Positions 1-64,000 of a DNA stretch of 64,000 bases are shown piece after piece. The DNA is from Deltaproteobacteria bacterium (GTDB taxonomy: Bacteria; Desulfobacterota; Desulfarculia; Adiutricales; Adiutricaceae). The stretch spans positions 7,262 through 71,261 of the forward strand of contig JAITRL010000298.1 in the NCBI GenBank assembly GCA_031288415.1. Direction: 5' to 3'. Positions within the stretch are counted from its first letter, which is position 1. Every line of letters starts with the position of its first letter. The translations under genes and the position numbers were made by a program. Under the pieces are notes generated by a model. That model searched no databases. It had not been told where the DNA came from and saw only the letters and a program-made list of their open reading frames with translations.

Positions 1-9005: not shown

Positions 9006-11048
9006 TTAAATCTGCCCGGACATGGACTTAAAGGCGGCGACCTCCTCCCTGGCCTGGGCGCTGGCCGCCCTGAGGCTCCGGTAAAAGCTCCGGGAGGCTG
9101 ATTCCAAAATCTCCTGGGAGCCGTACTGGGCTGGGATAAAGTGCAGGGCCAGGGCCGCGCCGGCACGGTGGATCTTCTCCTTCTCGCCGGAGAGGCCGAA
9201 GAAAGCTTTCATGTCCTTCTTGAGGAGGATCTCCGAGGCGAAGTCGGCCGCAGTACGGGTGGCGGCGACCAGCCCCAGGGTGCGGTAGCACAGCATGAGC
9301 TGGTCCCGGGGCCGGCTGACGGACAGATCTATGGTCTGGGCGAGGAAGTTCACGAGGACCCTCTCCACCACGGGGCTCCGCCTCTGGCCCAGGATCCAGT
9401 GAATCTGCCGGGCCAGCGACGGTTCCGGCTCGGCCAGGAGCTGCGGCAGGTGGGCGATGAGGTCGGTGTTGGCCTCCAGGATAACCCGCGAGGCCGCCTC
9501 CCTCACTTCGCGCTGGACGTGGCGCGCGGAGGCGGACAGGAAATCCATGTACTCCTTGAGTTCCCGGCCCTTGACCATGCCGATGAGACTGACGATGTCC
9601 GCGGTCGGAAGCGTGGAGTTGAGGAAGAGCCCGAGCTCGTGGCCGCCTCCGGGGGCGCGTTCGGCCACGGCTAAGAGCAGCTGGCTCTTGATCATCTCGT
9701 CGCGGCACTTGGCCGCCGTCGCGGCCAGGAGCCGATGGCTGTCCGGAGGCAGGATACTCAGCAGGCGTCTGAAGGAAACTGCGGCCTCTTCGGGCCTGTC
9801 CTTGAGGGGGGCAAGGGCGATGAGGCCCTCCATCACCGGCTCGGTGGCAAGCCACTTGGGGAATTCCGCCCGCATCTGGTCCAGGGCGGGGGAGGCGGCG
9901 CGGATGAGTCCCTCGAGCTTGCCGAGGATCAGGATCGGAGCCCCGAAGTCCCCCCTGGCGAAGGCGAACTTGACCATCTCCGCCAGGAACTTCAGGACCG
10001 TGCCCTGGCTTTCCGGGTCGCCGTGCTGAACCAGGAGTTCCAGGGTGAGGTCGATGCCCAGACCCAGGTGGCTCCGCTTGGCCTCGTCGGAGAGGAGCCG
10101 CTCCATCTCGGCCCTCTCCTGTGGGCTGATGGCCCAGGTCTGATGACGCCTCCCGGACTCCTGGTAGTCCTCGTCCTGGGATCCGTCATCGTCCCCTTCC
10201 AGGCCAGTTTCGGGCGGGCACAGGTCGCCCTCCTCCGGGAACAGGAAGGACTCCCGGGAGCTGATGCGGGCCCCGTTCCTGATCCAGCTCACGAGGGCCC
10301 CCAAAGCCTTGCCGCCCCCCGACTCCTGAGCCTTGTTGCGGGCGGCGGTGGCCAAGGCCTTGCGGTTGAGGCCATCCAAGGCGGCTTCGCCGGACTGGCC
10401 CACCGCGACCTTGAAGGCCGCTATCTCGGTGACGGGGTCTATCTCCCAGAACTCGTTGGCGGTCTTGTACTTGATGTTCTGAAGGTCCGCCTCCCACAGG
10501 GCGGTCACGAGGTCGTCCTCATCGTCTTCCCGCAACATCCTGAAGCGGTTCAGGTTGTCGATGAGGGTCTCAAGCTCGGAACGGTCCATGCCCTCCATGA
10601 ACTCTATCCACTGGACCCCGTCCCGGAAGAAGGGGAAGACCATCGCGGACTCGCCGGGCTTCTCCTGGTAGACGCTGACCCCCTGGAAGAGGAAGCTGTC
10701 CATGTCCACGAAGAGCTTAAGGGACTCGTGCTCGTCCAGGAACTCCGTGAACCACTCCTGAAGCTTTTCCAGGGAAGCCCGCCGAATCTTGCTGTTTTCC
10801 GGGTACAGGGCGCAGTTCTTCACCGCCACCACGAAGATCTGCATGCCGGCGCGCACGTCTTCGGCGATGTCCCTTTCCCGGTTAAGATCCAGCGCGTTCA
10901 CGAGCCCAGAGGCGCCCTGGAGCGCGGAAGGGGGCGGGACATGCGCGGGCTCCGCCCCGGGCGCCCCCGGCGCAGGCGCGGAGGGCGCCACTGGCGCCGG
11001 CGGAACCGTATGCCCTACGGCTGTTTCCGTGGCCTGGGCCGCGGCCAT
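9006..11048 (-). CDS. Hypothetical alpha-helical-repeat (HEAT-like?) protein whose N-terminal domain is paralogous to that of the adjacent HD-GYP protein
   Basis: 680-aa ORF with protein-like composition and GC3-rich codons. The opposite-strand ORFs are R/G/P-rich junk. No catalytic motif was recognised. Confidence 0.65.
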   Translation of the reverse strand: MAAAQATETAVGHTVPPAPVAPSAPAPGAPGAEPAHVPPPSALQGASGLVNALDLNRERDIAEDVRAGMQIFVVAVKNCALYPENSKIRRASLEKLQEWFTEFLDEHESLKLFVDMDSFLFQGVSVYQEKPGESAMVFPFFRDGVQWIEFMEGMDRSELETLIDNLNRFRMLREDDEDDLVTALWEADLQNIKYKTANEFWEIDPVTEIAAFKVAVGQSGEAALDGLNRKALATAARNKAQESGGGKALGALVSWIRNGARISSRESFLFPEEGDLCPPETGLEGDDDGSQDEDYQESGRRHQTWAISPQERAEMERLLSDEAKRSHLGLGIDLTLELLVQHGDPESQGTVLKFLAEMVKFAFARGDFGAPILILGKLEGLIRAASPALDQMRAEFPKWLATEPVMEGLIALAPLKDRPEEAAVSFRRLLSILPPDSHRLLAATAAKCRDEMIKSQLLLAVAERAPGGGHELGLFLNSTLPTADIVSLIGMVKGRELKEYMDFLSASARHVQREVREAASRVILEANTDLIAHLPQLLAEPEPSLARQIHWILGQRRSPVVERVLVNFLAQTIDLSVSRPRDQLMLCYRTLGLVAATRTAADFASEILLKKDMKAFFGLSGEKEKIHRAGAALALHFIPAQYGSQEILESASRSFYRSLRAASAQAREEVAAFKSMSGQI

Positions 11049-12000
11049 CTTAGGTCCGCGCCTCCTTCACGCTCCCTACCGCAGGGCCTGGCAGCCTGCA
11101 GGAAGGGGATTTTTTCGGACACAAGGCTCAAGGCTCAAGGCGCCCCTGGCGGCTCCTTAGGACAGTGAAGCGGCCTGAGGCATCGGAAGGGTTCGGCGCG
11201 GGGGGGGCGCCGCGGGCGCCTATAAAAACTTTACCACCGTTAAGGGCGACAAGGTTCCAGAGGCATCGAAGGGCGCGCGGGGGGCTGGCTGCAGTGAAAG
11301 ATATCCCTGCGGCCGAACCGGGTCCGAGCAACCCCTAGGCGGGAGGGGCCGCAGGAACGCAAGAGGGACTTTCGGTGGGGCGCTGGCAGGAAAGGCGGCC
11401 TTGATGGCCCCGAGGGCCTCCGGGTGAGGCCTTCGGCTGCAACCGGAGGCAGGGCCTGGTTGGCCGAACATTTCAGGACGGTCATGAGGGTCGTCTATGG
11501 CGCGGGCATACCGATAGGTTAAATGTACCACCCTTTCGGTCAGCCGACAAGGCCCTTGGCTCAGTGCAGCCGCAAACGCCCCCTGCCTCGCTTCGGAAGG
11601 CGTTCAGGCTCGAGGTTCCCAGTCTCCGCTAAGCCTCCTCCCGAAAAGAGAGGCGGAAAACGGACCGAAGACCTCTGGAGGACCCGGGCGCGCCTCAGCA
11701 GGCCACCGGCAGCCTCCCGCAGGTCGCGGGCTAAATCGCCTCCGCCTGGGGACGGCCTTTGACAAGCTCCGCTTCCTCGTAAGATCCGCCCCGGATTATC
11801 GGCTCACCGCCGCTCCGGCCCGTCTGGAGCCCAAGGTTCGCCTGCTTCCTTGCTCCTCTGCGGTTACGCGCCTCGGCGCCTCTGTTCCCTTTGCTTTTAG
11901 CAACCCTGGCTTTAGCCTCTCTGCCCGTCTGCTCCTTTGCCTATCCGCCTCCTAGACCCTTTGCAACTCTTATCTCTTTCACGCACACTCTCTCTTTCGG

Positions 12001-12135
12001 TTACTCTTTCTTTTATTCTTTCTTTTACTCTTTCTTTTACTCTTTCTTTTACTCTGTCTTTTACACTTTCTTTTACTATTTCTTTTAATCTTCTTTTACT
12101 CTTTCTTTTACTCTTTCTTTTACTCTTTCTTTTCC
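12001..12135. repeat. 12-bp tandem repeat (TTACTCTTTCTT)n, about 11 copies, the core of a ~470-bp G-depleted pyrimidine-rich tract
   Basis: Read directly: ttactctttctt ttattctttctt ttactctttctt ... with few substitutions. The flanking sequence 11960-12440 continues as degenerate C/T-rich sequence. Confidence 0.9.
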
Positions 12136-13237
12136 TTCTTTCATTCTTTTTCATTCTCTTTTATTTTTTAAGCTCTTTAATTTTTTGCTATTTTTTATCT
12201 ATTTTCTGTTTTGACTATTTTTTACACTTTTTTACTCTTTTTTACGTCTTTTTACTAATTTATACTCTTTTTAGCTCTCGTTTGCCCTATCTTGAACTAT
12301 TTTACCCTCTTTTACTTTCTATTTCTCTCTTTTACTCTCTCTCTTGCTGTCTTTTTTACTCCTTCTCGTTCATTGTTTTGCTCTCTCCCTCTTCCTACCT
12401 TTCGCCCCCCCTCTCCATCCCCCCCCTCTCTCTCTTTCTCGTTCACGTTCGTTCTGTAGCTCCTGCGCTCTGAGCCCTCAGCCGGAATATCTGGTTCCCT
12501 GCGCTATCAGGGCAGTTTCCCAGGGCCTCCCGGTTTGGGGGGTAGCCCCTGGCCCGTCAGGCGGTTCTCCAGACCCTGCAAGGCACAATGCCCGGGCTCT
12601 TTTAAGGAGCAGCACTGAGCCCTTCCGGGCTGTGTCCTGACCTTTCCTCAGGGCCACTTAAGGGCCTTATGGCTGGCTGCCGGAGCTGTCCGGAATCTCC
12701 GGAACTCGGCGGCGCCCCCTCCCGCAGGCCGCTGCCGCAGACGGCGAGGGGGCTCAGGCCAAGCAACGCGGCCTTTGCCGCCCGTAGCCTCGCGAAAACC
12801 GCCTCGAGGAGGGCGCTCTTGCGCGGCCTTAGGCCGAAAGCTTTCCCGGACCCCAGCCGGGCCGGGCCGGTACGGCAAGGCGCCTTTCAGCTTGCCCCAG
12901 GCCCCCGTAACGGAGGGCAGGCGCGGAGACGCGAGACAACCCCTACGGGCGGCAGGGGCGCCGGGATGTTCAGCCTGCGGCAACGCGCCTCCGAGAACGA
13001 GGCAAGCCGCGGCACGCCACTGGGCGGCGGCGCGCGTGAATCCCCAGGTGATCGCCGGCGGCTCAGCCGTAAGGCGGCGCACATGCTCCTGACGCATCTG
13101 CGGGCGCGGCCGGCCCGGGGCCTGCAGGGCCGCTCTGAGCAGTGCGCCTGCCGATGGCCCTGCCGACGGCCCTGCCGACGGCCCTGCCGAGGGCCGCGCA
13201 CCCAGTGGGTCCTTGAAGCAAGGGAGAATGACGGTTC

Positions 13238-16200
13238 TCAGGCCCCTTTGGAGTCGATTTCGGCCGCGGAGCGTGATTCCGGGCCGGCCTCGGGGTCAGG
13301 GGGCGTTCCGGGGCCGGAGGGGACGCCCGCGCCAGGGGCGGCGTCGCTATGCGCCTGCCCGCCGCCGTTGCCCGCGCCGCCGCCGGGGGCCTTGATCCAC
13401 TTGTTGAGGGCGTTGAAGAGGGCGTCCAGGTTGATGGGCTTGGTGATGTGGTCGTTCATGCCCGCCGCGAGGCTCAGGTCGCGGTCCCCGCTCATGGCGT
13501 GGGCGGTCATGGCGACTATGGGGAGCGACTCGTAGCCGGGCAGGGCCCTGATGGCCCGGGTGGCGGTGAGCCCGTCCATTTCGGGCATCTGGATGTCCAT
13601 GAGGACCAGGGCGTAGTCCTTGGCCTGGACCTTTTCGAAGGCTTCCCGGCCGTTGTTGGCTATGTCCACCTCGAAGCCCGCGTTCTTGAGGAGCTTGCGC
13701 GCCACCAGCTGGTTGACCTCGTTGTCTTCTGCCAGGAGTATGAGCGAGCCCTTCAGGTGAGCCACCTTGGCGGCGTCCATGACCTGGGGGCGCCTGGCCT
13801 TGCGGGGGCGCCTGGCCTTCTGGCCCAGGGCCTCGCCGATGGCGGAGGCCAAAGAGGTGGCCACCACCGGTTTGGGGATGACCACGCGGATGCCCGCTTC
13901 CAGGGCCCTGGGGGCGATCTCGTCGCGGTCATGGGAGGTGGCGATGAGGAAGGCCGGGCAGCGTTCCGCCGGCACGGCCTCGCGGATGCGCCTCGCGGCC
14001 TCTATGCCGTCCCAGCCGGGCATGCGCCAGTCGAGGATAGCCACGTCCACCGCGGGGGGCGCCGCCAGGCCCGCGCGGATGATCTCCAGGGCCTCGGCGC
14101 CGGAGGCCGCGGTAAGCACTCCCTTGAGGCCCAGGGACCTGAGCTCCTCGCGGATGACCAGGAGCGCCGGCTCGTAGTCGTCGACGGCCAGGGCGGTGAG
14201 GGACCTCAGATCCTCCTGCGGGGTCGCGTAGCGGCGCTTGCCGTCCAACACCCCGAACATGGCGGTGAAATGGAACGTGCTTCCCTTGCCGGGCGCGCCC
14301 TCGCACCAGATCCTGCCGCCCATCATCTCGGCCAGCCTCCTGGAGATGGCCAGCCCCAGGCCCGTGCCCCCGAAGCGGCGCGTGACCGAGGTGTCGGCCT
14401 GGTTGAAGGCGGTGAACAGCTTGCGGATCTGTTCCTCGGTAAGCCCGATCCCGGTGTCCTGGATGCTGAACTTGAGGATGGACTGCCCCTTGCTCTCCTG
14501 AAGCACCTCGATGGAAAGGGTGACCCGCCCCTTTTCCGTGAACTTCACGGCGTTGCTCATGAGGTTGTTGAGGATCTGCCCCAGGCGCAGGGGATCCCCC
14601 TCCAGGGAGGTGGGGGTGTCGGGGCTCACCGAGAGCAGGAGCTCGAGGCTCTTCTCGTTGGCGCGGACCACCACGAGGTTCAGCGAGGAGTCGATCACCT
14701 CCTCGAGCTGGAAGCCGATGCGCTCCATGGAGAGTTTGCCGGCCTCTATCTTGGTGAAGTCGAGGATGTCGTTGATGATGCCCAGCAGGCTCCGGGCGGC
14801 GGAGGCCGTCTTCTCCAGGTAGTCGCGCTGGACTTCGGTGAGATCCGTCTGGAGGGCAAGCTGGGTGAGGCCCACGATGGCGTTCATGGGGGTGCGGATC
14901 TCGTGGGACATGTTGGCCAGAAACTCGCTCTTGGCCTTGGCCGAGTCCTCGGCGATGTCCTTGGCGAGGGCGAGATCCCTCGCGTTCTCCCGCAGCTCCG
15001 TAACGTCCGTGAACCACGTCATCACCCCGCGCCGGCCGTAGTAGTCCGAGGCGAAGGCGTTGACCAGCACCTCCCTGGCGGCCCCGTCCATGCGGTAGAC
15101 CTTCATGGGGCGCCAGTTGAGGCTCTCGCCGGCGTCAAGATCGCGCAGGGCATCCTCGAGCTCCTCGCGCATCGCGAAGCAGCGGTAGAGGCTGTCGCCC
15201 TCCTTCATGCCCAGGTAGCTTTCGGCGAACGGCGTCATGAAGGCGATGAAGCCGTCCAGGGAGATGGTGAAGCACAAGGGGCAGGAGTCGAGGATCCGCT
15301 TGAAGAGGGCCCTCTCCCGCTCCAGGTCGACCTGGGCCTCCCTGAGCTTCAGGGTGCGCTCATCCACCAGGCGCTCGAGATCGCGGTTGAGGGCCCGGTT
15401 GCGGCGGTTCGCGAAGACGAGGGCGATAAGCGCGGCGAACAGCGCCGCCATGAACAGGGCGATGAAGGGAGCCGTGTCCTTGAGGAACTTGCGGTTGTAG
15501 TCGAACATGCGCGAGTTCCAGCGCTCGTTGATCTGGGTCACCGGGATAAGGCCGGCGGCCTTGCCCACCACGTCCCGGACCGCCAGGTCCCCCGTGCCGA
15601 AGGCGAAGCCGAAGGGCACGCGGTACTCGAAGATGAGGCCCGCCTTGAAGTTGGGGTCCTCGCGGTAGTTGGTGAGCGACAGGAGCAGGTTCGTGGACCC
15701 CATCACGAACATGATGTCCCCGCGCTTCAGGGCTTCCAGGGCCAGGTCCAGGTCACGGTACCAGATGATGTTGCGGCTGCTGGGGAACCATTTGCGGAAA
15801 AGCTCGCTCCGGCGGTCGCCGCGCACGAGCCCCACGGTCCCGTAGAAGAGCTGGTCGAACTTGATCTCCGGGCTCTCCAGGCGGGTGAGCAGGGCGAAAC
15901 GGTCCCAGGAGTGAGGGCGGGGGGAGCGCACCAGGCCCATCTGGTCCTGGTACATGAAGTTGTAGGCGGCCAGCATGTCCGCATCCCCCGAGAGGGCCAT
16001 GGCCTCGAGTTCCTCGGTGGGGGTCCCGGGGGGGTTGACGATCTCGAACTCGATCCCCGCCAGGCGGGAGATCTCGGCGAGGGAGTCATGGGCGATGCCC
16101 TGGAAGGCCCCCGCGCGCTCGTCCCAGAAGCTCACCGGGTAGTCGTCGGAATCGGCCGCCACCCGGATACGCGCCCCCTCGTCCTGGAAGCGCCAAAGCA

Positions 16201-17128
16201 GGGCGCGCTGCCCGGCCGTGAGGCCCCGCTCGAAAAGGTCGCGCTGGTTGCCCAGGCTGGCCTCCGCGTAGAGCCGGGAGAGGTACTCGTCGCCCCCCGC
16301 CAGGATGAACTTCCTGACGATGCTGACGACGGGCGCCAGCTCCCGGTTGGATGTGGCCAGCACCAGCGGCAGATCCACGGGCGGGAAGTAGTCCTCCGCG
16401 CTGATGTCCTCGTAGGCGTCGAAGAACGGCAGGGCGCTGGAGTCCTCGAAAAAGGCATCCATGGTGCCTGAGGCGAGCCGGTCGGCCGCCTCGGCGTAGG
16501 ATGTGACGGACACGCCCTCCGCCGGAAAGCCGCTGGCCCTGAGGACCCGCTCCCGGAGGCCCGTGCCCGGCAGGAACCCGAAGACCGGACGTCTCCGGGA
16601 GGAGAGGACCCTGAGGTCTTCCGTGCCCCGGAGCTTGAAAACCTTGACGATGCGCTCGTAGATGGGCGGAGTCAGGTACAGCCCCTTGCCAGCCTCTTCC
16701 GTCAGCTCCAGCTCGCTCGCGAAGTCCAGCCACCCCTCGAGGAGGGCCGTGTTGAGCTCGCCGCGCTCGTAATAGGCGTGCCGGAACTGGATATGGAGCA
16801 TCTCCGAGAGGAAACCGGTGAAGGCGATGAGGAAGCCGGCGGGCCTCCCGGCCTGGTCCTGGTAGGCCTCGGCGCTCCGCATGGTCCCGAAGCTCAAGGG
16901 CCGCCCCTGGGCCTGCAGGGCCTCGACCGCGTTGATCTCGGCCGGGGTGACCCCGGGGATGGTCCGGAAGTCCCGGATGTAGGTGGGTACGGCATCCTCG
17001 TCCCGGTGATTGAGGGCCTGGGGCTCGCAGGAAGTCAGGAGGGCCAGGGCGGCCGCCGCCAGGGCCGGGGCGACGGTCAAGGACAGCGGCCCGGGCCGGG
17101 CACGGGACAAAATCCGGGACGGCGCCAT
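13238..17128 (-). CDS. Hybrid sensor histidine kinase/response regulator (two periplasmic SBP-like domains, TM, PAS, HisKA, HATPase_c, REC, REC)
   Basis: - H-box FLANMSHEIRTPMNAI.
- N/G boxes NLMSNAVKFT, DTGIGL and GGTGLGLAIS.
- Two receiver domains (ILDWRMPGWDG and LMDIQMPEMDG).
- The start at Met104 (17128) gives a signal or lipoprotein-like N-terminus. The ORF extends to 17437 but that part is junk-like and overlaps cstA. Confidence 0.85.
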   Translation of the reverse strand: MAPSRILSRARPGPLSLTVAPALAAAALALLTSCEPQALNHRDEDAVPTYIRDFRTIPGVTPAEINAVEALQAQGRPLSFGTMRSAEAYQDQAGRPAGFLIAFTGFLSEMLHIQFRHAYYERGELNTALLEGWLDFASELELTEEAGKGLYLTPPIYERIVKVFKLRGTEDLRVLSSRRRPVFGFLPGTGLRERVLRASGFPAEGVSVTSYAEAADRLASGTMDAFFEDSSALPFFDAYEDISAEDYFPPVDLPLVLATSNRELAPVVSIVRKFILAGGDEYLSRLYAEASLGNQRDLFERGLTAGQRALLWRFQDEGARIRVAADSDDYPVSFWDERAGAFQGIAHDSLAEISRLAGIEFEIVNPPGTPTEELEAMALSGDADMLAAYNFMYQDQMGLVRSPRPHSWDRFALLTRLESPEIKFDQLFYGTVGLVRGDRRSELFRKWFPSSRNIIWYRDLDLALEALKRGDIMFVMGSTNLLLSLTNYREDPNFKAGLIFEYRVPFGFAFGTGDLAVRDVVGKAAGLIPVTQINERWNSRMFDYNRKFLKDTAPFIALFMAALFAALIALVFANRRNRALNRDLERLVDERTLKLREAQVDLERERALFKRILDSCPLCFTISLDGFIAFMTPFAESYLGMKEGDSLYRCFAMREELEDALRDLDAGESLNWRPMKVYRMDGAAREVLVNAFASDYYGRRGVMTWFTDVTELRENARDLALAKDIAEDSAKAKSEFLANMSHEIRTPMNAIVGLTQLALQTDLTEVQRDYLEKTASAARSLLGIINDILDFTKIEAGKLSMERIGFQLEEVIDSSLNLVVVRANEKSLELLLSVSPDTPTSLEGDPLRLGQILNNLMSNAVKFTEKGRVTLSIEVLQESKGQSILKFSIQDTGIGLTEEQIRKLFTAFNQADTSVTRRFGGTGLGLAISRRLAEMMGGRIWCEGAPGKGSTFHFTAMFGVLDGKRRYATPQEDLRSLTALAVDDYEPALLVIREELRSLGLKGVLTAASGAEALEIIRAGLAAPPAVDVAILDWRMPGWDGIEAARRIREAVPAERCPAFLIATSHDRDEIAPRALEAGIRVVIPKPVVATSLASAIGEALGQKARRPRKARRPQVMDAAKVAHLKGSLILLAEDNEVNQLVARKLLKNAGFEVDIANNGREAFEKVQAKDYALVLMDIQMPEMDGLTATRAIRALPGYESLPIVAMTAHAMSGDRDLSLAAGMNDHITKPINLDALFNALNKWIKAPGGGAGNGGGQAHSDAAPGAGVPSGPGTPPDPEAGPESRSAAEIDSKGA

Positions 17129-17420
17129 GGTCCGGGACAGGCTCTCGCGGCCAGGGGAAAGCGGGCGCCCGCCCGCGCGCGCGCCGCGCCCGAGGAGAGG
17201 CGGGCGCGGGAGGCGGAAAAGGCGCAAACAGCGCAGAAAGCGCCGGATTGCCGGGAGGCCCGGCAGGCACAGCGCGCCCAGGAAGGCCAAGGCGCGTATC
17301 AGGCGCGAAGGGCGGCCGCTCCTGCAGGGCCCGCAACGGGAGCCGGGGCCGGGGCCAAAGGCCTCGCCGGCGAAGGCCCTCAGCGGGCCCCTGGCGCCGG
17401 CCGGACTTATGTGGGAGCCC

Positions 17421-19265
17421 CTAGGCATGGAGGTCATGGTCCACGGCCAGGGCGAGCACCTTTTCCCCGAAAGGATCCGTCACTGTCGTCTTCACCCGCA
17501 AAAGCGTTATCCATCTGAGCACGGTCATGACGAAGACTGAGGCCACGAGCAAGACCACCAGAATTCCCAGCCCCGCCAGGACCCACTGGCCCGCAGGTAT
17601 GTAGGAGCCGGTAATCTGGATGGCCCCCGCCCAGAGACAGATGACCGCCATGAAGATCCCGGGCGCGCCCGTGGTCCACGCGTAGCGGGCCCGGCCCATG
17701 CGGATAAGCATGCTCGTCGCGATCAAGAGGGCGCAGGAGGCCAGGAGCTGGTTGCACATGCCGAACAGCGGCCAGATGGTGAAGATGTCCCCCGTCATCA
17801 CGAGGTACCCCCACAGGGCGGTGAAGGCGACCGAGGTGATCACGATGCCCGGCCACCAGCCGCGTCTGGCGAAGCTGGGAAAGAAGCGGCCCAGGGCCTC
17901 CTGGAGGAAGAAGCGCCCCACGCGCGTGCCGGTGTCCACCGCCGTGATGATGAAGACCGCCTCGAACATGATGCAGAAGTGGAACCAGTAGGACACGAGC
18001 CCGGTCATGTACGGCACGGAGGAGAAGATGACGCTCATGCCGGCGGCCAGCGTCACGGCCCCGCCGGGGCGGTTGGCGAGATCCTCGCGCACCGCGGCGG
18101 AGAGGGCCGGGAGATCCACGGTCTCCATGCCCAGGGCCGCGAACTTGTCGGCCGAGGCGGTGATGGCGAAATAGTCGGCGGGGACCAAGGTGGCCGCGGC
18201 GATAAGGGCCATCACGGCCACGAAGCCCTCGGTGAGCATGGCGCCGTAGCCCACGAAGAGGATATGGCCTTCGCTGGCCAGGAGCTTGGGGGTGGCGCCG
18301 GTCCCGATGATGGCGTGGAAACCCGACAGGGCCCCGCAGGCGATGGTGATGAACAGGAAGGGGAAGATGGGGCCGGGAACGTTGGGCCCGCCCCCCGAGA
18401 CGAACTCCGTCACCGGGGCCATCTGCAGGCCGGGCCTGACAATGGCCAGGGAAACGGCCAGGATCGCCAGGGTGCCGATCTTCAGGTAGCTGGAGATGTA
18501 GTCCCTGGGGGTCAGGAGGAGCCAGATGGGCAGGACAGAGGCGATGCAGGCGTACAGGGGGATCAGCCAGTTGAGGGTGCCGTGCGGCAGCGCGAAGAAC
18601 TGGCCGAGGACCCGGTGCCCCGCCACGTACGGTCCCGCGAGGATGGCCGCGATCAGGAACGCCACGCCCGCGGCGGTCACGAGCCTGACCCGGCCCGGCA
18701 GCCAGAATTTCAGGCACAGGCCCATGAGGAGGGCGATGGGGATGGTGGCCGCCACCGTGAAGGTGCCCCAGGGCGAGTCGCTCATGGCGTTCGCGACCGA
18801 GATGGAGAGCACCGCGAGCGTGAGCACCAGGATGAAGAACACCGCCAGGAAGGTGGCCGTGCCGGCGAAGCGCCCGATCTCGGCCTCGGCCACGTTGGCG
18901 ATGCCTCGGGCCTTGTGCCGCACCGAGGCGAAAAGTATCACCATGTCATGGACCGCGCCGGCCACGACGCAGCCGACGATGATCCACAGGGCTCCCGGCA
19001 TGTACCCGAACTGCACCGCCAGGACCGGCCCCAAGAGCGGGCCCGCGGCGGAGATGCTCGCGAAGTGGAAGCCGAAAAGCACGGTCTTGTCCGTCTTCAC
19101 GAAGTCCACCCCGTCCTCGTTGAGGGCGGCGGGGGTGGGCCGCGAGGGGTCAAGACGCAGCACCTTCCTGGCTATCCAGAGGCCGTAGAAACGGTATCCA
19201 ACGGCGAACGCGCACATGGCGACGAAAGCCAGGGTGAGGGCGTTAAGGCCGTTTAACGACTGCAC
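17421..19265 (-). CDS. cstA: Carbon starvation protein A family transporter (peptide/pyruvate uptake)
   Basis: 614-aa polytopic membrane protein with a CstA-typical N-terminus (YRFYGLWIARKVLRLDPSRPTPA...FGFHFASISAAGPLLGPVLA) and the expected overall length. Confidence 0.9.
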   Translation of the reverse strand: MQSLNGLNALTLAFVAMCAFAVGYRFYGLWIARKVLRLDPSRPTPAALNEDGVDFVKTDKTVLFGFHFASISAAGPLLGPVLAVQFGYMPGALWIIVGCVVAGAVHDMVILFASVRHKARGIANVAEAEIGRFAGTATFLAVFFILVLTLAVLSISVANAMSDSPWGTFTVAATIPIALLMGLCLKFWLPGRVRLVTAAGVAFLIAAILAGPYVAGHRVLGQFFALPHGTLNWLIPLYACIASVLPIWLLLTPRDYISSYLKIGTLAILAVSLAIVRPGLQMAPVTEFVSGGGPNVPGPIFPFLFITIACGALSGFHAIIGTGATPKLLASEGHILFVGYGAMLTEGFVAVMALIAAATLVPADYFAITASADKFAALGMETVDLPALSAAVREDLANRPGGAVTLAAGMSVIFSSVPYMTGLVSYWFHFCIMFEAVFIITAVDTGTRVGRFFLQEALGRFFPSFARRGWWPGIVITSVAFTALWGYLVMTGDIFTIWPLFGMCNQLLASCALLIATSMLIRMGRARYAWTTGAPGIFMAVICLWAGAIQITGSYIPAGQWVLAGLGILVVLLVASVFVMTVLRWITLLRVKTTVTDPFGEKVLALAVDHDLHA

Positions 19266-19350
19266 TTTGTTCCACTAAGTTGGCCGCCGGGGCTGCCGCC
19301 GGCGCGCGGCGTAAAGGCTTAAGAGGCATCAAGAATCGAGGGGGCCCGGG

Positions 19351-19448
19351 CCCAAAGGCTCGAGGGGGCCCGAGCCCAAAGGCTCGAGGGGGCGCAAGGC
19401 CCAAAGGCTTGAGGGGGCGCAAGGCCCAAAGGCTTGAGGGGCTCAAGG
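19351..19448. repeat. 24-25-bp tandem repeat x4 (CCCAAAGGCTYGAGGGGGCSCRAGG), 86-183 bp upstream of the cstA start
   Basis: Units at 19351, 19375, 19400 and 19425, read directly. A degenerate fifth copy lies just upstream (about 19311). Confidence 0.85.
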
Positions 19449-19905
19449 GACTCCGGGCCGGCCAACAGCCGGCGCGCGGCTCCCCAGGGGACGGCGCATC
19501 CGGCGCCGGGCCTTGCCTGTTCAGGCCGGGCGCCCCGCCAGAAGCCTTCCGGCGCCCTGAAAATTCCCCGGAACCTTCAAGCCGCGGCGGAGCCCGGAAT
19601 ACCTCCGCTCCTGCCGCCCCCCTAAACTGCCCCGGATTCTCAAAAATTTTCCCGAAGGCCTGCGGGGGGCTGCCGGTTCCTCCAAATCCTCCGGAATTCT
19701 GTCCGGCCGAAGCGGATGGCTTCTTCAGAAGCCCTAAGGGCGGCTCCGCGCCGGTCCCAAAATGCGGCGGGGCGGCTCTGGAGGGCGCGGAAAGCGCCAG
19801 GCCGAAAGGCCCGCCCGAGCCCGGGAGGTATCCTTGTCCTCCTCCAGCAACCAGCCTTTCGCCCCCGGGCGGCTATTCGAACGGATAACCATTTTGGCCC
19901 TGTAA

Positions 19906-20605
19906 TTGTACAGAACTGTTCAGCAACTCCAGTAAACCTGACGGGGAGTTGTACAAGACAGGACAGCAACTACGCAGATTTTAACAAAGAGTTGTACAAA
20001 GCGGTGCAAACTTTTCGAAACGAGGCTCAACAGTTGGCCTGATTATAATGAAAAGCTGTACAAGGCAGTTTAAAAGTTGTTCATTAATTTAGCAGAAATT
20101 ATGGGATATCAAAAACAATTATATTATTTTAATATCGAGTTGTAGCGGACAGGACAGCAATAATTCGAGGGCTGTGGAAATATTGTACAAAACAGAACAA
20201 CGGGTAACATAGTCCAGAGCAGATATTGTACAAGACTGATCCGAAGGAACCCAAGGGCAGAGCAGATGTTGTACAAGGCAGATCCGCAGTAACTCAAGGG
20301 CAGAGTCAAGTGTTGTACAAGACAGAACCTCAAGAACTCAAGGATTGTACAGGGTCTGTACAATGCGTGAAAAATTGTTCCCCAAAGGCGCTAGAAACAG
20401 GAGGCGGGTCTGCCCGCCAAAGCAGGACAACGCAAAAACTGAGTTGTGCGAGATTGCCTGAAGTTGTACAAAGGTGATCGGATGTTGTACAAGTGAATTT
20501 TAGAATTGTGCAGTGCAGATAGCGTGTTGTACAAGACTAAACAGGAACTGAACTAGGGGTTGAGCAGGGGTGAGCAAAGCGAAAAGTACAAGCTGTAGCT
20601 GTACG
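19906..20605. promoter_or_regulatory. Phased array of TTGTACAA palindromes (iteron, centromere or operator-like) in a low-GC block
   Basis: - Perfect TTGTACAA at 19949, 19992, 20183, 20226, 20269, 20313, 20464, 20485 and 20527.
- One-off variants at 19906, 20056, 20345 and 20356.
- Degenerate copies at 20140, 20444 and 20506.
- The spacings are 43/44 bp or 20/21 bp, or sums of these. Confidence 0.85.
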
Positions 20606-21196
20606 GTAAAAATCCGAAGCCGGGCAAGTGCGAAAGCAGGGCAAGAACTTTTCTGGGGTCCTCCCGAAAAAAACCCGTCCGGGCCGCCTGCCGCTACAAA
20701 AACCCTGTCGGCCGAACGCCAGGGCCGCAGAAGCCCCTGACATCGGCCCTGAGGCGCCGGGGACCCTGCCGCCGCAGGAAATGCCGAAGGCCGCGAGTCG
20801 GCGCAACCAAGGGAATCCGCTAATCAGGGAAGACCGAAAGGCCAGGGGCCGCCAGATCGCGCCTTACGCCCCGCGCCTTCTGCGGGAAAGCCTGAAGGCC
20901 GCTTGCCCTTGCCCCCACCGGGTTTCGGGCTTTCCGAAAGCCTTAAGGCGGCCTCAACAGGACCCGGGGCGAGCGCTTCCGCAGGCAAAGCCGAATTAAG
21001 GAAGCCGGCTTGCCGCCCAGGCGAGGCGCATGACCTGACGAGGCTCCGCATGTTTAACAAAATAGCACATGGTCGCCTGTAATCCAATACGTTACGCAGG
21101 CTGGAAAGCCAGCCGCGCCTCCGCCGGCGGCTCTCCTAGAGACCCGCCGGCGGCCGCTCACGGGCCGCCCCCGGCGGCATCGGCCGCCGGGCGGCA

Positions 21197-21226
21197 TTGA
21201 CAGCCTTGAAAATCCTGTGCTAGCTT
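21197..21226 (+). promoter_or_regulatory. Candidate sigma70-type promoter (TTGACA-18 nt-TAGCTT) ending 7 nt before the ATG at 21233
   Basis: TTGACA at 21197-21202 and TAGCTT at 21221-21226. The -10 box is weak. If used, the transcript would be nearly leaderless. Confidence 0.25.
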
Positions 21227-21232
21227 CTCCCC

Positions 21233-21922
21233 ATGCGGAAGAGCATCTTCGTCATAACGCTTCTGGCAAGCTCCTTTCTTCCTCCTTCCTGGGGCCTCGC
21301 CTCCTTGAAGGGCACGGCCTTCTGTTGCGCCGATCCCCTCCTGGCCGCATCCGTTCCCGCAGAGGCCCAGGCTCTCCCTGACCCTCCCCCGCAAGCCTCC
21401 TTGCCCGCGCTCCTCGGCTCTGGCCCTGGAGCTGACCTGTCGGCCTCAGCCCAGCCGTCGGCCGCAGCCGGCCAAGACACTCACGGCGGCCGCCATGCGG
21501 GCCCCGCCGCTCACCGCGACCGCCAAGATTCCCCCGCGGCTCACGAGAGCCGCCATGCGGGCCCCGCCTCTCACGGCGACCGCCAAAATTACCCTGCGGC
21601 TCACGAGAGCCCCCATGCGGGCTCCGCCTCTCACGGCGATCGCGGCCATGTCCCGGCCGGCCGCGTCGCAAACAGCGCCAACCACGCCTCGGGCCCTGCC
21701 GGCGACCCCGCCTCACGGAGCCATGAGCTGCCCTCAGAGGACGCCGCGCAGGCCGGGCATCCTTCATGCGGCCTTCTGAGCTGCGCGCAGGCCCCTACGG
21801 CGGCCATGCCTGAAGCCTTCCCCTTTATGCTGCAAGCCGCCGCGGCAACTTCCTTCCCCGCCCTCGAACTCGCCCGCCTTTCGCCTTTTCCCCCCGCCCT
21901 ATTCCATCCTCCACGCCCCTGA
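21233..21922 (+). CDS. Candidate secreted histidine-rich repeat protein (possible periplasmic metal-binding protein)
   Basis: - Signal-peptide-like N-terminus MRKSIFVITLLASSFLPPSWGLASL.
- About 2.8 copies of a 20-aa unit (H-E-S-x-H-A-G-P-A-S-H-G-D-R-Q-x-x-P-A-A).
- It lies upstream of the cus genes on the same strand.
- Coding status is uncertain, because spurious ORFs are common in high-GC DNA. Confidence 0.35.
   Translation: MRKSIFVITLLASSFLPPSWGLASLKGTAFCCADPLLAASVPAEAQALPDPPPQASLPALLGSGPGADLSASAQPSAAAGQDTHGGRHAGPAAHRDRQDSPAAHESRHAGPASHGDRQNYPAAHESPHAGSASHGDRGHVPAGRVANSANHASGPAGDPASRSHELPSEDAAQAGHPSCGLLSCAQAPTAAMPEAFPFMLQAAAATSFPALELARLSPFPPALFHPPRP
21480..21650. repeat. 60-bp tandem repeat, about 2.8 copies (encodes the His-rich units)
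   Basis: Units 21480-21539, 21540-21599 and 21600-21650 (partial) are near-identical on direct reading. Confidence 0.85.
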
Positions 21923-22327
21923 TACGCGCTTCCCGCCTCCAAATTCTTTTCCCACGCCCGCAAGCCGCTATCCGGCGCCCCGTCCTTCAGGCGGTCCGCC
22001 ACGGACAGGCATCCATCCGCCCTTTGCCCTTCTCGGCGCAGGCTTCCGCGCTCCGGTCTCGTGCCGAAGTTCGCCGCCGCGGCCCGTCCGAGCCTTTGAG
22101 GCCTTCAGACTTGCGGCGCCTTTGAGGCCAACGGCCTGCTGAGGGCCGCAAGAGGACCTCAAGGACACCTGCGGGCTTAAGACCCGCTCAGGCCGGAAAA
22201 CCGCCTCCAGCCGCAAGCCGCTTCCAAGAGCGCCCTCCAGGCCCATAACGCCAAGCCCAAGCCGCGGCCGCGGCTGATGAGCGGCCCTTGGTTCCGTCTG
22301 AATCCATGCATTGGCTCCGGCTTAGTA

Positions 22328-22601
22328 CAGGCCTTGGCCCCGGCTGCGGACCGCCGGCGGGACATGCTTTGGCTACGGCAGTGCAGCCTGCCTCGGCCCG
22401 GTTCAGGAACAGGCCTTGGCCCAGGCTGAGAGCCGCAGGGGAACATGCTTTGGCTGCGGCCGTGCAGCTTGCCCTGGCTCAGTTCCCGGGCAGGCCTTGG
22501 CCTCGGCTCCGGGCCGGAACAGGCCTTGGCCCCGGCTGCGGGCCGCCGGCGGGACATGCTTTGGCCACGGCCGTGCAGCCTGCCTCGGCTCCTGCCCGCA
22601 A
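22328..22601. repeat. 81-82-bp tandem repeat, three full units plus one 29-bp truncated unit, 255-530 bp upstream of cusC
   Basis: Every unit starts with CAGGCCTTGG, at 22328, 22410, 22491 (truncated) and 22520. Each full unit contains GGGACATGCTTTGGC..CGTGCAGCCTGCC. Confidence 0.85.
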
Positions 22602-22855
22602 CAGGACTCGGCTCCGGTTGCGGACCCGGCTCGGCTTCAGGCTTGGCGCCTGTCAGCTTCGGGCCCGGCTTAGGCTTGCTGCCGGGCCGCAGGCCCGGCG
22701 CCCGCGCCTGCCATTGGGCCGCGCCCTTGGAAGTCCAGTCCGGCAAGTCCGAAAACCGCAAACCGAGACCGGCGCCGCGGCCACGTCAAATCACCTTCCG
22801 GAGCAGGGAAGACCTTGCCGCTCCCGGCCCGGAAGCCTCAAGCAGAGGCGCTCCC

Positions 22856-24430
22856 ATGCCTGAAACAGTTCCTCCGCGCGCGACGGGCGCAAGACCCGGC
22901 TCACCTACGCCTCCCCGCGCCCCGGCAGGCGCCGGTTTCCGCGGGCTTCTCCCGGCCGCGTGCCTCCTCGGCGCGCTTTCCCTCCTGGGCTGTTCCCTGG
23001 CCCCGGACTATGTCCGCCCCCCGGCCCCGGTTCCTGCGGCCCTGCCGGGGGCCGGCGCCCCTTCCGGCCAGGGCGCCGCGCCGGCGGCCGCGGCGGGGGA
23101 GGTGGGCATCGGGGTCTTTTACCCCGAGCCCAGGCTACGGGCGCTCATCAGCTCGGCCCTCGCCAACAACAGGGATCTCAGGATCAGCTACCTGAGCATT
23201 CTGGAGGCCAGGGCCCAGTCCGCCATAGCCAGGGCCGAGAGGCTGCCCGTGCTGGAGGCCATGGCTTCGGAGACTGTCTCAGGCGGGAGAAGGCTCCGGA
23301 GTTCCGAAAGCTTCACGGCGGAACTGTCCGTGCCTTCCTTTGACCTGGACCTCTTCGGCAGGCTGCGGAACATGGACCGGGCCGCCTACGAGGAATACCT
23401 CTCCTCGCGGGAGGCCTGGCGGGCCTTCCGGATCGCCCTGGTCTCCCAGACCGCGGAAAGCTATCTGGCCTGGAGGCTGGCGGAGCAGAAGCGCCAGGCG
23501 GCGGAGCGCGCCCTCGCCTCATGGCGCGACTCCCTGGCCTTCATCGAAAAGAGGATAGTCTCCGGCCAGTCCGATCTGCTGGAGCTCGAGCAGGCCCGGG
23601 GCCAGGCCGAGTTCGCGGAGGCGCGGGTCTCCGCCCTTAAGGCGGAAGCGTCCATGGCCCTCAACTCCCTGGGGCTCTTGGCGGGAAGCTTTTCCCCGGC
23701 CGGCCTCCCGGAGCCTTTGGACCTGTCCGCCTGGGAGCCCGCCGGCCTCGCGGGCGAGATACCCTCCTCCGTTCTTCTGGAAAGACCGGACGTCCTGGAG
23801 GCGGAACACATGCTCGCCGCGGCCGGCCACGACATCGGGGCCGCGAGGGCGGCCTTCTTCCCCTCGGTCAGCCTGACCGGGGCCCTAGGCTTCATGAGCG
23901 GCGAACTCAACGAGCTCTTCACGGCCCCGGCCGAATCCTGGCGCCTCGGGCCGGCCGTCTCGGTCCCGCTGTTCGCCGGGGGCCGCAACAGGGCGGGCCT
24001 CGCCCTCGCCGAGGCCCGCCGCGACAAGGCCGTCGCCTCCTACGAGAAGGCGATCCAGACGGCCTTCAAGGAAGCGGCCGACGCCCTGGCAGCCAGGGCG
24101 GATCTCAAGGCCCGCCTGGAAGCCTCCCGGCGCCTTCTGGCCACCAGGCGCCGGACCCTCTCCCTGGCCGAGGGGCGCTACCTGGGAGGGACCTCCAGCT
24201 ACCTGGAGGTCCTGGACGCCCAAAGGGAGGTCTTCGAGGGGGAGATGGATTACCTGGATGCCCGCAAAGCCTGGCTCTCCAACGGGGTGAGCCTGTACGC
24301 GGCCTTGGGAGGAGGGCTGGATCCCCGCGGCCTTCCTGAGGCCCCCGAGACCCCGGGCAAGCCTCCGGAAGCCCCTCCGCCGCCGGCCGCGCCGCCCGGC
24401 CGGGCGCCCCGCGCCGCCGGCGCCCCCTGA
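22856..24430 (+). CDS. cusC: Efflux transporter outer-membrane factor lipoprotein (NodT/CusC family)
   Basis: - The in-frame ATG at 22856 gives a lipobox (LSLLGC) followed by SLAPDY, the typical NodT N-terminus.
- TolC-like repeats continue to the end.
- The ORF upstream of 22856 runs through the tandem repeat and is probably not translated. Confidence 0.85.
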   Translation: MPETVPPRATGARPGSPTPPRAPAGAGFRGLLPAACLLGALSLLGCSLAPDYVRPPAPVPAALPGAGAPSGQGAAPAAAAGEVGIGVFYPEPRLRALISSALANNRDLRISYLSILEARAQSAIARAERLPVLEAMASETVSGGRRLRSSESFTAELSVPSFDLDLFGRLRNMDRAAYEEYLSSREAWRAFRIALVSQTAESYLAWRLAEQKRQAAERALASWRDSLAFIEKRIVSGQSDLLELEQARGQAEFAEARVSALKAEASMALNSLGLLAGSFSPAGLPEPLDLSAWEPAGLAGEIPSSVLLERPDVLEAEHMLAAAGHDIGAARAAFFPSVSLTGALGFMSGELNELFTAPAESWRLGPAVSVPLFAGGRNRAGLALAEARRDKAVASYEKAIQTAFKEAADALAARADLKARLEASRRLLATRRRTLSLAEGRYLGGTSSYLEVLDAQREVFEGEMDYLDARKAWLSNGVSLYAALGGGLDPRGLPEAPETPGKPPEAPPPPAAPPGRAPRAAGAP

Positions 24431-24814
24431 AGGATTCCGCCTTCAGGCCCCGGCCCTCTGGCCTTGCCCGTTAAACCAGGCGCGCCTGAACCTTGCGCCT
24501 TCAGCCGCGATCCGCAAGACGCTTCCAATCCTTGCGGCAAATGACCGCTGACCGGGCCTGTCGACAGCCCCCCAGCCCCTGCGCCGCCCGCGGCCGCCGG
24601 AGCCCGTCAACGTTGCCGGGGAAGCAACCCCCGGACAGGATTACCGGGGAACCGGCCTCCGGACGTCGCCCCGGCTCGTTCCCCTGAAGCCCTTGCCTGA
24701 ACCCTTCAGGCGACGCCCTCCCGCGGCCGTTCCACGTCCGGGGAAGGCTCTTCCCGCCCCGGACCCTCACCCCCCTTCACGGGGCCCTTGCGGCCCTGAT
24801 TCGGAGACCCCGCA

Positions 24815-25225
24815 ATGACCAAAAGAACAGCTAACCTCCTTTTCCTCCCCGCGCTGGCCCTGGCGCTCCTTTTCCTCCCCGCCCCCGCCCTCCTCGCCCA
24901 GGGGCACGTCCACGGCGACGGGCACTCCATGCAAGACCACGCTGGAGGCCAGACGGCCGCGCCCTCCCAGCCCGCGGCATCAGCCCCGGTCATCGTGGTC
25001 TCCCGCGGCGTCGTCAGGGGCGTGGACAGGGCCGCCGGCACGGTGATTCTGGATCACGAGCCCATACCGTCCTTAGGCTGGGAGCGGATGACCATGACGT
25101 TCCCGGTGGAGGATCCGGCCCTCCTGGACGGTCTCGCCGAAGGGGCCGAGGTCCGCTTCGATCTTAAGGTCACGGGCTCCGGCGCGGGCGCCGCCTACTC
25201 CGTCACCGACCTGGAGGCCCAGTGA
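24815..25225 (+). CDS. cusF: CusF-like periplasmic copper/silver-binding protein
   Basis: Signal peptide, a His-rich segment (HVHGDGHSMQDH) and the CusF core GVVRGVDRAAGTVILDHEPIPSLGWERMTMTF. Confidence 0.8.
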   Translation: MTKRTANLLFLPALALALLFLPAPALLAQGHVHGDGHSMQDHAGGQTAAPSQPAASAPVIVVSRGVVRGVDRAAGTVILDHEPIPSLGWERMTMTFPVEDPALLDGLAEGAEVRFDLKVTGSGAGAAYSVTDLEAQ

Positions 25226-26763
25226 TGGCCGGCCGGAACTCCCTGGCGCGGCAGGCGCCCCCCCCCGCCGGCGGCGCGCCGCGGGCCTTTCTCCCCCTCG
25301 CCGCTCCAGGGGCGGCGCAGGGCCTTGCCCTGTCCCTCTCCCTGGCCCCGGCCCCGGCCCTGGCCCTGGCCTTAGCGCTGGCCCTGGTCTTGCCCCTCCT
25401 CCCCTCCCCGGCCCGGGGGGAGGTGGGGCAAACGCAGGGGCACCGGCATTCCCCCGATGCCGCCTCCCCGCAAGCCGGCCCGGCCGATGTTCCTCAGCCT
25501 GGCCCGCCGGCCGCCCCTCTGGCCGGTCCGGCCTCCGCCCCGGAGGAGCCCTCCGGGGCAGGCGCGGGCGCTCAGGGCCGGAAGGTCCTGTACTGGTACG
25601 ACCCCATGTACCCGGCCGAGCGCTTCGACAAGCCCGGCAAGTCGCCCTTCATGGACATGGACCTGGTGCCAAGGTACGCGGACGAGTCGGGAGGCGCGGG
25701 CATCGTGATCGACCCGGTCCAGCTCCAGAACCTGGGAGTGCGGACAGAGAAGGCGGAACTGGGGCGTCTCTCGTTCTCCAGGGACTTTCCGGCGGACGTG
25801 GACTTCAACAGCCACATGATCGCCCGCATTCAGCCGAGAGCCGCCGGCTTCGTCTCGGATACGGCCCCCCTGGCCGCAGGGGACAGAGTGGCTGCCGGGG
25901 CCCTGATAGCGGCGGTGACCGTGCCGGCCTGGGCCGCGGACCAGTCCGAGTACCTGCTGCTCAAGGCCCAGAACGCCGGAAAGTCCATCGTGGAAGGCGT
26001 GCGGGAGAAGATGCGCCTGTCGGGAATGCCGGAGGAGATGCTCGCCGCGGTGGACTCCACGGGGAAAATCCAGACCGAGCTCAGGATCAGCTCCCCTTTC
26101 GCGGGAGTGGTGACGGCGCTGGACGTGTACCCAGGCATGAACGTCGAGAAGGGCATGACCCTGGCCGTGGTGCAGGGCGCCGATCCGGTTTGGGTCACTG
26201 CCTGGGTCCCGGAGAGGGACCTCCACCTCGCCCGGGGCAGGGCGCGCCTCACCCTCCCGGCCTACCCTGACCGTGCCTTCGAGATACTGTCGGCCGAGCC
26301 CCTCCCCAAGGCCGATCCCGTCACCCGGACCGTGCCGGTGCGGCTCACGGTCCCCAACCCGGAAGGGCTCCTCATCCCCGGCATGACAGCGAGGGTGAGG
26401 CTCAGGTCGACCGCTGGCGAAACCGTGCTCATCCCCACCCAGAGCCTCATAGATCTGGGCGGCGACGACAAGCGGGTGGTCGTCCGGGCCCCGGACGGGA
26501 GTTTCCTGCCCAAGCGGGTCGCGGCAGGCCTGAGCTCACGGGACCGCACCCAGGTGCTTTCCGGCCTTGAGCCGGGCGAGGAGGTGGTGACAGTGGGGCT
26601 TTTCCTCATCGACTCCGAGGCCAACCTGCGCGGGGCCCTCGACAGGCTTCGCGGAGGAAAGCCGGAGCCGGCCGGGGAGGAGGCTCCGCCAGGGGAGGCC
26701 CTGCCCCAGAACGGCGGGCCCGGCCCCGCCGTCATCGGCTCCCGGCCTTCCGGGGACTCCTGA
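25222..26763 (+). CDS. cusB: Efflux RND periplasmic adaptor subunit (CusB-like)
   Basis: - The KVLYWYDPMYPAERFDKPGKSPFMDMDLVP motif is typical of CusB-type adaptors.
- A HlyD-like barrel-sandwich follows it.
- The start overlaps the cusF stop (GTGATG). Confidence 0.85.
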   Translation: MMAGRNSLARQAPPPAGGAPRAFLPLAAPGAAQGLALSLSLAPAPALALALALALVLPLLPSPARGEVGQTQGHRHSPDAASPQAGPADVPQPGPPAAPLAGPASAPEEPSGAGAGAQGRKVLYWYDPMYPAERFDKPGKSPFMDMDLVPRYADESGGAGIVIDPVQLQNLGVRTEKAELGRLSFSRDFPADVDFNSHMIARIQPRAAGFVSDTAPLAAGDRVAAGALIAAVTVPAWAADQSEYLLLKAQNAGKSIVEGVREKMRLSGMPEEMLAAVDSTGKIQTELRISSPFAGVVTALDVYPGMNVEKGMTLAVVQGADPVWVTAWVPERDLHLARGRARLTLPAYPDRAFEILSAEPLPKADPVTRTVPVRLTVPNPEGLLIPGMTARVRLRSTAGETVLIPTQSLIDLGGDDKRVVVRAPDGSFLPKRVAAGLSSRDRTQVLSGLEPGEEVVTVGLFLIDSEANLRGALDRLRGGKPEPAGEEAPPGEALPQNGGPGPAVIGSRPSGDS

Positions 26764-27430
26764 AGGCCTCCCTGGGCCCTCCGCCTGCCGCGCGCCCGGC
26801 AACCCCAGTCCTTTAGCCCTTGCCGGGACCTCAGGGCGCCCCGAACCGGGCTCCATGGCCAAGCCCCTCCGCCGCCCGGAACCTCATGGCCCGCTCTCCC
26901 CCTGAAACCTCCGAAGCGCGCTTGGCGCCTTCTTTGGCCGCCCGCGCCTTTTCGCCCCTTAGCCTGCTCCGGTTAGCATTTTTCCGCCTCACCGCCTTTG
27001 CGCGTCAAGGCATTTTCCCCTCTGCGCCTTTGCCTTCTTACGCCTCTGCGCCTTCGCCTTCTTACGCCTCTGCGCTTTGGCCCATTATCGCCTTTGCGCG
27101 TCAAGGCATTTCCGCCTCTAAGCCTCAGCGCTCTCTCGCCGGCGCCCTTCCTCGGCTCAGCCTTCGCGGGCCGAAGCCTTCGGTCCCGAAGGCCTTCCGG
27201 CCCCTGGCGCTTGAGCCGTCAGGCTTGCACAGGCCCGCCCTCCTTTGCCGCCCGCAGGCCCGCCGCTCGCCCCGGAGTGCCGTGCCCCGCCTCTCCAAAG
27301 CGCCTTCCCGGCCGGGTCTCAGGCCTTCCGGCCCCCGGGCCTTAAGCCTTCCCGCCTCTTTCGGCCTTAAGGCCGCGCCCCGAATTTCCCTTGGCCGCCG
27401 CGCGATTTTCCGCGGCGGCGGAGACCGCCC

Positions 27431-30400
27431 ATGACAGCTCGGCTTATCCGGCTCTGCATCGCCCACCGGGGCCTAGTGCTTTTCGCGTCGGCGATCCTCG
27501 CCGTTTTCGGCCTCTATACCCTCCGGAACACTCCGGTCGACGCCCTCCCGGATCTGTCCGACGTCCAGGTGATCATCCGGACCCCGTACCCGGGCCAGGC
27601 GCCCAGGCTGGTGGAGGACCGCATCACGTACCCCTTGTCCAGGGCGATGCTCTCGGTCCCCCGCACCAAGGCCGTGCGGGGGTTTTCGGCGTTCGGGGAC
27701 AGCTTCGTGTACATCATCTTCGAGGACGGCACGGATCTTTACTGGGCGCGTTCCCGGGTCCTCGAGAACCTCTCCCGGGCCCAGGCCGATCTCCCCGCGG
27801 GGGTGACTTCTTCCTTAGGCCCTGACGCCACCGGGGTAGGGTGGATCCTGGAGTACGCCCTGGTCGACCGGACAGGCGGCACGGATCTGGCGGGCCTCAG
27901 GGCCATCCAGGACTGGCAGATCCGCTTCGAGCTTTCGGGGGTTCCGGGCGTGTCCGAGGTCGCCTCCGTCGGGGGAGCCGTCAAGGAGTACCAGATAGTC
28001 CCTGACCCGGTGCTCATGTCCCGCCACGGGGTGACCCTCGAGGCCCTGGAGGCCGCGGTGACGGCCTCCAACCAGGAGGCGGGCGGCTCGGTCATGGAGC
28101 AGGCCGGGGCCGAGTACATGATCAGGGCGACCGGGTACCTGGAGAGCCTGGAGGATTTCAGGAAAATCCTGGTCCGCTCCGAGCCCGGCTCACCCCCCGT
28201 GTTCCTGGAAGACGTGGCGAGCGTGAACATCGGCCCCGAGATGCGCCGGGGCATCGCCGAGCTCGGGGGAGAGGGCGAGGTGGCGGGCGCGGTCGTGCTC
28301 ATGCGCCAGGGCGAGAACGCCCGGCGGGTGATCCGCGCCGTCCGGGAGAAGCTGGGCGAGATCCGTAAAACGCTCCCCCCGGGCGTCGAGATCGTGACCG
28401 TCTACGACCGCTCCACCCTGATCGACGGGGCAATAAGGCATCTCGCGGAAAAGCTCGCGGAGGAGTTCGTGGTGGTGGCCCTCACCTGCGCGGTGTTCCT
28501 TCTCCACTTCCGCTCCTCTCTGGTCGCGGTGGCGGCTCTCCCGCTGGGGCTTCTCATCTCCTTCATCGTGATGCGCTTCCAGGGGGTTTCCGCCAACATC
28601 ATGAGCCTGGGAGGGCTCGCCATCGCCATCGGCACCATGGTCGACGCCTCCATCGTGATGGTGGAGAACCTCCACAAGAAGCTGGAAAAGCGGCGCCGGG
28701 AGCGGCCGGGGGAGGTTCCCGGCGCCGCGGCCCACTGGGAGATCGTCGCCGAGGCCAGCCTCGAGGTGGGCCCGGCCATCTTCGTGAGCCTTCTGGTGAT
28801 CACCATGTCCTTCATCCCGGTCTTCTCCCTGGAGGGCCAGGAAGGGAGGCTGTTCTCGCCCCTGGCCTTCACCAAGACCTACGCCATGGCCGGGGCGGCT
28901 TTCCTTTCGGTCACCCTCGTCCCCGTGCTCATGGGTTACCTGGTGCGGGGCAGGGTCCCCCAGGAGGACCGCAACCCCGTCAACCGTCTGCTTATCCGCA
29001 TCTACCACCCCCTGCTCTCGCTAGCCCTCAAAAGGCCCTGGCTCACCATGGCCGCCGCCCTGGCCGTGGCCCTGGGATCCCTGTACCCTTACTCCCGGCT
29101 GGGAGGGGAGTTCCTGCCGCGCATGGACGAGGGGGATCTGCTGTACATGCCCTCGACCCTGCCGGGCGTCTCTTCCGCCGAGGCCGCCCGGATCCTCCAG
29201 ATCACCTCCCGCCTGATCAGCTCGGTGCCGGAAGTGGACACGGTCTTCGGCAAGGCCGGCCGCGCCGAGACCGCCACCGACCCCGCGCCCCTGGAAATGA
29301 TCGAGACGGCGATACACCTGAAGCCCCGGGAAGAGTGGCGGCCAGGCATGACCGCAGAGAGAATAGTCGAGGAGCTCGACAGGACCGTGCGCCTGCCGGG
29401 CCTCGCCAACCTCTGGGTGCCCCCTATCCGCAACCGCATCGACATGATCTCCACCGGGGTCAAGAGCCCCTTGGGCGTGAAAGTCTCCGCGGCCAGGGCC
29501 GAGGACCTGGACTCCGCGGCGGTCGCGGTCCAGGAGGCGGCAAGATCGGTCCCCGGGGTGGCCAGCGCCCTGGCCGAGACCCAGGGCCAGGGCCGCTACG
29601 TCGAGATCCGCCTGGACCGCGAACGGGCGGCCCGCTACGGGCTGACCCCCGCCGCGGCCCAGCTCTACGTCTCCTCCGCCGTGGGGGGCATGGCCGTGGG
29701 GGAGACGGTGGAGGGCACGGCGCGCTACCCCGTCAACATCCGCTACCCCCAAAGCTACCGCGACAGCCTGGAGAGCCTGAGATCGCTTCCCATGCTCACC
29801 CCCCAAGGCCAGGAGATCACCCTCTCGGACATCGCTGACGTGGCCGTCTCCAAGGGCCCCTCCATGCTCAAGAGCGAGCAGGGCAGGCCGGCCGCCTGGG
29901 TCTACCTGGACGTGCGCGGCCGCGACATCGCGGGCGTCGCCTCCGATCTCAGGGCGGCGATCGACGAAGGCGCGCCCCTGCCCCCTGGGGTCTCGGCGGA
30001 CCTCACCGGCCAGTACGAGTCTATGGAGCGCGCCAACCGCCGCCTGAAAGTCATGATCCCCGTGACTCTCCTCATAATCCTGGTACTTTTGTACTGGGAG
30101 TTCCGGGCCTGGACCGAGACGCTCTTCATCATGTTCTCGCTCCCCTTCGCCCTGGCGGGGGGGCTCTGGTTCATGCACCTCGCCGGCTACTCCCTCTCGG
30201 TCGCCTCGGGGGTGGGTTTCATCGCACTGGCGGGGCTGGCCGCCGAGTTCGGGGTCATCATGCTCATCTACCTGCGCGAGGCGGTCCGGGAGCGCCCGGC
30301 CTTCGCGGATCCCGCCTCCGTGACCCCGGCCCTGGTGGACGAGGCCATCCACGCCGGGGCCGTGCTGCGCGTGCGCCCCAAGGCCATGACCGTGGGCACG

Positions 30401-30631
30401 GTGGTCATCAGCCTCATCCCCATCTTCTGGAGCGACGGCATCGGCTCGGAGGTCATGAAGCGCATCTCGGCGCCTCTCTTCGGGGGCATGGTCACGGCCT
30501 TCACGCTCTCCATGTTCATCCTGCCCGCGGCCTGGAAGATCAAGCTCGATCTCCTCAGAAGGCGCGGGCTGAAGGCAGCCCGGAAACCGGCTGCGGGAGA
30601 AGCCGGGAAGCCCGGAGGGCCGCGGGCCTGA
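27431..30631 (+). CDS. cusA: CusA/CzcA-family heavy-metal efflux RND permease
   Basis: 1066 aa. The N-terminus [45 protein letters not shown] and the 12-TM RND layout match the HME-RND family. Confidence 0.9.
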
Positions 30632-30678
30632 AGGCGGCCAGCCTTCATCGGCCGCGCTCGCGAAAGCCATGCAAGGGG

Positions 30679-30852
30679 TTCGGGCGGCCGCGAACCCGAA
30701 TATATTCGGCCGGCGGCGAACGCGGCGGGCCCGCGACGGATTCCAGGGACATCAAAACCGTAAGTCCCTGCCAAGACTTCGGGCGGCCGCGATCCCGAAT
30801 GTATTCGGCCGGCGACGAACGCGGCGGGCCCGCGACGGATTCCAGGGGCATC
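30679..30852. repeat. Two 75-bp direct repeats (71/75 identical), starts 99 bp apart, each with internal palindromes
   Basis: Copies at 30679-30753 and 30778-30852. Each contains CCGAAT(A/G)TATTCGG and CGGGCCCG palindromes. Confidence 0.85.
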
Positions 30853-31134
30853 GGACCCGGAAGGCCCTGCGAAGCCTTCGGACGGCCCGGAACGCCTCAG
30901 GCCCCGCAGGGATGTGGGGCCCGCGAACGCCTCAGTCCCTGCGGGCCGCGGGGGGCGGCCGGCCCGGGAGTTCCGCGAGGCGCCCTGCCGCCCGTAAGGG
31001 CTTGAGCCCGGAAAACCCGCTCGCGGCGACGGGCACGGCGGGCGGCAGGAACGCCGGCGGAAGGCTTGGAGTCTCCGCGGCTCCCCGCTCCCGGCCGGCT
31101 CCGCCGGCGGCCGCTTGCGCCGCCGGAGACAAAC

Positions 31135-32340
31135 TCAGGGCCGCGCCGTCTCCGCGCCTTGCCCGCGCCGCGCCCGCGCGACCCCGGAGCTTTCCGCGGC
31201 CGCTGCCGCGGCGGCTGCCACCCTCTCCCGCACCCTCGCGTCGAAGGGAAGCGGGAGTATCCTGTCCGGCGTAAGCCCGTCTTCCTCGGCGATGGAAGCC
31301 AGGGCTTCGGAGGCGGCAATCTTCATGGGCTCGTTGATGTCGGAGGCGCGGACGTCAAGGGCCCCCCGGAAGATCCCGGGGAAGGCCAGCACGTTGTTGA
31401 TCTGGTTGGGGAAATCCGATCTCCCCGTGCCGACGACGGCGGCCCCGGCGGCGAGGGCCTCCTCGGGGAGTATCTCAGGGACCGGGTTCGCCATGGCGAA
31501 CACGACAGGGCTCCGGGCCATGCTTCTCACCATGTCCCCCGTGACCAGCCCCGCCGCCGACACGCCGATGAAGACGTCCGCGCCCCTGAGGGCGCCCTCC
31601 AGCGTTCCCCTGAACCTCTCCCGGTTGGTGACTGCCGCGAGGGCCTCCTTTTCCGGATCCAGGCCGGGGCGCCCAGGCCAGATCGCCCCGCGGCGGTCGC
31701 ACAGGACCGCATCCCCCAGGCCCGCGGACAGGAGGAGCCTGGCGGAGGCCGCCCCTGCCGCGCCCGCGCCGGAGATCACGGCCCTGGCCGAGCCCAGGCT
31801 CTTCCCCGCCAGCTTCAGGGCGCCGCGCAGGGCGGCGAGGACCACCACGGCGGTCCCGTGCTGGTCATCGTGGAAGACCGGGATATCCAGCTCGGCCTTG
31901 AGCCTCCTTTCCACCTCGAAGCAGCGGGGCGCGGCGATGTCCTCCAGGTTAATCCCGCCGAAGCTGCCGGAAACCAGGCTCACGGCCCGCACGATCTCGT
32001 CGGCCTCGCGGGACCCCACGCACAGCGGGAACGCGTCCACTCCCCCGAAAGCCTTGAAGAGCACGCATTTTCCCTCCATGACCGGCAGGCCGGCCAGGGG
32101 CCCGATGTCCCCCAGCCCGAGCACCGCCGAGCCGTCGGTAACCACGGCCACAGTGTTCCAGCGGCCGGTCAGCCCGTAGCTCTGCGCGGGATCGTCGCGG
32201 ATGGCCACGCAGGCCGCCGCCACTCCGGGCGTGTAGGCCAAAGAGAGGTCCTCGCGCGTGGCGACGGGCATCTTGTGCCTGATGTCGAGCTTGCCTCTCC
32301 ACTTGTAATGAAGCCGCAGCGATTCCTCAGCGTAGTCCAT
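31135..32340 (-). CDS. NAD(P)-dependent malic enzyme (short form, no PTA domain)
   Basis: From Met48 of the ORF: MDYAEESLRLHYKWRGKLDIRHKMPVATREDLSLAYTPGVA...VVTDGSAVLGLGDIG...PVMEGK, the classic malic-enzyme signature. Confidence 0.9.
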   Translation of the reverse strand: MDYAEESLRLHYKWRGKLDIRHKMPVATREDLSLAYTPGVAAACVAIRDDPAQSYGLTGRWNTVAVVTDGSAVLGLGDIGPLAGLPVMEGKCVLFKAFGGVDAFPLCVGSREADEIVRAVSLVSGSFGGINLEDIAAPRCFEVERRLKAELDIPVFHDDQHGTAVVVLAALRGALKLAGKSLGSARAVISGAGAAGAASARLLLSAGLGDAVLCDRRGAIWPGRPGLDPEKEALAAVTNRERFRGTLEGALRGADVFIGVSAAGLVTGDMVRSMARSPVVFAMANPVPEILPEEALAAGAAVVGTGRSDFPNQINNVLAFPGIFRGALDVRASDINEPMKIAASEALASIAEEDGLTPDRILPLPFDARVRERVAAAAAAAAESSGVARARRGQGAETARP

Positions 32341-34941
32341 GGGCGCTCCTGTGCCGGCCGGTGGGGCTTTCCGGCCTGCCTTCCCGCGGCTTGCCGAAGC
32401 TCCCCGCGGCCGGCGCCGTGGCCCTGCCGAGCCTTGCGCATGCTCCGGAAAAAAAAGGCCTCGGCGCCGGCCGCGGGGCATGGGGGACGAGATAAAATTC
32501 GCCTTCCGTCATGTCCCCCGCGTCAGACGGGCGGGGCAGGGCCGGCGACGCGCAACGCCTCTCCGGCGCGCAAGGGCCCGCGGAACAGAACAGTTCGGGA
32601 GAGCGCGCGCTCATGGTTTCCTCGGCTTGAGCCAGGGGATTCCGGGGAGCGACGGGACGGGCAAGGCGCCGGCAAGGCGGCCGGGACTTCGGGGGGCTTG
32701 CCGGCAGGCTTGAATGATGACTCTACTCCAGGAAAACCCGCAAGGCAACCTGACAAGCCGCCGCCCGCCGCGGCCGCGCGCGGCCCGGAAGCGGCCGGGC
32801 CGGCCGCAGGGTTCGGCATGCGCCCCATGCGCCCGCGGATACCGTTCCGGCGGCCAGGCTCACGGGCGCGCCGGGTCCGAACGCTTAAACGACCCGATTT
32901 CCGCGCGTCTCTTTCGCCTCGTTTTTGTAAGACCGTCTCCCGAAACCGGCTGAACCCCAACATGAAATGCGCGTCGTCGAAAGGCGCGTCATAGCCGGAG
33001 GGCGGCCGAGCCCAAGCAGGCCGCGCGGCCGGCCGGGCGCATCCCCTGAAACATCGGGGTTCCCGCGGCTCTCCGGAAGGAGGCGCATGCTCCCTCCGTG
33101 AAGCTCCCGGCCTTCGGGTCCTTCACGGCGAAAAGCCTCCTCCGGACACGGCCGGGCTTTCCCCTGCCGGCCGCGCGCCGCGGAATCGGCCGAGGCGCCG
33201 CGGCCGCCCCGGCAGGTTATTTCTCACGGCCGCCTGGCTCGCGCCCCCAATGCCGCGCCCGCGCGGCGGATTTTCCGGCAGTTCCGGGGCGGGCCGCTTT
33301 CGGAAATGCCTTGTCGCGGGCCTAAGTCATTTTCCGCCGCTGAAGACCGAGCCGGCGCCCGGGCTTGCCTCGCCCCGCGACGCGCCTGGGCCGCCTGCCG
33401 AAGCCCGTCACGTCGGGGGCGATCCGCCCGATTTTCATCAGGCCGGAACTTCCTGAGCGTCTCGCGGCGCCGCCGATAAGGCCGGCCCGGCCCCGGCTCC
33501 CGCTGAGGAACCTCGCGGCGGAAGCGCCGCTTTTCCCCTGAGGGCGGGCCGGCGCTTTCGCGGCAAAACTTTTCGCCCGCCTGTTCACCCGCAAGTCGCC
33601 CGCGAACACTGGCGGCTTTACCGCCCTGCGGTCCCCGCGCCGCGCGATCGGCACGGACCCCTGCGGCAAGCGCCTTTTGCGGAACCTGCCCTGGCCGGCC
33701 AAGAGAAGCCCGGGCAGGCTCCCTTGCGCGCGGCCGCGCGCCGGCCGCGCCCGGGGCCGCTCGTGAGCCTGTACCGCGGGATGGAGAACTGCCGCCGGCC
33801 GGCATATTCAACGCGGCCCTGAGAGAAATCAAGCGGAGACGTTCCCTCTGGCGCCCCGCTCCTTCCGTTCCCTGCGGATGCCTCCCCGCGCCTCCCGCCC
33901 CGCGCGGCCCTAAATCCGGGTGGAGGCCCTGCGGCCGCTGAAGCCCTGCAAGGCGCGTCTTCAGTTCCGGGCGCCGCCGGCCCGGCAAAACCCTTGACCC
34001 GGCCCCCCGGGCCGTACTCCAAGGGCCGGCCGACAGGCAACGGCCCGGAGGGCCGGGCCGGATATCAGCCTTTTGCCGACAAGGCGCCCGACAGCGGGAA
34101 GGCCGAACAGACTTGGAAAGCCCTGTTGCAATCCTTCCGGCACATTGTTAAGCTTTTCAGCGGAAACTGCGGCGGCCCCCTCCGCGCTTATGTTTCCGGA
34201 CCGCTTCAGCCCTCCCGGCCTTTTTTGGGGCCTCTTTGTCAGTAGCCGTGTCCCTCGGCTAGAGGCATGATTTATAATTTATTGGAGTTTAAGCCTTACC
34301 TTATGAATTTAAGCTATCTAATATCTTTCAAAAATTTTGTAAATATATATAATTTATATAAAATAATTTCTTCTCATTGATGTTTTCCTGTAGTCCTCCC
34401 CCTATCTGACCTGACGCCTGACCGCCCAAAACAAGCCCCGCCCGCTGCCGGCTCGCTGGCGCAGCCCCTGCCGCCGCCCGGCACAACCTTCCGAATGCGG
34501 GCCCGATGAACGCGCCTCTGCACTGCCGGATAAGCCTTTGCCGGAGGCAGTCCCGTGACGGCCGGCCTGCCGGGCCGGGCGACGGCTTTCAGCCGCAGCC
34601 TTCCGCCGGCGTCCCCTCATGCATCCCCACGGGCCGAATCCGCAAGGGCTCCGCAAGCCCCGCACCGCCCGGCCCGCAGGGCGGCCAGGCGGAAACTGGC
34701 CTAAGGCTCTGCCAAGCCCCGCAGGCCGACTGCGGCATGGAAGGTTTGGCCTCGCCGGCGCAGGCGGCCGGCCGCCTGCCGGGCACAGGAATTGCGGAAC
34801 GCCCCGCAGGCCTGAAAGCCTGAACGGGGACCGGATGATCCGGAAATACCGCCAGACGGCCGGCTCGTCCCGGGGCTTCGGGGCCGGTTCCCTTGTTTCC
34901 GCGTCAATGACGTCAAATATACGGCGGCCGCCGCGACGGAG

Positions 34942-36201
34942 ATGCGCATGGACGAAGAAACCGCCAAAGACAAAACACGCGCCCCGGCGGCTGACATTAC
35001 CAGAAATGCCTTTGACGCGGCGGGAAAATGGCTGATTTCGTATAAGACGGAAGGCCTGTATGAGATTTTCGGCATTGACTACGACCCGAACAGCGTGATC
35101 TTGAGCGCCGAGCTGCCGGTAATAACGGCCCGTATCAAGGCCGCTGACTTCGTGCGCCTCACGCCCGACAGCGGCAAGCCGATTTCGGGGCCCTGCGGGC
35201 CTGAGGCCGGGGCCGGCGGCAGGCCGGAGGCGCGCGCGCCTCAGCCAGAGCGGAAGCATGATTTGCATCTGCAGCATTTCGAGTTCGACAGCGACGGGAA
35301 AGACGGAAATATCTGGCGGTACATGACATACTCGGCGGAAATAGCAAGGAGATATAACGAGCTGTTCAGGAAAACCGACATAGACGCAAAACCCGCGGAC
35401 ATAGTCACTTACGTCGTATACGCCCCTTCAGTCACCGGCAGCCCTGCCGACGGCTACGGGGCGCGTGACAGTTCCCTGCAGTTCAACGTGAGGCAAATCT
35501 TCCTGGGCCGCCTGATCGAGCCGAACGCCATGATCGAGAGCTGCCGCGAAAAGCTGCGGAATTTGAGCGGCGCCTCGAAAGAAGACGCCTCGGTTTCCGA
35601 AAAGGAATTCGTTTCCCTGGTTTTAATCCCTTTTTTCTTCAATAACCGGCCTAAGGGGGAGCTGGAGGATTATCTGAGCCTGGTTCTTGAGCTGTCCGGC
35701 AAAATCGATGATGCCTCGCTTGCCGCGTTAGTCCTGACGGCCAGCGCTAACCAGATCGACCTTAGCCCGTTCGCGGAGGAATTCCACAGGATGTTCAACC
35801 TTGAAATTGGTGATTTAGTGACCGCCGGCGCGTATTCGGCCGCGCTCAAGGGCAAGCTGAAGGCGGAAAGGAACGCGACCGAGGAGAGAACGGCCAGGCT
35901 GGAGGCGGAAAGGACCGCGGCCGAGGCGAAAAAGACCGCGGCCGAGGCGAAAAAGACCGCGGCCGAGGCGAAAAAGAACGCGGCCGAGGAGAGACAGAAC
36001 GCGGCCGAGGCGAAAAAGAACGCGGCCGAGGAGAAAAAGACCGCGACCGAGGCGAAAAAGAACGCGGCCGAGGCGAAAAAGAACGCGGCCGAGGAGAGAA
36101 CTGCCAGGCTCAAGGCGGAAAGGCGCATTCACGAACTGGAAAAGGCCTTGGCCCTCTCGACAAGGGGCGCGGCCGATCCAGGAGGCGAGCCGGACAAGTG
36201 A
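34942..36201 (+). CDS. Rpn/YhgA-like PD-(D/E)XK nuclease family protein with a C-terminal heptad-repeat coiled coil
   Basis: - The core reads ...AADFVRL...HDLHLQHFEFDSDGKDGNIWRYMTYSAEIARRY...IVTYVVYAP.
- This parallels the Rpn pattern D...hhhhEhQS..D..M..RM..Y...P.V.PhVhY.
- The C-terminus is (AAEAKKN)n flanked by ERTARLEAER motifs.
- The assignment was made by eye only. Confidence 0.55.
   Translation: MRMDEETAKDKTRAPAADITRNAFDAAGKWLISYKTEGLYEIFGIDYDPNSVILSAELPVITARIKAADFVRLTPDSGKPISGPCGPEAGAGGRPEARAPQPERKHDLHLQHFEFDSDGKDGNIWRYMTYSAEIARRYNELFRKTDIDAKPADIVTYVVYAPSVTGSPADGYGARDSSLQFNVRQIFLGRLIEPNAMIESCREKLRNLSGASKEDASVSEKEFVSLVLIPFFFNNRPKGELEDYLSLVLELSGKIDDASLAALVLTASANQIDLSPFAEEFHRMFNLEIGDLVTAGAYSAALKGKLKAERNATEERTARLEAERTAAEAKKTAAEAKKTAAEAKKNAAEERQNAAEAKKNAAEEKKTATEAKKNAAEAKKNAAEERTARLKAERRIHELEKALALSTRGAADPGGEPDK
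35917..36100. repeat. 21-bp (heptad) tandem repeat GCGGCCGAGGCGAAAAAGAMC, about 8.7 copies, inside the Rpn-like CDS
   Basis: Units start every 21 nt from 35917, read directly. Confidence 0.9.
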
Positions 36202-36690
36202 AGGGAATGGCGCCTTCGCCGGGCCGCTTTCGCCCTGGGCCCGCCGTGCCTTTCCTGTAACCGATCCCTCGGCGGCGTCAGCGCCTGACCCGGCTGCCAA
36301 AGCGCCCGCTTCACCCGATCTCAGGATCTTGCGGGTCCTGGCGGTCCATGACGGGTTCCCGCGAGCCGCGCCCGGCCGCCCGGCGCGAGCCGGCCGGGCG
36401 GGCGGACAGCGTGAGGCGCCAGACCTGCCTCGCCTGAGAGCCATGCTCTCCCGAAGACGCCTTCAGCCGCCCCAAGCCTTGCCCGGTTGCCGGGCCAGAC
36501 CGCCGCCGCCCTCCCCGAAAGATTTTTTTTCATGCGACAGGCAAGCGCCGAACCGCTCCTGCCGCCGCGGAGAACCGGCAAGAGCCTGCGGCAATACGCC
36601 TCACCACCCCGCTCCTGGCTTCAGGGCCCGCGACAGCCTCAATACGTCTTTTGGGCGGGCACAGCACAACCGCCGGGCTTGGGGCAGGCG
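36202..36690. repeat. Copy 1 of a ~490-bp conserved non-coding segment following the Rpn-like stop codon
   Basis: It aligns by eye over almost its whole length with 38669-39170. Shared strings include GATCCCTCGGCGGCG, CCATGACGGGTTCCCGCGAGCCGCGCCCGGCCGCCCGGCGCGAGCCGGCC, CTCGCCTGAGAGCCATGCTCTCCCGAAGACGCCTTCAGCCGCCCCAAGCCTTGCCCGG and CTTCAGGGCCCGCGACAGCCTCAATAC. Confidence 0.85.
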
Positions 36691-37200
36691 CACTAGTAGA
36701 ATTATATTAACAAATCATTTAACTAAACATAAGATATCTTGCTATAATATTAGATGATGGAAACTTTAACTGCTATAGATTAATCCTATTAAAAGTTAAT
36801 CTTCTAAATATATTTAATTTTATCAATATCATAATTTATATTACTCACTTCCCTCCATGAACGTTAAAATAGAATATTATAGATTATTTTATTATATCTA
36901 TAAATTACAAAGAGCACCCTTTCGAGGTTACTAATACGTTGTCTCTTACATAAGTCATACGACTACTTCGGCAGGACTTAAAGCGCCATGTAAACACGAT
37001 CGAGAAAAATATAGCACTCATATAGCTGTAACTATTGAAAAAATATATAACTCAATCCCCTTCCCAAAAAATTCATGTTGAATGAATAACACAATCACGT
37101 CAAGTAAAAAATCAATGCAAAGTTAATTCATGAACAATTCCTTGCCGTCTCCCGGGCGCCTTCGGGCTTTATCCTGTCCGCCCCGTCTCGAGCCGTCTGG

Positions 37201-37884
37201 TTGCGGCTGTTCCGGTCGGTATTCTCTTGCGGATGGAACGGGACAGTCGGCGTTCGGCCCTTCCCGGGCAGCCCTGACGCCAGGCCCGACCCCTTGTTTT
37301 CCGCATCGGACCTGACGGCCGACAGGAACCAGATCGACCTTAGCCCGTTCGTGGGGGTATTCAACATGATGTTCGACGTTGAAATGATAGATTTCTTGCT
37401 AGACGGCAAGTATACAGCCGCTATCAAGGGCAAGCTGGAAGCGGAATTGCACTTGGCCGAGGTGATAACGGCCAATCTGGAGTGGGATTTGCTCGCGGCC
37501 AAGAAGAGAACATCCAGGCTGAAAGCGGAAGTACTCATGGCTAGGGCGGAATCGCCCACGGCCGAGGCGAGAACGGCCAAGCTGAAGACGGATTTGCTCG
37601 TGCCCAAGGCGGAATCGCTCACGACCGAGGCGAGAACGGCCAAGCTGAAGACGGATTTGCTCGTGCCCAAGGCGGAAATGCGCGCGGCCGCGGCGAGAAC
37701 GGCCAAGCTGGAGGCGGATTTGCTCGTGGCCAAGGCGGAAATGCGCGCGACGGAGGCGGAATTGCGCGCGGCCGCGGAGAGAACGGCCAGGCTGGAGGCG
37801 GAAAGGCGCCTTCGCGAACTGGAACGGGCCGTGGACCTCGCAGCAAGTGACGCGGCCGATCCAGGATACGGGCCGGACAAATAA
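37201..37884 (+). CDS. Rpn-like C-terminal-only paralog (cassette 2): conserved hinge block plus a different coiled-coil repeat
   Basis: - Shares SDLTADRNQIDLSPF...MMFDVE...AAIKGKLEAE and the tail ERTARLEAERRLRELERAVDL...DK with the full-length gene.
- Has no nuclease domain.
- The repeat is about 60-63 bp (ARTAKLKTDLLVPKAE...).
- The ORF track uses a TTG start. The first ATG is at 37366. Confidence 0.35.
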   Translation: MRLFRSVFSCGWNGTVGVRPFPGSPDARPDPLFSASDLTADRNQIDLSPFVGVFNMMFDVEMIDFLLDGKYTAAIKGKLEAELHLAEVITANLEWDLLAAKKRTSRLKAEVLMARAESPTAEARTAKLKTDLLVPKAESLTTEARTAKLKTDLLVPKAEMRAAAARTAKLEADLLVAKAEMRATEAELRAAAERTARLEAERRLRELERAVDLAASDAADPGYGPDK

Positions 37885-38065
37885 GGAAAATGACGCCTTA
37901 GGCGGGGGGGGGGCGCTTCGCCCTGTCCCCGCCGTGCTTTTCCTGTTGCCGATCCCTCAGCGGCCCCGGCGGCTGACCCGGAAGCCGGAGCGCCCGCTTA
38001 ACCTGACCCCTGCGGATGGAACCGGGACTGTCGGCGTTCGGCCCTTCCCAGGCAGTCCTGGCTCT

Positions 38066-38668
38066 ATGCCCGATCCCTTGCTTTCCGCATCGGACCTGAC
38101 GGCCGGCAGGCGCCTGATCGCCGTTAGCCCTTTCGTGGAGGAATTCGACAGGATGTTCGACGTTAAATTTGCGGATTCCGTGACCAACGGCGCGTATTCG
38201 GCCGCGATCAAGGCCAAGCTGGAGGCGGAAGTTTACGCGGCCAATGCGAGAACGGCCACGCTGGAGGCGGAAGTTTACACGGCAAAGGCGAGAACGGCCA
38301 TGCTGGAGGCGGAAGCTCTCTTGGCCAAGGAGGAAGCGCGCGCGGCCGAGGAGAGAACGGCCATGCTGGAGGCGGAAGCTCTCTTGGCCAAGAAGGAAGC
38401 GCCCGCGGCCGAGGCGGGAACGGCCAGGCTGGAGGCGAAACTGCTCGTGGCCAAGGCGGAAGCGCGCGCGGCCGAGGCAAGAACGGCCGGGCTGGAGACG
38501 GAATTGCTCGTGGCCAAGGCGGAAGCGCGCGCGGCCGAGGCGGAAGTGCGCGTTGCCGAGGAGAGAACGGCCAGGCTTGCGGTGGAAAGGCGCCTTCGCG
38601 AACTGGAAAAGGCCGCGGACCTCTCGGCAAGGGGCGCGCCCGGCCCAGGAGGCGAACCGGACAAGTAA
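38066..38668 (+). CDS. Rpn-like C-terminal-only paralog (cassette 3)
   Basis: - Same conserved blocks: SDLTAGRRLIAVSPFVEEFDRMFDV...AAIKAKLEAE ... ERTARLAVERRLRELEKAADL...GGEPDK.
- The repeats are 63 bp (ERTAMLEAEALLAKEEARAAE).
- The ORF is open from 37847 (GTG). The first ATG is at 38066. Confidence 0.35.
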   Translation: MPDPLLSASDLTAGRRLIAVSPFVEEFDRMFDVKFADSVTNGAYSAAIKAKLEAEVYAANARTATLEAEVYTAKARTAMLEAEALLAKEEARAAEERTAMLEAEALLAKKEAPAAEAGTARLEAKLLVAKAEARAAEARTAGLETELLVAKAEARAAEAEVRVAEERTARLAVERRLRELEKAADLSARGAPGPGGEPDK

Positions 38669-39170
38669 AGGACATGACGCCTGCGGCGGGGCGCTTTCGC
38701 CCTGGACCCGCCGCGCCTTTCCTGTTGCCGATCCCTCGGCGGCGCCGGCGGCTGACCCGGCAGCCAAAGCGCCCGCATCGCCCGATCTCAGGGTCTTGCG
38801 GCTCTTGGCGGCCCATGACGGGTTCCCGCGAGCCGCGCCCGGCCGCCCGGCGCGAGCCGGCCGGCCGGGCGGACAAAGGGAGGCGCCAGGCCTTCCTCGC
38901 CTGAGAGCCATGCTCTCCCGAAGACGCCTTCAGCCGCCCCAAGCCTTGCCCGGCTGCCGGGCCTGACCGCCGCCGGCCCTCCCCGAAGGGCTTTTTTTTC
39001 ATGCGGCAGGCAGGCAGGCGCCGATCCGCTCCTTCCGGCGCGGAGATCCGGCAAGGGCCCGCGTCAATACGCCTCGCCAGCCCGCTCCCGGCTTCAGGGC
39101 CCGCGACAGCCTCAATACTCCATTTGCGCGGGCGCCGCAAATTCGGCGGGGTTGGGGCAGCGCGCCGCCT
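38669..39170. repeat. Copy 2 of the ~490-bp conserved post-stop segment
   Basis: See 36202-36690. High identity by eye, with small indels. Confidence 0.85.
38975..38999 (+). terminator. Weak intrinsic-terminator candidate inside the conserved 3' segment (5-bp stem plus T8)
   Basis: GCCCT-ccccga-AGGGC followed by TTTTTTTT. The homologous position in copy 1 (36500-36530) keeps the T8 run but has a poorer stem. Confidence 0.3.
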
Positions 39171-39310
39171 TATCCTCCCGCGCCGCCTGGTATGCCGTTC
39201 GCCTTGAGGCGGGCCGCCGCCCCGTGTCTGACCGACAGGCCCGGTTCCGGGCGTTCAGCCCGTGTTCCCCCTGATCTTGAGCGTTTCGGCAATTCCGCCC
39301 CTTCTCACCG

Positions 39311-39387
39311 TCTTCCAACCTTCTTCCAACCTTCTTCCAACCTCCTTCCGGCCCTCTTCCAACCTTCATCCGGCCGTCTTCCGGGCG
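39311..39387. repeat. 11-bp tandem repeat (TCTTCCAACCT), about 7 copies, decaying toward the 3' end
   Basis: Units start at 39311, 39322, 39333, 39344, 39355, 39366 and 39377, read directly. Confidence 0.8.
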
Positions 39388-40292
39388 CCTTCCTGCCTTA
39401 TCCTGTCCATGCTGCCCAGGCCATCGGGTTCCGCCTGCTCTGGACGATGCTCTCTTCCTGACGGGGCAGGGGCCGTCCATTTTCGGCCATTACCAGAAAG
39501 CCCTGCCGCCGCGACTTCTCGCGGTTCAACGGCTGTCGCCGGGACGGTTGCCGCAGGCACGGCCCCCGCGCGCTCTCCGCGCGCAAGGTCATCGGCTTTC
39601 CCCTCCTGCGGCTGCCGCATTTACGGCGCCGCAACCCGGGCGGCGCGAGGGCGGATTCCTGCAGGGGGAAGCCGGCCCGCCCGGACTTCGCCGGGAGGCG
39701 CAGGCCCGTCCGCTCCTGAGACTCCTGCAGCGCGCGGTTTCCGCCGCTCCTAAGACGCCTGCAGCGCGGTTTCCGCCGCCAGGGCCGAGGTTTTGCTTCC
39801 GGCTTCTTTCAGGGCCTTTCCCTGCGGCGGGGTCCCCGCTCTTGGCCGGCGGTTTCCGCCGCCAGGCCTGCAACGGGCTTTTGCCGCCTGATCGGCGCCT
39901 GTGCCGGGCGCCCTAAATGTCCGGCCTTGCCCGCCGGCTTTCCTGAACCCGCCCGAACGCCCCGTGCCGCATTCCTTTCAGGCCGCCCTGCGGCGCGGGA
40001 AGGCTTCCGGCCTTGCCCCGGCCTCCTGAGGCCGGCGGCGGCCAAGCCCCGGCTTCCGTAACCCCGGCCCGGCATGACCGGCCCTCGTCTGGGGCCCGGA
40101 CTCTCCTGCAGGCTCCGCCTTCCCGGCACTCTGCCCCGCCAGGCGCTTCCCGGCGGGAAACCCAGCCTCCCGCGGGAGTCGCCCTGGGGAAAACCCGCGC
40201 CGCAGGCCGCCGGCTTTCTTTACGGGCGGCCCGGGCCTCCCGCGGACACCCGGGCCGCCGGAGCGCTCACGCCCAGTCCGCGCCGGCGCGGC

Positions 40293-41264
40293 TCAGGCCG
40301 CCGGCTTGGACGGGCGCCAAGGCCCTTTGCCGTGCTCAATCCTGGGGACCGCCCCCAGAAAATCCCCGCCGCTGGCGTAGGAGGCTTCGGAGACCAGGTA
40401 CACGTCATGGATGCCCTTGCCGATGAAAAAGGCGGCCGCGAGATCGGTCACGGAGGCCGGATCGAGCCGCGTGCCCGCGCACTCGAGAAGGCCCTGGGCC
40501 TCCAGGGCGCTCAGGCCGAAGGCCAGGGCGACGGCCAGGATGAAGTTTTTGGGGGGCGGGGAAGGATCCTGCGGCTCCAGGAGCCCCGCGAGCTCGGAAA
40601 GCCTGAGGTTCGCGCGGCGGGCGAGCTCTTCGCGCTCCCAGCCCTTCACCCGCAGGAGGTTGGCGAGGCTTTCGGCCAGCGGCGGCGCGGGTGCCGCCCC
40701 GGCGGGAGGAGTCCTGGGGGCCAGCGCGGGGCTGGCCGAGCCGTCCCTCAGGAATTCAGCGAGCTCCCCCTTGAGGTCGCCCGCGTAGGGGTGCCTGACG
40801 GCCTCGGGCCAGATGGAGAGATAGACGTCGATCTCCCGCGAGCGGCTAAGGTACCCGCCTAGGGCCACCACGGCCTCGTGGAAGGCCTCGCCCTTGGGGT
40901 AGCCGTAGATGCCCGAGGAGATGAGCGGGAAGGCCACCGAGTTGCAGTCGTGGGTATCGGCCAGCTCCATGGCCGTCTCGTAAGCCCCCCGCAGCAGCTC
41001 GGACTCCCCGGCCCCGCCCCCCTGCCAGACGGGTCCCACGGCGTGGACCACGTACTTGGAGGGGAGCCGGTAGGCGAAGGTGACGGCGGACTTGCCGGCC
41101 GGAAGGCCGCCGAGCTCGCGGCAGTCCTTTTCCAGAAGCTTGCCCGCCGTCTTGAAGACGGCTCCGCAGACCCCCCCTCCCGGCAGCAGGTCAGGGTTGG
41201 CGGCGTTCACTATCCCGTCCATCCTGACGGCGGTTATGTCCTCGTTGACTATCATCAGCGGCAT
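40293..41264 (-). CDS. Macro domain (ADP-ribose-binding/hydrolase) protein fused to a C-terminal XRE-like helix-turn-helix region
   Basis: - From Met12: MPLMIVNEDIT...GIVNAANPDLLPGGGVCGAVF...AFPLISSGIYGYP are the canonical macro-domain motifs.
- After a P/A-rich linker, LANLLRVKGWEREELARRANLRLSELAGLL resembles an XRE HTH. Confidence 0.8.
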   Translation of the reverse strand: MPLMIVNEDITAVRMDGIVNAANPDLLPGGGVCGAVFKTAGKLLEKDCRELGGLPAGKSAVTFAYRLPSKYVVHAVGPVWQGGGAGESELLRGAYETAMELADTHDCNSVAFPLISSGIYGYPKGEAFHEAVVALGGYLSRSREIDVYLSIWPEAVRHPYAGDLKGELAEFLRDGSASPALAPRTPPAGAAPAPPLAESLANLLRVKGWEREELARRANLRLSELAGLLEPQDPSPPPKNFILAVALAFGLSALEAQGLLECAGTRLDPASVTDLAAAFFIGKGIHDVYLVSEASYASGGDFLGAVPRIEHGKGPWRPSKPAA

Positions 41265-41525
41265 GGGGCACCCCCTTTTCCTCTTTTTAAGGGACAAGGA
41301 GCGGCAAGAGGCTACGGATCTTGCCCGCGCCGGCGGGGCGCGGCGCCTGAGATCTGCCGGGGAGGCCCGGAGCCGGCACGGAAGAGACGCCTGCGCAGGC
41401 AGGCGGCCGTTCGCCGCAAAGCGCGGCCGGAGCGGCGAAGAAGCCGCCCCGCCCGAGCTGTGCCCCGGGCCGGCCTCAAGGGAGGGGCCGGGGCCGCGGC
41501 TCCGGGGAAGACGGAGGCAAGGGCC

Positions 41526-42249
41526 CTACAGAATCCGGTCGAGGCCCTTCATCGCCTCCAGGGTCTTCGCCCCCAGCAGGTCAGTAATGCCTCTCTCCTT
41601 GTCGAAATAGTCGGAAAGGGTCTCGTCAAGCGTGTCGGCGGCCACCCGCAGGTTGAACCAGGGCACGCCGCCCAGCCGCTTCGCCGTCCAGGCGAAGGCG
41701 CCGGACTCCATGTCGCACACGAGCGCCCCGTAGGCCTCGCCTAAGCGGAGCTTAAGCTCGCGCCCCGCCACGAAGGAGTCTGAGGTGAGCACCCGGCCCG
41801 CCCTGAAGCCGCGGCCGGAAAGCCGGCTCTCCAGGGACCTGAGCGCGGGGGCGAGGCAACGGATGGCCATGCTCTCCAGCCGCTGAGGGCCGAGCGGCCC
41901 GTAGTCGAATTCCCCGTAGGGGCCGACCAGGGTTTCGCTGCCGTCCTCGTGCCTCCAGTCGGCGATGACCGAGTCGAGGGAGAAGACCGCCTCCCCCGCC
42001 TGGATGTCCAGCGAGAGCGAGCCGCTGGTGCCGACCCCCGCCACCACCGGGGGGGATCCCCCCCTCGGCCGCTGCTACGGTCAGGGCCTCCGCGAGCGAA
42101 AGGGCCGCGTTCACCTTGCCCGGGCCGGACCTGATGATCCTGGGCTCGATGCGGCTGAAGCCCTCGCCGTTAAGATGCCTCAGGACCCCCTCGTGCTCCG
42201 CCGGAGTGGGCGTCATTATCAGAACCGTTGTCTTGCCGGCGGGCGGCAT
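41526..42249 (-). pseudogene. Phosphorylase-family-1 nucleosidase (MTAN/futalosine hydrolase MqnB-like) interrupted by a 1-nt frameshift in a homopolymer
   Basis: - ORF 41752..42249 encodes KTTVLIMTPTPAEHEGV...SGPGKVNAALSLAEAL...AAAEGGIPP.
- ORF 41526..42047 continues VVAGVGTSGSL...VCDMESGAFAW...RVAADTLDE in another frame.
- The join lies in GGGGGGGATCCCCCCC (42049-42064). Confidence 0.7.
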
Positions 42250-42861
42250 TGACGGACCTTTCCGCGTTTCGCGGTTATTTTCTGCGCCGGGAAATTCCCA
42301 GGCGCTGCGGTTGCGTTGCCGTACGATGTCTTCGGCAGGTCCGGGAGAGCCCGCCCGGACCGTGGAGCGGCCTTTGGCCTCTGCCGAAGGCTGTTCAGGA
42401 CTCCCCCCGGAACTGAAGAAAAGCCCCTGTACGGATTCTGGCAGGATCGGCAGGTTCAGATGGGTAAGCTGGGCTCTTTATTAGAGTGTACCACAATTCC
42501 AGCCCTTGATGGACTCATTTTCCCAAGCCGCGCGGCTTGCCGCGCCAGGCAGCCCGCCCCCCTGCCCGCCCAGCCGGCCCGTCTTCTCAAGCGAAAGAGG
42601 GCCTGCGGCAGGGGAGGCCCCAAGCCGCCTTAGGGGGCCGGCCCTCTCCGGACCTGAAGTCACGCCCGTAAGCAGGCTAATTCGACGGGCCGTCCAGACG
42701 GCCGTCAACCCGGATGCCCGCCCCCCCGGAGCCAGCTTGACGGGGGCCTGCCGTACCCGGACCCTGGCCCCCTTGGCGCATGAGCCGCTGCCGTCCCCTT
42801 GCCCGGCCCGCGGCCGGCTTCCCCGCCGGAGGCCCCGGCCCGCCCGCCCCGCGCCATGCCC

Positions 42862-44589
42862 TCACGGCGCGCCAGGAACCGCTTGCGCCTCCTGAGATCC
42901 CTGCGCGCCTTGCCCGCCATGGGATTCCTGAACGCCGCCGGATCCCTCGGCGCCGCCGGATCCCTCGGCGCCGCTGCTTCCCTGAGCGCTTCGGGCTTCC
43001 TGGGATTCCGGTGATCCCTGGGCGCCTTGCGGCCCTTGAGCATCCTGAGGGCCGCGGGAGCCGTCCGCTGGCGGAGGCGTTGCCGGCACCAGGGCGGCCG
43101 CGAGAAAGAGCCTGGGCCGGTACTCCTCCACCCAGACGTTCCCGAAGGCGTTGTGGGAGTACTCGCCCTGGTAGAAGACCCAGCCCTCCCCGCGCCTTAC
43201 GGCCAGCTGGGACTCGAAGCCCCCGTCCAGGGAGACCGCGGGGTAGATCTCCAGATCGCCCAGTATGAGCGCGAAGTCGTGGAGGGAAACCGCCCCCGGG
43301 ACCACCACCACGCAGATCCTGCCTTCCTGGTCCTCCCCCACGGCGGTGCGGGAGGCCAGCTTGTCGGAACTCGCCACGCGCGCCTGCCCCAGACGGTCAA
43401 GGGTCATGTAGGACTGGAGGAGGTGACGGTAGGCCCCGGGCTCATCGCCGGCCCGGGGCAGATCCTCGTCAAGGACCGCGAAGGCCTTAAGGCCGGCGCG
43501 CCGCGGCCCGGAGGCCAGAAAGCCTTTCCAGCGGGGATGGCGGCGGGGCTCCACCTCGGTCCCGCCGCGCGAGAGCAGGCCCATGGAGGTGCGGTCGGCG
43601 TAATACTGGCCGCCGTTGATCACCAGGGAAGCCCCGGGGATCTCCCTGGCCCAGGCGCGCAGGGACTTGCCGGAGGAGGCCGGATCAGCCCCTTCCTCGC
43701 CGGCCCAGTAGGGGGCAAGCTCCCAATGCCCCGGATCGGCCCTGACGACCAGGATCTCGGGCGATCCGAAGCGTACGCCGTAGAGGGCCCGGCCCTCGCT
43801 CAAGGCCATGCCCCGCCCTACCGGCTCCCGGAAACCCGCAAGGGCTTTGGGCGCGCCGCGCAGTCCCCTCACGTAAGCCTCGAGAATGTCCGCCAGCCCG
43901 TCCTCGCCGGAGGCCCCGGACAGGTTCCTTCCCCCGAAGGGCCGAGCGTCGGACAGGTCCGGCTTCCCGGCGGGCGAAGCCTCCGCGGCCTTGGAGGGCC
44001 CCTTCGCGGCTCTGCCGGGGACCTCGCCCGCAGCCTCGCCGGTACTCTTTTCCTCTCCCGCGCCGGGAACCTTGCCCGCTGCCTCGCCGGAACGCTTGTC
44101 CTTTCCCGCGCCGGGGACCTTTCCCGCGGCCTCGCCGGAACCCTGGTCCCGAGCCGCTCCGGAACCGTTTTCCTGGGCCGCGCCAGGGAGCTTGTCAAGC
44201 GGCCCCGCCGCCTCGGCCTCTTCCCTTTCCTTGTCGTAGCGGATCTCCAAAGCGACGGGCCAGGGATCCATCCACCCGAACCGCATCCACAAGGTCGCCC
44301 TGGGGCCGCCCCCCAGGGGCGAGACCCGCCGAGCCCTCCAGCCGGGCCACTCCTCGGAGGCGGCGTCCTCGGTGAGGTGGCCTGCGGCTTCCCACAGGAG
44401 GGCGGACAGCCTGGGGCTTTCCGCGAAGCCTTCCGGGGCCTTGGGCGCGGCCTGGCCCTGGGCCGCCGCAGGGGCGGCTGCCCATATCCCGATGAGGGCC
44501 GCGCAGGCCAAAGCCGAGCGGGCCAGGGCGAGGCGGGAGCTGCGGCCTGCCGGGAGGCCGGTCGCCAAAGGGTTGGGGGACATGCTCAC
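42862..44589 (-). CDS. Phosphodiester glycosidase (NAGPA/DUF2233)-like secreted protein with low-complexity repeat inserts
   Basis: - Signal peptide.
- LVINGGQYY...RTAVGEDQEGRICVVVVPGAVSLHDFALILGDLEIYPAVSLDGGFESQL parallels the NAGPA pattern INGGFF...RTAIG...LLLVVVDG...LNLDGGGS. Confidence 0.7.
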   Translation of the reverse strand: MSMSPNPLATGLPAGRSSRLALARSALACAALIGIWAAAPAAAQGQAAPKAPEGFAESPRLSALLWEAAGHLTEDAASEEWPGWRARRVSPLGGGPRATLWMRFGWMDPWPVALEIRYDKEREEAEAAGPLDKLPGAAQENGSGAARDQGSGEAAGKVPGAGKDKRSGEAAGKVPGAGEEKSTGEAAGEVPGRAAKGPSKAAEASPAGKPDLSDARPFGGRNLSGASGEDGLADILEAYVRGLRGAPKALAGFREPVGRGMALSEGRALYGVRFGSPEILVVRADPGHWELAPYWAGEEGADPASSGKSLRAWAREIPGASLVINGGQYYADRTSMGLLSRGGTEVEPRRHPRWKGFLASGPRRAGLKAFAVLDEDLPRAGDEPGAYRHLLQSYMTLDRLGQARVASSDKLASRTAVGEDQEGRICVVVVPGAVSLHDFALILGDLEIYPAVSLDGGFESQLAVRRGEGWVFYQGEYSHNAFGNVWVEEYRPRLFLAAALVPATPPPADGSRGPQDAQGPQGAQGSPESQEARSAQGSSGAEGSGGAEGSGGVQESHGGQGAQGSQEAQAVPGAP

Positions 44590-45346
44590 GAAAGTCCGGG
44601 GCGGGGGGATGATGCCGAAGGGAGGCCGTCTGGCGCGGAAGCGCCGCAGGAAACGGCGCGGGCACGGGCCTGAAGACGGGTCGGGGCAATGCCGGAAGCG
44701 AGGATGAGGACCGGCGCCCAGCCGGCGGCAGGAGCCCTGGAAAGAGAAAAGCCTGAGACGGGGCTGAAGGCCAGTCTCAAACGGCCAAACGCCGCAGAGG
44801 CGGGGCGCGGCCGAAGCCCCTCAAAAAGGCTAGCCCCGCCCGCGGAAAAGGGAGAGGGTAACTCCCAGCGCCGGATTATACCACCTGCAGGGCAACTCCG
44901 CCGCGACGGTGGCCCATGCCTCATGCGTTTTGATCCGACTGTTCCCCCGCGTTACCCGCGTTACCAGTCCTCCCGTCGCCTCTTTCGTCCCGGCCCGCCC
45001 TGGCGGCCATGCCCGGCCTGCGCGGCGCCGGGCGCTTCGCATAAGCTTCTGACCGCAGGCTGTCCCTGCGGGCCGCGACGAAAGCCAACGGCGTCTTTCG
45101 TCCGCCGCCGCGACGGCTTTCGGCCACGGGCGCCGTCGCGGGCCTCTCCGCCGCGGGTCCCTCCGCCGCGGGTCCCTGGCCCCGGCGCGAAAACGCCCCT
45201 CTCCGCCGCGCCTTAACAGGGAAGGCATGGCGGGGAGGGGCGCAAACGGCTATCGGAAGGCGCCGGTTCCAGGAAACCGCCGCCGCGGGCGCGGCTTGCG
45301 GCGCCTCCCTGCGCCTAGGGAAAGCCTGCGGCCGGAGCCTCGGCGC

Positions 45347-46165
45347 CTACTTTATCGTGAAATGGAGCGAGGTCCCGTAGTCGGTCTTGTCGCAGGCGGC
45401 CTTGTCCTGATAGGGCTCCTCGTTCCTTACCGTCACGAGCCACTCGCCCGGGACCAGGGGCACGAAGCTGAGCTTGCCGGAGACGTCGGTCACTCCGTAA
45501 AAGGCCTTGGAATCGGAAGAGCCCGTCAGCTTGTCGAAGCCCGCGTACCGGGCCGAGACCTCGGCCCCGCGCAGGGGCTCCCCCTTGAACAGCACGGTCA
45601 GGGGGATGGCGGCGCCCGCCTTGGCGGAGGCGGGGTTAACGCCCGGCACTATCTCCAGTGGGAGCCCGGCAGGGGAGGTAACGACGCTGTCGCTGCCCGG
45701 GTTGCCCACGTTCACGACGCCCTTGGCGCTCTCAATGAAATGGCCGCACGCGCCGGCGCCGGGGGTCTCGTTTTTGGGCTTCATGGCCCAGCCGTCCGAC
45801 GTCCTGGTCCAGAAGACGGGCTTCACGTCCGTCAGGGCCAGATAGGCCCCTTCCTTGACCGGCCCGGCGCTGGTCCAGTTGCAGTTGGGTTCGCCCGGAG
45901 CGAGAGGCACGTCCCCTTCAGGCCCCGCGAGCCTGACCTGGAACAAGGGGTACTCCTCGGCAGGGATAGCCTCGAGGGTAGGGTAGCTGTGGCCGTATCC
46001 CACGATGACGGCCAGCGGCTTTCCCGGCTGCGGATCAACGGCGTCGGCCCACATGTCATGGGCGAGTAGCCGCGCCGCCGGCGCGGCCGCGAAAACGGCC
46101 AGCGCGGCCAGGGCCGCAAGCGGGGCATAGGGCGTGAATGTAGCGGGGGACATGTTTTTTTCCAT
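45347..46165 (-). CDS. DUF4198-family periplasmic protein (NikM/CbiK-like metal-uptake accessory family)
   Basis: - Signal peptide, then AHDMWADAV...VGYGHSYP, and a C-terminal beta-sandwich (GKLSFVPLVPGEWLVTV).
- AGGAG lies 7 nt before the ATG at 46165. The ORF track begins at 46186. Confidence 0.7.
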   Translation of the reverse strand: MEKNMSPATFTPYAPLAALAALAVFAAAPAARLLAHDMWADAVDPQPGKPLAVIVGYGHSYPTLEAIPAEEYPLFQVRLAGPEGDVPLAPGEPNCNWTSAGPVKEGAYLALTDVKPVFWTRTSDGWAMKPKNETPGAGACGHFIESAKGVVNVGNPGSDSVVTSPAGLPLEIVPGVNPASAKAGAAIPLTVLFKGEPLRGAEVSARYAGFDKLTGSSDSKAFYGVTDVSGKLSFVPLVPGEWLVTVRNEEPYQDKAACDKTDYGTSLHFTIK

Positions 46166-47051
46166 CTTAACTCTCCTAGATAGCAAATTATTAAGAGTTT
46201 CAGAGCCTTCCGGCTTCCTTTGGAGGTGCCGGCAGGCTGGCGGCGGCAGAGCTTGCCGCCCGGCTTGGCGAAGGGCAAGGCGCCTGCCGGGCCTCCGCAG
46301 GGAATCGGCGCGTCATCGCCGGTTGGCGCCGCAAGTCGCCTCCAGGGCCGTTGCCCTGAGCAGGAAACCCCCGCCCGACACGCGGGCAAGGCGCATCCGG
46401 ACCTGGAGAAGCGGGCTGAGACGCCCCGCCGGACAAGCTCACTCCCTCCGTCTTGGAGTTCGGTCTCCCGCCTTGAGCCTCGGCTACTGCCCGCCTTGAG
46501 ACCCGGCTACGGCCTCGGGGGGCGGCCTGGCTGCGGCCCTGGCAGGGATGCCCGGCTGAGGCCCCGGCAGGCAGTCTGGCCGTCAAAAAACTTAAGGCAA
46601 AAAAAACCGCCGGCCGTGCCCCGAAAGGGGAACGACCGGCGGTCTTCGTGACCGACAGAGTAAGTTATGAGGCGAGGCAGGAAACCCGCCGGAAGGCTCC
46701 CGGCGGAAAACCCCGGATCCTTGCCCGAGGCCTTGAAGGCGCGCGCGAATCAGGCCCGCCGCCGTCAACAGACCTCAAGAGTAGTTTAAAACCGCCTAAA
46801 AGGCAACATTCGCCGTCCTCCGGCCGAGGTCGACTCCTCCCGCCCCGACAGGTTTTTCCAGGATCGGGACTGACCCCTCTGCCGTTATTTCCCTCAAATC
46901 CCGACGCTTACCTCCGCCGAAGGCCCTTCCCGCCTCCGCAGACCCGAGGGATCGGAGCCTAAGACGTGCCGTACGGCGCTCCGGGCCGGGTCACGCCCGG
47001 CTCCAGGGGATGCGTAAGGCCCGGAGAAGCCTTGTACTTTACGGGTACAGG

Positions 47052-48075
47052 CTACATCGGGTGCAGGCGGGAGGGGGTCCGCCTGCCGCCGTAAAAGGCG
47101 TCGAGGGTTTCTGCCACGAAATGGGAAAAGGCCTCGCCCAGCATCCTCATCGTGGCGAAGGCGGCCCGCATGATCTTGAGGAAAAGGGAGCCCTCTCCGC
47201 TCCGGGCCCCGCAGCTGTTCTTCCTGTCCGGCGCCGCGCGCCTGAACGCGCGTTCCGCGGCGTCGTCCGGCGGCCCCGCGCCGGGCTTGCCGATGAACCG
47301 CAGTCAGCTCCCGTACCCCTGCCCGAACCTCTTCGCAGAAGCGTGCGCCATGGCGTTCCTTATTCTCTGGGCGCGCGCGGCGGGCCTGCCCGGCCTTTCA
47401 AACGCCTCCCTCATGAGAGCCTTGAGCCTTACGGCCTCGGGGAGGCACGGGCCCTCGAGCCCCTTGAACATCCTGTGAAACCGGAAAACGAACGCGAACT
47501 TGACGTGGGCGGCCTTTCCGAACCTCCTGATCTCCGGGTCCTGGCGACCGGCGCGGCGCCTGAACTCGCGGACAAAATGCGCGCGGCAGCGCCTGGGCTC
47601 CCGGCCGGGATGCGCCCTCGCCCGCTTCGCGCAGACGCGGCAGCGGCCGCAGGAGATCGCGCGCGGGAGCGGGTCCCTCAGGACCGATTCCAGGATCTCG
47701 CCGGAGCGGGGGCCTGTCCGGAACGGCGCCGCTTCCGCCGTCACGAGGGCACGCGTCCAGAGCGTTTTCCCATGACGCCGAGGCGTGTCCTTCTGCCTGG
47801 CGTCGGCCTCCGCGGCAAGCAGCCTGGCCTTCAGCTCGCGGATCTGGCCCTCGAGCTTCCGCGCCAGCCCCTGCGCCTGCGGCCCGCCTCCCCGAACGGC
47901 CCCCTGCCCGCCATCTCCTTCGCCTCGAGAAGGATAACCAGCTGGGCGCCGCCGCACTCGCCGGCCGTTCCTTCCAGTCGTATCCTGAAGTCGTGGAAGG
48001 CGTTCCGGTCGTAAGGGGCTTCGGACAGCCGCCGGAAGCCGACCGCAATGGCTTTTATTCCCTTTTGAATGGTTT
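47052..48075 (-). pseudogene. Transposase remnant (IS66-family-like), in-frame TGA and probably internally deleted
   Basis: - Leucine-zipper-like LEGQIRELKARLLAAEADARQ near the N-terminus.
- After the in-frame stop at about 47304, ...DDAAERAFRRAAPDRKNSCGARSGEGS... resembles the IS66 C-terminal NNxAERxLRxxxxxRKNxxGxxSxxG motif.
- Total length is only about 350 codons, and no DDE core was recognised. Confidence 0.4.
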
Positions 48076-48414
48076 TGCGGCCATAGGTCTAATATAGCCA
48101 TATATATAACTTATTAAATCTTATTTAATTATATTGTATTTGGCCTTAATTTACGTTAATCGCAGAATTATTCATACCCCAGCGCCTTCGCTTGGCCAAG
48201 CGCGTCTTCCGTACCTGTTGACATGAATCCAAAATTAAGAGACGGCAAAACTATTGCAAATCGTATGTAAAAGGGAAAGCAAAGACGAAGATAAAGTAAA
48301 ATGCGAAAAGATGTGGAGGTAACGGTCTGGGGGAGTGAACGGATACTATATTTCTGTGCGCCCGAATCCGCAGAATCCGCAGGAAACCGCGAAACCGCGA
48401 AACCGCAAAGACGT

Positions 48415-48443
48415 TTGACCCGCCCGAGGAGTTATGACATAAT
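48415..48443 (+). promoter_or_regulatory. Sigma70-type promoter candidate for rpmE (TTGACC-17 nt-CATAAT)
   Basis: TTGACC at 48415-48420 and CATAAT at 48438-48443 with a 17-nt spacer, about 135 nt upstream of the rpmE ATG. Confidence 0.45.
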
Positions 48444-48464
48444 GCCTGATCTGACCAAGCCGGG

Positions 48465-48525
48465 CAGCCGCCGCGGCGCCCATTTTTCAGGAAGGGGAGA
48501 CAGCGGCGCCGCCAGCGGCTTTTTT
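48465..48525 (+). terminator. Terminator-like GC hairpin plus T6 inside the rpmE 5' leader (possible attenuator)
   Basis: The 5' arm GCCGCCGCGGCGCC (48467-48480) pairs with GGCGCCGCCAGCGGC (48505-48519, one bulge) and is followed by TTTTTT (48520-48525). It lies 52 nt before the rpmE ATG. Confidence 0.4.
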
Positions 48526-48576
48526 GATCTCTGGCCCCCGCCCCGTCGACCGGGACCGCGCCTGAAGGTAAGACTG

Positions 48577-48888
48577 ATGAAAAAGGACATACACCCCAAG
48601 TTCAAGGAAGTGACGGCGGCCTGCGCCTGCGGCAACGAGTTCAAGACGGGTTCCGTCCTGGACTCCATCAGGGTCGAGATCTGCTCCGCCTGCCACCCTT
48701 TCTTCACCGGCAAGCAGAAGCTGGTGGACACTGCCGGCCGCGTCGAACGCTTCCAGCGCAAGTACGCCCAGGCCCCCAAGCCCGCCGCCAAGGGCAAGAA
48801 AGACAAGAAGGCGGCGGCCCCGAAGGAGGCTGCCTCCAAGGCCGCCGCCGCGAAAGAGGCTCCGCAGACCGAGGCCGCCGCGCAGTAG
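48577..48888 (+). CDS. rpmE: 50S ribosomal protein L31 (with a Lys/Ala-rich C-terminal extension)
   Basis: [63 protein letters not shown] is an unmistakable L31 sequence. The ORF-track start at 48301 is upstream junk. Confidence 0.9.
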
Positions 48889-49548
48889 CCGCCTGGGCGA
48901 AACCGCGGGAAAGCCTGCCTCCCGTCCTCTCTTCTGGACCCCGCCCGCCCTCCCCGCCTGGGCGGGGTCACCTGCAGAAGATGGCCCGGCACGGTCGGGG
49001 CCCGGCCGAAAAAAAACTCCGGGGCGGCCCAAGGCCTCCCTGGGTTTTTTTTCGCTTGTTCCCGAATGCCGCAGGGCATCCCTCCGGCCGGCCGGTCCGG
49101 CCGCCTTGCAGGCCGTGAGTCTTTGTGCCCCGCCGCCTGGAGAGGCCTAGCGCAAGCCGCGCCTTTTCACTGCCCTTGCCGCCTCTTTCGGTTCCGTACC
49201 CCCGCTTTTTCCTGGCTTTAGCCCCCTGTTCGCATGGCCCTCCGGCGCCTGCGGTTCTCATTCCAGGACTGTAAGCCCCCCGCCGTCCTCCGGTCTCTTT
49301 TCCGTTGCCCGTCCCCGATCCGCCCGCTCCGACCCCTTTTCCAGGCCTTCACGTCCTCTATCCGGTCACCCCGGCCGCCTCTCCAGGCCTTCGCGTACCC
49401 TTTCCGCCCCTCAAGCCCCTTTCAGGTCAACCCGTCATCTTCAATCCAGTCCTCAGGCCCGCTTTACCGGCCTGCATGACCCTCTCCCGGCTCCCCGGGC
49501 CCTAAGAGCCGGGTATCCGCCAAGGCCCCGGGGAAGCGCATCCGCGCC

Positions 49549-50640
49549 ATGTTCGAAGAACCATCCCAGCTGGAACACTTCAAGGCCCTCCAGGAGCAGC
49601 ACGCCTCCCTGGAGGAGTTCATCTCGAGCCCCCAGGCGGCCAAGTCCTCCCGGGAGTACTCCCGGCAGGTGCGCCGCCACAAGGAGCTGGGACGGATACT
49701 GGAGGCCTGGCGCGCCCTGGTCAAGGCCGACGAGGAGATCCAGGGCGCCAGGGAGCTTCTGGCGGACGAGAGCCCGGAGATCCGCGCCATGGCGCAAAGC
49801 GATCTGGACTTTCTCGCGGGAGAGCGCTCGCGCCTGGAGGAGGACCTTAAGATCCTGCTCCTCCCCAAGGATCCCAACGACGAAAAAAACACGGTGATCG
49901 AGATCCGCGCCGGGACCGGCGGCGAGGAGGCCGCCCTGTTCGCGGGGGATCTGATGAGGATGTACATAAGGTTCTCCGAGCGCAGGCGCTGGAAGTGCGA
50001 CCTGCTCTCCGTAAGCCCCTCCGCGGAGCCCGGCGGCTTCAAGGAGGCGGTCTTCCTGGTGGAGGGGGAGAGGGTCTACAGCCTCCTGAAGCACGAGTCC
50101 GGGGTGCACCGGGTGCAGAGGGTGCCCGCCACCGAGGCCCAGGGCCGCATCCACACCTCCGCGGTCACGGTGGCGGTGCTCCCCGAGGCCGAGGAGGTGG
50201 AGGTGGAGATCCGCCCCGAGGAGATCAGGGTGGACGTCTTCCGCTCTTCCGGGCCGGGAGGCCAGAGCGTCAACACCACCGACTCCGCCGTGCGGGTGAC
50301 CCACCTGCCCACCGGCCTGGTGGTCTCCTGCCAGGATGAAAAGTCTCAGCTCAAGAACAAGCTGAAGGCCATGACAGTGCTGCGCGCCCGGCTCCTGGAC
50401 CTCAAGAGCTCAGAGCAGCAGAAGAAGATTTCCGAGGAGAGGCGCGGCCAGGTGGGTTCCGGGGACCGCTCCGAGCGCATCCGCACCTACAACTACCCGC
50501 AGGGCCGGGTGACCGACCACCGCGTCAACCTCACGCTTTACAAGCTCCCGGCTATCCTGGACGGGGACCTGGACGAGATCATCGCCCAGCTGGGGAGCTA
50601 TTTCCAGGCCCGGCAGCTGGCGGCGGGGGAGGGCCTGTGA
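49549..50640 (+). CDS. prfA: Peptide chain release factor 1
   Basis: The PAT tripeptide ([14 protein letters not shown]) and the GGQ motif ([24 protein letters not shown]) are present, and the length is 363 aa. Confidence 0.9.
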
Positions 50641-51521
50641 CGGCCCCTGGGCGGATCTGGACGGTGGCGGAGATCCTCTCCGTCACGGCCGGCTTTCTGG
50701 GAAAAAAGGGCATCCCTTCCCCCCGCCTGGATGCGGAGCTGCTCCTCGGCAAGGTCCTGGATCTCCCGCGGGTGCGCCTCTACATAAGCTTCGAGAGGGA
50801 GCTTTCCGCCGGGGAGGTGGACCTCTACCGGGAGCTGGTGCGCCGCCGTTCGCGCCGCGAGCCGGCGGCCTATATCCTCGGCGAGAAGGAGTTTTACTCC
50901 CTCCCTCTCAAGGTCACCCGGGCCACCTTGATCCCGCGGCCCGAGACCGAGCGTTTGGTGGACGAGGCCCTGCTTTTCGCCAAAGACGCCCTCGCGAGCC
51001 CTGACGGCAAGGGGCTTTCCGTCTGCGACGTGGGCACCGGCTGCGGCGCGGTGGCGGCGGCTCTGGCCGCGAACCTCCCGCTGGCCGAAGTGGAGGCCTC
51101 GGACGTCTCCCCGGCCGCGCTGGAGTGCGCCAGGGAAAACCTCGCGTCCCTGGATCTCTCGCGCGTGCTCCTTGCCTTGGGCGATCTGCTGGATGCCCCC
51201 TTCCAGGCGCGGGACTTCGATCTCGTCTGCGCCAACCTGCCCTACGTGCCCTCCTCCGATATCCCGGGCCTGCCCCCGGATGTCCGGGACTACGAGCCGG
51301 CCCTCGCCCTGGACGGGGGCGAAGGGGGCCTGGAACTCTACCTGAGGCTCTTGCCTCAGGCGGCGGCCCGCCTCAGGCCGCGCGGCGCGCTGTTGTGCGA
51401 GTGCCAGCCGGACCAGTTTCCGGCCCTCGGGCGCGAGGCCTGCAGGCTGGGGCTCATGCCCCGGCCGCCCGCGGAGGACCTCTCGGGCCGCGACAGGATC
51501 TTCTCCGCCACGAAGCCCTGA
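50637..51521 (+). CDS. prmC: Release-factor glutamine N5-methyltransferase (PrmC/HemK)
   Basis: - The GTG start overlaps the prfA stop.
- N-terminal PRLDAELLL.
- SAM motif [11 protein letters not shown].
- Catalytic NLPYV (an NPPY variant). Confidence 0.85.
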
Positions 51522-51607
51522 CCCTGCAGCCGGAAGAGGCTGCGCCGGCCTGCGGCTCCTCCGGCTCCCGCGGCCGGCGGACCTGGCCAGCGGACAAGGA
51601 GTACCCG

Positions 51608-54600
51608 ATGCCACCCGATCGTCTGCGGCCTTTCCGCCTCCTTCCCGCGGCGGCCCTCCAGGCGCTTTTGTGGCTCTCGCCGCCCGCCGCCCCGCTAGCG
51701 GCGCAGGAGGCCGCCCTGCCGGCCCGGCAGGCCGGCACGGCAGTCCAGTCGCCTGGTTCAGCCGCCGCCTTGGCCGCCGGCTCGCCGGAGGCCGATGATC
51801 TCTCGGCTCCTCCATCCGACGATGCCTCCGGCAGGGAGGATGTCGCTCCCCTGCTCCAGGAAGCCAGGGGAGCCCTCCTCTCGCCGGCGGATCCCGCCCG
51901 GGCCGACGGGGAAGCCTACCTCGCCCTGGTTGAGAAGGCCACGGTCCTGTACTTCCGCGCGGCGGCGAGTGACCCTTCCGACGTCAGGATACTCTCGCTT
52001 CTGGGCAGGCTCGCGGAAATCCGGGCCCTTTTCGCCCCGGACCCGTGGGAACGCCGGGAGCTTCTGGATCTCGCCCAGAACCAGTTCCTGAGGGCCGCGC
52101 GGCTGGAATTCGAGCGGGCCTTCGACCTCAGGGCGGCCCGCACTCCTCCGAGGGCCCCCGCCGCCCCCCAGGGGCCGCTCATCGCGGAACTCGCCTATCC
52201 CGGAAGGCTCAGGCGCGGGGAAGCCACGCTGGAAGATCTCCGCCGCCATCACGGCTCGGAGGCCCTCCCCGCCGAGCGCAACCCCGGATTCTGGAGGGAC
52301 CGGCTGCACGTCATCCAGGCGGCGGACGACGCTTCCCAAAGGGGGGCCCTGTACGATGAGGCGGCGGAAGGCTTCGCCGAAGTCTGGCGGACCATGCCCG
52401 TCGAGGTCCCCTGGAGCGGAGCCCCGCCGGCGGCGGGCTCGCCCAAGATCCGGAAGATCGAGGCGCTGCAGGCCTGGGCGGGCACGGTCCTGGCCCTGTC
52501 CGCCTCCGAGACCGATCCCCGGCTGCGCGAGAGGCTCTACGGCGAGGCCTTGCGGCTCCTGGAGCTGGGCCTCGCCCTCCCCCTGGACCGCCACGAGATG
52601 GGCGGCCTTCTTTCCGCCATGGACCGCGCCGAGCCCGAAGCCCCGGACGACGGGGCCCTCCAGGCCCTGTGGGGCCTCAAGGACAGGTTCTTCAAGCGCT
52701 GGGAGTCGGCCGCGGACCGCCCGCCCGAGGCGCTCGCTTTGTGGGGCGACGACCTCTACGGCAGGGCGGACCGGCAGAAGGACCCCAGGCTCTTCGGCCA
52801 TTACCTCGCGGAAGGCGCCGCCCGCTATGCCTCCTACCTCGAGCTGGTCCGCAAGCTGCCCCCGTCCCCGGCCGCGACCCTGGCTCCCGGCCTGCCCGGA
52901 ACCGCCGCGGCGGCACCGGGGAAAGCCCCCGCCCGCCCTTCCGGCTCCCGCAGGGGCGCGCCTGAGGGCCCATCCCCGGAGGAGGCCGCCGCCGCCCTGG
53001 AGGCGGCGGACAGGCTCGCCCGGGCCCGCTTCCGCCATGGCGAGGCCTTGGAGTTCCGCACCGGGAGAATGACCGCGCTCATGCTGGGCATCCCCCACGA
53101 GGACTGGGCCCGCCGCCGCACCCGGGTCCTTCTGGAGGCGGCGGGCGCCTACCGGGAGGCCCTGAACCTGGAACCCGGCTCCATGTCATACGCCAGGGCG
53201 CTTTCCCGCGCCTACCTGAGCCTCGCCCAGCTTTCTCCGACCGACGCGGGCTTCTTCCCCTACTTCGAGCAGGCCCTGGCCCTGGCCCTTTCCGCGGCCT
53301 CCAGGGAGCCCGACTCGGGCGGGGCCTTCTTCGCGTGGGGCAGGAGCCTCTTGGCCCTCGAGAACCTGCCCGGCCCCGCGTCCAGGGAGCGGACGGTGAC
53401 GGAGGCTTTGGCGGCGTTCCGCCAGAACCTGAGATCCCACAGCCCGTTCGTGCCCGAACTCAACGAGATGGCCGACCTGGCCTACCGGGCGGCCCAGGAC
53501 TCGCCCGCCCAGAAGGCCCAGGCCTACAGCCTGCTCTCCGAGATCTGCCGGAGGCTGGCGGCCCTGCGGCCCGACGACCCTTCCGCCCGCTTCGCCCTGG
53601 CCCTCGCGACCCGGCTCCGCCTCTCCGCCGAAAGCCAAAGCTTCAGGCCTTACCCCGCTCAGGTCCCCGGCCCTGGCTCCGACGGCGCCGGTCCGCCTCC
53701 GGCCCCTGGCCCGGAGCAGGCCTCCCCCGCCCCGGGCGAAGCCGCCGGAGGGCCATCCTCAGGCCCTGCCGGCCCGCAAGGCCCATCCGAGGGGAGCCCC
53801 GACGGAGCCGGGGCGGCCCCGGGCTTCACCCCGGAGGCGGGAGCCGCCGCCGGGCCCGCGCCGGAAAACGCCGAAGAGCCCCATTTCACCGGAGGGCAGG
53901 CGGGGCCGGGGGCGCCTCCGGCGCCTCTCCCCGCGCCGGGGACTCAAGACATCACCCCTTCCCCCTGGGCCGCCGGCGCGGACTCCTACGCCGCCGAAAG
54001 GCGCGGCTTCACGGAAATGCTACGCAGCGCCTGGGAAGGCCTCGAGCTGCTCTCGGAAGGCGCGGAAAACGTCTCGGCGGAAGCCCCTGCCGCCCCCGAC
54101 CCCCTGGAGCCTTTCCGCAGGGATCCGGCCAGGCTCCGGTTTCTCGAGCCCGAGAACTTCCTCAGGGTGAGCCTCTCGTCCTCTACCCGGCCCGAACGAA
54201 ACGCCGCCTCCCTCAACTCCTTTCTGTGCAGGCTCCTGGACCTTGCCCCGCCCGAGGGCCTCCCCCCCTGGCACAGGCTCCAGCTGGGCTCGTTTCTCAG
54301 AAAGGCCGCTTCCTCGGGGTATCTCCCCCCAGAGGAGACGGCCGCTTACTTCCGGCTGGCCCTGCGGGAACTTGACGCCGCGGAGCGCCGCCTCCGCTCC
54401 GATGAGGGGGATCCGCGTCTTCTGGCCCTTATCCTGAGCGAAAAGGGCCTGACCCTGGCCGAATCCACCCTGTCCGAGGGCGGGGCAAGCCCCGCCGTCC
54501 TGGACGCCGCCTTCAGGCTCTGGGACGAGGCCGATGCCCTGCTGCCCTCCTGCTCCGGCTACTCCAGGGCCCGCTGGGCAGCCTGGTCCGGCGGCAGAGA

Positions 54601-54784
54601 CGAGCTTGCCGCAAGCCTCCCGCACTCAGCCAGGGACGAGGATGTCCTTCTGTGGCCCCGTTTCGCCGAGGCCCTGCAGGAGCCGGCCTTCCGGAAGGCA
54701 AAAGGGGAGGACTGGTTCAAGGCCCTGTGGTTCGGGTACTCCTTCCCGGCCCCCGCCGAAGGCGAGGCTTCCGGCCGGCCTTAG
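51608..54784 (+). CDS. Large (1058-aa) secreted Ala/Leu/Pro-rich hypothetical protein, probably helical-repeat
   Basis: - The in-frame ATG at 51608 gives a signal-like N-terminus (LLPAAALQALLWLSPPAAPLAAQ).
- Composition is protein-like with GC3-rich codons.
- The antisense ORFs are R/G-rich junk.
- No family was recognised. Confidence 0.55.
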   Translation: MPPDRLRPFRLLPAAALQALLWLSPPAAPLAAQEAALPARQAGTAVQSPGSAAALAAGSPEADDLSAPPSDDASGREDVAPLLQEARGALLSPADPARADGEAYLALVEKATVLYFRAAASDPSDVRILSLLGRLAEIRALFAPDPWERRELLDLAQNQFLRAARLEFERAFDLRAARTPPRAPAAPQGPLIAELAYPGRLRRGEATLEDLRRHHGSEALPAERNPGFWRDRLHVIQAADDASQRGALYDEAAEGFAEVWRTMPVEVPWSGAPPAAGSPKIRKIEALQAWAGTVLALSASETDPRLRERLYGEALRLLELGLALPLDRHEMGGLLSAMDRAEPEAPDDGALQALWGLKDRFFKRWESAADRPPEALALWGDDLYGRADRQKDPRLFGHYLAEGAARYASYLELVRKLPPSPAATLAPGLPGTAAAAPGKAPARPSGSRRGAPEGPSPEEAAAALEAADRLARARFRHGEALEFRTGRMTALMLGIPHEDWARRRTRVLLEAAGAYREALNLEPGSMSYARALSRAYLSLAQLSPTDAGFFPYFEQALALALSAASREPDSGGAFFAWGRSLLALENLPGPASRERTVTEALAAFRQNLRSHSPFVPELNEMADLAYRAAQDSPAQKAQAYSLLSEICRRLAALRPDDPSARFALALATRLRLSAESQSFRPYPAQVPGPGSDGAGPPPAPGPEQASPAPGEAAGGPSSGPAGPQGPSEGSPDGAGAAPGFTPEAGAAAGPAPENAEEPHFTGGQAGPGAPPAPLPAPGTQDITPSPWAAGADSYAAERRGFTEMLRSAWEGLELLSEGAENVSAEAPAAPDPLEPFRRDPARLRFLEPENFLRVSLSSSTRPERNAASLNSFLCRLLDLAPPEGLPPWHRLQLGSFLRKAASSGYLPPEETAAYFRLALRELDAAERRLRSDEGDPRLLALILSEKGLTLAESTLSEGGASPAVLDAAFRLWDEADALLPSCSGYSRARWAAWSGGRDELAASLPHSARDEDVLLWPRFAEALQEPAFRKAKGEDWFKALWFGYSFPAPAEGEASGRP

Positions 54785-56033
54785 CCGGGCCCGCAGGCGC
54801 CGCGGCGGCAGCGCCTTCCGTCCCCCGGACTTGACTCAGGGGAGAGACAGGGGAAAATGGCCCATGGGGTCGGCCCGACCCGGCTGAACGGTCAAGGCCT
54901 CAGGCGCCCGGCGCGGCCGGCGCAGGCGGGCGGCTGACCGCCGGCCGCTCCCGTGCCCTTGACGTTCCGGTTTCCGTGTCCTTGCCGAGCCCGCCAGCGA
55001 GTCCGCTTCCGGTTCCCGAACCTCTTCGCTTTTTTCCTGAACCCCATGAGGTGCCGCATGACTTGCCCTTAAACCCGCCGTGCCCGCGGGCCATGTCCGG
55101 CAACCCTCAAGCGAAGGTCCGGCGGCCTTTCCGCCGAATGTCCGGCGGCCTTTGCGGCGTATGTCCGGCGGCCTTGCGGGGCATGTCCCGCCTTGACGAA
55201 GAGCCCTCCGCGGCAGGCTTTGGCGGCCGCGGCCCCGCCACTGAGCCGGGCGGGCCCGCCAGGCCCGCGCCTCCCCGCGGCCCTGCCCCCAAGAAGCTCA
55301 TGCCGCGGGGCGCCTCCCTACAGGTTGCCTGAGCCCTTGCCTTTGAGCGCCAAACCCTCAGCCGCCTTGGCCTCAGGCGCCGAAAACCTTCGGGCTCCCT
55401 TGATCCGCGGCGGGCTTGGGCCATGTCCGGCGAAACTTTCGCGCTCCGTCGGGGCAGGCCCCGAATGCCCTGAAACGGCGCGGGCCGGAACCCGGAGGCG
55501 TTCCGGGAGCCCTTGCGCCGCGGGACGGGGTTGCGCGGAGGGCGTAATGAGCGCGGATTCCGCGCTCACGGCCGCGGACCTTCGCCAAAGACGCCTGCGG
55601 GAATCCCCTCCGCGCGAGCCCTTTCCCCGCGGTTCAAGGGGCCGTCGGCCGACTCCCGGGCCATTTCCGGATTCCGCTTAAAGGTTACGGGTTTTCCCGC
55701 CCGCCGCCGGGCCGCGCGCCGGGGCCTTGCAGCCCCGCAGGGCCGCCAAGGCGGAGAGGACGGAAAAAAACTTGCTCCGCCAGGCCCCTCAACGCCGCAG
55801 GGATAGCGGGCCGCCGCCTCGGCCTGCCCAGTAATGGCGGAAATCCTGCGGAAACCTGCCGATCCTGCGGCCTGCCTTCCCCGCCGCCAACGGCCGCAAC
55901 GGGCCTTGGCGGCGGCCCGCCGTGGAAGCGCGCCCCCCCTTCAACCATTACGTACGGCCCGTTGCGGAAGCGCTCCCCTTTCAACCCTTACGGGCGGCCC
56001 CTTGCGCGGGCCGCGACAGAGCCCAGTCCCCTT

Positions 56034-56975
56034 ATGTCCATAGGCAAAAAGACCGTCGCCCTCGTGACCGGCGGGGCCGGCTTCATCGGCTCCCACCTGG
56101 CGGAGGCGCTCGTCAGGAAGGGCGCGCGGGTCCGGGTCCTGGACGACCTCTCCTCCGGCGCCGAGCGCAACCTGAGCGCGGTCGCGGACCGCCTGGAACT
56201 TATCCGGGGCGACGTGCGGGATCCCGCGGCGGTCAGGGACGCCGCGCGGGATGCTTCCGTGGTCTTCCACCTGGCGGGCCTGGCCTCGGTCCCCTTGAGC
56301 CAGGAGGATCCGGGCCTGTGCCTGGACGTGAACGGGACCGGCACCCTCAACGTCTTCTCGGCGGCCGCGGACGCGGGGGTCCCCAGGCTGGTCTACGCCT
56401 CCACCTCCGCCGTGTACGGGGATCTGCCGGCGCCCCACGACGAGGCCATGCTCCCCTCCCCCAACACCCCTTACGCCGCCGTCAAGCTCCTGGGGGAGCA
56501 TTTCGGGCTGTTCTTCGCGGAGCGCGGCCTTAAGGTGGTAAGCCTCAGGTTCTTCAACGTCTACGGTCCCCGGCAGACCCCTGACGGCCCTGATTCCGGC
56601 GTGGTGCCTCTTTTCGTGGAGGCCGCGCGCCGCGGAGAGAGGCCCGTCATCTACGGGGACGGCTCCCAGACCAGGGACTTCGTGCACGTCCGGGATGTGG
56701 TGAGGGCGGCCCTCCTGGCCGCGGCGAGCCCTGCGGCCTCCGGGACCTACAACGTCGCCACCGGCCGGCCCGTCTCCATAGCGGAACTGGCAAGGCTTCT
56801 GCGCGAGCTCAGGCCCGGGGCCTTTCCGGAGCCGTCTTTCGCCCCGCCGCGGCCGGGGGATCCCGCCCGGTCCTGGGCCTCTGTCAAGCGGGCCGCGAGC
56901 GGGCTCGGGTTCAGGGCGCGGCTTTCGCTCCGCGAAGGCCTGGAGAGCCTTCTGGGGGTTGGCGCTTTTGAGTAA
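56034..56975 (+). CDS. NAD-dependent epimerase/dehydratase (extended SDR, UDP-sugar 4-epimerase-like)
   Basis: From the internal Met: KKTVALVTGGAGFIGSHL (Rossmann GxxGxxG), the catalytic YAAVK (YxxxK) and RFFNVYGPRQ. Confidence 0.85.
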   Translation: MSIGKKTVALVTGGAGFIGSHLAEALVRKGARVRVLDDLSSGAERNLSAVADRLELIRGDVRDPAAVRDAARDASVVFHLAGLASVPLSQEDPGLCLDVNGTGTLNVFSAAADAGVPRLVYASTSAVYGDLPAPHDEAMLPSPNTPYAAVKLLGEHFGLFFAERGLKVVSLRFFNVYGPRQTPDGPDSGVVPLFVEAARRGERPVIYGDGSQTRDFVHVRDVVRAALLAAASPAASGTYNVATGRPVSIAELARLLRELRPGAFPEPSFAPPRPGDPARSWASVKRAASGLGFRARLSLREGLESLLGVGAFE

Positions 56976-57660
56976 ATCGCTTGCTTTAACGTCCGTTATG
57001 ATCTATATACGAATTTGCCATGCCGGACCGCTTCGGGAAACAGGCGTAATCCGGCGCCTCAGCAAAAAGGAGGCCAATTTGAGCGTACGGTTCTGAGCCG
57101 TTTCCGGCCAAGCGCCCAACCCTTTCGGGATTAACCCTGCCGCGCCGCCCTGTTTGGGCGATGTCTCGCCTGTGACGCCTGAGACGAGCCTCCTGCGGAA
57201 TATCCCCCAGGTCAGCTCCGGCTTGCCATGACTTACCTTAAGAGGCGAACGGCCGCCTGCGGGCATTGTTTTCGCCCGCACCGGCCGGCGCCCCGGCCGC
57301 GCGCCCTGCGGCCCTTCCGGCGCTCACGAGAGGGCCCCGGCAATTTGACTTGCCCTTGGCTTTTGTTCTATACTTCTTGGGCGCGGTGAAACCTGACGTT
57401 CGGTTGCGGGCCTGGGCCGGAGACCCCAAGGCGCCCGAAGAGGCGTTTCCGCCTTCCGAGGCCCCTGGCCGCCGAACGAGAGGGGCCCTGCCGGATCCTG
57501 TTGCGCCTTGTTTCCAGTTTCTCATGCCGGAAGGGGGGACCCCGGCCTCTTTCCTCAAGCCCATCTGCGGCCGCTCGCTCGCGGCTCGCCCAGGGCCTTC
57601 CCCGCCACGGCTAAAACGCCCGCTCCTGCGGGCAAGGTTTAGGCCTGTTGATGGGCCGCA

Positions 57661-57666
57661 TATAAT
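57661..57666 (+). promoter_or_regulatory. Perfect TATAAT -10 box upstream of pal (weak -35 TTTAGG at 17 nt)
   Basis: ggTTTAGGcctgttgatgggccgcaTATAATccgc, 28 nt before the pal ATG. The GGAGGA Shine-Dalgarno is at 57682-57687. Confidence 0.35.
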
Positions 57667-57693
57667 CCGCTTTTATATCTTGGAGGAATGAGC

Positions 57694-58134
57694 ATGAAGA
57701 AACTTCTCTTGCTGATGGCCGTGTTCGCCCTGGCCCTGCCGCTGGCAGGCTGCGCCAAGAGGGCCGTCGACACCGGCGTGTCCGCTGACGATGCCCTGAG
57801 GCTGGCGTTCTTGAACGACCACGTCTACTTCGACTTCGACCGTTACAACATCCGTGCCGACCAGGTCCCCACCCTGCAGGCCAAGGCCGCTTACCTCAAC
57901 GCCACCGGAGGCTCCAGCGAACTCCAGGGCTATGCGGATGAGCGCGGCACCGAGGCCTACAACCTGGCCCTGGGCGATCGCCGCGCCAAGAGCGCCCGGA
58001 ACTACCTCGTAGATCTGGGCATCAACGGCAGCAGGCTGTACACGACCTCTTACGGCGAGTCCAACCCGCGCGACCCCGGCCACAACGAAGTCGCTTGGGC
58101 CCTCAACCGCAGGGTCGAGTTCACCCTCCGGTAG
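57694..58134 (+). CDS. pal: Peptidoglycan-associated lipoprotein (OmpA-family C-terminal domain)
   Basis: - Lipobox LPLAGC.
- VYFDFDRYNIRADQ...LQGYADERGTEAYNLALGDRRAKSARNYL...NRRVEF is the Pal/OmpA_C signature.
- The ATG at 57694 has better SD spacing than the ORF-track start at 57688. Confidence 0.85.
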   Translation: MKKLLLLMAVFALALPLAGCAKRAVDTGVSADDALRLAFLNDHVYFDFDRYNIRADQVPTLQAKAAYLNATGGSSELQGYADERGTEAYNLALGDRRAKSARNYLVDLGINGSRLYTTSYGESNPRDPGHNEVAWALNRRVEFTLR

Positions 58135-58178
58135 GTAAGCCGCCTCCACCCTTTGACAGGCCTCTGGCTCCCGCAAGG

Positions 58179-58211
58179 GGGCAGAAAGGGCCCGCCCTGA
58201 ACCCCGGGGCG
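58179..58211 (+). terminator. Rho-independent terminator after pal
   Basis: GGCCCGCC (58179-58186) pairs perfectly with GGCGGGCC (58198-58205) and is followed by TTTTTT (58206-58211). Confidence 0.6.
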
Positions 58212-59841
58212 GGCCTTTTTTCTTCGCGGCGCGGGTACCTGACGGCGGCGCTGGCGGCCCTCGGGTGAAGGGCCCATGCCCCCTGATGTCCCTGACGGAG
58301 CCAGGCCCTCGCCCCGTAAAGTCCCCGGGACCGCGAGGGCGGCGGCGGGCCCAGCCGTCCCCCCGCGCCGCGCGGGCTTTTCTCCCTATTCGGGGCAGGC
58401 CGCGGAAAGCCTTCCGCCTCCTGTCCCTGGAGCGGTTCAGGCCCCGGACGCGCCGCATTTCCCGCCCTCCGCAAGGGGCTTGCCGCCTGCGTTCGCGCCA
58501 AGCCTTGCGCGGACCGCCTGTCCTTCCCCCGGCGGCAAGCGCTTTCCCTTACCCGGAGAGAGCGGGCGCCTATGTCCGGCTTATGTCCGGCAGTCTCCCC
58601 CCGCGCCGGAAGCGTTTCCCCTGCCTCGCCAAGAAAGCTCCGGACCCTGCGGGGAGATTCGTCTCCCTGCGGCCCGTTCGTGAATTCGTTCGGAACGCCG
58701 TCCGCTCGGGCGCGGTTTCCTGCATCCGATCGCGCTCTTTTTCGGAAATCCTCCCGCCGCTTCTTTTTTGCCCCTCCCTGCCTGGCCGGCCCGGACCGCG
58801 GCCGGCCGCCTGGAGGCCGGTTCCCGGCGTCTTCAAGCCCTTGTCTTCCCTCAGGCGCCGCAAGGGCTTTTCCCAGTCTCCCCGCGCAAGGGGCGCGCCG
58901 CGATCCGCCGTATTCCGGTATGCCGCCGCCCCGGCCCGTTCGGCCTGTCCCCCGCGGCGCGGCGTAACGGTTTTTCCGGGGCCATCCGCCCGTCAAGGCC
59001 GTAAAGGCGAACCCAGGGTCAATCCCGCCTGCGGGGTCCGTCTCAGGCTTCCTCTGAACCCATGCTTCCCCTGAAACTCAGGCCCCTTGAGGCCTTAAGG
59101 CGCGCCGCGGGGGGCTTGTTTTCCTTTTCGGCCCGCGCCTTGCGGCCAGGGCGGCCTCAGGCGGCCGTTCCATGTCCTGCCTCCCCGCGGACGGCCCCCC
59201 CATCCGCCGCGGCCGGCCGCGGAAGCGCCAGGAATCCTGGACGGAGGCCCTGACCGGCCGAGCGAACGCTTCCGCCGCCCTGACCCTGGACGTGACTTTG
59301 CCGCCCTGCGCCTCGCCTGCCGGATCGGGCCTGCAGGCGCGCGGAGCCCCGCTGAATCGGCCCGGAATCCGGGCGGGAGGGTTTCGGGGGCGCGCCCGCA
59401 GGGCATCCTGCGCCGGACCGGCCGTCGGGGCCTTGTCCCGGGAGGGAGGAAGGCCGGCTCTTCAAGCGCCGGGCTTATCCGGAGCCCGTTCCCGCCGAGG
59501 CCGCCTTGAGCGCCGGGGAGAGGCGGGCGCAGGCCTTCGCGGGCGCGCGCCCGCGATCCCGCTGTCCTGCTCAAACTTGTGATCCTGGCTCCAATCAACT
59601 ACAATAATCCGACTATGCCTTCCGCTTCCCTGTCCAGACAGCCCCCGCCCAGGGCCCTTCCCGGACCGGCGACCGGGCCGCGGGGGAAAGCCTCCCGCCG
59701 CTTTCCCGGATCCCCTTCCCCAGAAAGGGCCCCGGTCCTTCCCGGAGGCCCGTCCAGGACCGCTTGGCCGCCCGAAGGCCGCCCTCCTGCCCGAAGGCCC
59801 GCCCGCCGCCGCGGGCGCTCCACGCAAGGAACTGAAAGCCT

Positions 59842-62031
59842 ATGCCGGAAACGGAACTTGACGAGGGACTGCTTCAGGAATTCATCACGGAGTCCAAAGA
59901 GCTCCTGGAAGAATTCACTTCCAGCCTCTCCGCCTTCGAAGGCGACCCGGGCAACCTGGAGCACATCAACCCCGTCTTCAGGGCCGCCCACACGCTAAAA
60001 GGCTCCTCCGCCTTCTTCGGCCTGAACCACATCAAGGACTTCGCCCACAAGCTGGAGAACCTCCTGGATGACATACGGCACGGGAAGCGCGAGGCCTCCC
60101 CCAAGGCCATCGAGTACCTGTTCCTGGCGGGCAACCATCTCAAGTCCATGTTCGACCGGCTCTCCAACGGGGACCGGTCGACGGCCCTGCTTCCGGAGGA
60201 GTCCCAGTTCCAGGCCGATCTGGTCGCCTTCATCGGCGGGCCCGGGGCCGCCGCCGCCGCAGGCGGCGGCGGCGACTTCAAGGACGCCTGCCAGAAGATC
60301 AAGGCCCTGCTCGCCGAGGCCCTGGACTCGGGGACCGATCCCGACCGCCTCATCCAGGACGTCACGGACATCGTCAACAAGCTTCCCCTGGAGGATTCGA
60401 GGAAGAAGGAAAGCAGGGCCGAACGGCCCAGACCGGACTCCGCCTCCTACCAGGGCACGGATCTGACCGGGCCGGTGACGGCCGCGTGGGATCTCCTCCA
60501 GGCTCCCGCCTTCGATCCGCAGGCCTTCGACAAATGCATGAAGGACCTCGCCGCCCAGGTGGAGGGCAACTCCTGGGAGCCCCTCAAGCCCGCTTTCGAG
60601 GAGGCCTCAAGCGACTTCACCGCGGTCTACGAAAGCGGCCTGGACTTCGACCCTATCCTGGTGGGCCTCGTCAAGAGCAAGTTCGAAAGCTTCCTCGACC
60701 TTCTCGACCTCGCCTACGCCGCGCCCCCCGACCCCCCGGCCGGCGAGGAGGGGCCGCGCCGCGAGGGCGGGGAGAAGGCCGAGGACAAAGACGCCAGGGG
60801 CGACGACAAGGCCAAGGAGAAGGAGAAGGCCGAGCGCAAGACCATGCGCATCTCCGAGGAGAAGGTGGACGGCTTCATGAGTTACGTGGGCGAGCTCATA
60901 GTGACCGCCGAGACCTTCAACTATCTCCAGAAGACCATAGAACAGGAGAAGGTCAACCCCAACACCATCCGCGCCTTCAAGAACGCCAACCAGGCCTTCC
61001 GGGAGCTTTCCGACGAGCTCCAGGAGAGCCTCATGGAGATCCGCCGGGTCCCCATCAAGGGCATCCTCCAGAAGGTGAACATGATGTCCAGGGAACTCTC
61101 CCACCAGCTGGGCAAGAAGGTCCGGGTGGTGCTGGAGGGACAGGATGTCCAGCTGGACAAGTCCATTGCCGAAAGCCTCGAGGCCCCCCTGGTCCACGTG
61201 GTCCGGAATTCCCTGGATCACGGCATCGAGCCCCCCGAGGCCCGCGAGGCCGCCGGCAAGTCCCCCGAGGGCATGCTCCGCGTCTCGGCCTCCGCCGACA
61301 AGGAGTTCTTCTACCTGGTGGTGGAGGACGACGGCCAGGGCATCGACCCCGACAAGATGCGCAAGGTCGCGGTCGACAAGGGGACCATGTCCGAGCCCCA
61401 GGCCCAGACCCTCACCGACAAGGAGGCCATCGGCCTCATCTTCGGGGCTGGCTTCTCCACCGCCAGGGAAATAACCGACGTCTCGGGCAGGGGCGTGGGC
61501 ATGGACGTGGTGCGCACCAACATCTCCTCCCTCAACGGCACCATCAGCGTCGACTCCCAAGTGGGAAGCGGAACCACCATCACCCTCAAGATCCCGCTCT
61601 CGGTCACCCTCCAGGTCATCAAGGCCCTCCACGTGCGCGTGGGCCAGGCCAACTTCATCATTTCCCTAGACGAGATCCTGGAGAGCCTCAGGCCCATGCC
61701 CGACGAGCTCTCCACCGTGGAGGGCCGCGGCCTGATCCTCAACCGGCGCGGCCAGATCACCCCTCTCATCAAGCTCTACGAGATCTTCGACCTCGAGCCC
61801 GAGCATCCCGACCCCGCCGACGGGCTCCTCGTCATGGTGGAGACCCCTGCGGGCCGTTACGCGCTCCTGGTGGACGAGGTGATGGGCCAGCAGCAGGTGG
61901 TCGTCAAGGAGCTCGGCGAGCAGTTCAAGCGCCTCAACTTCCTGGCGGGCTCGGCCCTCTTGGGGGACGGGGGCCTGGGCCTGGTGCTCGCTGCGGACGG
62001 CGTGGTGCGCCTGGCCTTCGGGCTCAACTGA
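59842..62031 (+). CDS. cheA: Chemotaxis histidine kinase CheA
   Basis: Hpt P1 (FRAAHTLKGSSAFFGL), the HATPase N/G boxes (VRNSLDHGIE, DDGQGID, GRGVGMDVV) and a C-terminal CheW-like domain. Confidence 0.9.
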   Translation: MPETELDEGLLQEFITESKELLEEFTSSLSAFEGDPGNLEHINPVFRAAHTLKGSSAFFGLNHIKDFAHKLENLLDDIRHGKREASPKAIEYLFLAGNHLKSMFDRLSNGDRSTALLPEESQFQADLVAFIGGPGAAAAAGGGGDFKDACQKIKALLAEALDSGTDPDRLIQDVTDIVNKLPLEDSRKKESRAERPRPDSASYQGTDLTGPVTAAWDLLQAPAFDPQAFDKCMKDLAAQVEGNSWEPLKPAFEEASSDFTAVYESGLDFDPILVGLVKSKFESFLDLLDLAYAAPPDPPAGEEGPRREGGEKAEDKDARGDDKAKEKEKAERKTMRISEEKVDGFMSYVGELIVTAETFNYLQKTIEQEKVNPNTIRAFKNANQAFRELSDELQESLMEIRRVPIKGILQKVNMMSRELSHQLGKKVRVVLEGQDVQLDKSIAESLEAPLVHVVRNSLDHGIEPPEAREAAGKSPEGMLRVSASADKEFFYLVVEDDGQGIDPDKMRKVAVDKGTMSEPQAQTLTDKEAIGLIFGAGFSTAREITDVSGRGVGMDVVRTNISSLNGTISVDSQVGSGTTITLKIPLSVTLQVIKALHVRVGQANFIISLDEILESLRPMPDELSTVEGRGLILNRRGQITPLIKLYEIFDLEPEHPDPADGLLVMVETPAGRYALLVDEVMGQQQVVVKELGEQFKRLNFLAGSALLGDGGLGLVLAADGVVRLAFGLN

Positions 62032-62096
62032 AAGGCGCCGCCGGCCCTTCCCCCCGCTCGCCCCGGGGCCGGCTTGCCCCCGGCTTTCCCTCGGAT

Positions 62097-62187
62097 GCCG
62101 GTCAGGCGGGGGGCTTCCCCTGGAGCGCCGAGCGGCCGGGCGGCTTGCCCAGGCTGGCCGGTCAGGCGGGGGGCTTCCCCTGGAGCG
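62097..62187. repeat. Perfect 31-bp direct repeat, two copies exactly 60 bp apart, in the cheA/cheD spacer
   Basis: GCCGGTCAGGCGGGGGGCTTCCCCTGGAGCG at 62097-62127 and at 62157-62187. Confidence 0.85.
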
Positions 62188-62661
62188 GCCGATCCCGAGG
62201 CCGGTTTCCGCCGGCCCGGCCGGAAGCTTCACCGGGAAGGCCGATATGCCGGGGGGTCACGCTTCATACGCGGGCATGGCCTTCCGCGCTCCCTGCCAGT
62301 TCCGGACACGCCCTGCGGGCTCGGGGCCGCGGCGGCGGCGCCGCGGCCCTGAGCCCGCCTCCTCACGCCCGGGGCCGGAATTTTCGCGCCAGGGACGTGA
62401 AAAGACCGCCGCGCGGCGGCTGTCGGCGCCGGACCGCGCCGCCGCCCCGGCCCCCCGGACTTTTTGCCTATGCCATGCCCGCCCCCGGCGCCGCCGCCTG
62501 ACGGGGCCGTTTGCGCTAAACGGCCTTCAGGGCTAAACTTATCAGGGCGCCTTCACGTCCCCTTTCCGCAGGCGGCTCAGGCCCCCGGACAAGGACCCGC
62601 CCGCGTAACATCCCCCTCTGTCCGGCTCCGCTAAGGGCGGGCGCCGGGAGGAAAAGCCTCC

Positions 62662-63756
62662 ATGACCGACATCGGCAAAGTTTTTCTGCTCCCCGGGGAG
62701 TACTTCATCAGCAAGCAGCCGCACGTCATCTCGACCCTGCTGGGGTCCTGCGTGGCCGTTTGCCTTTACCACCCCCAACTCAAGTTCGGGGGCATGAACC
62801 ATTTCATGTTGCCATCCAGCCCCTCCAAGGAGCGGAGCGGCAAATACGGCGACTACGCCACCGGAGTGCTCCTGCAGTTCATGGAGCGCACGGCGGGTTC
62901 CCTGTCCGGCCTCCAGGCCATCATCTCCGGGGGGGCCAACGTCATCAACGCCGTCTCTTCCGGGGTCCAGATCGGGCAACGCAACGTCGAGGTGGCCCGC
63001 GACATCCTGCGCAAGCATAACATCGCCGTCATCAAGGAGAACATCGGCGGGAACCTCGGCCTCAAGCTCCACTACCAGAGCTGGGACAACAAGCTCACGG
63101 TGGAGCCGATGGACCGCAACGCCATGAGCGGGTCGCTCATCAGCCGCGAGGAGGCCGGCCGCGGCGCGCCTGCCGCCCGCGCCGCCGCAGGCCCCGCCGC
63201 GGCCAGGCCCTCCGCCGGGGCCTCCCCGGCCGGTCCGACCCCCAAGCCGTTCTCCTCCCCGGCCCCCAAGCCGGCGGCCGCGGGCGGCCCGGCGGCCTCC
63301 TCCCCCGTCAAGGCGGGCGGGCGCATCAAGGTCCTCGTGGTGGACGACTCCTCCATCGTGCGCAGTCTCCTTACCAAAGCCATGGCGGATGAGCCGGACA
63401 TCCGGGTGGTGGGCGCCGCCAAGGACGCCTACGAGGCCCGTGAGATGCTCCTGGAGCTGGGCCCGGACGTCGTGACGCTGGACATCGTGATGCCGAAAAT
63501 GGACGGGGTGACTTTCCTCAAGAAACTCATGGTATACTACCCTGTGCCGGTCATCATCTGCAGCACCATAGCCAAGGCCGGCAGCGCCGCCGAGCTCAGG
63601 TCAGACAAGATAGGCGCCGTGGACGTCATCGACAAGGAAAGCCTTAACCTGTACCACGGCCTGGACACCGTCAAGAAGATCCTCATCCCGAAGATCAGGG
63701 CCGCCGCGCGTACCAGGGTCTCCAAGAAGTCCAAGGAGGAGGTGGCCGGCATCTAG
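62662..63756 (+). CDS. cheD: CheD chemoreceptor glutamine deamidase fused to a C-terminal CheB-type receiver (REC) domain
   Basis: - The N-terminal ~150 aa match CheD (LLGSCVAVCLYHP..GGMNHFMLP...GGANV...IGQRNVEVARDIL).
- After an A/P-rich linker comes a REC domain (KVLVVDDSSIVR...VVTLDIVMPKMDG...) resembling the CheB N-terminal domain.
- No methylesterase domain follows. Confidence 0.8.
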   Translation: MTDIGKVFLLPGEYFISKQPHVISTLLGSCVAVCLYHPQLKFGGMNHFMLPSSPSKERSGKYGDYATGVLLQFMERTAGSLSGLQAIISGGANVINAVSSGVQIGQRNVEVARDILRKHNIAVIKENIGGNLGLKLHYQSWDNKLTVEPMDRNAMSGSLISREEAGRGAPAARAAAGPAAARPSAGASPAGPTPKPFSSPAPKPAAAGGPAASSPVKAGGRIKVLVVDDSSIVRSLLTKAMADEPDIRVVGAAKDAYEAREMLLELGPDVVTLDIVMPKMDGVTFLKKLMVYYPVPVIICSTIAKAGSAAELRSDKIGAVDVIDKESLNLYHGLDTVKKILIPKIRAAARTRVSKKSKEEVAGI

Positions 63757-64000
63757 AAAGCCGCCCTTCCGCGGCCCTGCCCCCCGGAAGGCTGCGCCCG
63801 CCGGCGGCGAGGCCCTGGGCCCCTTGCGTATGAGGCGGCCGGGGCTCGCGGAGGATCTTGCCTCCGCAGGCCGCCGCCTGCGGCGTTCCGCTCTCCGGCC
63901 CCCGGAGAGCGGCAAAAGCCTCACGCCGGGGCTGTCCCCGCGCCGAGGCTTGCCTGCCCGCCGGAAGGCTTTCGCCATATCCGCCTCCCGGGCGCTGAGG

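Follow-up and report, generated by a model that had tools for sequence, protein, structure and literature searches.

Genomic setting of the array

Our study analysed a window of 64 kb (the whole stretch of DNA under examination) from a metagenome contig of an uncultured, Desulfovibrionaceae-like bacterium. The window is chromosomal and includes genes for a release factor, cheA/cheD and sugar-nucleotide enzymes. Within it, an AT-rich block located in a variable intergenic region was found to carry an array of short sites built around the palindromic octamer TTGTACAA, between two sets of genes that are transcribed away from it (Table 1). To the left of the array lie cstA and a gene for a hybrid histidine kinase whose sensor domain is of the SBP_bac_3 type, and to the right, on the plus strand, the gene for a His-rich protein is followed by cusC, cusF, cusB and cusA. 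The first site of the array is 641 bp from the start of cstA (19265) and all sites fall 641–1270 bp upstream of it, in agreement with the distance of 640 bp given in a preliminary description of this DNA. That description had also remarked that the gene of no DNA-binding protein is adjacent, which the identity of the neighbours (cstA, the kinase, the His-rich protein and cusCFBA) confirmed. No ORF in 19266–21232 matched Pfam or PHROG, and small proteins encoded in the block were rejected on this basis. The array region contained no tRNA genes or Rfam families, and the array block displayed no coding signal.

Both flanking genes have features of their own. The His-rich ORF (21233–21922) begins with a signal-peptide-like N-terminus and contains 60-bp repeats (21489–21643) encoding HESxHAGPASHGDR motifs; its product may be a periplasmic metal-binding protein, and a stretch homologous to this ORF occurs in two relatives (L078 and L079). 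Close to cstA, a GC-rich 24/25-bp unit (GCCCAAAGGCTYGAGGGGGCGCAAG) is repeated 4.6 times in tandem at 19336–19448, 70–185 bp upstream of the GTG start, and is a better candidate than the TTGTACAA block for a promoter-proximal regulatory repeat of this gene. The clade pairs cstA with the hybrid kinase (13238–19265 in the window; SBP_bac_3 sensor and two receiver domains), and in Solidesulfovibrio magneticus a 64 %-identical cstA comes after lytT-lytS (L133 3243–7812).

Table 1. Features of the array and its surroundings, with positions in the window
Feature	Position	Strand	Description
cstA (CstA family transporter)	17421..19265	-	Left neighbour, transcription away from array
Intergenic region around array	19266..21107		1.84 kb, hypervariable
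Whole array	19906..20534	+	16 sites, rwG-TTGTACAA-GrCnGnnC, on one 21.45-bp lattice, same orientation
Sub-array A	19906..20063	+	Sites 19906, 19949, 19992, 20056; spacings 43, 43, 64 bp
AT-rich core	20081..20136		56 bp, 17.9 % GC, sites on either side
Sub-array B	20140..20343	+	Five sites at 43–44 bp: 20140 (degenerate), 20183, 20226, 20269, 20313
Perfect 21-bp palindrome	20344..20364		ATTGTACAG-ggt-CTGTACAAT; two inverted cores, 11 bp centre to centre
Sigma-70-like promoter match	20344..20373	-	-35 TTTTCA/TTCACG, -10 TACAAT; towards cstA
GC-rich hairpin	20403..20418		GGCGGGTCTGCCCGCC; in 88-bp gap between sub-arrays B and C
Sub-array C	20444..20534	+	Five sites, 20–21 bp apart; 20444 and 20506 degenerate, 20464, 20485 and 20527 perfect
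His-rich repeat protein, putative secreted	21233..21922	+	Right neighbour, transcription away from array

Organization of the array

Nine perfect copies of TTGTACAA are present in the window, all of them within the AT-rich block (starts 19949, 19992, 20183, 20226, 20269, 20313, 20464, 20485 and 20527) and none elsewhere, compared to a mean of 0.10 per 64 kb and a maximum of 1 in dinucleotide-preserving shuffles. When up to one mismatch was allowed, the window contained 15 matches, 13 of which were inside 19906–20534, compared to 3.2 expected. Together with four one-mismatch sites (starts 19906, 20056, 20345 and 20356) and three degenerate ones (20140, TTGTAGCG; 20444, TTGTGCGA; 20506, TTGTGCAG), the perfect copies make up 16 sites over 620 bp, with site-to-site spacings of 43, 43, 64, 84, 43, 43, 43, 44, 32, 11, 88, 20, 21, 21 and 21 bp. 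These copies, starts and distances were all reproduced exactly as first described, and so was the statement that the octamer is expected well under once per 64 kb and is not seen elsewhere in the window. The composition was likewise close to the earlier estimates of ~40 % GC for the block, ~18 % for a ~56-bp stretch inside it and ~68 % for the surroundings, the measured values being 43.1 % (19906–20605), 17.9 % (20081–20136) and 66.5 % (window-wide). Tandem Repeats Finder recovered the 43–44-bp tandem repeats as a 43-bp unit with 3.0 copies and an 83 % match at 20215–20343, a copy number that is possibly inexact in a short-read metagenome assembly.

All 16 sites are held by one lattice of 21.45 bp, each no more than 2 bp from a node over 620 bp, and this register persists through unrelated spacers, the AT-rich core and the 88-bp gap. 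Phase coherence was expressed as the resultant length R, for which a value of 1 means that every site is in phase. R was 0.97 at 21.45 bp for the nine perfect sites and 0.90 at 10.7 bp for the 13 sites with at most one mismatch, the latter being reached by none of 3000 random placements, and the lattice values overall (0.84–0.97) were matched by at most 1 in 3000. The proposal of a ~21.5-bp lattice on one face of the helix is upheld.

The repeated unit was found to be asymmetric: G is favoured at -1, +8 and +12 and C at +10 and +15, although a fully palindromic site would have C at +8. The sites are thus head-to-tail direct repeats of ~19 bp, rwG-TTGTACAA-GrCnGnnC, with a palindromic core, and the term palindrome, which the preliminary description had applied to the array, is correct for the core but not for the full site. 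One pair of sites (20345/20356) is inverted and forms the 21-bp palindrome at 20344–20364, inside which falls the -10 (TACAAT) of the sigma-70-like match. This match is the sole one in 19200–21300, with 2 found against 0.3 expected. A sigma-54 promoter at 19895 was rejected, as the match is without the invariant GC of the -12 element.

The sub-arrays differ in how the unit is deployed. In sub-array A, the units at 19906 and 19949 have CAGCAACT in common at +15. The odd lattice nodes of the 43-bp part (sub-array B) bear KAACYCAAGGGCAGAG, which makes the 43-bp unit a dimer of the ~21.5-bp unit whose halves have diverged. Sub-array C is the tightest cluster and the most iteron-like part of the array, and the AT-rich core looks like a candidate DNA-unwinding element. 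On the minus strand, the hairpin in the gap between sub-arrays B and C weakly resembles a terminator.

Pairwise identity was 85 % for the core and 36–39 % for the flanks, compared to 27 % for random 12-mers from the block, and the identity of spacers between sub-arrays was at the random level. A conserved core among decayed spacers suggests that the array has been under selection as a binding site, rather than being the product of a fresh duplication.

Distribution among relatives and other genomes

Five syntenic cstA loci were recovered from relatives, in which CstA is 72–81 % identical and the cstA–kinase pair is kept; the cus operon is present too at three of the five (L078, L079 and L132). 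TTGTACAA was not found upstream of cstA at any of these five loci, and the array is missing from all of them. A comparison of the cstA–cus region in relatives had been proposed earlier, with a lack of conservation counting against a functional element, and on this point the outcome went against it. Similarity between the window and the relatives ends at the cstA start (19264) and returns at 21108, and the length of the cstA intergenic region is 0.8, 1.8 or 4.6 kb depending on the lineage. Two relatives harbour unrelated AT-rich insertions with small ORFs in this region, none of which matched Pfam; in relatives, AT-rich insertions that have nothing in common recur at the cstA–cus intergenic locus, which is a hot spot for them. 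The absence of the array from five syntenic loci, taken with the variability of the intergenic region, shows the array to be lineage-specific and to sit in a hypervariable spot.

Searches beyond the relatives did not recover a related array, either in 185 579 representative genomes or in a metagenome scan. Comparison by blastn of the block, its parts and the whole intergenic region with 72 556 plasmids and 50 697 phages revealed no similarity at any setting. The representative genomes contained 77 loci with three TTGTACAA cores on a 43-bp lattice, none of them in the Desulfovibrionales. These loci were mostly Bacteroidota tandem repeats, three were one orthologous Sorangium repeat, and their units have only the 8-mer in common with the array in the window. 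The metagenome scan, which looked for pairs of the extended site, returned 47 loci with periods of 15–46 bp, some of them eukaryote-like, and these are ordinary tandem repeats. As controls, three palindromes matching TTGTACAA in composition (TTCATGAA, TTGATCAA and AACATGTT) were counted in viral contigs and generated 6, 6 and 4 loci on a 21-bp lattice, compared to 6 for TTGTACAA itself. As the controls were as frequent as TTGTACAA in these contigs, TTGTACAA arrays elsewhere are best seen as background tandem repeats to which the search design is open, and a widespread family of such arrays was rejected on this evidence and on the sharing of the 8-mer only. Within the window, where it is confined to the array, the motif is also not a common, generic repeat, a concern raised in the preliminary description; elsewhere, the frequency of TTGTACAA arrays is no higher than that of the control palindromes.

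Some of the loci recovered are of interest in themselves. Three Sorangium species share an orthologous GC-rich 43-bp tandem repeat of 4–5 copies with TTGTACAA in each (L021 3800–4030, L025 7460–7650 and L063 1390–1560), which is located just 3' of a histidine kinase gene and precedes a gene for a small cytochrome c by ~170 bp. In several Bacteroidota genomes, one hairpin-containing tandem unit of 42–43 bp is present at multiple loci and constitutes a dispersed repeat family, as seen in Tannerella forsythia (L003, L018, L053 and L069) and Flavobacterium sp. PLA-1-15 (L006, L013, L023 and L024), with up to 16 copies of a 42–43-bp hairpin unit in Flavobacterium sedimenticola (L016 3640–4300). Phage contigs carry non-coding arrays of TTGTACAA or TGTACAAT with a 20–22-bp period (L136 3630–3750, L137 4197–4320 and L138 10500–10700, the last being the same as L140). 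The only informative neighbour among these is a DUF5906/VapE-like primase-helicase encoded by L137. These arrays probably serve as iterons of phage origins or operators, and nothing was seen that connects them to the window.

Interpretation of the array

The structure of the array is striking and statistically solid, yet it is unconserved. We tentatively favour the explanation that proteins bind to this array, which would be an iteron- or centromere-like orphan specific to the lineage and probably a remnant of a mobile element. The block would then be a dense binding platform for one sequence-specific DNA-binding protein encoded elsewhere. Each ~19-bp unit would present a TTGTACAA core suiting a dimer or two-fold recognition, together with an oriented GrCnGnnC flank, and, because the units recur every two helical turns, the bound proteins would lie on one face of the DNA, from where they could polymerize or wrap DNA. 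Proteins and array would thus form a single nucleoprotein complex, in the same way as such complexes are assembled by plasmid and phage iterons and by partition centromeres. A plasmid or phage would most probably have left the array in the hypervariable intergenic spot, where the presence of its binder in the cell may have preserved it, at least until recently. Protein binding, the derivation from a mobile element and any activity in replication, partition or titration are inferred. The architecture is already known, while the sequence of the array and its status as an orphan on a chromosome are new.

The preliminary description had read the block as an iteron, centromere or operator-like element; the general anatomy of phased binding sites fits this reading, but each of the named models fails on a defining feature. 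With regard to iteron origins, which are characterized by at least three oriented repeats of 17–22 bp about two helical turns apart, the array offers 16 sites of ~19 bp, five of them at 20–21 bp. Like mini-F ori2/incC, P1 incC/incA, RK2 oriV, pPS10 and lambda ori, it has oriented ~19-bp repeats every two turns, more than 10 copies split into tight and looser clusters, a very AT-rich segment between clusters and an inverted repeat with the iteron core over a promoter-like site. Mini-F and pPS10 pair their direct iterons with an inverted operator having the same iteron core, an arrangement that the array mirrors, and the 14 iterons of P1 and the twelve 43-bp repeats of F sopC are similar to it in site number and period. 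In contrast to iteron origins, the array is located on a chromosome, 300 bp separate its AT-rich segment from the tight cluster, and there is no initiator gene, DnaA box, IHF site or similarity to plasmid or phage sequence. No DnaA box with up to one mismatch was found in the block, the best match having two mismatches, and the block contained no IHF site consensus, parS or dif. The likeness to an iteron origin that had been proposed stands for the repeats, the AT-rich segment and the inverted pair, but as an iteron origin proper the array falls short, with no initiator gene, either adjacent or among the ORFs tested, and no DnaA box of this quality.

A comparable result was obtained for partition centromeres, in which tandem binding repeats are exposed on one helical face, as they are in the array given its 43- and 21-bp periods and the coherence at 10.7 bp (R=0.90). 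As in F sopC, R1 parC, pB171 parC and tubC, a 43-bp period runs through much of the array, with a short inverted repeat in each unit, and a dozen or more sites on one face make the nucleation of a higher-order complex possible. Compared to sopC-like centromeres, the array site combines an 8-bp core and an asymmetric flank, whereas theirs is a 16-bp inverted repeat. No parA/parB, parMR or tubZR genes adjoin the array. The suggested likeness to sopC applies to the 43-bp period and the inverted core, but the array falls short of a sopC-type centromere in that parAB genes are missing and the units are not near-identical.

The inverted, core-sharing pair over the only promoter-like match may be counted in favour of an orphan binding array. 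This explanation is weakened by the absence of rep, par, integrase and transposase genes among the ORFs tested across the 64-kb window, by the lack of plasmid or phage similarity and of a related array in the scans, and by the AT-rich islands common in this lineage, in view of which low GC is by itself no proof of foreign origin. To our knowledge, orphan phased arrays are hardly documented beyond model plasmids. Should a binder exist, the locus would represent a clean natural case of a long, strictly phased array alone on a chromosome, away from replication and partition genes, and orphan arrays of this kind could titrate plasmid or phage proteins or organize DNA locally. The 19-bp unit can be used as a probe for a matching plasmid, phage or regulator in the source metagenome. 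Should there be no binder, the array would simply add to the lineage-specific repeats of a genome in which both repeats and AT-rich islands are plentiful.

Alternative explanations

A local operator or enhancer array is a possible, if doubtful, alternative, in which a repressor or activator would loop or coat the DNA and control the divergent cstA and His-rich/cus promoters, and a distal cstA promoter would have the inverted pair at 20344–20364 for its primary operator. The location in a divergent promoter region is consistent with this, as is the position of the pair over the -10 of the sole sigma-70-like match, which faces cstA. LytTR regulators offer one precedent. Their sites (BtsR/YpdB, AgrA and, at cstA in Desulfovibrio vulgaris, DVU0596) are imperfect direct repeats of 9–10 bp separated by 12–13 bp and have a direct-repeat period of 21 bp, similar to that of the array, where 20444–20534 contains such repeats in one orientation at a spacing of 20–21 bp. 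Moreover, a LytTR regulator acts on cstA genes in D. vulgaris (PMC3333781), and a CstA-family gene adjoins the array, just as cstA adjoins lytT-lytS in S. magneticus. Against this, LytTR systems use two to three repeats within ~200 bp of the promoter, whereas the 16 sites of the array, over 620 bp and 640–1270 bp from cstA, far exceed any LytTR or toxin–antitoxin operator in number and distance, and the core is palindromic. No LytTR domain was found in the 64 kb, a tblastn search with the S. magneticus LytTR regulator recovering only a receiver domain (63325–63684), and TTGTACAA does not occur upstream of cstA in S. magneticus (Desulfovibrionaceae, lytT-lytS-cstA). As a LytTR array the block falls short in the regulator gene missing from the window, the excess of sites and their distance from cstA; of the similarity first noted, the 21-bp direct-repeat period fits.

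The second precedent for an operator is provided by the YefM-YoeB and Phd-Doc systems, as palindromes with a TGTACA core, which the array shares, are proven operators of YefM-YoeB; in Escherichia coli the L repeat (TCATTGTACAATGA) contains TTGTACAA, the S repeat is CTGTACAA, and paired cores lie over a -10 box as they do in the array (PMC1802561). However, such operators have their paired cores 12 bp apart from centre to centre and no more than 80 bp from a yefM or phd start codon, whereas the pair at 20345/20356 is separated by 11 bp, and there are 16 sites rather than two. No YefM or Phd homologue was identified in the window by tblastn with YefM and Phd query sequences, and the array falls short of a YefM/Phd operator in the spacing of the pair and in the lack of an antitoxin gene, whether downstream or elsewhere in the window. 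For an operator array in general, it is also unfavourable that five syntenic relatives with the cstA–kinase pair do without the array, and that cstA possesses promoter-proximal repeats of its own (-70 to -185).

It is rather unlikely that the array is a functionless satellite, that is, a decaying 21.5/43-bp tandem repeat created by slippage within an AT-rich intergenic island, the lattice being merely inherited from its duplication history. Part of the array is truly tandem (43 bp, three copies, 83 % match), tandem repeats and AT-rich islands abound in the window and in relatives, the relatives lack the array, and TTGTACAA arrays outside the window are ordinary tandem repeats that control palindromes equal in frequency. 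However, neutral decay should affect core and spacer alike, whereas core identity is 85 % with spacers near random and nine cores are perfect. In addition, the register is maintained within 2 bp over all 620 bp without any net gain or loss of bases, even where the intervening sequence is unrelated, and slippage cannot create an inverted pair of copies.

An orphan iteron or centromere array on the chromosome that is functional in trans appears improbable. It could serve as a decoy, titrating or handcuffing an initiator or partition protein that belongs to an invading plasmid or phage, or as a nucleation site for an undescribed chromosome-organizing protein in an uncultured Desulfovibrionaceae lineage; the decoy version, if true, would amount to a passive, protein-free defence based on incompatibility.

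Three further readings, as a replication origin of the chromosome, a fork barrier of the terminus type or a gene for a structured non-coding RNA, are in our view very improbable. Genes diverge from the block, the GC skew switches sign there, RNA folding z-scores reach -2.7 and -4.2, and the number and density of sites recall the DnaA-box clusters of high-GC oriC, but the skew tracks gene orientation, as coding strands are C-rich on both sides, the block is without DnaA boxes, dif and parS, an origin or terminus would not be missing in five syntenic relatives, and the folding signal is what repeated self-complementary 8-mers yield anyway, with no Rfam match.

Other AT-rich islands and repeats in the window

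Several other AT-rich islands are present in the window, among which only the TTGTACAA array is unique. A second repeat island at 11990–12380, which separates the 3' end of the hybrid kinase gene from the gene beyond it, has 27 % GC and a strongly pyrimidine-rich plus strand (GC skew -0.73), and consists of ~30 copies of a 10–12-bp unit (TTTTACTCTTTC/TTTTTTACTC). Further intergenic islands at 36690–37140, 48070–48160 and 34260–34380 display GC contents down to ~25 % and no obvious repeats. Sharp AT-rich islands are shared by relatives, one example being a stretch of 6 % GC near 11754 in L078. The region at 4400–6600 of the window, with 42–49 % GC, contains a 553-aa ORF (4947–6608, minus strand) that showed a weak match to AAA_22 and none to PHROG, and may be a foreign gene. 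Long in-frame tandem repeats of 21/42/63 bp, rich in Ala, Glu, Lys and Arg codons, were seen at 35861–36094 and 37545–38561 in ORFs without a Pfam match; these repeats probably encode coiled-coil repeat proteins.

Follow-up and report, generated by a model that had tools for sequence, protein, structure and literature searches.

In the genome of a Deltaproteobacteria bacterium of the family Adiutricaceae (assembly GCA_031288415.1), a full-length gene is followed by two shorter ORFs related to its 3′ part, and the question is whether these are genes in their own right, donors for recombination or remnants of duplication. The window analysed here comprises 64,000 nucleotides of contig JAITRL010000298.1. 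ORF calling confirmed the layout described by the first-pass annotation: ORF1 encodes 419 aa, and the downstream ORF2 (37201-37884, +) and ORF3 (37847-38668, +) are copies of the C-terminal part of ORF1 alone on the same strand. No other copies were found by similarity search in the rest of the window. The 5′ block (…LTA…I.(L/V)SPF…F..MF…G.Y(S/T)AA(L/I)K.KL.AE) and the 3′ block (ERTARL..ERR…ELE.A..L….PG..PDK) noticed earlier are indeed common to the three copies. The features of the locus are given in Table 1.

Table 1. Features of the locus (window coordinates) and the basis or context of each assignment
Feature	Position	Strand	Basis or context
AT-rich island 1, 19% GC, candidate ORF1 promoter region	34265-34385	+	Composition, promoter scan
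ORF1, RpnL-like, full-length	34942-36201	+	Putative PD-(D/E)XK N-domain, middle helical domain, long C-terminal helix
Putative catalytic core	35011-35331	+	Alignments, hhalign, RpnA mutagenesis (PMC5350276)
In-frame insert, 87 nt = 29 aa, GKPISGPCGPEAGAGGRPEARAPQPERKH, 78% GC	35173-35259	+	Between D strand and ExD strand
S1, predicted internal-start small protein, RpnS-like, 136 aa	35791-36201	+	GGAGGA 11 nt upstream of conserved ATG (Met284)
Repeat core 1, ~9 x 21 nt, AAEAKKN heptads	35866-36093	+	TRF, heptad layout
D1, non-coding, ~490 bp	36202-36691		Duplicated as D3; palindrome and T-run inside
AT-rich island 2, 27% GC, 439 bp	36692-37130		Between copy 1 and copy 2
pre-U2/U2, non-genuine coding inside mechanical ORF2	37144-37287	+	Copy of host non-coding 39373-39510; tandem direct duplication junction
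S2, copy 2 tail-only gene, RpnSs-like, 171-172 aa	37366-37884	+	Start ATG 37366/37369
Repeat core 2, 63-nt (21-aa) units, ARTAKLKTDLLVPKAE…	37435-37776	+	TRF, heptad layout
d2 (first ~110 nt of D segment), then U3	37885-38071		Second tandem duplication junction, 783-bp unit, CTTGCGG-type microhomology
S3, copy 3 tail-only gene, RpnSs-like, 171 aa	38153-38668	+	Conserved ATG, GGAGGA 11 nt upstream
Repeat core 3, 42-nt and 63-nt units, ERTAMLEAEALLAKEEARAAE…	38219-38560	+	TRF, heptad layout
D3, duplicate of D1	38669-39165		Alignment; hairpin and palindrome inside
X, host non-coding, source or sister copy of pre-U2/U2	39373-39510		Similarity search

The ORF1 protein is identical to the MAG protein P0001 (NCBI), and the GC content of the gene per codon position (0.58/0.45/0.75) is coding-like. 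A foreign origin of the locus is suggested by the GC content of the ORF1 N-domain, which is well below that of the genome (55% vs 70%). The promoter scan gave a sigma-70-like match at 34337-34364 in AT-rich island 1, ~580 nt upstream of ORF1. Part of this island (34333-34369) weakly resembles a stretch of island 2 (36798-36837, 80%), in which promoter-like matches were found on both strands (+ match at 36707-36748). Island 2 may hold a promoter of copies 2 and 3 or may be a foreign insertion. ORF2 and ORF3 are spuriously extended at their 5′ ends: these parts run through 37144-37281, which was copied from the non-coding segment X, and a 1-nt indel (U2 vs U3) separates copies 2 and 3 there; the conserved ATGs listed in Table 1 are the likely starts.

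The first-pass annotation assigned the N-terminal domain of ORF1 to the Rpn/PD-(D/E)XK nucleases. No such match was found in Pfam, NCBIfam, PADLOC or PHROGs, and no curated model reached the threshold for ORF1 or any relative. The assignment was nevertheless upheld by concordant sub-threshold and transitive links and by conserved catalytic positions, which make the N-domain very probably a distant Rpn-type PD-(D/E)XK domain, the label being supported indirectly. ORF1 matched the relative P0003 (phmmer E=1.7e-4 in 1.84e9 proteins searched; pairwise BLASTP 4e-14) and, across the core, a 'transposase' encoded by the Alicyclobacillus plasmid pAACI01 (BLASTP 9e-7), to which the relative P0004 is also linked (tblastn 1e-6). 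This 'transposase' in turn matches TIGR01784 (Rpn family) at 1.9e-8, and in the PDB it matches the RpnA_S crystal chain 7th0 best (E=0.031). Over the catalytic core, TIGR01784 gave 4.3e-4 for P0004 and 0.036 for P0003. Similarly, hhalign of the family with E. coli RpnA/B/C/E paired EFQS…RF..Y…vVlY with IEHQS…FRMMRY…LFYHG (E=5.4e-4). Pairwise identity of the ORF1 protein to the E. coli Rpn proteins was undetectable, and the AF2 model of P0004 was mediocre (pLDDT 60), with nothing significant in Foldseek. D25 (FDAAGK), D69 (AADFV), E114 and D116 (FEFDS) and R126 (WRY) of ORF1 align to RpnA D11, D63, E82, Q84 and R94, which were functionally probed by mutagenesis (PMC5350276). Four of these five residues (D11, D63, E82 and R94) are kept, and D stands in place of the Q in the D…ExQ motif. 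The 29-aa core insert is missing in all relatives. Owing to this replacement and to the insert in the core, ORF1 may be inactive, and its nuclease or toxin activity is putative.

At the beginning of the tail, an SD-like motif is located 9-11 nt before a conserved ATG in ORF1, copy 3, P0003, P0004 and the Alicyclobacillus gene. This arrangement resembles the iTIS of E. coli rpnA, which was experimentally verified (PMC10400941), and the internal start at 35791 probably also yields the tail alone as an RpnS-like protein. In copy 2, the motif is degenerate (GGGGGTA), and a further possible start, the ATG at 37384 (MIDFL), corresponds to the 'MTDFL' start in Alicyclobacillus. According to the AF2 model, residues 289-410 of ORF1 form one long helix (pLDDT 80-89 over 320-400). 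The ORF1 repeats begin ~26 residues past the internal Met within this predicted helix; the published RpnS repeats begin 8-20 residues past Met, in helix 1 (PMC10400941). E. coli RpnS has an HTH-like end (DUF4351-type), as do P0003 and P0004 according to the alignment; this end is absent from the window tails.

The repeat regions had been described as completely different between the copies, which the alignments did not bear out. All three cores are in heptad (21-nt) phase and are related to one another: the cores of copies 2 and 3 (37491-37699 vs 38338-38545) are 80-81% identical and have one 63-nt unit in common, and the 21-nt unit of copy 1 aligns to both of them at 76-78%. The units themselves were described correctly for copy 1 (TRF, 21 bp x9.2 at 35902-36094) and copy 2 (63 bp x3.4 at 37545-37758), whereas copy 3 contains 42-bp units (x2.5) in addition to the 63-bp units (x4.1) within 38212-38542. 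A helical repeat number which sets specificity is also known from the coiled-coil spacer of type I R-M HsdS (TAEL repeats of EcoR124I/II), an analogy cited for Rpn (PMC10400941), although HsdS belongs to another protein family and has no tail-only gene array.

Nucleotide alignment of the three copies mapped the breakpoints and showed that the duplication extends past the ORFs. The non-coding DNA 3′ of copy 1 recurs 3′ of copy 3 (D1 vs D3: 88.4% identity, indels of 2, 4 and 1 nt), and copies 2 and 3 lie in a tandem duplication with a 783-bp unit (37228-37997 vs 38011-38776). The pre-U2/U2 segment is 71% identical to X across 139 nt (E=4e-19). These junctions fit tandem direct duplication. D1 has a GC-rich palindrome (36369-36404) and a T-run (~36515-36535); D3 contains a GC-rich palindrome (38836-38871) and a terminator-like hairpin with a T-run (38975-39000).

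The locus had been interpreted as a programmed cassette bank, in which copies 2 and 3 would be silent donors and homologous recombination or gene conversion via the shared blocks would swap the C-terminus of ORF1. In Neisseria pilE/pilS and Borrelia vlsE, one expressed full gene is accompanied by truncated copies, in all of which shared blocks flank the variable segments. In Rhs/CdiA, promoter-less 3′ 'orphan' fragments with a short homology block lie behind a full-length gene and can replace its expressed C-terminus by recombination. The window is similar to the latter in having a full gene and downstream 3′ fragments which share a homology block, and direct-repeat blocks of ~150 and ~105 nt flank the variable core. 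However, the variable part of Rhs/CdiA is a toxin domain with its paired immunity gene, whereas here it is a repeat-bearing helix and an immunity-like gene is absent. In contrast to pilE/pilS and vlsE, with their many cassettes, highly conserved handles and surface antigens, the window contains only two donors, and the protein is cytoplasmic and nuclease-like. The flank blocks are 75-86% identical and contain only short perfect runs, which makes them poor substrates for RecA-dependent exchange; the view of these flanks as conserved handles is not supported either, since the non-coding duplicated DNA is 84-88% identical. Moreover, deletion between the direct repeats would destroy the bank. Dedicated recombinase, reverse transcriptase, inverted repeats and A-biased mutation were looked for and not found. 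A mosaic history or gene conversion is hinted at by D1 and D3 (88%) being more alike than the tails, and natural fusions of an rpn N-domain with a downstream rpnSs region are known (PMC10400941). Taken together, the proposed mechanism is unsupported and a cassette bank is improbable.

The family comprises only five proteins in libraries of 5.8e9 and 1.84e9 sequences, and the comparative support is therefore thin. The sole close relative locus is visibly degraded and fragmented. In its orthologous gene, an insert of ~560 bp, partly AT-rich and with a fragment of an integrase Arm domain (PF13356, E=9.5e-21), is located directly after '…EFIRMF', and the tail continues beyond it; the relative P0002 terminates at the place of this interruption. 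Together with the AT-rich island between copy 1 and copy 2, this could indicate that P4-type integrase elements insert in the 3′ part of the gene and that the tail-only copies represent ends of the target (attL/attR-type) which were displaced or duplicated. Such an origin is very improbable: no integrase or fragment of it was found in the window, copies 2 and 3 break at ~codon 250 whereas the insertion point in the relative is codon 286, the DNA copied at the upstream junction of copy 2 is that of the host and not of an element, and copies 2 and 3 arose as a simple 783-bp tandem duplicate. The closest annotated relative of ORF1 is found on the Alicyclobacillus acidocaldarius plasmid pAACI01 (NC_013206.1), where the full gene (WP_015759772.1, the 'transposase' mentioned above) is followed by two small hypothetical tail-only ORFs which differ in 4-aa repeat number. 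As in the window, the small ORFs share a conserved N-terminal block (M[T/A]D[F/L]L.ELE.EF) and a conserved C-terminal block around a variable number of repeats. In contrast to the window, these tails are short (57-73 aa), have 4-aa repeats and an HTH-like end matching RpnA_S, and the ORFs abut the full gene without long spacers.

The copies might also be dead duplications of a decaying acquired Rpn-like gene, the 3′ part of which was duplicated twice by illegitimate or tandem events; copies 2 and 3, and perhaps ORF1, would then be functionless and drift neutrally while their repeats slip. The dN/dS of ~1.0-1.4 in the tail flanks, with differences spread evenly over codon positions, is equally predicted by neutral decay, and the non-coding duplicated DNA is at least as well conserved as the flanks. 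All three tail copies keep the homologous frame open, and no indel was found in 255 nt of coding flanks, whereas the non-coding copies have ~1 per 130 nt, with sizes of 1, 2, 4 and 5 nt. This is a weak sign of a maintained reading frame, since the repeat cores are stop-free by composition (in 5-6 of 6 frames) and a copy stayed open 22% of the time in a neutral simulation (P(no stop) ~0.22 per copy). Decay is also in agreement with the copied non-coding DNA at the 5′ ends of ORF2 and ORF3, the loss of the SD-like motif in copy 2, the altered core of ORF1, the fragmented related locus with its integrase remnant and the lack of other convincing genes in the surrounding 7.8 kb. However, copy 3 retains both Met and the SD-like motif, and the coding flanks of copies 1 and 3 diverge more than the adjacent non-coding D (18.3% vs 11.6%, p=0.018), which neutrality alone does not predict. 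The rapid tail diversification suggested by the first-pass annotation fits this excess and the dN/dS of 1.1-1.4. The equivalent E. coli 'pseudogene' ypaA is expressed (PMC10400941). Dead duplications appear a serious but rather doubtful explanation.

The likeness to E. coli Rpn, with a conserved nuclease domain and a hypervariable repeat-bearing C-terminus, was aptly drawn, and the gene layout is already published for the E. coli Rpn toxin–antitoxin systems, so the locus does not represent a new kind of system. Zhong et al. (2023; PMC10400941) described RpnL toxins with an internal-start RpnS antitoxin, the first helix of which contains variable repeats, and expressed stand-alone rpnSs copies downstream (ypaA after rpnE, rpnCSs after rpnC), so the claim that such a set of C-terminal-only genes had not been described does not hold. 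We found ypaA to be a tail-only copy directly after rpnE in our own sequence check. Tandem duplication gives rise to the rpnSs copies, which can become fused to an N-domain again, and it was speculated that RpnL may itself initiate this recombination (PMC10400941). The window locus and E. coli Rpn (PMC10400941; Kingston et al. 2017, PMC5350276) have several features in common: the full-length protein is of PD-(D/E)XK type and has a helical C-terminal tail that varies, tail-only copies follow immediately on the same strand, an SD-like motif and ATG are found where the tail begins, the first helix has tandem amino-acid repeats near its beginning which differ between copies, the copies originate by tandem direct duplication, and the gene is foreign and horizontally moved. 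In contrast to E. coli Rpn, the window locus matches no curated Rpn model, its repeats are heptads or 21-aa units over 75-115 residues instead of a few 4-aa units, its tail is a single long helix without the HTH-like three-helix end, two downstream copies are present, each ~80% identical to the parent in the flanks, and the ORF1 core is modified as described above.

We consider it somewhat more probable than its opposite (roughly 0.55) that a highly divergent Rpn-type (RpnL/RpnS-like) locus was acquired here by horizontal transfer and that its two tail copies are RpnSs-like duplicates. ORF1 would be the long form, with a nuclease-like N-domain and a long α-helical heptad-repeat tail. Copies 2 and 3 would be expressed stand-alone tail genes which arose in two rounds of tandem direct duplication, the first joining host segment X to the tail at ~codon 250 and the second joining D (110 nt) to U. 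The tails would then have diverged through fast amino-acid change and because their 21-nt-phased repeats slipped or were unequally exchanged. In E. coli Rpn, repeat number decides which long protein a small protein is able to neutralise. The RpnS-like small protein, which the internal start would probably provide, may similarly bind the long form via its helix and restrain it, and the tails of the downstream copies may bind the long form as well.

The three-ORF anatomy reported by the first-pass annotation is real, but it was partly mis-described. ORF calling, protein alignment and Tandem Repeats Finder confirmed a full-length Rpn-like gene (ORF1, whose tail is copy 1) followed by two tail-only genes (copies 2 and 3, within ORF2 and ORF3). 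The three ORFs share by protein alignment a 5' block, …LTA…I.(L/V)SPF…F..MF…G.Y(S/T)AA(L/I)K.KL.AE, and a 3' block, ERTARL..ERR…ELE.A..L….PG..PDK, on either side of a variable middle. In this middle, copy 1 has a 21-bp tandem repeat (x9.2), copy 2 a 63-bp repeat (x3.4), and copy 3 two repeats, one of 63 bp (x4.1) and one of 42 bp (x2.5). The repeat cores had been described as completely different, but they are related: all are in heptad phase, the cores of copies 2 and 3 are 80-81% identical when aligned, and the 21-nt unit of copy 1 aligns with them at 76-78%. Repeat number and sequence vary among the three copies and the related metagenome contig L001, with units of 7 or 21 aa instead of 4 aa. 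Neither tblastn nor blastn found further tail copies in the 64-kb window, and the neighbourhood consists of ordinary chromosomal genes, with no defence island.

Coordinates of the features discussed in the text (window numbering)
Feature	Position	Strand	Detail
ORF1	34942-36201	+	419 aa
ORF2	37201-37884	+	
ORF3	37847-38668	+	
SD-like motif, ORF1	ATG 35791	+	GGAGGA-N11-ATG
SD-like motif, copy 2	ATG 37366/37369	+	degenerate, GGGGGTA
SD-like motif, copy 3	ATG 38153	+	GGAGGA-N11-ATG
SD-like motif, P0003			AAGGAG-N9-ATG
SD-like motif, P0004			AGGAGGAG-N9-ATG
SD-like motif, Alicyclobacillus gene			AAGGAGG-N9-ATG
SD-like motif, rpnA iTIS (experimentally verified)			AAGGAG-N7-ATG
In-frame insert of ORF1	35173-35259		87 nt / 29 aa, 78% GC
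AT-rich island upstream of ORF1	34265-34385		19% GC
AT-rich island upstream of copy 2	36692-37130		27% GC
D1, non-coding segment 3' of copy 1	36202-36691		~490 bp
D3, non-coding segment 3' of copy 3	38669-39165		
Palindrome in D1	36369-36404		
Palindrome in D3	38836-38871		
Copied segment at the 5' extensions	37144-37281		
X, non-coding source of the copied segment	39373-39510		
Tandem repeat just upstream of X	39307-39397		11/22/33 nt, ~3.5-7 copies
Region upstream of ORF1	32482-34941		~2.4 kb
Region downstream of D3	39166-40292		1.1 kb
T-rich tandem array	11992-12272		12 nt, ~12-26 copies
GC-rich tandem repeat	19336-19448		24 nt x4.6
Tandem repeat	20215-20343		43 nt x3
Long ORF with no Pfam match	4947-6608	-	553 aa, lower GC
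Long ORF with no Pfam match	9006-11048	-	680 aa

The proposed assignment of ORF1 to the Rpn/PD-(D/E)XK nucleases was matched by no curated model. ORF1 gave nothing at E<=1 against Pfam and NCBIfam, and no Rpn or PD-(D/E)XK match was obtained in Pfam, NCBIfam, PADLOC or PHROGs, which returned only coiled-coil noise for the three ORFs. The curated Rpn models considered were PF04754 (Transposase_31), PF12784 (PDDEXK_2) and TIGR01784 ('Rpn family recombination-promoting nuclease/putative transposase', cut-off 52.1 bits). ORF1 directly matches the 'transposase' of the Alicyclobacillus acidocaldarius plasmid pAACI01 (NC_013206.1; E=9e-7), as does the family member P0004 (E=1e-6). The Alicyclobacillus protein matches TIGR01784 with 34.5 bits (E=1.9e-8), and within the PDB it best matches the RpnA_S crystal chain 7th0 (E=0.031). 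P0004 and another family member, P0003, match TIGR01784 over the catalytic core with 20.2 bits (E=4.3e-4) and 13.9 bits (E=0.036), respectively; all three scores lie under the 52.1-bit cut-off. Comparison of the family profile with E. coli RpnA/B/C/E by hhalign gave E=3.1e-3 (Prob 10%), and adding bridging sequences improved this to E=5.4e-4 (Prob 30%); the correct core motifs were paired, EFQS…RF..Y…vVlY of the family with IEHQS…FRMMRY…LFYHG of E. coli Rpn. The chain from ORF1 through the Alicyclobacillus protein to TIGR01784 and 7th0 is concordant, but every link in it is sub-threshold. We rate the Rpn-like identity of ORF1 as probable, though below the curated cut-offs, and put the probability that ORF1 belongs to the broad Rpn/TIGR01784 clade at roughly 0.85.

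The RpnA residues that matter by mutagenesis, D11, D63, E82, Q84 and R94 (PMC5350276), align with D25, D69, E114, D116 and R126 of ORF1, i.e. four of the five catalytic positions are kept and Q is replaced by D116. The EFQ(S/T) motif is retained in P0003, P0004 and the Alicyclobacillus protein. ORF1 alone carries a Gly/Pro/Ala/Arg-rich in-frame insert which separates its putative catalytic D and ExD strands and is absent in all relatives. The GC content of this insert is host-like, in contrast to 55% for the other parts of the N-domain. The AF2 model of ORF1 alone (single sequence) had pLDDT <50 over residues 1-195 and was unusable for the N-domain. The model of P0004, built from a 4-sequence alignment (pLDDT 60, pTM 0.48), showed the order alpha-beta-beta-alpha-beta-beta-beta, which is compatible with PD-(D/E)XK. 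A Foldseek search of the PDB with this model found nothing at E<=1e-3; its weak matches include EcoO109I, McrC, Card1 and BspD6I.

The family is very small. A clustered-protein search (5.8 billion) with the N-domain of ORF1 recovered only its own gene (P0001, a Deltaproteobacteria bacterium MAG protein). When 1.84 billion representatives were searched exhaustively with HMMER, three matches were obtained, the new ones being P0002, a 106-aa fragment, and P0003 (337 aa; E=1.7e-4 to ORF1), which comes from a second Deltaproteobacteria MAG. P0004 (363 aa) and P0005 (123 aa) were added by further searches, and a word-indexed search of 5.8e9 proteins with the N-domain, P0003 and the family profile as queries gave a family of five members only. 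No match in PDB sequences was found with the N-domain (phmmer), and the family profile had none in the PDB either. The search for related loci returned none in metagenome contigs and only the P0003 contig in GTDB genomes, and the six matches from an exact-pattern scan of metagenomes for the 3' block were due to chance, none being homologous.

A conserved Met opens the shared 5' block in all three copies, and the SD-like motif before it is encoded within Glu-Glu-Phe codons; the motifs of the relatives and of rpnA are listed in the table. At the sequence level only, ORF1 has a putative ribosome-binding site and an ATG from which the C-terminal domain alone could be made. The repeats start ~26 residues past this Met, inside a predicted continuous helix, which in the AF2 model spans residues 289-410 of ORF1 (pLDDT 80-89 over 320-400). 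The window tails end with …ELEKA..L…PGGEPDK, lacking an HTH-like segment, and PF14261 did not match them. P0003 and P0004 keep a segment aligning with the Alicyclobacillus/RpnA_S module 'G.p…I…TGLs.EEl'.

The N-domain of ORF1 has a GC content of 55% compared with ~70% for the genome, in agreement with horizontal acquisition. Most promoter-like matches of the region fall in the two AT-rich islands, which may be foreign insertions or promoter regions, and D3 holds a terminator-like hairpin with a T-run. These consensus matches suggest two transcription units. The two islands resemble each other over a 40-nt stretch (80% similarity).

The rpn genes have been described as toxin-antitoxin 'genes within genes' (Zhong et al. 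2023, PMC10400941), with the toxic nuclease RpnL as the long product. RpnS, the C-terminal domain produced from an internal start, binds and blocks RpnL; its helix 1 bears 4-aa repeats, the number of which varies by strain, and RpnL is blocked only by RpnS of matching repeat number (PMC10400941). A second copy was found 3' of rpnE (ypaA = rpnESs, which is expressed) and, in some strains, of rpnC, and these stand-alone rpnSs copies were each derived independently from their own upstream gene (PMC10400941). In E. coli K-12 (NC_000913.3; L014 7817-8002), ypaA is a pseudogene in the RefSeq annotation, yet it is an intact tail-only RpnE copy which begins 13 nt past rpnE (repeat segment QEGKLEGLHEQ vs QEGMHEQ). 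On pAACI01 (L015 1477-2725), the 'transposase', a sub-threshold Rpn-family protein, is followed by two 'hypothetical' ORFs of 64 and 73 aa, which correspond to the tail alone and share 78% and 37% identity with that of the full gene. The block M[T/A]D[F/L]L.ELE.EF and the C-terminal end are conserved in all three; 4-aa repeats are absent from the full gene, the first small ORF carries KGIH-KGEL and the second KGIQ-KGLQ-QGLQ-QGLQ-QGLL. Judging from these features, the locus looks like an unannotated RpnL with two RpnSs, the same architecture (a full gene and two tail-only copies) as in the window. The claim that such a layout had not been described was wrong; it was published in 2023 for E. coli rpnSs (PMC10400941), and we have verified the cases of rpnE-ypaA and pAACI01. 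In common with RpnL/RpnS, the window locus has stand-alone downstream tail copies arising by tandem duplication and variable repeats early in the helix of the predicted small protein, although repeat units in the window measure 7 or 21 aa, compared with 4 aa in E. coli. The HTH-like three-helix end (DUF4351 / RpnA_S fold) is missing from the window tails.

The tandem direct duplication of the window tails agrees with the published origin of rpn arrays (PMC10400941). Copies 2 and 3 lie on the same strand as ORF1, and the duplication junctions were located. The duplicated DNA reaches well past the ORFs: D1 recurs as D3 with 88% identity, and copies 2 and 3 form a 783-bp tandem duplicate. At their 5' ends, ORF2 and ORF3 consist of a copy of the non-coding segment X (71% identity, E=4e-19), with a 1-nt indel between copies 2 and 3 in this segment; this part of the two ORFs is not truly coding. 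In the first round, a tandem direct duplication from mid-ORF1 to X would have joined the X-like segment 5' of copy 2 (pre-U2/U2) with the tail near codon 250. In the second, a 783-bp duplication would have joined D (after ~110 nt) to U at the microhomology CTTGCGG, giving rise to copies 2 and 3.

A different origin was prompted by L001 (JGI Ga0466728_393775), a 1.3-kb contig 78% identical to the window and lacking the catalytic part. Its gene is broken right after '…EFIRMF' by ~560 bp (514-1070), in which an AT-rich stretch is accompanied by the truncated Arm domain of a P4-type integrase (PF13356, E=9.5e-21), a fragment in frame with the tail module. The tail after this insert bears yet another heptad repeat set, and P0002 terminates at the same interruption point. 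The interrupted gene speaks for duplication of the tails as att sites by integrase elements, but we rate this model low because the window has no integrase fragment, its breakpoints are unlike those of L001 and its junctions are host DNA. The loci of P0003 and P0004 have no downstream tail copies.

Several other features were seen in the DNA around the copies. Both D1 and D3 contain, ~170 nt past the stop codons, a near-perfect GC-rich palindrome, CGCCCGGCCGCCCGGC…GCCGGCCGGGCGGGCG, which may represent a hairpin or REP-like element. A tandem repeat of ACCGTCTTCCAACCTTCTTCCG is found next to X. The regions upstream of ORF1 and downstream of D3 contain no ORF with coding-like GC3, and few genes seem to lie in the whole 7.8-kb gap from the malic enzyme gene to the macro-domain gene, an unusual situation in a bacterial chromosome; decayed genes may be present there. 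Structured RNA was rejected, as Rfam gave nothing at the gathering threshold and one chance match (E=0.45), and so was a tRNA-linked island, no tRNAs being present.

Elsewhere in the window, a T-rich tandem array of CTCTTTCTTTTA lies between two GC-rich genes in an island with 52% GC and an AT skew of -0.45. Both repeats at 19-20 kb sit in a second low-GC, seemingly gene-free island (~19.3-21 kb). Two long ORFs on the reverse strand have coding-like composition and no Pfam match at E<=1e-5.

The first-pass annotation was partly right on the Rpn-like identity of ORF1 and on rapid diversification of the tails. The shared blocks have dN/dS of 1.09-1.37 with differences spread evenly across codon positions; the value for ORF1 and the orthologous L001 fragment is 0.49. 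Between copies 1 and 3, the coding flanks have diverged by 18.3% compared with 11.6% for the adjoining non-coding D (Fisher p=0.018); between copies 2 and 3, the corresponding difference is not significant. No indels occur in 255 nt of the flanks, and indels of 1, 2, 4 and 5 nt are found in the non-coding copies. In a neutral simulation with 0.10 substitutions per site, a copy stayed stop-free 22% of the time. Since the repeat cores are stop-free in five to six of the six frames, the intact ORFs were downgraded as evidence of function. Both diversifying selection acting on functional tails and near-neutral drift would be compatible with the divergence of the tails, and the data are not decisive between them.

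A pilS-like cassette bank, with programmed exchange of tails between conserved handles as suggested in the first-pass annotation, is unsupported. The flanks that would serve as handles are only 75-86% identical, at or below the level of the duplicated non-coding DNA (84-88%), i.e. not above the neutral level, and dN/dS is ~1. A diversity-generating retroelement and a shufflon or phase-variable hsdS-type system were excluded: the differences involve all four bases with no A-bias, and no reverse transcriptase is among the annotated neighbours; the copies are all in direct orientation, inverted repeats are confined to the GC-rich palindromes in D1 and D3, and there is no recombinase nearby. The idea that the tails are a specificity reservoir seems improbable to us: Rpn-promoted or RecA-mediated exchange among the direct-repeat tails would re-tip the nuclease with another coiled-coil length and at the same time alter which small protein silences it, and the stand-alone tails would additionally serve as antitoxins to related Rpn toxins that enter the cell. 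If true, toxin-antitoxin specificity would here follow a coiled-coil 'length-code', and cassette switching would be built in.

The locus is distinguished by four features: extreme divergence, long heptad coiled-coil tails as opposed to the 4-aa repeats of E. coli, loss of the HTH-like end and two stand-alone tails. It is no new class of system, as both the layout and the duplication origin were published in 2023. Cases found to be under-annotated are ypaA (pseudogene), the small ORFs of pAACI01 (hypothetical) and the Alicyclobacillus gene (transposase). If the present reading is true, the RpnL/RpnS/RpnSs architecture reaches a lineage too divergent for any curated model, and would there consist of a nuclease toxin, an antitoxin made from an internal start, and stand-alone duplicates of the antitoxin tail whose helical repeats vary. 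The variable element could then be a long heptad coiled coil, beyond 4-aa repeats on a three-helix bundle, and the claim that repeat length sets pairing would be testable in a second, structurally simpler format. The window locus would then extend the RpnL/RpnS paradigm and serve as a test bed for length-coded toxin-antitoxin pairing.
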